Part shown: positions 1 through 48,103 of the stretch, in pieces
How positions within the stretch are numbered: the stretch's first letter is position 1
How the letters are laid out: every line of letters starts with the position of its first letter
DNA from: Klebsormidium nitens
Lineage: Eukaryota; Plantae; Klebsormidiophyceae
Assembly: GCA_000708835.1 (NCBI GenBank)
Contig: DF237591.1
Span: 1-48,103 of the forward strand
Length of the DNA stretch: 48,103 nt
Direction: 5' to 3'
Notes under the pieces: model-generated
What the model saw: only the letters and a program-made list of their open reading frames with translations
The model's database searches: none
What the model was told of the DNA's origin: nothing
Program-made: the position numbers and the translations under genes

Positions 1-461
1 TTGCCCCTGACATTGCCGTAACCCTTTGTCAGGTCCGTCTGGACATTGAAGCTTTGAATTTGTCAGAGCCTGTGTGTAACAGCAGATAGAGTCCAGTTAG
101 CTCACTAGGCGTCTGTCCGGAAGAGGGAATCTCGGAAGGACATTCGCAGCTGGCAAGCCCAGGGGAAGAGTACCCACCCCCTGCGTTCGGAGTAGATAAG
201 ACCCTAAGTAGTTATACAGTAGACAACCATAGCTACAGGTGACAGTTATTGTCAGTCCGCATCATCCCTTCCAGTGTCTGTCGGAAGGTCAAAGGAAAGA
301 CAATTACTAGAAAGTACTCCCTGCTGGCAGCCTTACTAAAAGCCTGCAGTAGGATCCGATCGCATTTACTAGCTTGGATAAACAAGCTAAGGCAGACAGT
401 CTGCCAAAGTCCAGTCAGTGGACCATTTAGTTTGGACATCCGATTGAAACAAAAAGCATCC

Positions 462-3269
462 ATGTCCAACTCAGATTCTGAAAAAGGATACCGTCTCCGA
501 AGAGACCTTCAGAATCCTTACGCCCAAAGTTCTGCTTACAGGACCGAAGGGCCAAGGCTACCCCTTGTCCAGTGGTCCAACCGGAGGCCCAGAAGTACAC
601 GAGGTGAGACATCCACCGTCACGCAGGCCTCCACCATATCGGAAGGCCTAGACACCGCGGACTCCCAAACTACCGCCACTTTCACAATGGCGCTAAAGGA
701 GCTTGACTTGTTTAGTCAAAAGTTCACGGGAGAACCCAAATCCTCTATCACTTTGGACAACTTGCGGTCTACTTACGCCGCATGGGAAGCCACTCATAAG
801 TTGCAAACCGGTTTTGATAGGTTGACCACCACCGACAAATTCCACGTAATTATGTCTAAAACCGGTGGCGCAGCTCATGATACTTGTCTTACATTGCTAA
901 CCGAGAAGGAAGAAGAGTTAGCTAGGCACAATGAGACATTGCAATCAAATTATCTTAGGAATAAAGCAACCGCACAACAAGCCATCACGGCTTGGGATGC
1001 GCAAACGGTTGAAGAGAGGGGAACTAATGCTAGACCAACTTTACCACTTGAATCTCCTACGGTCACTAACATTTTAGGAGAACCTGTCACTGAACTTTGG
1101 GCTCGACTCTTGCAGGCGTACCCTAAGGACTCGGCGGCGAAGATTCAAGCATATGGAGATTTCAAGGTTGAAGATAATGAGTCTATTACGACAGCTAGTC
1201 AACGTATGTCTAAGTTAGCATTAGATTTAAAACAACCCCAAACGCAAGCGGCTGAGAAGCTACTCAACGCATTGCCATGGAGTATACAGTCCAAGTTAAG
1301 AACCAAGTTACAATTTCAATATGAAGATATTAGTACATGGACAGTAGAGTTAATAAGGTTTGAGGCTGAAAAGCTTGAGAAGATAATTGACCAAGAACGA
1401 TTGTTGAATCCTAAGATTATTAATAATAATAGTTCTACTGGTACCACCCATCCCAAGAATGACACTAGGCCTAAGACTAGAAGGGTTACAAGATGTACTA
1501 CTTGTGGACGATTAGGGCATTCGGCCCATAATTGTAGGGTAACTACTAATAAAGTGAGCGCCAAAGCCGCGCAAAACACTCCAATGACATTTCAACCCGG
1601 CCCTTGTTTTCGATGTGGTCAAATCGGACATCAAGCCGCACAATGCCCGAGTAAACCAATGGCCAATGGGCCCATCAATCAACGCATCCTCGGCAAGCCA
1701 TGGTGCACACATCATCGGCTTAATACTCATGACTCATCACAATGTGTTCATTTGCATCCGGAATTAGCCAACCGGCCACACAATCCAACCACTCGAAGTT
1801 CCGCCGCAACGCATAGTCGAAGGAACACTCGAGGGTTGAAAGATAGCAATCTAAAGAAAGAGCTATGGAAAGAATACGAACAACGTCATCAAATCTCAAA
1901 TGCATACTCATCTCGAGGATCAAGTCCCGCAAATTCTAAGGAGATTGCCTCCGAAAACCCTTTACCAACTCATGTCAAGAATGACCGAGCACGGGAAATT
2001 GCAAAACAAGATAAAGAAGAGAAATTTGAATTTGACATGGAACTCACCGAAAATAAGTTGCATGATCAAGCTCAAGCCAAAGCCGCAAGGCGCCAAAAGG
2101 CACAAAATAATTTGCCTACCCCAAAGCCCGCCACCGTCACTAAGAAGCGAGAACGCAAACGAGTGGAAAAGAAATATTCCCGCAGACGCACTGGAACGCA
2201 ATTTCTAAGGCGCAACCCTGACATGCCATTAAGTTTCCGACCAACTGAGGAAATTGAGAAATTCCGTTCCAATGCGAGGGGGGGAGAAGGGAGTACAATC
2301 GATTATTCTGAGAAGTCTGAAACTTTTCGATCCTTGGAAATAGCAAAAGCGGAAGCGCCGCAATTTTTATATCATATACCTAAGGACCAACTTAGAACCG
2401 ATGCCCAACGAGCAAAGGATGAGGCGGAACAACACAAACGAAGCATAAAGATGACTAAAGAACTAGAAGAATTGGATAAACTACCCCCAATCATAACAAA
2501 TAAATACCATGAAAATTATGAATATTGGAAGGACCCGGCTGACCCAAAATGGATCGGAAGTCCACGCACACCACCCGCAGATCCAAAATCAAACAGCTAC
2601 AAAAACCCTCATCCGGATTTCCAAGCTGTGCTGAAGAAGGATCCGCGTGGCTATGATTTTGGTTTTCAGTCTCTATCTCCAGAAGCACAGAGCACTGAAA
2701 GAGCCAAACTGGCAGCCATGACACCCAGACCTACTGGATCCAGTTCAACAAACCAGTCTAGTTCGGATGATGACCCGGCAGACTCCGTGACTGCCAGCCC
2801 ATCCAACCTCACTAAACAGGTGTCCAGTGCCACTGGCACTGCCTCAGCTGACCCTTCTGGAGATCCAGAGAGTCAGGAGCCTCTGCCTGACCAGCATCAG
2901 TCAGAGAGGGCAGCTCGAGCAAGCTTGGCTTGCTTATGCTCGAGCATGCACCATTGTCACCTTGACAACCTAGAAGCTGACAAACTAGCACACAAGACTC
3001 GTGACAATCCTGCATTAGGCTTGCGCGTCGACAATATTGTCGACCCACAGCCACACACTTGCCCAAACGAAGGATCTCTTCACATGGAGCATCCTTATCC
3101 ATGCCGACTAGGACAGGAACCGCCAGCCCTGCAGCCAGGCAATCTTCCACAGTCTTCCATTTTGGAAGACCATACCAATACTGCAGCCACTTTCTTGCTC
3201 AAATTGTCCACACAGGAAGCATCCCCCCCCAGCCAACAGCTTGTCCTCTCGCCCCTGCGCAGCCGTACC
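462..3269 (+). CDS. gag: Gag region with nucleocapsid zinc knuckles and a long low-complexity tail
   Basis: CTTCGRLGHSAHNC (1494-1535) and CFRCGQIGHQAAQC (1605-1646) are CX2CX4HX4C knuckles. CTHHRLNTHDSSQC (1704-1745) is a CX2HX4HX4C variant. Likely ATG at 462 within ORF 249-4160. Confidence 0.85.
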
Positions 3270-4811
3270 ATGGCATCTGAGGAGCACCAGCGGGACCCAG
3301 CTGTGGGGGGCGGGCGCCCCCAGGTTTTTGCGCAGACAGAAGGAGGGAGGCAGCCGAGCGCGCAGCCGCAGCAGACTGGCCAGCAGCAGAATGGCCAGCC
3401 GCAGCAGCATGTCCAGCGGGACCCGCCCGCGCCTAAGCCTTTCCCAGGAGGTAGGCAGCCCGGCTTAGCCGCTTTGGCCGCATCTGCATTCTATCCGCCG
3501 CTTAATGCAGAGCAGCTAGAGACTTTGGAGACTGGTTTTGGACCGCTTTACAACAGCCTGGAAGATAGACCGCTGTCAGAGTTCGGCAGCAGTTTGCCTC
3601 CCCTGTCTTTCTTCTCCGAAATCGAACAGCTGGCAGCGACAATCACGTCAGATTTGCCAAAAGACGACGACGTCCCTGAGCTAGAGGACCCAGTCGAGCC
3701 AGAAGGTGCGTGGGAGGAGGAGAACGTAGACATGTCTCAGAACCACCGCCGGTTTGTGCCAGATTTTGGCAGAGCCGAGTCTTCTTCTTCGTCGGATGGT
3801 CAGTCAGATGATCCATCCTATCAGCCGTCAGACCAGGAAACTAGTGAGGGCGAGTCTGCGGAGTCGGCAGCGGAAGAGCTGGACAGCCCAGAGACGTCAG
3901 ACCTGTCGCCTCTGGACCTCCAGGATAACCCAAACCTTTCCCCCTCGTCTGCAGACCGCGTGACCCTCCCCCAGACCGTTCCCCCATCGTCGAAAACCTG
4001 CGTCGGCTGTGCCAGCGGCAGCCCCGCTACGACCCGAACCACTCTGAAGTGGGTTCGGACAATGACATCCTGCACCCCTGGTCCTCCACCCACATCATCA
4101 ACGACCCCCAAGACTACCCCTGCTTCTGGGATGACGTCCCCGGGGACGAGCAGCGGCTGATCGGCGACGTGGTCTTCGTCGTCCAGCGCCGCGTCCCCAC
4201 CCAGGGCTCCGAGAAGCACGCTGGCAAGGTGGACCGCAAGCTCATTGCAATCCAGCGCAACTTCTTCGTCATGGGCGACCGGGAGGCCGCCCAACGCTGC
4301 GTCAGGTACATCCGGACAGCTGACCGCCTGGAGGCTGAGTTCCGGTGCCGCCGCGAGGAGAGGGAGCCTGCCCCGGCCCCCAAGCGCCCCAAGGGCGGCC
4401 TCTTCACGATCCTCAGCAGCCTCGACACCCGGATGGCCAACGTCGAGCAGCGCCTGCCGGACCTCAAGGGAGCCGGCCCCTCATCACCGCCCCAGCCCAG
4501 CCCTTCATTCGCCTAGGGCCAGCCGTAGCCGGCTGCCCCTGCGAGCCCCACGGGACTTGCCGCCCCCACGGACGGGCCGCAGTCCCCTAGGCGCAGCCCC
4601 CGCGCCACGACTACCCAGGTGGCCGCCGCCCTGGCCATGCTAGCAACGGCCCCCACCGCCGCAATCCTGCCGACGTCCACCGCGGACCGAGCCCCCGCAG
4701 TGCCGCCGCGCCAGGCTGCCTCCACGACCCCTGAACCCGGCCCCTGAACCCGGCGGGAGCACGAGCGAGCCTGACCAGCCTGCACGATCTGTCAGCGCCG
4801 CCAGCGGCAAC
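3270..4811 (+). other. GC-rich coding module of unknown function within the polyprotein
   Basis: Abrupt switch to G/C-ending codons. After the C-run frameshift it reads IVENLRRLCQRQPRYDPNHSEVGSDNDILHPW...DRLEAEFRCRRE. No recognisable family. Confidence 0.5.
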
Positions 4812-5539
4812 ATGGTAAGTCCATGCCCGGAATTACGTCAGCTGGAAGCTTCCAAAGACACTTGTTCTGAGCAAAACCCAACTGCCCACAGCGCAAAATC
4901 ATCTCGAGAACAGGATTTGGATTACACTACTACCCTCGTAGGTCCGATAACGTCAAAAACCGACAAAGAAACCCAGTTAACCACTGCCCAGGTTCGGGCT
5001 GTGGGCACTGTCTTAGACATTACGGATAGTGAAGAGTTTGAGTTTCACTGGACCTCCGCACACAACTTACCCCAGGAGTTTCTGGAGAAGTTAGAATATG
5101 GGTTGTCCGTTCTGGTTAAGTCAAAGTGGCTTTTGGAACCAGAACCAATGGTTTTTCAGTTTCTGAAACCAGAGCCAGGCACTGAACTTACTGAAATTTT
5201 TAAGAACGCCTGGCAGTCTGTAGCTCTGTTTATGCGGCTCTGTCTGGCGTCTCAATTTTTACACGCCACCGCGTCAGGCGTATACAGACATTATCAGTGG
5301 TGCGAAATTAAACAACCCAGTGCCGTCAGACACAGGGTTTACGCACCTCCGTTGGCCCTCTGTGACCTGCCCATCCAGCAGGCCACCTCAGCCCGTCAAC
5401 ACTGTAAGTCATACAGTCAATTCGTTAGTCCAGTAGGACGTCTGCGCTTAAATCAACTGGCCCTGATGGACCACGCAGACATGGCAACAGGTTTCCACCA
5501 CGCCCCTCGAATCGACAATTCTGGACCAACGCCAGCTTT

Positions 5540-5900
5540 CTTAATTAACGGCGTTGCCTTGGAATGGCTAACAATAGACACTGGCTGTGAAAGCGTAATA
5601 ATATCCAACTGGACAGCCAAAAAGCTAGGCATCGCTCCAGAAATGCGTCAACGAAAAGCAATCAGTCTTATTACAGCGGATGCTGTCACTACAGCACCCG
5701 TTGATCGTACATGGGACACAATCGAAATCGCAATTAATCGACACACGTGTGCGTCTACGACGGTCCAGGTCAAACTAACAATTGTTCCGTCGCAGACCCG
5801 GGAGACCCTCATCGGCATGAGCGTCATCGGCAGGATTGGCTTGACACCAAATCCGTACAACCAAACTTTGACCTATTATCCGAAATGGTGGGAAGAGGGA
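5540..5900 (+). CDS. Retropepsin-type aspartic protease domain
   Basis: LTIDTGCESVIIS with catalytic DTG at 5577-5585, and a downstream LIGMSVI motif. Confidence 0.85.
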
Positions 5901-6323
5901 TCCCCCACCGCGGAGCTGCCGTCCATCTTTAATGTGGACTTGGTCAATAATTGCTTGCTTGCCGCAACCAGCTCGCGCATTAACCACGTCACTCTTGCTT
6001 ACGCAGGTCGAGTGAGTGCAGCAGCCGCCCCCGGACAGCCAGCAGATATCGGGCGCAACGCCCCCAGGCCCCCGCCGCCGTTTGAACGGCTTTGTACAGG
6101 TCCTGTAGTAGCGCCGCAGTCGGCGCAGGAGGAGAGAGCAGTTCGGCTACAGTTGGAATTTAGAGACCAGCTAGCCACACAGAGTGTCATAGCTAGTTTT
6201 CAGCGGACTATCCGTAGCCTTACAGAGCAGCCGCCTCCGGCTATACTTTTGGCCTCTAGATATGGATCCCCATTGGATTCGAACTTTGTGGATATCCACG
6301 AACAAACGGCTGTAAATAGTTCA

Positions 6324-7313
6324 GGCATAGTGGTGCTAGAACTATGTTCTCGATTGTGCGCAACAACAGAAGCACTTGTTCGCAGCGGTGTAAAAATTTG
6401 CAAAGTGTATGCATGCGAAATTGACAGCCTCAGCCGTGAAGTGGCTCAACAAAGATTGACCACTCTTGTTAAGTTGTTTCCACACCTCATTACATCCGAA
6501 GCAATAGCTACATGCCACAACACACTACCACATGACGTGTCGGCTATAACCGAACAACACATAACTACACTCGAGCCAGTGGACATGGTAGTAGCCGGAT
6601 TCCCATGCCAGGGATTTTCATCCGCGGCCACTAAGCCGCTTGGATTGCGGGACACCCGCACGGCATTGTTTTACACATGCACATAAATAGTACGATTAAT
6701 ATACCGTAATCATGGTCCATGCATATGGCTCTTCGAAAACGTTGACGCAACGGATCATCGCGACCCACAAGTCGCACAAGAATATAATCATGTAGTCAAG
6801 GGAATATTAGGCCCAGGAGTGGCCTTTGATGCAGTGGCCGTAGGATCATATGCACACCGCAATAGGCGATTTTGGACTAATGGTATACCACTAGCCTTGT
6901 TGGATAACATGGTGCAGCATACATTCCAAAACCTACCCACTCAAACAGTGTGCGACATAATTGAAGAGCACCATGAAGCTCAATTAGCCGCGCATGCATC
7001 AGTCCCAGGGGATTACGCAGTGAACGAAGTCGGCAAACCGCTACGAGCTTTTGCCACATTCGTCACAGTGAAGGGATCACATGCCTACCGAGATAATGGG
7101 CACAGCTTGCTAATCAACACAGACACTGGGAACCTGGAAGAACCCAATGCAAACGAAAGGGAAGCCGCCATGGGATTCATGGTCGGCACAACTGCACATG
7201 ACGCAGTTACAGAGGCCGAACGCAGGCGAATGTTAGGAGGAACCATGGATATGTTTCAAATTAAATCCCTAATCGGAGCTATCATGGTCTTTCAGCATGC
7301 CTTCTTCTTAAAT
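6324..7313 (+). pseudogene. C5 cytosine DNA methyltransferase domain, DNMT3-like, interrupted by TAA at 6684
   Basis: Degenerate motif I (VLELCSRLC), motif II (YACEID), motif IV (VVAGFPCQGFS, catalytic Cys 6606-6608), motif VI (WLFENV, 6735-6743), motif VIII (AHRNRRFWTN, compare DNMT3 AHRARYFWGN) and a motif X-like ERRRMLG. Confidence 0.9.
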
Positions 7314-7899
7314 TGACGGCGCGCTGAGTCACAACTAGCTAAAATGAGAGACACTAGTGTGACTCGCCTAGCAATCCTGAGCAATATGCCTACAACTCAC
7401 CTCATTTCGCCCCGAGAATTATATCATTTAGCAATAATCAATCACAGGTCAATAATGTCCCACCCCGACTTCCGTAGCAGAGTGCATAGCGAACGGCCAG
7501 GTTGGTATGTTCCCTATGCAAGGGGGGGGGGAGACCAAATCCACTTCGCCAACTCTTACCTGAACACAAATTCCAATTCAGATAAGCAGATAGGCACCTC
7601 AATTAGTTTCGACCAAGCTAATTTAAGTAAAGACAGCCCTGACCATCCCCTCAGCAGACAAGAAGCCAAACTTCAACTGAGACGCGCAGGAAAGGGCAGC
7701 GAGCGCTCGCCCGGCGAGCACATAAATCACGTTAGTGGTTCTAAGGATCAGCCGAGAGACGGCAGATCAGCCGGACTCAATTCAAAGAGTCCCGGCGAGC
7801 AACCAAAGGAAGCTGCCAAGCAGACAAGTCCAACGGCAGGACCTGCAAAAGACAAAGGTTTAGTTGTTAACCCTGCAAAAACAAACGACGAGGAATGGA

Positions 7900-8700
7900 G
7901 CTGGCCTATAGGAGATTCGCTGACTGAAATACAACAAGCACAATTAACAGAGCTCCTAGACAGTTTTAAAGACATCTTTGCCTTCAACATGCAAGAGATG
8001 ACTACCATTCTTGGAGTGGAATTCGAAATTCCAGTCAGTGCCGAGACACCAATCTTCAAACATCAATACCGGTTAGCGCAGTCAGAAAAGGAAGACCTAG
8101 CGCAACAAGTGGCAGAGCGACTTAAGAATGGCCTCATCAGACCGTCAACCTCACAATGGGCTTCCCCCATTACTATGCCACCCAAGAAGGACGAAAACGG
8201 AGACTGGACGCAGCGAAGAGCTTGCGGAGACTACCGTGGCCTCAACCGGGTTAGTGTCACTGACCACTATCAAATACCAACACCAGAAGAAATATTCGAC
8301 GTCATAGGCGATGCTAAAGTGTTCACTACCCTGGATTTTCGCCAAGGATACAATCAGATACGGATTGCAGAAGAAGATCGCTGCAAGACCGCATTCTGGG
8401 GAGCAGATGGGTTGTACGAATGGTTGGTCATGCCATTTGGACTAAAGAATGCACCGGCCTTCTTTCAGAAGGTTATGGACCAAACCCTCCGCGCTGAAAG
8501 GGCTTTTTGCCGCTGCTACATTGATGATTTAATAGTGTTTAGCAGAACTTTCGAATAACACCTGGCCCACCTGAAACAAGTATTTCAACGACTCAGAGAT
8601 AGAGGAGTCAAGTGCCATCCTAAAAAGATGCGCGCCGCCGTACCCGACGTAGGATATTTGGGACACCTGATTGTCCCTAAAGGAACCGCAGTGCAGAAAA
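7900..8700 (+). pseudogene. Reverse transcriptase domain (stop at 8556)
   Basis: IRPSTSQWASP, RACGDYRGLN, FTTLDFRQGYNQI, MPFGLKNAPAFFQ, YIDD (8517-8528), GYLGH. Confidence 0.97.
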
Positions 8701-8939
8701 AGAAGGTGGAAGCAATCTTAAGAATCCCACCTCCTCCAGACGTGAGTGCACTAAGAGCCTTTCTGGGAACTGCCGGATACTACCGGAAGTTCGTAAAGAA
8801 TTACAGCAAGATAGCAAACCCACTAAATCACTTGCTGCAGGAAGGAGTATCATATGACTGGAGGACTGAATGCCAACGAGCGTTTGATGCGCTGAAGACG
8901 CATTTGACAAAAGCACCCATCCTTCGCCGGCCCGACTTC

Positions 8940-9330
8940 AAGCGCGAATTCGAGCTGCACACCGACTGGAGTGCACAGGGGCTTGGCGCAGTGCTCATCC
9001 AACGAGATGATGAGGGCAACGAGTATGTCGTTGCCTATGCCAGTCGCAGCTGTAACAAGACGGAACGCAATTACTCCAGCTACCACGGTGAGTGCCTAGC
9101 TGCGGTTTGGGCTGTTTCCCACTTCAGGTATTACTTGTACGGCCGCAAGTGTACTCTGATTACAGACCATGAACCGTTAGAATGGTTAATGACCAATGAG
9201 AAGCTAAGAGGAATGCACGCTGGCAGATGGGCTAACATTCTTCAGGAGTACGACATCTACATCAAACACAGGTCATTAGTTAACAACCTAGATGCAGATG
9301 GATTGTCTCGCAACCCGCTTCCATCAGAGG
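8940..9330 (+). CDS. RNase H domain of pol
   Basis: LHTDWS..GLGAVL, YASRS, NYSSYHGECLAAVWAV, LITDHEPL, DADGLSR. Confidence 0.93.
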
Positions 9331-10279
9331 TAGATTCTACCGGTGCCAAAATGGACCATGTCCAACCGAACGAATTGAGTGAAAAACGCACCTCAGAGCG
9401 ATCCAGTGCCACTAGAAGTCAGAACGACACTGAAGCTTCGAATAGCCTGCTGACTATTCAGAAGGAGGGGATTGCTAATGAAAGCAAGCCGCCCACAGTT
9501 GACTCGCCCAGCGTCTTAGCTACAATGCTAGCTAGAACTGTAAGTCAACAATGGACTGCTAAGTCGACTGAAAGTGGCAGCCAGGGACGACCAATCCAGA
9601 GAGAAATCTATCCTTTCCATCATGCATCCCGACATGTGCATGCAGGCTCAAAGAGCAGAGACCTGAACCAGGGAACAACAAGCCAAGTGGACTCCTATTC
9701 CGTGCTGAGACTGTCGACGGGGGACCTGCCGACTACAGGACACGTCATGAAGCAAAGGGCATGCGCTTCAAGGCAACTTCGCCCTAGGGTTACAAGTGCT
9801 GACATCTCAACCATAACACATGCCAACCAACCGCACGAAGCACAAGATTGGAATACTGCCCAAGATCTTCATGTGAATCAGAAAATTGCGATTCCATCTG
9901 GCGAATCTTCCGCGCAACCTCCTCTGCAAGTCAATTCTGCCCCAGACCAATCCCAATCAGAATTAGACTTGGTAACTGAGTCAGTTACCGGCGTCACGGG
10001 CACAGACGCAATTGAATCACACTTCCAAGGGACAGATAAAGATGGTGACCTCCTAGGTGACGACCCGGAATTGGCTCCCATTCCCGATATCTGGTCTGAC
10101 CACAACACAATACAATATCTGCAGGATAATTGTGTCTACCCAAGCCATGCAGGCCCCAAGGAACGGGACCGGATACGGTGACGGGCACGAAGCTATAAGT
10201 TTGAGAACAATGCTCTCATGAAGCTGACCAACGATGGCATCTTAAAACGAGTGCCGGCGCCTGACGCCAGGGCAGCATT

Positions 10280-11160
10280 AGTGGCTGATATTCATAAGCA
10301 ATTCGGTCACTTCGGAAAAAAAAGAACTTACTCCTTGTTAGAACCCACACACTGGTGGGCAGGAATGCACGAACAAATTGCGCAATTAGTGGCTAGCTGT
10401 CAAGTATGTGACCGCGTAAAAACCAGTTTCAACATCAAGGACTCAGTACTCAAGCCCCTTCCAATCATGGGCTTAGGGTACCGATGGAGTTGCGACCTAG
10501 CAGGGCCGCTTCCCCCATCAGCAACTGGATATCATTACATCATGGTAATGATAGAACACTTCTCAAAGTGGTTGGAGCTAGTTCCACTCCCCGACAATAC
10601 CTCTGAGGAAACATAAAAGGCTTTCCTTCAGGTCTGCACCAATTTTGGTGCGCCCGCGGAAGTACTTACTGATCAAAGACAAGAATTCCAAGGAGAATTT
10701 GACACCTTATGTAAGGAACTTCTCATCGATCACCGTGAAACTTCACGCGATCACCCTCAAGCCGACGGCCTCGCTGAACGCGCGGTTCAGACCACTAAGC
10801 GAGCCGTACGAAAGTACGTATTAACACATGCAGTTGATACCTGGGATGAGTGGATCCCTTGGATTGCCATGGGGTACCGCATGTCAAAGCAAACGTCGTT
10901 AGGAGACTACTCACCTTACTTCCTAATGTTTGGCAGACATCCCGTGGTAGGAGCAACCCTCCGAGAAATGGTCAACACACCTGTCGACCTGGATAACCCT
11001 GACGTGTGGGAGGAAATCATTACAGCACGTTCAGAGGAGTTTAAAAAGGCTATCCCTATAGCCTTCAGCAACCTGCAAGCAGCGCAACACCGGGACACTT
11101 TATGGTACGCCAAAACACGTACTGGCAATTGGAGCCCTAAAGTTAAGAGGTTTGACTTGT
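10280..11160 (+). pseudogene. DDE integrase with HHCC zinc-binding domain (stop at 10614)
   Basis: IHKQFGHFG...CQVC. Catalytic triad in WSCDLAGP, VLTDQ and HPQADGLAERAV. PYFLMFGRHP follows. Confidence 0.95.
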
Positions 11161-11386
11161 AGGAGACTTGGTCTACCTGCGTCGCAGACAAGTTGACACA
11201 CTCGATGTCAATGTAGGCCGCATCATCCTGAGAATTAAGGAGATCCTACCTAATGGAGCGCTCAGATTGCAGGGCAGAGATGGCAAAACGGTTAAGGATC
11301 ACGTTGAGAATTGTGCTCCGTGTCACAATCCAGCCATAGACCTCACCATGGACACCACACTTTCCGGATACGATGAGGACTGGGCT

Positions 11387-11523
11387 TGTCAAATTTGCAA
11401 GAAGACAAACCGACCTGCCAAAATGCTTATTTGTGACTACTGTAGCGAAGGCTACCACATGGACTGTCTGGACCCACCTATCCTGAGACTCCCAAAGGGA
11501 GATTGGTTTTGCCCATGCGGTGC
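11387..11523 (+). CDS. PHD finger at the C-terminus of integrase
   Basis: CQICKKTNRPAKMLICDYCSEGYHMDCLDPPILRLPKGDWFCP(R)C matches the C4HC3 pattern. The last Cys pair reads CPC as sequenced, or CPRC followed by AL-stop (11530-11532) if a small frameshift is assumed. Confidence 0.9.
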
Positions 11524-11585
11524 GCTTTATAAGCTCCAAGCAAAAGGGGCAAAGTCTAACCTGTGTTTTCACTCATGCAGGAAGC

Positions 11586-12124
11586 ATGGCATCCAGCTCA
11601 GCACAACAACCAGAGGCCAACACGTCACAACAGATTCAGAGTTCAGGATGGGGCCCACCCCCAACTCCTGGCCTAGAAGACTTACCACCTTCCTACACAC
11701 CGAATATATATTATGATCATCTCAAAAAGTTAGCCATTCATGAGTGGGACGAATATTGGTGGCCCACTAAGAAGGTCCAACTCGCCTGGCGAATGGGACA
11801 ATGGCATAACCGAATTAAAAAACTAGTGCTCTCATTGACCAGATGCATAGAGAATTACTTGCACTAGAACGAGAAAACGATCTTGATCGCACCCCGATCA
11901 ACGTGCGCCAGTACTTACTTGCCAAGTGGCCGCGCACTGAAATAAACGAAGTATTGGAAGAGTGCACCGCACATTTCCCACAGGGAACTGTCACCACCAG
12001 ACGTATGAGTACGCCGCGCAGAGACGCAATGTTGGAATTCATCGAGCGACAAGTCGATGTAGGCCAGAGTACCCATACGGCGGACTGCACTTACTTCTTC
12101 ATGCAACGATACGGCAATATTTGA
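11586..12124 (+). pseudogene. Accessory ORF of the retroelement (~179 aa, unknown function), split at an A6 run
   Basis: ATG 11586 (MASSSAQQP...) joins ORF 11843-12124 if one A is added to the run at 11817-11822 (...RIKKTSALIDQMHRELLALERE...). Confidence 0.5.
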
Positions 12125-12342
12125 GTAGACATGTGATTAATCGAACCGCGCCCGCGCTCCGCGATCTTGGGTCAGAGCTGATGCCATACTTGTATGGTGG
12201 CAAGGGACCACTCTTCCGAACATTTTAGCTTAGCATATTAACAAAATTGCGGATTTTAAAAGCATGGCACAAATTCACTCTTCATATCCCTGACTGCCTC
12301 AATCTTAAAGCCCTAAACCTCGTCGGGACGACTCGGTGGCTT

Positions 12343-12352
12343 AGGGGGGGGA
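12343..12352 (+). other. Polypurine tract of the retrotransposon
   Basis: AGGGGGGGGA followed by TAA and TG at the start of the repeat, downstream of pol. Confidence 0.8.
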
Positions 12353-12355
12353 TAA

Positions 12356-12509
12356 TGAATGACTATGAATTCCATACATGCCGTCTTATTTACTCAGCAT
12401 ATACCGCCAATTGCTCGTATCATGTACTTTTTAACGTTTAGCCGATCCATATGTCTCATCACTTCATGTAACCGACGTCAATCGAACGCCGACGTTATAT
12501 CGCACGACA
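12356..12509 (+). repeat. 154-bp TG..CA direct repeat, copy 1 (start of the putative 3' LTR)
   Basis: Matches 13548-13701 except for two transitions, and follows the PPT. Confidence 0.9.
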
Positions 12510-13547
12510 GCTGTCATGCCACAACGCGTCGCTGCCATAACGCGTCGCTTGGCCAACCAGCATGAGACATGTGGAATGTCGTAACGTACTTAGATAAGTC
12601 AGTTAGCTTAAACCGACCGCGGTTAGCGCACCTAACCATAACCTCGTAGGCTGGTCACGGATTGGCTATTGATCAGTCACATCATACTGGACATCCATTG
12701 GTGCAACCCGTTATCCACAATCCAATTATTGCAACCAAGGTTCTGGGATTGAATCCGGGTACGTTTTCGAACGTTCCCTGGAGACGTAACCAGTCGCTAA
12801 CCGGTTATGTCACCGCAAGTCACCAGGTTATGATACCGGCCGTCGCGTACCCTATAGCATGTGGCGCAGCCAGCTGCAGCATGCAAGTGGATGTCCAAAC
12901 TCATTATGCGAATCCACGGGTACTTAAGCCAATGGCTCAGCCATTTTCCAACTTGACTTTCATTCAAGTTAACTATCCATCGCCACCGGACACCCGTGTC
13001 CACCCAGCATCCAAGCGCCTTGAGCGTTCAACCCAGCACCCGAGTACCTCGAGTACTCAACAAGTGACCAGCGCCAGCAGTACCGGCGACAGAGGAGACA
13101 ACACCAACGTACTAGCAACACCAACAACACCACCGGAGCAGGAGAACGACAACAACAGTAGCAGTACCAAACACGGCAGTAACTTAATCGGCCCTATAGC
13201 CTTCAGCGTTACCTTCTTGTTTCACATCACCATGTCCCATGCCTCCGGCGACGCCATCATCCAGTCAGTAAGTGTCAACTGCTTGTACTTGTCTTGTGTT
13301 CATGCTTGAGTCCCTTTGGACATCCAGAATCCTGAATGCGAGCCACCGCCACCCTGGGTAGCGAACCTCTCGGACGGACAATGGGGATGCTGTGGGGATT
13401 ACCTTGAATGTTAGCACAAGCCACCTCCAATGCAGCTTGTTCATAACGTGCCATATACTAGCCATACTTTTCTGAGCGCCAGCTTAAGAAACCATCGTGT
13501 CCTTTCAATCAATCCTTAACCAAGGGAAGGGGCCCGACCCCGGATAA

Positions 13548-13701
13548 TGAATGACTATGAATTCCATACATGCCGTCTTATTTACTCAGCATATACCGCC
13601 AATTGCTCGTATCATGTACTTTTTAACGCTTAGCCGATCCATATGTCTCATCACTTCATGTAACCGACGTCAATCGAACGCCGACGTTGTATCGCACGAC
13701 A
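13548..13701 (+). repeat. 154-bp TG..CA direct repeat, copy 2
   Basis: 1192 bp downstream of copy 1 and also preceded by GGATAA. Confidence 0.9.
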
Positions 13702-14486
13702 CATGCTAGGCTAGCAGCTTCTCCTAGCCCAGCGTACGGGAATCTCGACCAATCAGTGCGAAGCATATAGAGCGCTTCCGCCCGGCCGCCATACATGATT
13801 CATAAGATAAGATGAGCACCAGAAAGCATGTGAATGTTAGTATGATTGACAGCGCCACCCGTTGAAATGTGCGTGTCCGGCAGGCATATGAGATCTCTTG
13901 GCCTTGCGCCAGACAATTTTGCGCTTGCTTGCAACTTAATCAGCCTTCCAATTACGTGGGCATATATCAAGCCGGAGACGAAGCGGAGCGGCTGCACAAT
14001 ATGCCCCCAACCTTCGCAAATATTTCAGTCCAGGGGCTGTTCGTCACTTGCAGTCGGCAGTCCGCGTACCGTATCGGCTGTCTTTTCGTGGCACTCTATG
14101 TCCATTGACCAACGGCTAGCAGGGTACTTCTTTGCTGCCAATCAGCTCAAGCGCCTAGACGATTCGATTCATTCTGCCACAACGTTGTACGTCTAACCGT
14201 ACTTTGTCAAAATCTGGGAACGATAAAGCAATCTCTGCTCAATTTCGAACTACGACCACCAAGTGCGGGCCTCGAAACGAGCCCGAAAAGCTCCACATTA
14301 GTGTGGAATCAACCCCTGCTTTACAGTAGGTAAGAGTACCGCTTCCTTAGACCCCCTCGTAACCCAATACGTACACTAATTTGCCCGTAGAGAAGCTTTG
14401 GCAACCCGTTTAATCACCAGGCCGTTCAACTGTTTCTATACATCTAGAGTCGCTTCTTTGAAGCTGCGGACTTCAAAGGCCCATCC

Positions 14487-17400
14487 CTAGCCTGCAGCTT
14501 TCCTCCACGCCAGCTTATGCTTCACCTCGGTCTGCAGAGAAAATGGATCATGATCAGTCGAAGCGCCTGGAACAAACGGTTCGAAGAACCTCAAGTAAAA
14601 GTGCTTCTCGATCTATAAGCGAGAACAGTACCGTTCCCGTCAAAAATTCTGCCTACACTGCCCGCAATCCGAAGCCGAAAGTGGTAAGGCTCGAACAACA
14701 CGTGTCCCTAAATCGAAGGCGCGGCCTGGCTTGACGTCGAAGTGCAAGTCCTCATTTGTCTGGCCAAGTGAACGTTACAACAAGGCTTACCATGTCTCGG
14801 TTCCTCACAAACAGCAAGTGCAGCCGGCGCGCCTGCTCCGCGATCCGCTCGGCGTCTTTGTCGCTCCACGTGTCGTACGTGTGTTCGGAGATGAGCTGCA
14901 TGTCGTCACTAAGATCTTGCAACGTGTACTCTGGCTGCTGACCCGTGGAGTCGAGCTGCTTGCCGTTGATCTTGTTCCGGATGCGGATGAGATTCATGGG
15001 CCTGAGAGGAGATGCGGATGAGGTTCATGGGCCTAAAAGGAGATCATTGCGACGTTCAGTGCCGCCACCACTGGCTTACAGGGCTCGGCATCAGCTTGTC
15101 CGACCAAGCCTGCGATGGCATCAGCATCTTCGACTTGCTCCTCATTGCACTACTGGTTGCAATAGCAGGAAACGTTCGGTCGAGCAAAGAGTTGCACCCA
15201 ACGGGACCCCACGGGAAACGTGCTCGCATTTGCGGAGAAGAAAGCGGCGAAGTAGTTGCTTGGACTGAGCTTCTTTGCGTAGCACATACACGAACCATTT
15301 CAGAACCTCGTCAGAAAGGAAGTCTCGAAGCGTACTATTACTTGAGTAAAGTCCGGCTGTAGACCAGAGGAACAAGCCCAGACAAAAGCGTTCGCCTCAG
15401 GGGTAGAAGAGTGCTTCAATTGAATCAACGACATGGCAATCCTGAGAAGACTGATACCTTACTTGTCGGTGTCCCCGTCAGGCGCGGACTCGATCTTGTC
15501 CGCGACCCGCAGCATAGCCCGGAACAGCGGGCCGTCCTCTTCCTCCATCCCGTCCAAAATGCTCCCCAGGATCTTTCGAGACCCCAACTGCTGCCTCCGG
15601 CTCGACAGCTTCCGGCGCGTTTCCCCGATCGGCGCGTCACTATCCGAGTCGCTGTCCGCACCCCTCAGGTCGGTATCCCCCAGCTCATCTAATTTCTTCC
15701 GCTTCTGTGCAAAGCCGTCCAGTCCTTTCGCTCGTTTCTCTGCTTGGCCGGGGCCAGAGTCCTTGGGGGGCCGCCCCCGGGGCTTCTTATCGCTCTGCAA
15801 CTGCTGGCAGAAACCGTCGGGAATGACTCTCGAACACCCCAACTCTTCGACGATCTGCTCGAACACCCGTCCCTTCAAAAGCTTCCCGCCGCGGTTCGCC
15901 TTCAGCCCGGTGAGAATGTACAGGAACAACCGCGAAAAGCCGCAGCGGAAGCCCCACAAAACTTTCACCAGGCTCTCCCCTTCTTCCCGCTTCTTCACCC
16001 GGCCAACCCGCAGCAAGTCCGATCGTACGGCTGTGCGACCCTCGGCCTCCACGTGGCGCTCCAAGGCTAGCAGGTCCTTCTCGTCCTTGATCAGCTTGTC
16101 CGCCTCGCTCCAAGCTTTGCGGTCGGCGCGGAGGAGTTGCAGAGCCTTAACCGCCGGCGGATCGCGCTGAAACTACAGTAGAGGAAAGATGTATATTTGA
16201 TAACAAGGGAGATTAAAAAGTTCCGTTTTCGTTACTTGAAACCGAACAATCTGGCGAGTCTCGTTGTTCATCCGTATTAGTTGACAACACGACGCAAGTG
16301 CGCTCTGTGGGATTGCATGTCGGCTACGTGGTCTGCAGAAAGAAAGGTGCACAGCGTTGCGGGCCCCCTGTTTCATTCAGAGGGCTTACATGAGTCAAAA
16401 GACGAGCGAAGCTGCTCGCAAATGAAGAGAGTTGCGTTTTTCTCGTAGTCAATTGCGTTCGAGAAATGAGGGCGCCGAACGACAATTTCTTCAACTTTTA
16501 CGCCATCCCGGCTTTACAACGCCCGTGCCCAAGCGACAACAAAGCACAAAAACAATCCGGAGCTCGTAGTGCTTACGTCATCGTGATCGATCAAGATCGG
16601 GGACGGCGACGTCTGACTCGGCGTTGGCGGGGCGCCTTCTTCCGCCTTCTGCACCCTGAACCGGGCCGGCACAACCACGTTCCGTTCGTCTACGATCTGG
16701 TCTCCCCCTGTTTCTGACACCTTTTCCGCTCCCCAACTAGACCTCCCGGCGCTTCCCCGGACCTCAGGCATGGCTGCGTCGTCACGCAAACCGGTCGACT
16801 CTTCCTGCATCGCGTCATCCCCGCTAGGACTGCTTGGCCGGACCCCTTGCGCAGACCCTGAGTCTGGTGTCGAGCCTTCCTGTTCCGAATCGGTATTCGC
16901 CCCTTCCCCTGCCTGCATTGCGGTTGGGCCCGTAGCGCCTTCCCTCGCCGGTTCTGCGGTCGGGGCTTGTCCCCGGGCGGAGACTTCTGTAGTGAACTGG
17001 TCCTGCTTTGTCTCAGCAACGACTGCCAACAGGTCCAGCCCCAGTGATTGGACGTGAGCGCCCGCGGAGGTGTCACCAGCTTGGTTGTTCTGGTCGGAAA
17101 CGACCGGCGGCTCTTCGCCGCTCGTAAGGCCACTCGTGGACTCGGAAGCGAGTGATGGACTTTTCAGTACCTGAAAGAAAGGAGAACGCAGGTTCGAACT
17201 AACTGCGTCAGACTCCTGGGGAGTTGGTCTGGGGAACGAGATCGAATCTGATAAAAGAATCGAGGAGCTGTGATCAAGTTAACCCGCACGACCATGCAAC
17301 CCCCAAGGAAGATGGCGGAAAACCAACTATCAACCAGTCACCTGAAAAAGGGAATTGGGCGGGCCTTGCTCAAAACCTTGCAACAGCGGACTAAAAGAAA

Positions 17401-19665
17401 ATGGTGCCGTCAATCTTAGTAGAACTTCAAAGCAGGGAGGAGCATCACGCATCTTCCAATCCAGTTGAGTGCTTATGCAACATCAATTCAAAGCCTGACA
17501 ACACCTGAAGACTCGCCAGTAACCAACGTACGCGCTTGGACGTAAGGACGTAGGCGGAGAATCCGCTGTTCTGGCCGTTCAGGGTACTAGAAGTAGCAGG
17601 ATTCGTAAAGTCGCGGTTTTATTTCAAGTCGATACTGAGCCAACGAGGATCGTTTTTGGAAAAAGCACCTGCCACGCAGATTGAGAAACGGACTCGATCC
17701 GGAAACTTTGCAAGCTTGCCAGAGAAGAAGATGGGATACTCTCAAGAAGCTACTCACCAGTGCAGCATCTTTGGTTGTCGCTGCCCCATTTTGCAGGGGG
17801 CCAGCCCCCTGGTGACTGTCACTGAGACCGTCCGATTCCTCCCCCTCTGCTGCCTCCGTCTCAGCTGGTGGCGGGACCCGCCTTGCTGGTGCATGGGCGG
17901 ATAACACATGGACTGTCAAGGCGTACATGTCTCCCCGTTTCACCTCGTACGGACAGCCGGACTTCGGACACCTGGCAACAGCCTCTGGACACACCTGGTC
18001 CAAGCAGTACACGGAAGTGAGTTGATATCACGTTGGAAGTATGTTGATACGAAAAACGAACTCGACACGCCTAGCTCTCAAACTTTGATTGGAGGAAGTC
18101 CTCTACTCGTACAGCCAATCTTCGCGATCGATCTGAATCCGAGTTGATCCCCAAGTCAAGTACTTTGCATACACCAGTCAGCGCAAATTGGAAACCTGTC
18201 CGTCAGTACGAAGCAACTTAGAAACTGTCTGTAGAACAAGTCAACTTAAGGGCTTGAACGAGTTACACCATATGGAATGTGAAGGCTCAGCAACAAAATC
18301 CTTACACAGCGATCTAAAAGCAGTCATTTTTGGAGGAACAAGACTATCAACATTCTTAATCGTAAAGGCGAAACCACATCTAGTCTGATTTGGAGTCGGT
18401 ATATTCTGGAATCCAGAAAGGAAGCCACACGTTCATGTGACACTCCATACTTGGCTCAGATGCAGAAAGATAGGAGGCAGAAAGATAGGAGAGTTTGTTG
18501 CAAGTTACCACTGACCAACAACAGGCTCAGAAACTTCTAATCCAAACCCTCATGCAGCTGCTTGCAGAACTCAATAGTAATTTTCATACTAGAAAATAAC
18601 CAGGTTGTGATTTTGAGAAGGATGTTGTATGCTCTGAACGTGAGGTCACCTTGAAGTGTTCTTCCCCATTGGCGAATAGAAACGCTTCCTTGCACAGAGG
18701 GCACTTTGGCTGGCACTCCGGCCGATGACTGCTCTCCACCAGGCATGCGGCCACCTTGACGTCACATCGAGGACAGGGCACCAGACGGTACTTACAAACT
18801 TTGCTATGCTCCTCTCTATCGCACACTGCAATTTTTTCCTCACAGAGAGGGCATGAAACCAGACGATACTCGCACTCATCCTCGTGCAGATTCAATTTCA
18901 GCGCCGGCAATGCAGCGTTGCACCCTAGGTGGCCACACTGCACGGGGCGGTACTCGCACTGCTCTTCATGCAACTGCACCTCCCGCGCTTTCATAATCTG
19001 CTGACAGTGCTGACACTCCTTGGGGCGGTAACCACACTGTTCTTCGTGCGCTTGCCGCTCGCCTCCGCTCCCCAAGTGGGGACATCCATGTTCCGCCTGC
19101 CAAGAGAAGTGCGATTTGAAAGGGACCTCCATAGCAAGATCAGAAGCTCCCACATCGTCATGGTCTGGGGTCTTGCGCAGTGATGTGATATTTGGCAAAG
19201 GGTCTAAGCCTTGAGACTCGAGAACCCTTGACAGCAAGCGGCAGACTTCACCTAGAAAGATGGATTGGCGGTCGCCGTTAGCTCATCATTTGAATCCGGT
19301 GGAATGGGGCACTGGTCAACAACAAGCTGTACTCAACCTTTCTGGGCGCCAGACATGGAGAGTCGATTGCCTGTCACTGAATATGAATCTGCATGTGCTT
19401 GGATTCTTTGATTTTACTCTCTATACTCCTGAATATCTGTGAAATGGAAATCAGTTGAGCAACAAATCTGCCGTTTGAGAAGGTTGTTGGGGTGTACTAC
19501 AGCAATTCTTTGAGAAAAACAGTACTGCTTTCACAGTTGATGCACTTGGCACATGGCACCACAGATTTCTTGGAGCAACTCACCAGCACCCAGCTTCCGG
19601 TAATAATGTCTTGTTTCACGACTGCGTAGCGGCAGATGCCGAGGGCTAAGGGAGCCATGGTGATC
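14487..19665 (-). CDS. Multi-exon gene: TRAF-type Zn-finger repeats, AT-hook and divergent bromodomain; 5' end unresolved
   Basis: Phase-consistent GT-AG exons 19665-19584, 19251-18650, 17994-17758, 17170-16577, 16166-15463, 15001-14791 and 14531-14487. Repeated HEEQC.YRP..C..C fingers, KPRGRPP AT-hook, and ILGSILDGM..PLFR..APDG..K/PMNLIRIRNKI..Y.LQDLSDDMQLI resembling bromodomain helices. Confidence 0.75.
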
Positions 19666-20611
19666 CTGCACAAAGGCTTCTAAATCAACGTTTGTTGAAC
19701 ATGTTCTTTGTGTCTGATCATTTTTACCCTCTATGGAAAGAAGTGATTTGACAGTTAGCGTGCAAAGATCAGAAAACCTGTACGTGTGCATTCTCTATCG
19801 ATACTCTAGCCGCACCAGTAAGTATTTAGGTCTTTTGAGTGAACATGGAATAAGGCTTCTGATAGGTTGATGTGACATGTTCTACAATCAGACTGCTTCA
19901 TCTCCTTGTATGTATGCATCTTAGTGTACGAGGCACGAAGCACTTGCAAGGTCCCTGAAAGTTTTTGAATCATTGCCTGCAGATCTACTCCAAGTATCTA
20001 AAGCTCTTATTGTTCACGAGGGCAACTTGCAAGTACTTTACTTCTTGAGTATAGATGTCAATGTGAAACTACGCAGACAAGACATTGACAATCTTTGACC
20101 CTTCTGTAACCTGACCAACCAGGCTTTTGACTAGATTTGAGTCACCACCGAAGACCAGGAACTCACCTCAGAAGATTGCAAGTCGAACAAGCTGCTAGCT
20201 GAATGCTACGCCTCCATTTTAATGCAGGACCCGGTGAACATACGTAGCCAAGTCCTGCTCAGCAGACTAAGGAGGATGGTAAGCTGGAAGCAGGCTCAAT
20301 CTCTGCAACTTTTCGGGAGAAGGAGGGCTTCATACCGGTATTCAGAAGGGCGTTCTCTCGCGGCGTAAAATGGCGTAAGATGGCGTAAGAGCACTCCTAC
20401 CAAAACACACAGCATGACCTACCTGAGTCCTGACCGAGTGAGAGCGAGTGACGTGAGAGATACTGGTAGCTGGTGAATTCTACAAGTCGCAGCAGTGAGT
20501 ACTAATGACTCGTGAGTACTTGAATCGTCTTGAAATCTGCATACCGGTTTGAACGGGGCCCTCTTCAATTTTTAACCAATAATGGGCATAAGATATTACT
20601 GCACGTGTGCC

Positions 20612-21446
20612 TCACGGCCTTTTCACAAGGGAGAAACTGGAGTTTGGCCGGAGTTCCACCGGGGGTTTGACCTGCTGAGTCCTGAAATTCCATGTTGGCA
20701 GCCATTCACCAATGGCCGTTGAAATTGGCACATGCATGCCTACCACAGGTCCAGGTCATTGGTGACGGTTCTCTCAACTTCTACCACATGGATACTGAAA
20801 GCCGTGACTACCTACCTGTACGACCAAGGTATGATTCCGAATGCTCGAAAAAGGCATTTACTTTAGCGAATGCGAGCCCAAATTATGTATTATTTTCCAC
20901 TTTCCGACCCTAAATCCGAATGGCCAGGAGGTACCCGGTACCTACCTTTTCGAGGTCTGTGGCGTTAAACGGTATGTACCTTGTATTCATACGGCCTAGA
21001 AATCACTTTCCGAACGGGATTTAGCAATTATTTTCGGTTTCCGAAAAAACAGAATCCGACTGCTTATCCGGAGTTTTCAACTTTCCGAATGCAAATAAAT
21101 ATTTTTTTATTCGGAATCATACCTTGGTCGTACCGGTAAATGCAAAAACCCTTTGAAACCAGGAGTCCAGGACTGTACGCGGTCTATACCATGATGCGTA
21201 CCGGGTTTTGAGTTTCGCCACCGTGGCGCGTGGCAAGGCGGATCGAAACGCAAGAACCAATCAGCGCGCGACTTTGACCCCCAAACTTCAATAAAGTTGC
21301 CCCTAGCCGGAGGTTCACCGGAGTTCATATGCAGTTGGAAATCCGACGTGGCACGAACTCCGGTCGCAAAATTCTAATCCATGAACGACCGGAATTTGAA
21401 CTCCCGTCAAACTCCGGTCAACCGTCAAAGTGTAAATAGGCCGTGA
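20612..21446. mobile_element. Putative non-autonomous TIR element with subterminal CCGGAGTT-like repeats
   Basis: TCACGGCCTTTTCACA (20612) versus the reverse complement of TGTAAATAGGCCGTGA (21431-21446), 14/16 identical. Second inverted pair 20636-20656 / 21398-21418, 18/21 identical. No clear TSD. Confidence 0.6.
20813..21138. mobile_element. MITE with TA termini (Tc1/mariner-type) nested in the larger TIR element
   Basis: 30-bp inverted repeats 20813-20842 and 21109-21138 with one mismatch. TA at both outer ends and an AT-rich non-coding interior. Confidence 0.75.
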
Positions 21447-23723
21447 CTAGGTGTCATGATTGTGCTCAACTACACTCAGGCCCCTTCATTAACCTCGCAC
21501 CCAAGATGTTGTTTTCGACGGATGGTTCGATAAACCCCCACAAAGGCCGAGGGTTTGATATCCGTCGATTCCGCAAATTGCGCACTGGGGCAAATAATGA
21601 AAAGGCAGACTGGTCGTGCAACTGTAGTCTGTAACTTCTCTTGGATGGTGCGCGGCGAGTTGACGTACCCAAAGCAGGTATTAGAAAATTAATAGTACCT
21701 AACCCCAGATAAGTGTATTAGGTAACCGCACTGTGACGGGTAGGGTTAGTATGGGGGTTAGGGTGGTACCGGTGTGGAGCGGGTATCGACGGTCGACGAT
21801 TCGTTGCGTCCCTGATCATGACGTTTTCGCGGTAAGACGTTTCGATCATTCGCGCGATCCTAGGTACCTACCTATTGGCTAAACCCTTTCTGCTTCCACG
21901 ACGTAGCCTTGACTTGGTTGACTCGTCAAGTTGTCCCCATAAACTAACATACTTTGTAAACTTAACCCCCAACCTCCAACCTACCTAAGTACCGGTACGT
22001 CCCGGGCGATGATCTTATCGTACCCGGCGGGCCGTCTAAGCTCCAAGCCACCTTAGCGGTGTCCCGGTAGAACCTACCGTATATACCGTGCGGCGTGCCC
22101 ATCCACGGTCCACCCCTGTCCAAACTTCGGCAAGTCCATACGGTATATTATCTTCTCAAAAGCTGGCCCCCCCAAAGCAGTAAACCGCGAACCTCGAATT
22201 ACAACCCGGAGGGAGGCACTTTCGATGGTTTCGAAGAAACCATTGACATTGACATTGACAATCTTGGAAAGCAGGCTTCCGGCCATACGGGGGAGCGAAC
22301 TAGAAGCGAGGAGGCTATAGGCTGTAGCGGCAGAGCCGGGTAAGCTTGCGCCGGGCGGATTGAGACCAATCGTGAGTCATTATTATACTCAAGATGCCCG
22401 TCCGGATAAGGCCCCGGTAGCCTCCGCAAGATCCGGTCAATCGGGATCGGGTCCACCCATGCAATGGTATTTGCAAAGCCCAGGCCCAGGAGCCTGAGAG
22501 AGGAGTTCACACCGGGGAATTTTCACTTGTGACAGGCAGTCGCGGTGTTGCCAGCCGGACCACCAACCGGCCAAAGCTGTCCGGCAAAGAGAACCGCAGG
22601 CGGCAGACCTTGCAAGCACTGGGTGCCCACCGACCCGGGCGCTTCTCGGATACTGCACTAGACTGCACCAGTCGACTGCGGAAACCACCCGGGCAGCGGC
22701 GCAGTCTGCGAAGTTACGTTATTATTGGCACTCAAGTTACAAGAGAGAAAATAGGGGAGTAAGAGAGTGCAGACGGTGCCAATCAGCCAATCAAACTGCA
22801 GAGTTGCCCAAAACGTCTCTATAGAACCTCCTAAAGAAGACCCACGTTCAGTGGCCCGACTTGAATTTCTTATTGTCACCCTTTGAAAAATCTCTGTGAA
22901 GCCAAATAATAGGTAGAATTCTTGATCAACTTGTTTCGAAATTCCGAACGACTCAGTGACGTCTCACTTTTGCAAGCGTAACGATCCAATGCATGGATCC
23001 TATCTTGGAAAGGCGTTCATACATTGTCTCCCGCACTGTCTATGTCTAAGTTTGAGGTTTAAAGTTGAGCAATTGTATAGCACGCATCCGGCCATGTAGC
23101 ATGGCATGTACTATCATGCAACCATAAAGCTTACATTGGGCCAATCGCATACGGTTGCGCGCCGCTCCAATCTCTATTTGAGCATGTAAGCAAAGTTTGT
23201 AAGTTGTGCCTGGATGGCGTACACGGATACATAAGATTCGGGTTCTAAAGAGCAGTCAGCTCGTAACATTGCGCACGCCCCGGGCGCAAACTTTGAACAT
23301 AACGCTAAGTCGCATGGGGTTGGCCATGTGATACCAGCCCTGGCAAGCACTGATATCATGAAGCGGCTAAAAAATTTCAGCCGCGCTGAGTGAGTGCCGC
23401 CAAGCAAAACATGAATTCCTACCATACACGAGTTGCCGGACTTTGCCATAGTTGTGATGAAGGCATTCCTGCATAGAGCTCTGGCCTACTAATGCTCAGG
23501 TGGTGCCAAATGGTGATTACAAGTCTCCATTGGACTGAGGGAACACCATTGAACCTGCCTGAAAAAGGCACTCTCATATCGCCGAAACATGGTGAATTCT
23601 GGCAGTCTCCAGCCCAAGCCCTCATAATAGCAACTCGACATCCGACCTTGGGGTCCGGGCCCTGGTCGTATCCTACGCCGTAAGATGCTGCCTCGGTCCA
23701 CAGAATAGAAATGTCGAACCCCC

Positions 23724-26700
23724 TCAAGGTGCGGGACTGGGGTACCGCCTGTGAATTTTATCAATCCCTGACATAACGTCTTCAGATAAGGGAGGCTGCT
23801 CCGTCGCAATGGTGAGCAACTCCTGAAGCTGCTCCGGCGACGTGGCTCCAATCACAGCGCTCGCAACCAGCGGATGGCGCAATACAAATCCTGCAAGGGC
23901 GGGCCTTGTGCCACGTGTCAGCGCGCACCCTCGTCAATTTGATGTCCGCAATATAGTTGAGGATGCAGGAGTCACGTGTCCGTCCAGATTGCGCCATCAA
24001 GCGATTGCGCTGCTTGGTTGGCCAAACACGTTGGCTAGGTAGTTCAAACCGGTATGCTTGATTTACGAGTGAAACGAAGCGTTTGCTAATCGCATTTTCT
24101 GGCTGCCCATGGACCGCTTTGGATACGTTTCCAAAGGTTTATGAAAGAAGCGAAAGTGAAGGTCAAAAGCACCAGATAAGCTGGTGCGGGCTGAAATCCT
24201 GCTCAGGTACGACGGTAAGCAACCAGTCACTCCCAGAAAGAGAAAGTTACTTGCTGCGAAAGGCCGCCTTCCCAACTTGACCCATGGATCGAGCACAAAC
24301 AGGATCATCGACCCTGTTAAGAGTCTCGAAAGACCTGTCCTGCAATCCCAACAGTGGCAGCATGCTGTTGGAGTTCACGTTGAGAGCGGCACCACGATGT
24401 GCGTTGGCCGTGGTATCGAGCCGTGGTTTAAGCTAACCCAAGTCTTGCCCGACCACTCTTGCGAGAGAGTATGGGGGTCTGTGTTCATCGACGAAGGTTT
24501 GACGCAGGCTTTACGCGGAACCATCCGCCCGAAACCCCCAGAAATTCAAAACAATCTCAAGCTGGCACCGAAGGCTTACCACCAATGTCAAACAAAAGCC
24601 TCCGCTTTGGAAGCCGACGGAGTTACGGAACCCCCTCGTACCTTTACCCTTGGAGACCCTTGAATGGAACCAGCTAAAACTGGTGGACAGGGCTGTGCGT
24701 GGCTTAAATGGCCCCAAAACGGCGGCCCCATCAGACCGCTGAGGCTGAGTCTGCGCTCGATAACAGTGCAAACGATTTTGTGTGGTTTCTCTTTCCTCCC
24801 TCAGCTTGACAGGTTAGGTGACACTAGGTGACACTGGGTGACAACTAGGTGACACCTCCAGTCGAAGATGGTGGCAAGCTTAAAAGGAAGGTGCTGAGGA
24901 GCTTTCGCAGTAAGTTCGGTGGTCTCCGTCGACGCCAAAGAAAATGATTGCGAGCGCGAAAAAACGGAAACCCAAACAAGAGAGGCCCGTCAAAAAGGCA
25001 CCCACCGAGCGCCAGGCCGGTCAGCGACAGACCGCTTTGCTCCGCGAGCTTTGCATATGCGCGCACTGCCGCCACCAGGTTCGGCTTTGTGAAGCTGTAC
25101 CGGCTCTCGGCTTCCGCGTACCGACCTGCGATATCCGAATGCGAAGATTGTTTCCGTTGGATTCATGGTCGTTCAGGTTCCTTCTGGCCTCTTAGTCGAA
25201 GAAGTTCGCGATCTCAGAATTAAGAACATCTGTAGATCAGATCGACTCTGGATTGGCCAAGGTGGCGCCTCAACCCAGTGCTCCGCGGACATGCTCATTT
25301 GCTGCGCATCCGGAACCCGACGGGAGGCGTTATATGCGTTTTTCGTCAGAACGCGCACGTGCTTAGGACGAGAAAAGCTTCTACATGCTCAGGATGAGTC
25401 CTTCTCTCAGCTAGGTAATCCCCGTCGCATTCCGAAGTCACTCCCTGCTGATAAGTACATGCCCCGTAGACACGTCAAGAGGACTGCTCAGCGCCACGAA
25501 ACGGATGATTGACTTGAAGCAGCAGCAAGTCAACATCTTTTCCTAGCAGGAACATCTCTAATAGAAAATACGGTCCTGTAGGAGCGGCGCTTCGCCTTCT
25601 TTCGTTGAAGCCATCTTCGAACCGCACCATCGAAAAGCTCGGTTCCGGGCGTAAAACATGTCAGTCAAGGAAATCGGCGAGCGGCGTTTACTCACACCGG
25701 TATTTGTTGAGCCGCGCTCCCGGGGGGCCACCGTCCCCCGTCAGGTACTTCCCCGTCAAGTGACCCATCGCTAGGGGGCTGTACGCGAGAAGGCTGACTC
25801 TGCACGGGCGGGTTCAGAGCTTTCACGGTCTAGGCATTTTCAGAGGCTTAGTGGCAAAGCCCAATGTTGATAGAGGACAGATTTCCACCGTTGGGGACAG
25901 ACACACAACTCAGAGTAGCTTTAGAGGCTTAGTGACAAAGCCCAATGTTGATGGATGACAGATTCCGCGGTTAGGGACAGACACACAACTCGGAGAAGCA
26001 GCCTGAGTTTCAAGCGAGGCTTGTCGGAGTGTCCGGTGGCCTGATGAAGGTCTCCGCAGACTGACGATGCGAGACTTGAGGTTCGAAAGTGGAGTCAAAA
26101 GCGCCAATTCTTGGTCTTCCAAAGTGCACTGAAGCCCGTACGTAAAGAAAAAGCCCGACTGCTCAACAGAGGGTAACGAGTCTTCCTTAACGCCGCTGTT
26201 GGCGGCAGACCTTTGACACCAAATTCAACGAAGCAAGGGCAGTCGACTGGACTTCCGACATAATTGTGCAGTTGCAATCGGACCTACTCACTTCTCCTGA
26301 TGACAGATCTCGGCCACTCCGCTGTCGAACGTCCGACAGAGGAGGTGGTAAGCGTTCTGCACGGAGGGACGACGCACGAACCTCTTGTGACGAGGTGAGC
26401 CGGGCAACTGAAGCATGCAACCTGTCTCGGACGCTTGGAGGCGGAAGAGAAGCTAAAAAACCATTTGATCCAAGAGGTTCGAAGGACTTCACACGCTATC
26501 TTTCATGTTCATCGCCGTCAATGCTCGCTGTGCAAATCTGTCCGACTGGCCACCGAAAGGTGAACGATGCAGTTGCGTATGCATCCTCGGCGATCAACCG
26601 CTTATCGGTAAATACTCAAGTACGCTACTCTTTGTGCGGAGTACGAAGGAGACCGCTGGTCACCCAACGCAAAGCGAACCACCCTTGTGGAATCTATTTC

Positions 26701-29700
26701 GGAGCAATGCTTACGTCAGCAGAAGGAGGAGTTCCCGGGTTGTCGTTTGCGGACTCTGTCTTGAGGGAGGATGGCAGCACCATTTCAATTCTTCGAATTT
26801 TTCATACGAGTTAGAACTCTCTCGTACCGTGTCTTAGGATATGAAAGAAACCGAGTGTCCTCACCTGGATTGCCTGTACTCTAGGGTAGTCTGTGCCGTC
26901 ATCTATCCCGCCCTGTGCGCACTCTAAGAACTTGGCCAGGCCGTACGGCGTCTCGTTGCTCAGGCCAACATGCCGGATCTGCAAAACGCAATCAACAGTA
27001 AGCGCGACATTGCTCATTTTCAAAAGCACGCGGGTCTCTTCGTTTGTTTAGGGACGGGATCCAAATTCTTTGATGATTGAGCCGGAGCTTTACGAGATTC
27101 AATTGGAGGCGTTATGGATGAGCAGCACCTGCCGTTCTTGATTCTACACAGTCTAAGTGCTGCATATTTTTGACCCTCTCTTCTGGCCCGTCTGTTCCAT
27201 GTCTCTTTCCGGAACGGCCTCTGATGAGCTCGCCAATTTACGAAGCCTGATTCTCCCCTTCCCTTTTCCTGAATTTTCCTAGTATGGAACACCGGGAAGC
27301 GTCGAATAAGGATCTGTTCACACGGCATACGCAACTTCGATTCCAATACGACTTCGACCTGACTAAGCAGTTCAGGTAGAATGATATCAGCGTTGCTCAC
27401 AAAGTCACAGATCCGAGCACGCTCAACAGAGGCCTAGAGCGCAGACCTTGCCTGCTTGCTTGGCTTCTGCGAGGGCGGCCAGCTGCTCTTCAAACGTAAC
27501 GGAGGTGAACGCGTTGGAAGGGTCGTAGTCGATGTCTCCAAACATCGGGACGTACCTGCACGGAGCACAGCAGTCAGTGGATCGTTTGACAAAAGTGGAA
27601 CCAACGAACGGTTGCGGAGACGGAATTGTCAAGTCTTGAAGAGCAATCGAAGCTTAAATTCCTGTCGTCATTCCTGCGGACATGGATCTGGACGAAGTGT
27701 GCCGAAAACGGAGGAGCGGGAGCGGACTTAGGCGCTCCGCTCGTGAATGCCCCGTTTCAAACCCCCACTTCTCGTTGATTGATCCTCAGATTCAAAGACT
27801 CACTTCTGTCTTTCCTTTTGGAACCTGGACGACAAGTGGCATGGTCTCACACAAAGGTTGCACAACTTTTTGCCGTATCAGCACAGGTTTCCGATGCTCC
27901 TCTGACTCCAGATGTAGGACGCCGAAAGAGCAGCTTCTAGACATGACGTTAAAAATGTTCTTTGTATTAGAAACAGCCCTTAGCCTCGTCGACATGAATC
28001 AAAAGGTCCTCACTTCGTGAGGGAAGTCATCCAGTGCTCTGTAATGGATGACTCGTTCCGCCGGGAGGTGCGCGAAGTGAAACGAGGGACCCTGACAGTC
28101 CGAGCCAACCTTGCTTACCTGTCAGGCCAGTGTATCTGGTACAAGTCAATGTAGTCCGTCTGCAGCCGCCTCAAACTGGAGAAACGATGAAGGCATGTCA
28201 GCGGTTTAGGCTAAAACTTGACGATCTCCAGGGAGCCAATTCAAACTGAAGGAAAGATGAAGGCGTGTCAGCAAGTTAGGCTAAACCTTGAAGACTTCAG
28301 CTGGAGCCGGACCTCTTCCACGAGACATGCGCAGTACACACACGTTACAAGAGAAGAGCAACAAACTTCTCGCAACATTCTGCATCGTGGATGGCTTGCT
28401 AACTTCTTACTGCCGGAAGGTGCTAATGATGAAGGAAGCAAAGCTGCCAGTCCGAGATCCGGCTCAAGGCAGAGACCCTTTGTGACCTGATAATGATCTC
28501 TCCCGTAAGTCCCTCCGACAAGTGATGACAAAACTTGTCTCCGCCTGAAACCCGTCTATCAGACACCGAAAATTGGAACAGAGAGAACAATCGCTGCGCC
28601 TACCTGTCATCTATTGCCTCTTTTATGTTTCTACGGTCCAGTGTGTGCGGCCCTCCTCTGATCCACGTCATCTGTCCGGACGGCCCTGCTACCTGACAGA
28701 CGACCGGAAATGGATGGTTGCGGCTACCCCTGGGTCAAGCTTCGAAAATGTTAAATTCCAAGAAAGTCTCTGTGTGGCAACGACTAGGCAATCAAGCTTA
28801 ACCGATTCCAATGGCACCTACACGCGGAGTTAAATCTGTTCTGGGCACCTACACGCGGAGTTAGATCTGTTCTGGACAGCGGCGCACAAAACTTGGCATG
28901 GGCGAAGTCCGGCCAAAACCTCAGAAGAAGGACATCAAGCAAGTGCTGAACACAAAACACAAACTCACCTTTGTTGCAACAATGATTTTGTCACGATTGT
29001 GCCGTTCCTTCATCCACTGCCCCACCATCTCTTCACTGCGGCCTTGAGTCTCTGCCTTCTGGGGCACAGGGTACCTGCAGATAGTCATGCCATCCCTTTC
29101 GCAGCCCCTTTTTTGTGAGTCACCCTTTTACCTCTTTCATAGATGATATGACCTCATATGAGTGACTTTGTTTCTTCCCTAGCCAAACAGACTGTTTGAG
29201 GCACTTGCTTGCACGTGACTCATTGTCGACAGTGGGGGGATTGGTTGTATGTCGCCTTTGATCGCTTCGGCCCAATTGGTAGGCTGTATTCGCAAAGGGG
29301 CATCGCAGAGAATACAAGCGCATTGTGGCACCACAAAGTGTACCGGATTCGTACAAGGAGTCTCAGTGCAATCATAACAGGAAAGAGAGACTGCGTGCTT
29401 TCCTGGGCCTGACGCTTGCTGTTTTGACTCCGCCTTTATGAAGGATGTGAACCTTTTATTGAACATTCCAAAGAAAGATCTAGCAGCGCATAAACGACGT
29501 GCACTTTTGCCTGGGGCCTCTTTTCGAAGGTGGTGGTAATGAGCAAGAGCAAATTTGTTCGCATGGGTTGGAGATTCTCGTGGACTTTGCACCTCGACCT
29601 ACCGAATGCCCTTGGGGTACAGGAGGAAGGAAGCTGGAGCACTGAACTTACATTTCAGCAGAGTCTATGAAGTTTACGCCAGCTTCACTTGCCATGTCCA

Positions 29701-30473
29701 ACTGCGCACAGGCCTCCTGATAAGTGTTGCCCTCCCCAAAAGTCATTGTGCCTGAAGAATGTGCGACTAAATTGAGTCATTGCCCCCGACAGAGTGCATT
29801 CGTACAGGGCATCCTATACTTTGTAGGGAAACAATGTCACTTTGTGATGATCCTTGCAGAGGGCTCTGATGATCTGCCAGCTCCAGCTTTTTTTTAAGTC
29901 AGGCGATCGAACGGTGGTGGTGGCACAGGTGCAGGAAAATCCAAATCTTCTCTGAAAATCTACAGGGCGACTTGTGATCACACAATGACACAAGCTGCCT
30001 AAGGCTCGTCATAGCAGGAACGCCATCAATTACTTGACCGCACTTCACTAAGTCAAGCCACTTGTGCTGGCTCGCACTATTTTAATCAGGGCACTTGATA
30101 TTGTTAGCAGGAGTGCATTTCTAACTCAAGTATCAGTGGCAGGAGAACACTCACCTAGACAGATCTTTGAAACGGCCAATTGAGTGTGCCCCAGGTCTGA
30201 GTACGCCATCGCAGAACGTGCTTGGCCAGTCTGAATGCACCACCTTCGCTTTCTTGTGACGTCAACATTCTGTCGAAGCTCTCGGACTGTCTGATGGCTG
30301 CCAAAATTGTTGACTATTCCTTGCTTCCAATCACAATTGCTTGATCTCCACAGGCTTCCTTTGTAAAGTTGGGGTGTTCGCTGGAAAAGCTTTCCACCAG
30401 GGCCCGCTTGGGAGACTGCTTTCGAGGGTCCTGTGGAGCAATGAGGTGCTCTGTAACGATGCACGCTCCCCAT
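23724..30473 (-). CDS. Tas-like aldo-keto reductase (plant/algal type) with an N-terminal extension, possibly a transit peptide
   Basis: Exons 30473?-30155, 29751-29652, 29074-28969, 28692-28604, 28175-28119, 27555-27447, 26978-26865, 26356-26292, 25799-25696, 25125-25006 and 23890-23724 splice in frame. Motifs: [88 protein letters not shown]. Start codon uncertain. Confidence 0.93.
24816..24855. repeat. Intronic minisatellite, AGGTGACACT x4 (imperfect)
   Basis: Read directly in the last AKR intron. Confidence 0.8.
25842..25999. repeat. Intronic tandem duplication, period 81 bp, two copies
   Basis: AGAGGCTTAGTG(G/A)CAAAGCCCAATGTTGAT...GGGACAGACACACAACTC at 25842 and 25923. Confidence 0.85.
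28171..28308. repeat. Tandem duplication, period 70 bp, overlapping an AKR 3' splice site
   Basis: TCAAACTG...GATGAAGGC.TGTCAGC...TTAGGCTAAA.CTTGA.GA at 28171 and 28241. Confidence 0.75.
28813..28874. repeat. Intronic tandem duplication, 2 x 31 bp
   Basis: GGCACCTACACGCGGAGTTA(A/G)ATCTGTTCTG twice. Confidence 0.9.
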
Positions 30474-30849
30474 TGATTGCAACCACGGCCCCCAATTGTG
30501 AATGGCGGGCACAGCGTTGCATTCTTCCCCAGAGACGCCTGCACCTTGCTGCCACGACTTTCTTTCTCAGATTTGCAGCCGGTAAACAATTACCGGCTGC
30601 CACAGTCCCATCGTCCTGGCAGTGATTGGTCCCCGGGACAGGGAGTGAGTACCCGGGTGACAAAGGGGCCTGTTCTGTGAAAAACACGCTAAATCGAGGA
30701 AGTCGAGCTCAGAAACAAATGACCAGCCTGAGCAAATGCGCAGGAAGTTTGCTTCAACTTTCGGTGCTTCAACTTTTCGTTGAAGCACAAGCAAATGCGC
30801 AGGAAGTTGAAGCACTGTGCAGCCTGCAGCTGAGCACACTTCATTCAAC

Positions 30850-32184
30850 ATGGCGGCTAGGGAACCCCACATTGCGCTCCCCCACCTGGGGCCTGAGCTA
30901 CTGAAACGCATTTTCTTCAAGGTGGGCCCCAGCCCCAAGGACGTAGCCACGTTGGCCTTCGTCTGCAAAGCCTGGCGGGACGTTCTGCACGAATTCACAT
31001 GGGAAGCGCTCTGCTTGGAAGCGGCGCCGGCGCTCTGTGAGAAGGCGGGGTTTGGGGGTGGAAAGACGCCCCCTGGAAAGTGGGGCTGGAGGGGGCTATA
31101 TAAGCTTTTGACTTACTGTCCTGGGATCCAGACTCCAGTCCCTGACGATCGGGATGAACTGAAGTCTCCAGAGGATTTGTGCTTGTTTGTGGGGCATGTA
31201 GAGGCTGAGAACCAGCTAGGCTTCTTGGCTGGGCCGAGGTTGAAGAAAGACCTGAGGCTGAAGGCGGCATGCCGGAAGGACACTTTGTTTGTCACCCGGC
31301 CGTGTGACAATCCACACCTTGATAAGACTGACGAGTTCTCAGAAGGCTTTCCTAGTGCTGCGCGGGGTCTGGTCAAGGATTTCCCGAACTCAGCATTTGC
31401 CAGGAAATCGGGCGCGGCCGCCTATCTGAACCAGAAGCTGGGGCAAGCAGAGGGCACTGCATCGGATGTGGGGAATGCGGGAACCAGGAAAGAGAGGCGA
31501 GACGGTGGCATGGGAACAACCTGTGTCTACTGTGACGGGCAGCTGTTTGAGCTCCCGCCTGAAGACTTCTTCGACAACGACTGGCGGAGTGAGAGGGAAG
31601 GGGACGATTACGAAATGGACGAAGATGGTAATGACGACTCCGGGTACAACATTTCAGGGTATGTCTGTGAGAGTGGGCATCTGATCCTGGGGGTCTTTGG
31701 CTGTCTTCACTTCGCTGGGGGCTTTGTTAAGAAGATTGATGGGTCCGGGGAGGATCTAGATATAGACGCAAGCGATGCGGTGAGGACGGTTTGCAAGACT
31801 TTTGAGCCGGTCTTGAAGAAGGAATTTAAAAGGGATGGTATCGAGTTGGTGGCTGCGCTCAACGTGGTGGCAATTGGGGACAGATTGAGGCCGTTGGTTC
31901 AAAAGGTGGAGCGGATGCTTTCAACTGATTTCGGTGCTGAAGTCTACTCCATTGCTGAGCTTCGCACGAAGCTTGCTTTGACCCGCGTGATGACCGATTG
32001 GTTCCAAGATCCTATTGAAAAGGTGTACGTTTTGTTGCGAGAGTTCTCACTGGAGGCATCAGAAACGCTGATGAAGCACCTGGTTTGGGGCACGCCGAGC
32101 TTTGCTGATGTCATGAAGCTTGTTGAGCAAGAGCTGAGGTTGATCGCCCAAAAGCAGAAGAAGAGGCATGGTAGGAAACCATGA
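30850..32184 (+). CDS. EID1-like F-box protein, single exon
   Basis: N-terminal F-box (LGPELLKRIFF..PKDVATLAFVCKAWR), W...C..AP..GW..LYKLLTYCPG, CRKDTLFVTRPC, RGLVKDF, CVYC and YVCESGH match the EID1/EDL layout as I recall it. ORF 30817-32184, first ATG 30850. Confidence 0.78.
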   Translation: MAAREPHIALPHLGPELLKRIFFKVGPSPKDVATLAFVCKAWRDVLHEFTWEALCLEAAPALCEKAGFGGGKTPPGKWGWRGLYKLLTYCPGIQTPVPDDRDELKSPEDLCLFVGHVEAENQLGFLAGPRLKKDLRLKAACRKDTLFVTRPCDNPHLDKTDEFSEGFPSAARGLVKDFPNSAFARKSGAAAYLNQKLGQAEGTASDVGNAGTRKERRDGGMGTTCVYCDGQLFELPPEDFFDNDWRSEREGDDYEMDEDGNDDSGYNISGYVCESGHLILGVFGCLHFAGGFVKKIDGSGEDLDIDASDAVRTVCKTFEPVLKKEFKRDGIELVAALNVVAIGDRLRPLVQKVERMLSTDFGAEVYSIAELRTKLALTRVMTDWFQDPIEKVYVLLREFSLEASETLMKHLVWGTPSFADVMKLVEQELRLIAQKQKKRHGRKP

Positions 32185-33243
32185 AGTTCTGCACTGCTCT
32201 TGTACAAGTAGTCACAAAGAGGTCTTGGCACAGTGCCATGGAGTTCCAATTGGACGATGTTAATGGCAGGGCGTCTCGTAAGTTGATGGCAAACTGTTCT
32301 AGTGGATGGAATGATCCGATGCATGTTGTTTTCAATGGATAAAGAAAGTTCAACTTACAGTGATCCTATTGATGCACTTTTGATCCCATCTGATGATCTC
32401 GAACGCGGGGCGGATGACTTAGGTGCCTGATTTTGCACTTATTTTCTCGTCAATCACAGCTGAGCTCTGGGCGAAGGCTGCAATTGTCATGTGCGTTGAT
32501 TGAAGCCCAGTATCGGATGCATGGTGAATTCCCAAAATTTGTGCAATTGTGATAAGAACGGCGCTTAGTACAGCGTGATTGTGACGTTTACGTTGGCCGG
32601 ATGCCACGCACACATTCTGTGGCTAGGTTACGTATACTTGAAAATTCTCCAGCTGCATATTCACGTTGCCAGTACATGCGCACAAACCAGCGTCTACAGC
32701 GTGCGCACCCTTACTTGGCATGCCAGCAAAGGAAAGGTAGGGCGGCTGTACTGGAATGAGTCTTCCAGGATTTTGAAATGGATACATACATTATGTACAT
32801 TATTGATACAGAACGTTTTTTGACATGATGGGAGTTTTAATTGCGGTGCAAATACTCCAATCAAGATCACTGCCTCTACCAAGAGAGACACGGATGGTGC
32901 ACAATATCATACACGAGTAAGTAATCCGTTGTAAGTCTCAGTTGAAATATGAGCAGTAACCTCGTAACCGAGAATTCAACAGGTCGACCTATCTCGGGCG
33001 GCTTAAGAGCTCATCCGCCTCTACTTCCCCTTGACATACCGCTTTCTTCTGCCGCAACTGCTGCCTGAGGCTGCAGGCTGTGCATCAGAACGCCTTGCAA
33101 GCTCTCCATAGTACCCCTACAGATGTACAACTTGACTGATATACTAATGATACCACGAGCCAAACGAACAAGCTCCGTAACGCTGACTAGCGACTGCATG
33201 AAGCTAGCAGACCTGATACCCGTTGCTCCAATAAACCAGACCC

Positions 33244-36200
33244 TTACTCTGGCTCGATATCGATGATAGTCACTGGTTTGCTGTCCGCTCTTGAATAGTC
33301 TTTACGGGGCTGCCATACGATGCCACCGCATCTCCTGCACGAGAGAGCCGAGCTCCGAGGCCCCGCAAACGGTGTCTTGCAAACAGGGCACTGACCCTGC
33401 AACCAACAGAGTGCCACACGTCAAGGGAGGTACGAACAATTGTAAAAGGTACTTTGCTGTGTATAGCTTGACCAATTTGCAAACGAAGGAGGGTGACCAC
33501 TCACAGAACTGCCATTGATTGCCGCGCAATGCTTTCCATGAAGCGGATCGATTACAAGCAGCCTTGGTCAACGAAGGTTCCTTCAAGGTTCCTTATAACC
33601 TCGGACCAGACAAACTTAGAATCTGGCAAGCCCGAAGGTCAGACACAAGGCCGTTGGCACACTCCCAGGCACTTGAAACGCGGAGGCTTAGATTCAGCAT
33701 CTGATTCGATTGACTGGCACACAATCAATTCACCTTCCGTTAACCGCCGTAACAGCTAAGCTACGTCAAGGCAAGAGCAAACGCCCACTTTCTGACGGAG
33801 TACTATCAATTTCGATAGAACAGCCGTGGCTGCGAGAGAACTACGAAAAACAAGGAGACATCGAACGCCCACTCTTCCGGCGCATCCTTCGAATCTCCTT
33901 GGCTTAAATATAACCCAAACACATGCCCCGATTGGTCCTTCATGAGCAGATTCGCGCGCCGACTCTAGGGAATGAAAGCGATGTGACTTTCTGAACTGGA
34001 CGCACGGAAGCGCTTTCTATTTTCGGGGTCCAACAACCAACGGGACAGAACACTAGATTGAGGGCCCACCTGAACGACGTTACCGCGCAACGATCTGAGA
34101 ATCATGGGGCCTAGGAAGGGGAGCACCCAAAAGCTGACGAAGGTGAGCCAGCTCAGAATGGAGAAGATCCAGCCAGACAGAATCAGGTACGCCACCGCGA
34201 TCCACTGCAGATGTAGAGGAACGTATGCTCAGATAGCACTCAACAATCTCTTAGGTCAGTTTCTTGAATCAAGGTCCGCAGAATCAAACTATCGGATGCC
34301 ATTTGATCGTTGTTGTGCGAGGAACGATGCTCTGAGCATCTGAGTGGCAATTTGAACACAAACAGCTGTACTTTACATGTGCAGTTGTTCGAAAGAAGCA
34401 GCGAGGACAGCTGAAAGCTCTGGCTCCGCGAAAGCGGACGCACAGTGCTGCCGGAGGAGCGTTTCCGCACATGATTGGGAACAGCCGCTGCTGCGGTATG
34501 ACGCCCCTCACCTCCCGTAAAACGCTCAATTGCCTCTACTGCAACAAAATTTCCGCTTCAACCCAACTAAGATGATTCACAAAAGGTCATCAGAGTCGAC
34601 GGATGCACCAACAAACGATGCTGCTTTTGTAAGTGAAGTAGCTCGATGCAAGACCAGAGGTAAAATTGTTTCGCAGCACGAGGCTCACCGATGCTGTTCT
34701 CCCAATTGGCGTCTCCAACCACTCGCTAACTCGCCGCTGGAACTGCAGTATGAATCAACAATCGTACAATTCTTGGTCAAGAATAAACACATTTCGAGGT
34801 TTGGCGCATTATGAGTTTGCCAAAGTCTTGTGGCAGACTTCCGCAGTATCACAAGCGGCCTCGTTACTCTCACATTAGTTGATGTAACTAAGCCCAGATT
34901 GCCAACCAGAGACAGAACAAGGCTGTATTAAAATTGCTGCGGGCAAGACCTTTACACAGTATCGCAGGTCAATATGAACGCAGGAAACAAAGAAAAGAAA
35001 CAATAATTCAAATCTCTGAGCAGACTAGCAAATAGAAAGTGGACGGGCTTTCTCGCGCTCACCGTGGGCCAGTTCCTCTGCGCACTCTCCCAGGCGGTGG
35101 TCGCCTTCTGCCGTACTGAATACTTTTGGTCGACCTCGTCCGCCTTCTCCTGCACCGTCTCCTTGATCTCCTTCACCTTGTCAGTCACCTTGTAATCCCG
35201 GTCGATGCGGCTAGCGGTGCGCCGCAGATCGTCCCCAATCTCTGCAGCCTTGACCTTGCCCTGGCGCCACGCCTCCTGGGCCTTGCCCTGGGGGTCGTTC
35301 TCAATTTCAAACTGGGCATACCGGCTGCAAGTAAGGAAGAACAGGGTTTTAATACAAGCCAAGCTGCAGAAGTAAAAGGTGGGGACGCAGAAAAAACGGC
35401 CGTTGTGGAGCATGAATTGCTCTCGCTGCAAGGACAGTCGATGAAACTCCATGCGTCCTGCGCCAGAATGCAGACTGGCTTGCAGATCAAAGGGCATCGA
35501 GGAAACATCCACGGCAAGTACTTCGACGCTGCGAGTCCTTGGCCAAAGTGCCCCCAATTTAGACGACTTGCGTATCTGAACTGTCACCTCAAAAGCACAA
35601 AATCTGCTTTTGGTGCGTAGTAGTAAGCAGGACAGCGCTCAGGAATGAGACTGCATGACTCCCCAGGTTGATTGGAACTTGCAGCAAAATGAAACACCAG
35701 AGCCGATTCCAAAAGAATTTGGTGCATCTCCAATGGTTGAAGCAACTGAGCCCTTCGGAACCAAGTTCCAACAGACTAGAGAAAGGTCAGGTGCTCTCAC
35801 AAAGACAAAGAAAGCCACCACTGTTTCGAAACCGCGATATAATCTCTAGGGCGATGGTACCATCTATGTTCAAGTAGAGCTGAGAATGCAAAAAGAGCAG
35901 ACATATCAAACAGAAAGTAATTGGATCTACAAGTCTCACACTGCTGTCCATCTGCAATTATCAGATGCAGGTTTTGCCGCTACTGACACAAAGTGACACA
36001 ACTGCTTTTTGAAACTGAAAGTCCCCAACACTGTTTGGCAATTCAGGTTACACCTTACAGTCCGCAAAGGGCGTAAATCAGTTTCAAAAAGTAACGATCG
36101 GCACTACCAATAGAAGAATTGTTAACAATCAACCTGCACAGTGTGAGCTGACCTTGTTGTAAGTAGTACTAGATCAATGAAAAGCAGACGAACCCCAGCA

Positions 36201-36608
36201 ACAGATATGAAATAATCAAAGATCAAGCGAACCCCTCCAGACATACCGCTTTGCCTCTTCCGCGAGATCGGCAGCCTTGGCCTGCGTGTCTTCAGCAAGT
36301 TCTGCTGCTTTCATCTTCGCTGACTCAGCAAACTCTGCCGCCTTCTGCTTCAGATCTTCGGTGAACCTGGTGATAACCTCATCACCACCCTCCCCATTGC
36401 TGCCTTGTGCAGCAGAGCACACTATCCTTGCACGTCTATGTTGCCGTACCTTTTTGAAAGACTGGCGCGATGCCAAAAATGGATGTGGATGCTGAAGAGG
36501 ATGGAAAGGGAGGCTGTTTCGACTTGATGGACCGGCTGCTGAGGTTCGCAAAGCCGCTGTGTTAAAGCTGCCGTGTATCGCAGGGGATGTCAGAGCCTGA
36601 CAAGCCAT
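33244..36608 (-). CDS. Predicted chloroplast protein resembling Arabidopsis At2g44870 (LEA-like repeat, hydrophobic segment, C-terminal CxxC..CxxC)
   Basis: Exons 36608-36247, 35324-35063, 34742-34689, 34204-34070 and 33396-33244 are phase-consistent. Transit-peptide-like N-terminus, RNWPT..WLETPIGR..LSGWIF..WVLPFLGP..GQCPVCK..CRRCGGIVWQP..IIDIE. Confidence 0.8.
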
Positions 36609-37411
36609 CTTCCACAAATACCACTCCCCTCTGATCTGTCTAATCTGAGAAGGTCAAGGGATGGAAAAACTTTCTTTCTGAGCAGAAAGAAAGCTCCCCT
36701 CTGCTGTGTTCCCAAACTTCGAGCGCCAAAGAAGAATTAGCAAAAAGTGACCCGGCACAACAGGGACGCACTATGTTAATCCAACCAGGGTTGATATCAG
36801 CCCTAAGTATCTCTCCAAACGTGCGCCCTCTTGGCGTGTTGACCCCCACGTACGCCCCCTCTATCGCTAGCGCTGTTCAACTTCTGGAGAGAGATGCCGT
36901 GAAAATCTTCCAAATTCTTCGGAAGCTCAGAGTCAGAGTCATGGTCTAGACTCTCCAACTCCGAGTCTCTGGCTACCTGGCTGCTGGCAATCAATTAGGC
37001 CCCAGCTCCTGTCGAAATTTGGGTCCGCTGGTGTTCCATTTGGGTTCGTCACCGAAGTCCCGCGTGGTGCACTCAGAAGCCGTCGATTCGCTATCCGAGG
37101 GCGCTAATGCCGCAGGCTAGGCGTCCTGTAGTAGACTGCTGGACCAGATACTTTGGCGGCCTCTAAACAAGTTCAGGCTTCCTCAGCCTTCAAGTTCAGC
37201 TGGCCGGCTGCACAGTGCACATCACTGCAGCAGAAGAGGAGCGAGCTGACACCAGCCAATGCCAATGGCGGCGGCCGCACAGTTTTGCAGCTAGCATAAT
37301 CTCCGCATAATCGCAGCCTTATGCATGATTATCCAAAAGTGTAACCTCAAGGGCCCGAAGAGAGGCTGCATGGTGGTGTTTCACTAGGCGCTGTCGCTGG
37401 AGCTGTCCCCC

Positions 37412-40340
37412 ATGCAGTCCCTTCTGACCAAGGCCGCCTGGCGCCAGCAATGGCGGGGCACCCTGACAGCGTTCCTCGCCCAGGCGTCTTCCGGTGTAAC
37501 AGGGGGAACCTGCCAACACCCTGATTGTAGAGCAGAGAGTTTTTCGTCATCGGCGCAAGGGGAATTGCAGCGGGCGGAGACCCCCACGATCAAGTCCCAG
37601 CTGCGAATGCTTTACAAGCGGGTGCATCCAGACTTGTTCCATGGTCATCCAGCCGAAAGGGTAGGGGTGATTTTCTCTGTTGTCGCATGCTGTTTACTCA
37701 CTGACCGTGGAAGGTTGTTATGTATTTAGTGATCCGGATTGTCTGGAGGTTTCAGATTGCAATGCTTCTTGCGAAGCCAAGGGAATTGCATGCGAAGGAG
37801 GCGCCAGGAAGAGCTTTTGAAGCGTTGCAATCTTTGTTTTACGTTTAAACCTGCTGCCCAGATATTCATTGAGCAGTGAGAGGATTTTTGATGCTCTGAT
37901 GACGTTCAATTTGCACTTCTGGCAATTTGCAGATGTGGATTAGGCATGTGCCAAAAGGCAGGGGGTTTTACAACCACCACGGAAGTCAACACTCAACTTG
38001 ATTCTACGTAGGTTGACTGACCTTTAAATCTTTACTGGATTGCAGGCCACCAACGAGCGCTCTTTCAAGCTGCTCCAAGAGTACCTTTCTGTCGCCCACG
38101 AAGGCTCCCATTCACCCTCGCGCCACTTCCGCTTTGAGTTCTTCCTCCACCCCAGCGAAGAAACTCCGCCTCCGGCTCCCACCTCAGAGCGAACCCCCAA
38201 TCTGGAGAAAGTCGAGGTCGCTCTTCCTCCCCCTCGCCACGCTTTTGGCACAAACGGCGAGCTAACCCAGTCCACGAGACGGGCGCTTGGGAAGCTCTTC
38301 GCCGCATGCGGCCTGGCGGCTGACATCAGCAGCCCCGACGACGACATCAGCATCCAGTCGCTTGGGGACCTGCTGCGGCATGCAGGAGAGACGGCGCGGC
38401 AGCGGGAGGCGGACGTGATGACGTCGTCAAGGAGGATGGTGATTGCGCGGAATGCGCTACGCATGGGGAGGGGCGTGAAGGCGGTGCTTCAGGGGCCGCT
38501 GTTGAGCGCACCGGCGCACGTGCAGGCGGAAGCTCTGGAGAAGCTAGCGAAAGCTTTGGATCTGGCACCGGATGCAGAGGTCGGGGGGATCACTTTCGTC
38601 CTCGGGGGGAAGCACGGGCTTGACGCGGCGACCGGAAACGTGTGGTTGAGATGGGACGCTAAAGCTACCGAGTGGGGGGCAAGGATCGCAGCGGTTGATA
38701 TGGACAGCGTGGTTCGTGCGAAACAGAGAGCGCTCGAGCGACAGTTCAAAGAGGCGCAGGTGGCGACCGTTGTGGGGGTTGAGATGGTCTACACCGATCA
38801 CGGAGTTGGGTCGAGCAGCGAGTATGAAGAGTGTTTGGACAGATTGGAGAGTCACGGGAGGGCTCGGGGCCCTGTAGAAGGGGGCATATTTAGTGAGGTG
38901 CCTTTGAGAGTAATACGAGGGGGGGACGAGGGAGTAAACGGTTTTGAGATTGACGAAAGGATGGGGTTTGTATCGGTGCCAGTGGGGGCGTCGGCTGAAG
39001 AGGTGAGACTATCGGAGTCTGGCAATCAGAGGTTACTGATGTATACTGTTGTCTAACGAGTCCCGAGCCGTCTTTGTTTGTTCGTCTACTCTGGCACCAG
39101 ATGTTGGCATTTTGGAAAGGACGTGGTTTTTGAAAAGATTGTGGCCAGCTCAAACGGCTCATAAAAAAGCATATTACTCAGGGAGCTGCAAGGGACAGCT
39201 CCGTTTGCCATTAGCGATCCGCCGAGAAATGTTGCATATGCTTCTGAAAGTTCTTAATCCGATGGGCGTCTTCAAGGGTCGATTTTTGAACTTCTGTGAT
39301 GTGTTGCAAGGTTGATTTTGCGTGCGGAACTGTTGAACTGCTCGCTTACAAGCATCTCAAACTATCCCATCTTCTTGTGGAAAGAGTTCTGTCGACTGCG
39401 TCGGTCTGTCAGAGACAGTCATCTGAGGGGTATGGTCGACATTTTTCTCGGAGTCTGGTAAAGAGTTGAGTACTGCAGGTTCTTTTAGAAATAGTCCCTC
39501 AGGCTAAATTTTGTTCCTACTTCGCGAAGGGAAGTGTAGCTTTCAAAGTTTGAAGCGGACCGTGGAGAACACTCCGTTGGGCATGCGAATTCCGAACAAC
39601 CTGAGGAAAGCCACTATTGTACCTTCGCTCTGAAGTATATATTGATGAGTCTCTGTCCCTTCAAAAGCATTATTGTAGCAGCCAATCTGTCGAATCGGAA
39701 AAAGGGGCAAGTTTCGCAGATACTGCTGACCTTTTGGCGCATTCAGTCTTTGGTTTGGTTTGGCGCCGAGTTGAGAAACCCGAATAAGAGGACTGTTCGT
39801 TGACCAAAAGAAGCTGGTTGGCTGAGAACCCGTTTATCTTGGCGAAGACAACATTTGGTGAGGGACAACATTTGTGGATCTCGTGTGCTTGTCTGAATGA
39901 GAGGACATATTCAAACAAGCACGTTGAAGGCGGTCCGCAGGCTGCCTTCGCCTGAGATGTGTTATTTGAAACTTATGTCATCCTCGTTACGCTTTGCTGA
40001 TCACGTGCTTCTTCCTCTACAGGTCTGGAGGTTTCTCGAGAAGCGTGGGCAAGAAGCGCTTGGCATTGTGCACCGCTTCCGATCAGCGGAGCAGAGGCTT
40101 GCTGACGTCAGTGCACACGTAAGAAAGAAACTTCGACTTCGGCACCTTTCTTTCGACTCTAGCATCAGTGCGGATCAGTACCTTCAGTGTTGCACGAAGT
40201 TGCTGAGACATGCAAGCACGCTGATACAATTAACAGACGGGCTGTCACTGTGTATTGGGAGCGTAGATAGGTTGCCGCAGGAAGGCGAAGATCCGCCTCT
40301 CGTGCACATGCGTTGGAACTTCTCAATAAACTCGCTGTAG
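37412..40340 (+). CDS. TCAIM-like protein (DUF4460/DUF4461 family), probably mitochondrial
   Basis: Exons 37412-37660, 38046-39002 and 40023-40340 are in frame. LRMLYKRVHPDLFHGHPAER/ATNERSFKLLQEYL resembles the TCAIM N-terminus, and the protein ends ..MRWNF. Start codon not certain. Confidence 0.75.
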
Positions 40341-41641
40341 TCGTTGATTATTGTAAAACGTTTCTGGTATTACATATCAGATTGAGGATGTGGTGGCATA
40401 TTGTTCATGCTGATGTGGACTGCGGAGTATTCTGAAATCAGTGCCGCATGATTTGGCAGAGCTATTTGGTACATCAAAGGCCGCATCATCATGTCTAAAC
40501 CTGATGGTAATATGTAGACAGACATGCAGTGCTGTACATATGCTGGCAATAATCGCGCGCAACGACAGACGTTAATTGAGGGCAGTTCATGCCGGCATGC
40601 CTTTCAAAAGCCTGCAAAGGCAACCCTTAAATACCGTACGTTTTCAATCCGACACGTAGTGCTTTCTCGTGAATACGTCGAATCGCGGTGTGGACTTCGA
40701 TCAAGCAACCACCGTGAATGTCAACGTCATGTATACGCGCATATTGATAATATAAATTCAAAACAATGGCGCACGTTGCGGTTGTGATTTGGTCATGCAC
40801 ATGTGCTAGCTTACGTCAAGCTTCATGGTGGCACTGAGGGCCGCCTACTATTAAACGATTAAGCTTTCTTGCAAGCTTGTCGAGGCGGCCTAGGGAAGAC
40901 AACCGTCATGCGCGTGTTTGATATACTGCGCTACCGTCGATTTTGATCGACAATCTGTTAAGCAATTATGATAGCGGCTGCCATGCTCGATCCGCATGCC
41001 AGGGCTCTAGAATGATATCAAAGCGGCGCGGCCTTTTGGAACCTGGGTCGATATAAGTCCTTTGAGTACGTACGGGCATATCGGTGCATGTGAAGCAAGA
41101 CTGGCGGGCGGCGGCGGTGACGAGCGACAAAGGTTACTGAGCCGTTACCTGACACAGTTCCATATGCATATGAGCAGTAGCAGACAGACACGCTGAGAAT
41201 CGAAAGGGGATTTAAAGCTACGACGGAATTTGGATGACGTGATATACCCTGCGATGGACCAGCATACCAATCAATAGTACCGGTTCGAAGATGAGATATA
41301 AAGTGATGGTGACTAATTTGTCCGAACTCCATTACGTTGCAGACTACCTAGTGAGAGGCACGTGTGACACGAAAATCAACGGAATACGGCAACCTTGTAA
41401 GTTTATGCAGACATCCTACAGACTACACCAGACGAACATTCCCGACGAATTTCCAATCCCAAGTTTTCAAACCAAAAACAGAGTGCTCCCTCCCTTGCCG
41501 CCTGCTCGTTTCAGTAAGACACCTCTTCGGCATGCAGGACGAGGCGTTCTGAGCCTTCACAAAAAGAATAAGAGATTCCGCTCTCCTCTACTCCAGTGCT
41601 CGGCTTATCCTACACCTCCAGGCGCGTGATGTCGCGCGTAC

Positions 41642-44318
41642 CTGGGGAACAAGACGTGTCGTGATAAGCTGTTCATCGGAGCACGGAGGGCCCATTCCTC
41701 CTTCTTCTGAGATCGCCCTTTTCCCGTAACTCTTTTCCCTAGGTCCTTCGAGACTGTGTCCCCTTCTCCCAGAACACTCTCGCCTTCCCCCCAAACCGAT
41801 CGATCTTCCCCCTGATTCACCAGACCTTCTTCCGAGACTTGGTCCCCATGCTCTTGAACCGTCGCCTCGGTCTCCGAGGGTGTGTCTCCTGTTTCCGGGT
41901 CTGTATCTTCTCCTGCGAAATAGTCTTTCGCCCCTCCAGTCCTTCCCAGGCCGTCTGAACCGGTCTCGCTCTGCAACTGGGCGTTCATCAAATCAACAGG
42001 CGCTCCCAACCTGGCAGTCTGACAGCTGTTCAGCATCGTGTTTCCTGACCCTCCGGATCCTCCGCTGCTCTTTTCGCGGCGAAGGGGGACGGGCGTACTG
42101 GCTGTTGGGCGCCTCCAATGTCACCTGAGGAATGGCGACGTAAAATTAGATGCTCAGAAGTGCTTTTCGAAAACAATCAGACACTCGGGTGCTCGAGATT
42201 TTATGCTGAGTCAAAAAGCAAAGGCGCTGAGTGGCAGCTTAAATCAGTTGAATTAACATAAAGGCAGGAATTATGAGATGACAGAAGACATCTAGCAAGA
42301 TCAAATGAAGTGCAGCAACAACTCGAAACGTTATCAGAGAAGGTGGAAGTCGATTGGACCATACAAGGGCCTGCTTTAGTTTTCTCACAACGGTTGAGAT
42401 CCAACAAGATACTTCAAATTAGCCCCCACCGACGAGACCTTCGTTCCACTATGTTGAAAGGAATAGACGCTTACTTCGACTCTTGAAAAGAATCGCTCCG
42501 CTCATCAACTTTCTCAAGCAGAAGCACTAAGTATACGAAGTACAAAACTCAAGAAAATAGATTTCGAAGAGAGGGGTAACCGGCGACATGAGAGCACAAA
42601 CTCGACAATCACTCAAAAAGAGCTTTCTGGGAGTACGGCTCCAAATGATGAATATATACCTGTGGCAAGAAAGCATCTCCTGGCGGTTGATGCCCCCCGC
42701 CGCGGCCTATCACTGGCCCGTCCTTCAGCTCAACCGACAGGGATCCGTCCTCCCCTTCCGACTCCCTTGGGCCGTCAGCGGAACGTCCTCGGCCCTTCCA
42801 AAATTCGTCCGGTGCCTTCTCCTTGATGTTTGCCGTCAGGGGATTGACTTCCTTGGGTTGTGGGAACGGTTTAAAAGCAGGCGCTGGTCTCTTCTTGTGG
42901 TCTCAGCACCAAAAACCTCTAGAGGTGGGGCGGGATGAGGCAGCTGGACGGGCGGCGGGCGGCAGCGCTGCGCGTTGTGTGACATGGACAGCGGGTCCCC
43001 CGGTCGTGCAGAGTACTTGCAACCGGGTTTCGGACAGGTGACTGCGGCGTTCGGACAGAACTGCAAGGGATTCTTCTTTTCAGTTCAGATATATAGCTGC
43101 GAAGTTTGGGAACGTTGAAGAGGCGCAAGTCACACAAGATGGGTACCACTGAAACGAAGGCTTGAATTTCAGGGTCTGTGAAGTGTCCCTTGGTCAGCAC
43201 GGATGTACGTCAAAGGGAACTTTAGAGTTGCACTCTCTTGTACCGTCTGTGATATGGAGACGTCAGCATACGTCAGACTCGGCTCTTGGTTCGGACACTG
43301 GATGTCAAAGAAAGAGTCCCAGCTTGTAGAAGTCAAATGGACTCCAAACTTCTCAGCGTTTAGGGCTGCCGTTGGGCAATTAAGCAGGCGCACCCCTTTC
43401 CGTTTACGTCCTCACAAACACCTTATCAGAATTTCTTTCCGTTTACTACGTCCAGGTCACAAACTACTTCTCAGACTTTCGTCATGAAAACCACGCGAAG
43501 GCGTACGTACCTCTGCTTAGTGCAAAGAAAAGTTCTCATAAAGGATCATCTCTCCACAGAAGGAACAGTTCTGCCGGCACTCCGCTCGGTGAACGTTCCG
43601 GTACGTCGCGCTCCACCATCTCGAGCTCAAAGTGAGGGCAGCGCACTGGGCGGAACTCGCATCCCTCCTCGTGCGTCTGTACATCGCTCTCCGTCCCAAG
43701 ATAGGGGCAACCGTCTTCAACCTGTCAATAGTGGTGAGACGAAGTCGAACCAAAGGGGGATGACTGCTCGTACATTGCTCTCTGTTTAGGAGGTGGCTGG
43801 GTGTCGAACGAACGTCTAACATCTGATTGTCATGGCAGCGCACAGCCATCAAGTCCGTCAAGTCGGGGGGTATAAGGCTCGAAATACCATGACTCGGCCA
43901 AGAAAATGACTTCGGAAAAGAAAAAACTCAAAATACTGGCCCAACAGAATGCTCTTCAGAGCTCGCTCTTTTGTCACTTCTGGTTACGTGCTGATCTCGA
44001 TATCTTTCATGCGCATTCCTTTCAAATGCATTCGAAACATTCTCATTCGACTTCTCTGACGCGGTACGGGTTATACTCACCCTTTCCCAGCGGTTCGTAG
44101 CTGTCTCCGCTACGAAGGCGAACTGACAGTACCGCGGCAAGCAAGCGACGGCATTCCGCATCGTCTCATTGCGCTAAAGGCGTAACGGATGCCCCTCCCC
44201 ATCCCCAACCAGAGATGCCGCAAGATGAGTTGCGTTGGGTAGGCAAGATTCGCAGAAGGTGGAGTTGCAGCATGCGCAGATAACAGGGTCCTCGAAGAAT
44301 TGTATGCAGATCGGGCAC
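41642..44318 (-). pseudogene. Disrupted RING/TRAF-type Zn-finger gene, paralogous to the gene at 14487-19665
   Basis: Exons 44318-44081, 43721-43511, 43060-42660 and 42018-41642. Partial RING CPIC..DPVICACCNSTFCESC, TRAF finger GCPYLG...HEEGCEFRPVRC, and CPKPGCKY. In-frame TAG (44174-44176) and TAA (43517-43519), plus apparent frameshifts in the 43721-43511 and 43060-42660 exons. Confidence 0.7.
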
Positions 44319-45516
44319 CTGCACACAGAAAGTTTCGACAGGCTGATCAGAACGCGACAGCCTTTTAGAATGAGGAGTCCAGACTAAGGTAGTTCACCCA
44401 GTAGTATAGAGCGACTCCCTTGACCGACGTGTCAGAACTTGCGCAATCAGCAGAAGACTAGAGTTTCTTAAGCCAGAGCAATCTGCTGAGACAACAAATA
44501 TTTGCATAATTTGCACCAGCAAGAGGGTGAAACATTCCGACCTTGAACGAAGGGCGCTTTCTGTCAAGAGCTTTCTGCCAGCGAGTCAGAGTCCACCGCA
44601 TCACAGAACGTTTGTAGCGTGAGCGTCTTGACCCTGCTACCGGTGAAGCTGTTCATGAATCCATAATCAAGATTCGCATGTTCGATTCCTCACGAGTTGC
44701 CCACCTTAGGCTACCTAGGGCTCGTGCAAGAGCTTCCCATCATATAGCATTTTACATCGAGAAGCTTGATGCATTGCATGATATTGACAGTGAGACTTAG
44801 CATATCCAAAAAGTCGTCCAGCCGGATCAAAGATGCATAGAGGATCGAGTTCGGCTACAGAGCAATACAAACAGCACTTCATGTAATCTCCCCATAATTC
44901 CACGTCGCTCTTCTTGCGCACATGGTTATATTTGTGCCCGTTCCCTCATCGATCTGGAAAGGTCTATAAGTAGGAATATGGCTTTCAGAAACGCACATGT
45001 TTTGGAGCCTCAGGATCCATCTAACCGTCTTCGCAAGACAGCTTATGAGTTGCTGCAACTGACAAGAAGCTCTTCGCTTGCACATTTTCAACACCTTATT
45101 TGCCAGCCGGAAGCTCGTGGCGAACTGTAGGTTTGTCAGAGTTGAAAACAATCCCTTGCTTCGCAAGGGGCCACATGCAAACCCACTAACAACGCAAAAG
45201 TCACATACACTGTTCTCAGATGCAAAATCTGGCCACATGTAATGAGGTTCAATGAGTATTGCAAAGGGTCAAGTAGCACCAGGGAGCCCACTATTCTCTG
45301 AAGCCCACTACCTGCTGCTCCAAAGTTTCTGATAAGTAGAACTTTGCTTAAATTCCAAAGCTACAAAGTAGATCTTTGGACCTTGATACTTCCTGTTAGC
45401 CATCTGGGAATAAATGCTCTATCAATCTTTGGTTTCGTTGCTTTTCGACGCAGATGCATAAGGCACGAAATACTACAACAAGGATTACCGTGTTGCGATC
45501 TAAGCAGCTGGCCTTA

Positions 45517-46495
45517 CTAGTTGCTGCTACCGATCGCCAGCCAGCGTGCTTGGGTGCCGTACGCCGAAGTCGTTTCCAGGGCACGGAAGGTGGCGGTGAA
45601 GCCGGTGGTGGTCACATTCTCCGGGAACACATAAACAGACAGTCCTTCTTCGACTCTGAAGACAGTAAGCTCCAGATTGGAAAGTGCGATGTGCACGATA
45701 GGCGGCTTGGTGAAGGGTGTCTTGAATGTGACGTTGTCTTGGAAGAACCGGTACTTCTCTGGCGTACTTGGTGGGTACACTCCCATGAACCCCGCCCCAA
45801 CCGTACCTTCCTCCAAGTGAAGGCCGTAGTTGACAGGCGGGGTCTGCTGGAGGGCTGTGAAAAAGCAGGAGGCAAGAAAGACGTCAGCATTCGCAAAAAA
45901 GTAAGAGAACCGTGCAGCCCAGAGAAACTGATCAGGACATGAAGAGACTGGATAGAAGACTCCCAAAGATTACGTCAGCATTTGCAGATAAGTAAGTGAA
46001 CCGTGCAGCCTAGAGAAACTTATCAGGACACAAGGAGACTGGATAGAAGACTCCCAAAGATTCCACTGAGCAAAGTGGAGCAGAGTACAATAGTAATGTG
46101 GCACGCCATAGCACTTTTTCAATCACGAAGCGGGACAGGTAGCCGCGACCAGAAAACTGAACGCTTGACAAACAACAGATACTGCTAGTTTCTGCCTACA
46201 AACAGAGTACTGTGACGTAAGATGGATTCTACGAATGCTAGGATACTTCATTTCTATTTACTGTAAATGCGTACCAGCCGCCCTTGAAAGCAGCTCATGT
46301 GCAATGTTTGTCCTTTTGCAACACGTTTGGATGCAGCAGATCAAAAACACTGCGTCATGATCCCGCAGGGGTGCAACGGGCGCGGCGTTAGCCAGGTTAG
46401 CAGAGACTGCATTTTCCATTGATTTCCGCTAGCTGCTCACCGATACTTGCGACCTGCTGAACTCCGTTCGCCGCTTGCGACGCTTGCAGAGACAT
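45517..46495 (-). CDS. Small H-type lectin domain protein (~130 aa)
   Basis: Exons 46495-46441 and 45854-45517 (phase 1). VTFKTPFTKPPIVHIALSNL...VFPENVTTTGF...ARWLAIG fits the H-type lectin pattern. Confidence 0.72.
45901..46062. repeat. Intronic direct repeat, ~71-bp unit, period 91 bp
   Basis: GTAAG.GAACCGTGCAGCC.AGAGAAACT.ATCAGGACA...GAGACTGGATAGAAGACTCCCAAAGATT at 45901 and 45992. Confidence 0.85.
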
Positions 46496-46946
46496 GTTGA
46501 CTTTGAGTCTCCCGAAGCAGCTGCTGGTCCCTTGGGCGGGCAGAACTTGCTTGGAGAAACTGGGAAAGAGGAAGAACCTGAACAAGACTGTCGTGGAAGT
46601 GTGGAAGGGTCCTGGAGCGGGCGCAAGAGACAGGGGATGAAAGGAGGATGGCGATACTTGGCTGTGTGAGAAATACAAGCAATCGAGGTGACTTTATACT
46701 CCTGAGACGTCGTCCTGAAGTCGTCTCAGGCTCTCAGCAGTGAGCAGTGAGCAGTTAATACTACTTAATAGCGGCAAGACTTCAGAGAGGGCAGTAAGAT
46801 CTGTAAAAGATGGATAATGGAGCAAGACCTTCAAAGTTCAGAGGGTAGTAACTTAGATCACTGTACGGCTAAGTACTAGTAATGGTAAGATGATACATCT
46901 GTAGAAGATGGAGCAAGATTCGATATTTATGATTATCCGTTACAGG

Positions 46947-47909
46947 CAGTGTTGTAACTCTTGTGTGCCCTACCGGTATTATCAGTGCACGTGCCCTAAG
47001 ATAGGCACCCTGGCACCCTGGGGACGGGACGTGGGGTTGGTTTGGTGGTTAGGGTGGGTTGGGGTACGGAGCGAGTGCATTTCTGGGTTAGGATTTTTAG
47101 TTTGTTCCCTTAGGGCACACCGTGCAGTGTTAAGATTGGGTGCCCGACCCCCGGTACAATGGCACCCAATGGCCGCGGGGACCCCCGAAGGGGTGCCCAA
47201 CGGGCACCCAAAGGTGGGTTGCTGGTGCCCTGGGACATACCTTGATTTTATGTGTGAATACCTTCGTGCAGAATACATAACATTGTACTATGGTGTTGAG
47301 CTTTGTGATTTACATTCTTTCGCACTCTTCGGTTTTCGGTGGCTGATTGCGATCTCCAGTGACCCCAACTGGCAACCAGCAGCTTGGGGGAGCACTGGGT
47401 TAATCCCGGTTGTCAACATCCGACTCTCAAGGGGCCAGTCTGAGTGTTTCAGGTATCCAACCCGTATCCAACTGACTCTAGCGCGCCGCGGTATGGCTAC
47501 CGGCTTCTTCCAACATGACACTGCTGGAGAATATGGTGATCCTTGAAACGCACTTCGGTCGGCTAGTACGGTTATGCACCAAGGTCCAAGGACCAAGGTC
47601 CAACCATTGTGATTAGAACAACGCTACTGTGGGCCTGGGGCGGCCCGCGGGCCGCTTGGGACACCCAATTGGCGCCCCCCAGGGTGCCAGCCGCCACTGG
47701 CGCTGGGCATCCAATCCCCAGGCCCCTGGGGTGCCCACCGGGCACGCAAAGACGACCGGCTGGGTGCCCCATGCAGGGCTCCCGACCGAAAAAGTTGATC
47801 TCAGCACTGGCCGCACACGAATGTAATAGGGCACACAGCTGGCTGCTGTACTAGGTGGGTACCGTTACCCGTATGTAGCCTGTTAGGGCAGTGGGCACAC
47901 AAGAGTTAC
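46947..47909. mobile_element. Non-autonomous TIR DNA transposon, possibly hAT-like, with GGGCAC/GTGCCC subterminal repeats
   Basis: Perfect 17-bp inverted repeat at 46954-46970 and 47893-47909. The left side is preceded by CAGTGTT, and GGCACCC/GGGTGCC motifs cluster at both ends. No transposase or TSD recognised. Confidence 0.6.
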
Positions 47910-48103
47910 CAGTATCATGCATGGCATCATGCCATGATGCCATGGCATGGCATCATGGCAATTTGACCAACAGTAGCTGCAAGTACATAGTGAACAGCTG
48001 TGCACACTGCACAGTGCACACTGCATGCGATTGATGCATGATGCAAAACGTAAGTGCAAAGCCCGGGCCAATGTTGGCACTGGGCAGGATGAATTCACAG
48101 TGC

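Follow-up and report, generated by a model that had tools for sequence, protein, structure and literature searches.

A large and old green-lineage clade of Gypsy-type retroelements carries, C-terminal to its integrase core, a PHD finger that, as sequence comparison shows, has been conserved together with the integrase beta-barrel as a single unit. We analyzed one such element in a stretch of 48,103 nucleotides from Klebsormidium nitens (contig DF237591.1, positions 1 to 48,103 of the forward strand; hereafter, the window), in which the same element also encodes a DNMT3-like cytosine methyltransferase (DNMT). The simplest account of the data is that the PHD finger serves the integrase, because the methylation writer and the putative histone reader are separated in this element and the finger persists in relatives without a DNMT.

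The forward strand of the window from position 1 to ~13701 is a degenerate copy of a Gypsy-type retroelement that matches the KnitGypsy-Dnmt3 kind (Table 1). Open reading frames and Pfam matches gave the order Gag-PR-DNMT3-like, an in-frame UGA, and RT-RNaseH-INT-PHD. At its 5′ end the element runs leftwards out of the window, and the family read depth ends at ~13700, where the second 160-nt repeat also finishes. The N-terminal half of the DNMT shares the ORF at 4812-6686 with the protease and its C-terminal half lies in the ORF at 6819-7316, an in-frame stop at 6684-6686 breaking the domain; matched against a DNMT family HMM, the two halves scored E values of 1e-31 and 2e-49. The DNMT of an intact relative matched solely DNMT3A, DNMT3B and DNMT3C in the PDB (29 matches, best 2.9e-8). 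The reading frame is unchanged 3′ of the UGA, and an intact relative from a metagenome (L005) is divided into two ORFs at the equivalent point. From the reverse transcriptase (7344) to ~11155, Pol runs in a single frame, with RT in the ORF at 7344-8558, RNase H in the ORF at 8628-10181, and stops at 8556-8558, 10179-10181 and 10614-10616. Three-frame translation and the tblastn frames against the intact relatives L009 and L005 placed a frameshift at ~11153-11159 in the integrase. The in-frame stops, the change of frame at ~11155 and the two surplus letters at 11516-11517 show that the window copy is dead. The observed/expected CpG ratio is ~0.8 in the element and likewise in the flanking host DNA; the ratio therefore offers no usable footprint of self-methylation.

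Table 1 Features of the retroelement copy at the left end of the window.
Feature	Position in window	Strand	Evidence
Gag-like ORF, 1303 aa, with CCHC zinc knuckles	249..4160	+	ORF list; Pfam zf-CCHC E 5.5e-8
Aspartic protease domain	5544..5834	+	Pfam gag-asp_proteas E 2.7e-8, residues 245-341 of ORF 4812-6686
DNMT3-like C5 cytosine methyltransferase, between protease and RT	6309..7298	+	Pfam DNA_methylase E 2.2e-7
In-frame UGA, followed by CGG; divides Gag-PR-DNMT from RT-RNaseH-INT-PHD	7314..7316	+	Sequence, ORF frames
Reverse transcriptase and RNase H	7893..9362	+	Pfam RVT_1 E 1.2e-19, RT_RNaseH E 7e-36; tblastn of L005 ORF2
Integrase H2C2 zinc domain and rve core	10218..11159	+	Pfam Integrase_H2C2 E 2.2e-14, rve; tblastn L009/L005
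Integrase C-terminal beta-barrel (~11225-11320) and linker to PHD	11168..11386	+	AlphaFold2 model; conservation, 125 relatives
PHD finger (C4HC3), last Pol domain	11387..11532	+	Pfam PHD E 4.5e-11; ligand conservation
3′ terminal repeat block: 160-nt direct repeat 12350-12509/13542-13701, 99% identical, ~1 kb between	12350..13701	+	Repeat search, self-blastn

The PHD finger lies in a forward-strand ORF of 182 residues (11168-11716), the first 60 residues of which continue the integrase, while residues 74-116 constitute the finger. The PF00628 match scored 43 bits against a cut-off of 24 and covered profile positions 1-45 of 47 (window 11387-11515); in the intact relatives L009 and L005, the whole 47-position profile is matched (1-47). 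Within the ORF, the ligand pattern reads C74-x2-C77-x11-C89-x2-C92-x4-H97-x2-C100-x14-C115, so that seven zinc ligands are in register and the eighth is displaced: the last ligand pair is C-P-C-G in the window as assembled and C-P-x-C in 99% of 125 relatives. We examined contigs of four public runs over 10100-13800; none of the listed runs that contain the stretch is recorded as RNA. A two-letter omission at 11516 accounted for 66.6 of a depth of 117 in the contigs of run X1, which bears the organism label of the best-matching run, and for all the depth at that point in those of X5, X7 and X11. Without letters 11516-11517, the finger ends in C-P-R-C-A-L-stop, with 11518-11532 encoding R-C-A-L-stop; the TAA at 11530-11532, which is the stop in other copies, is in frame only when these two letters are skipped. 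Because contigs of the four runs omit the two letters, we regard the PHD as intact in most other family copies and broken in the window copy. The PHD is the final Pol domain in the family, ending two codons past its last Cys, and the closest relatives end 8-16 residues beyond the finger.

An initial annotation of this DNA had proposed a C4HC3 PHD finger at 11387-11532, at the integrase C-terminus where chromoviruses carry a chromodomain. The interval is exact, running from the first Cys codon to the TAA of the frame without 11516-11517, and the placement is borne out by the PF00628 match together with the domain order H2C2, rve core, beta-barrel, linker, PHD, which we confirmed by mapping the Pol pieces of the window onto relatives. 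The C4HC3 assignment holds for the family, whose eight zinc ligands are conserved at 94-100% across 125 representatives, but not for the window copy as assembled, with its displaced eighth ligand. A chance or decayed motif as the source of the PHD is ruled out by the Pfam score and the conservation. In the window ORF and the intact relatives, Pfam returned no match to a chromodomain or to ADD_DNMT3; the only models matched there in the latter comparison were PF00628 and NSD-type PHD models.

Conservation of the barrel and the finger was assessed by a HMMER scan of 1.84 billion representative proteins (clusters grouped at 50% identity) with the 182-residue ORF as the query, which yielded 6908 matches. 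Of the best 150 representatives, more than 100 aligned as a single segment to query residues 2-117, which span the barrel and the PHD, a frequency that places the pairing far beyond chance. For residue-level conservation, we aligned 125 representatives with a mutual identity of at most ~50%. An AlphaFold2 model of the integrase tail and the PHD, built on 34 relatives, comprised a beta-barrel at residues 20-51 (pLDDT ~90), the PHD at residues 71-117 (pLDDT 84-89), and a low-confidence linker between them (pLDDT ~57), and on this basis we lean towards a PHD that is joined to the barrel by a flexible linker. A further conserved module follows the PHD in half of the more distant relatives and is absent from the window clade; the reader unit is thus not uniform. 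Pfam scored this module as Tudor-like in two of the 12 relatives scanned, and we tentatively describe it as such. The K. nitens protein GAQ92325.1 represents part of the integrase-PHD unit with 47% identity, and the nearest Atlas cluster is mostly Streptophyta. A word-indexed protein search with the PHD region of the intact relative P0158, an insensitive method, returned five matches only.

The histone-reading class of the finger was assigned from its 60 best PDB sequence matches. These included PHF12, CHD4, KMT2C/D, PHF21A (BHC80), ATXR5, KDM5A/B/D and KAT6A/B, as well as BAZ2A/B, DPF2/3, UHRF1, AIRE, RCO1 and ORC1b, and we take the 60 to be readers of the unmodified H3 N-terminus; no aromatic-cage reader of the ING, BPTF or TAF3 type was found among them. 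The modelled PHD superposed on BAZ2A/B, ATXR5-H3, BHC80, DPF3b and MOZ at 1.2-2.3 Å with 36-49% identity. A Foldseek search with the two-domain model gave no match at E ≤ 0.001 because the finger is small, and the ranking and rmsd values serve only to back the sequence result.

The residues around the first Cys and the His ligand were consistent with this assignment. Two positions of the H3K4me3 cage in the BPTF and ING2 structures are the site preceding Cys1, which is aromatic, and the site two before the His (His-2), which is Trp. The window PHD carries A73 and G95 at these positions, in agreement with the absence of an obvious aromatic cage reported in the initial annotation, and the relatives carry Pro or Ala and, in 94% of the 125 representatives, Gly; the neighboring His-1 position is aromatic in 96%. 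It is very improbable that the finger instead reads H3K4me2/me3 and sends insertion to active promoters. Some PHD fingers do read these marks, and the window copy has a Trp (W72) two residues before Cys1, but W72 is not conserved, being Leu, His or Gln in relatives, while both the residues at the cage positions and the lack of a cage-type reader among the 60 PDB matches argue against such a readout.

The acidic DEDWAC stretch, also pointed out in the initial annotation, is present at residues 69-74. Thus D-E-D precedes Cys1 in the window; D71 is kept in 55% of relatives, and the pre-Cys1 acidic residue appears to sit one position away from its counterpart in BHC80 and AIRE. Among 125 relatives, 88 have a net acidic loop between Cys2 and Cys3, a feature they share with H3K4me0 readers of the KDM5, BAZ2 and KMT2 types; the charge of the loop is +4 in the window copy and about -1 to +2 in the window clade. 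The H3 specificity may therefore differ in the window subfamily, where the loop is basic. Established readers of unmodified H3 (PHF21A/BHC80, BAZ2A/B, ATXR5, KDM5A PHD1, CHD4 PHD1/2 and AIRE PHD1) have in common with this PHD the motif C-L-D-P-P...P-K-G-x-W-x-C-P and the lack of a cage; they differ in their acidic Cys2-Cys3 loop, and H3 binding by the retroelement finger is predicted. Taken together, the sequence matches and the model support placing the PHD among fingers that lack a cage, a class in which the structures solved so far are those of readers of the unmodified H3 tail. Specificity for H3K4me0 is suggested by these comparisons, less strongly for the window subfamily than for the clade overall. 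The likeness to H3K4me0-binding fingers, as initially proposed, is accordingly upheld by the closest sequence and fold matches and weakened by the partial conservation of D71 and the basic loop of the subfamily.

We propose that the PHD would act as a chromatin tether, like the chromodomain of chromoviruses, docking the integrase or the intasome on nucleosomes via the H3 N-terminal tail. By analogy with chromoviruses, we regard tethering through the H3 tail as fairly probable. K4-unmethylated H3 is the candidate target because the finger has no aromatic cage and its closest solved relatives read unmodified H3, and we give a preference for H3 not methylated at K4 slightly less than an even chance. 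Such a preference would bias insertion away from promoters marked with H3K4me3.

In a different reading, the PHD would have no H3K4 readout and would be a zinc module for integrase multimerisation, nucleic-acid binding or the recruitment of a host protein. PHD fingers with such ligands exist, and the UHRF1 PHD with PAF15 or Stella was among the structural matches; moreover, the charge of the histone-contacting loop varies between subfamilies, and the assignment to H3 reading is drawn from similarity in sequence and modelled fold. We nevertheless judge a non-histone role quite unlikely, given that the PHD is closest in sequence and fold to H3-tail readers whose structures were determined with H3 peptides, that the position of the PHD copies that of the chromoviral chromodomain, and that the post-PHD module of many relatives, Tudor-like by Pfam in two, fits chromatin reading.

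We then turn from the reader to the writer. Two domain orders were distinguished: PR-DNMT-RT-RNaseH-INT-PHD, as in the window (type A), and the commoner RT-RNaseH-DNMT-INT-PHD (type B). In a sample baited with the PHD unit, and with the type B count limited to proteins long enough to judge, a DNMT was present in 33 of 35 judgeable integrase-PHD lineages, comprising 27 of type B and six of type A; the remaining two keep the PHD alone. The pairing of PHD and DNMT that the initial annotation had pointed to in a single element thus recurs across lineages. The type B lineages consist of 25 representatives and two further proteins from a word search, with the DNMT directly upstream of the integrase. 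One of them, KAF8056149.1, the 'pol' of Scenedesmus sp. PABB004, has Pfam matches to RVT_1, RNase H, DNA_methylase (E 7e-11), integrase and PHD. The type A order was also found in the metagenomic loci L001, L005, L009, L012 and L022. Among these, L005 is intact and encodes a Gag-PR-DNMT product of 1283 aa and an RT-RNaseH-INT-PHD product of 1074 aa. A metagenome locus search with a seven-sequence alignment gave 13 loci, mostly on short contigs, of which L009 and L012 alone extended far enough upstream for a DNMT to be scored.

Searches with Pfam, tblastn and the family HMM at E ≤ 1 detected no DNMT in the family of L002-L004 or in L006. The L002-L004 family keeps the integrase-PHD, and its upstream ORF of 1664 residues shows a CCHC knuckle only; L006 keeps RT-RNaseH-INT-PHD, and the 1.6 kb upstream of its RT is blank. 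Since these two DNMT-less lineages retain the finger, the PHD does not need the DNMT. An integrase tree, unrooted and with 60 rows, placed the type A elements and the DNMT-less P0072 in one clade (SH-aLRT 96) and type B elements elsewhere; P0072 is the only DNMT-less row on the tree, and its sister P0065 is unscored. The association between PHD and DNMT is old and real, but their co-occurrence may reflect inheritance alone. In a speculative history, the DNMT would have changed place within Pol (between PR-DNMT-RT and RNaseH-DNMT-INT), and seldom been lost, across a clade spanning streptophyte and chlorophyte algae. A single capture of the DNMT with later relocation, or two captures, may lie behind the two positions.

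The initial annotation further suggested that the element may have rebuilt the logic by which cellular DNMT3 is guided by its ADD domain. ADD is a composite of GATA-like and PHD-like parts that immediately precedes the catalytic domain on its N-terminal side and acts as its allosteric regulator. The parallel holds in so far as a cysteine-rich, PHD-like H3K4me0 reader (the ADD of DNMT3A/3B/3L) occurs in a system with a DNMT3-type enzyme, and the DNMT of the retroelement is DNMT3-like. It fails in the architecture: here, a plain 47-residue PHD without an ADD_DNMT3 match is found at the integrase C-terminus, ~1400 residues past the DNMT and beyond a stop codon, and the two do not adjoin.

It remains conceivable, although in our estimate unlikely, that the PHD and the DNMT3-like domain function as a transposon analogue of DNMT3-ADD, in which sensing of H3K4me0 directs or licenses de novo methylation. 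The co-inheritance of DNMT and PHD in 33 of 35 lineages would fit such coupling, as would the occurrence of the DNMT at two Pol positions while staying with the PHD integrase, its DNMT3-like nature, and the membership of the PHD in the unmodified-H3 class. In type B, the DNMT is directly N-terminal to the integrase, making a single DNMT-INT-PHD protein conceivable, and it is in this type, with DNMT, integrase and PHD contiguous, that coupling might be most plausible, a suggestion we offer with little confidence. Equally speculative is the notion that a coupled unit would integrate into H3K4-unmethylated chromatin and methylate it. Several observations weigh against coupling. The co-occurrence is explicable by shared ancestry in a PHD-baited sample, and the finger is retained in DNMT-less relatives and is not an ADD domain. 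In the window, the DNMT belongs to the Gag-PR-DNMT product, so that the UGA and RT-RNaseH intervene before INT-PHD, and the protease would separate the parts further. Finally, other transposon DNMTs are accompanied by a chromodomain or a tyrosine recombinase, or lack a reader altogether (the text of PMC5890265; bioRxiv 10.64898/2026.05.21.726589).

Returning to the reading in which the PHD serves the integrase, the expression of type A elements would keep writer and reader apart at two steps. The DNMT would be made at a Gag-like abundance and INT-PHD only following readthrough of the UGA; the protease would then part the DNMT from INT-PHD, ~1400 residues away. Because the DNMT is located upstream of the UGA and RT-RNaseH and not beside the PHD, one mature reader-writer protein is unlikely here. 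The DNMT would rather serve the DNA of the element by methylating its own new copies, as proposed in the text of PMC5890265, and self-methylation of new element DNA is its most likely job. In the element type of the window, the DNMT is probably not directly guided by the PHD.

As described by de Mendoza et al. 2018 (PMC5890265), KnitGypsy-Dnmt3 from Klebsormidium nitens belongs to the Gypsy elements, carries within its Pol a DNMT3-like domain that lacks introns, and has its repeats arranged in a DIRS-like manner, A-coding-B-A-B. We matched the window element to it by description: both combine RT, RNase H and integrase of the Gypsy type with a DNMT3-like domain within Pol, and both reside in Klebsormidium. 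The 3′ terminal repeat block of the window has the form B-~1 kb-B, and a 5′ A repeat would lie past the left edge. The window copy differs in being degenerate. In its text and supplements, Fig. 4c aside, PMC5890265 makes no mention of a PHD for KnitGypsy-Dnmt3, and none is mentioned in the other literature that we found.

Chromoviruses such as MAGGY likewise place a chromatin reader after the C-terminal barrel of the integrase, with presumed tethering to a histone mark; their reader is a chromo fold directed at H3K9me, whereas the finger here is a zinc-binding PHD whose likely ligand is the unmodified H3 tail. To our knowledge, the PHD-bearing element REM1 carries no DNMT. REM1, from Chlamydomonas reinhardtii, and CR1-like elements (Perez-Alegre 2005; Kapitonov and Jurka 2003) are cited as PHD-bearing in the text of PMC6673714, and on the strength of this citation REM1 is alike in being a green-algal LTR retrotransposon that encodes a PHD finger. 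Precedents for chromodomain-guided integration, and for retrotransposons with a PHD finger, are cited both there and in a chromatin-evolution preprint, which lists many fusions of PHD fingers with transposons. EpiLTRs, which are LTR elements with DAM, DNMT and a chromodomain (bioRxiv 10.64898/2026.05.21.726589), resemble the present element in being retrotransposons that pair a writer of DNA methylation with a chromatin reader. They differ in that they occur in other lineages and unite a DNMT4-related enzyme with a chromodomain and DAM, in place of the DNMT3-like enzyme and PHD found here.

With the element family already in print and retrotransposon PHD fingers on record, the finding breaks less new ground than the initial annotation assumed; the DNMT-Gypsy family (in the text of PMC5890265) and reader-bearing integrases in general are already known. 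Relative to the text of this literature, four points appear to be new. The integrase of the family is predicted, with support from sequence, to end in a PHD of the unmodified-H3 type. The PHD unit is common to a large green-lineage clade that includes chlorophytes. A DNMT accompanies the PHD in nearly all lineages judged and at two Pol positions. Many relatives also have a further conserved module after the PHD.

Chromodomain-guided integration and transposon-borne DNMTs are both established. With an isolated PHD of ~60 residues and intact natural copies at hand, the central question is open to direct test. A clade that keeps a DNMT3-like enzyme together with an H3-tail reader would provide a natural experiment in the targeting of de novo methylation to chromatin, bearing on whether transposons methylate themselves to hide, on how they avoid promoters, and on the repeated origin of the DNMT3/H3K4me0 logic.

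The DNMT and RT regions of the window element are separated by one in-frame stop codon, a UGA with CGG directly after it (7314-7319), and the reading frame is unchanged downstream. L005, an intact metagenomic relative with the same domain order, is organized as two ORFs that split at the same point, and we regard the UGA-CGG as a candidate programmed readthrough site. The DNMT itself differs at catalytic motif IV, which reads E-C-Q in L005 (L005:7699-8772) versus P-C-Q in the window.

Further along Pol, the integrase barrel carries the sequence H-V-E-N-C-A-P-C-H (window 11300-11326) in the region of its final strand, immediately N-terminal of the PHD linker. Within this sequence, P-C-H is strongly conserved (at least 90% in 34 relatives). 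Among the best 150 protein matches to the integrase-barrel-plus-PHD unit, 51 contain a conserved module of ~40 residues, located 50-70 residues C-terminal of the PHD finger, and in two of these proteins, P0142 and P0075, Pfam matched it to a Tudor domain. In the window's clade, Pol terminates directly after the PHD finger and lacks this module.

The 3′ end of the window element (12350-13701) comprises ~1 kb flanked by a 160-nt direct repeat with 99% identity; this block is covered more deeply by reads than the coding part, with coverage ending at ~13700. Whole-element copies also occur head-to-tail on single metagenomic contigs, with three copies at a period of ~8 kb in L005 (L005:1-17788) and two in L002 (L002:1-15239). 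Possible origins of this arrangement are the DIRS-like layout of the repeats, intermediates in circular or concatemeric form, and an error of assembly. Downstream of the element, the window contains two host-like ORFs, and two short tandem duplications were also found.

Features of the window and of related integrase-PHD proteins and metagenomic loci
Feature	Location	Strand	Details
Host-like ORF, Sina-type zinc finger	window 18584-19237	-	E 2.6e-10
Host-like ORF, F-box-like domain	window 30817-32184	+	E 2.4e-5
Short tandem duplication	window 25839-25999		81 nt x 2, 88% identity
Short tandem duplication	window 45881-46062		91 nt x 2, 90% identity
Post-PHD module	P0142:1191-1239		PF21743, PTM/DIR17-like Tudor domain, 32.8 bits, above cut-off
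Post-PHD module	P0075:543-598		PF21743, PTM/DIR17-like Tudor domain, 26.6 bits, slightly below cut-off
RT-RNaseH-INT-PHD, no detectable DNMT	L002:4994-9988 (upstream ORF)		likewise L003, L004
RT-RNaseH-INT-PHD, no detectable DNMT	L006:1-1620 (upstream of RT)

The metagenomic loci L002, L003, L004 and L006 are related to the window's clade and retain RT-RNaseH-INT-PHD, and no DNMT was detected in them. In the 1664-residue upstream ORF of L002, a CCHC knuckle was the sole feature found, and Pfam detected no protease. Most relatives display a second order, RT-RNaseH-DNMT-INT-PHD, in which the DNMT lies immediately N-terminal of the integrase; examples are P0060, P0064 and P0101 (KAF8056149.1, Scenedesmus sp. 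PABB004), together with ~25 further proteins. In the literature examined, Gypsy-DNMT3 elements are described for streptophytes alone. The relatives with this second order widen the range of DNMT-bearing Gypsy elements to chlorophytes.
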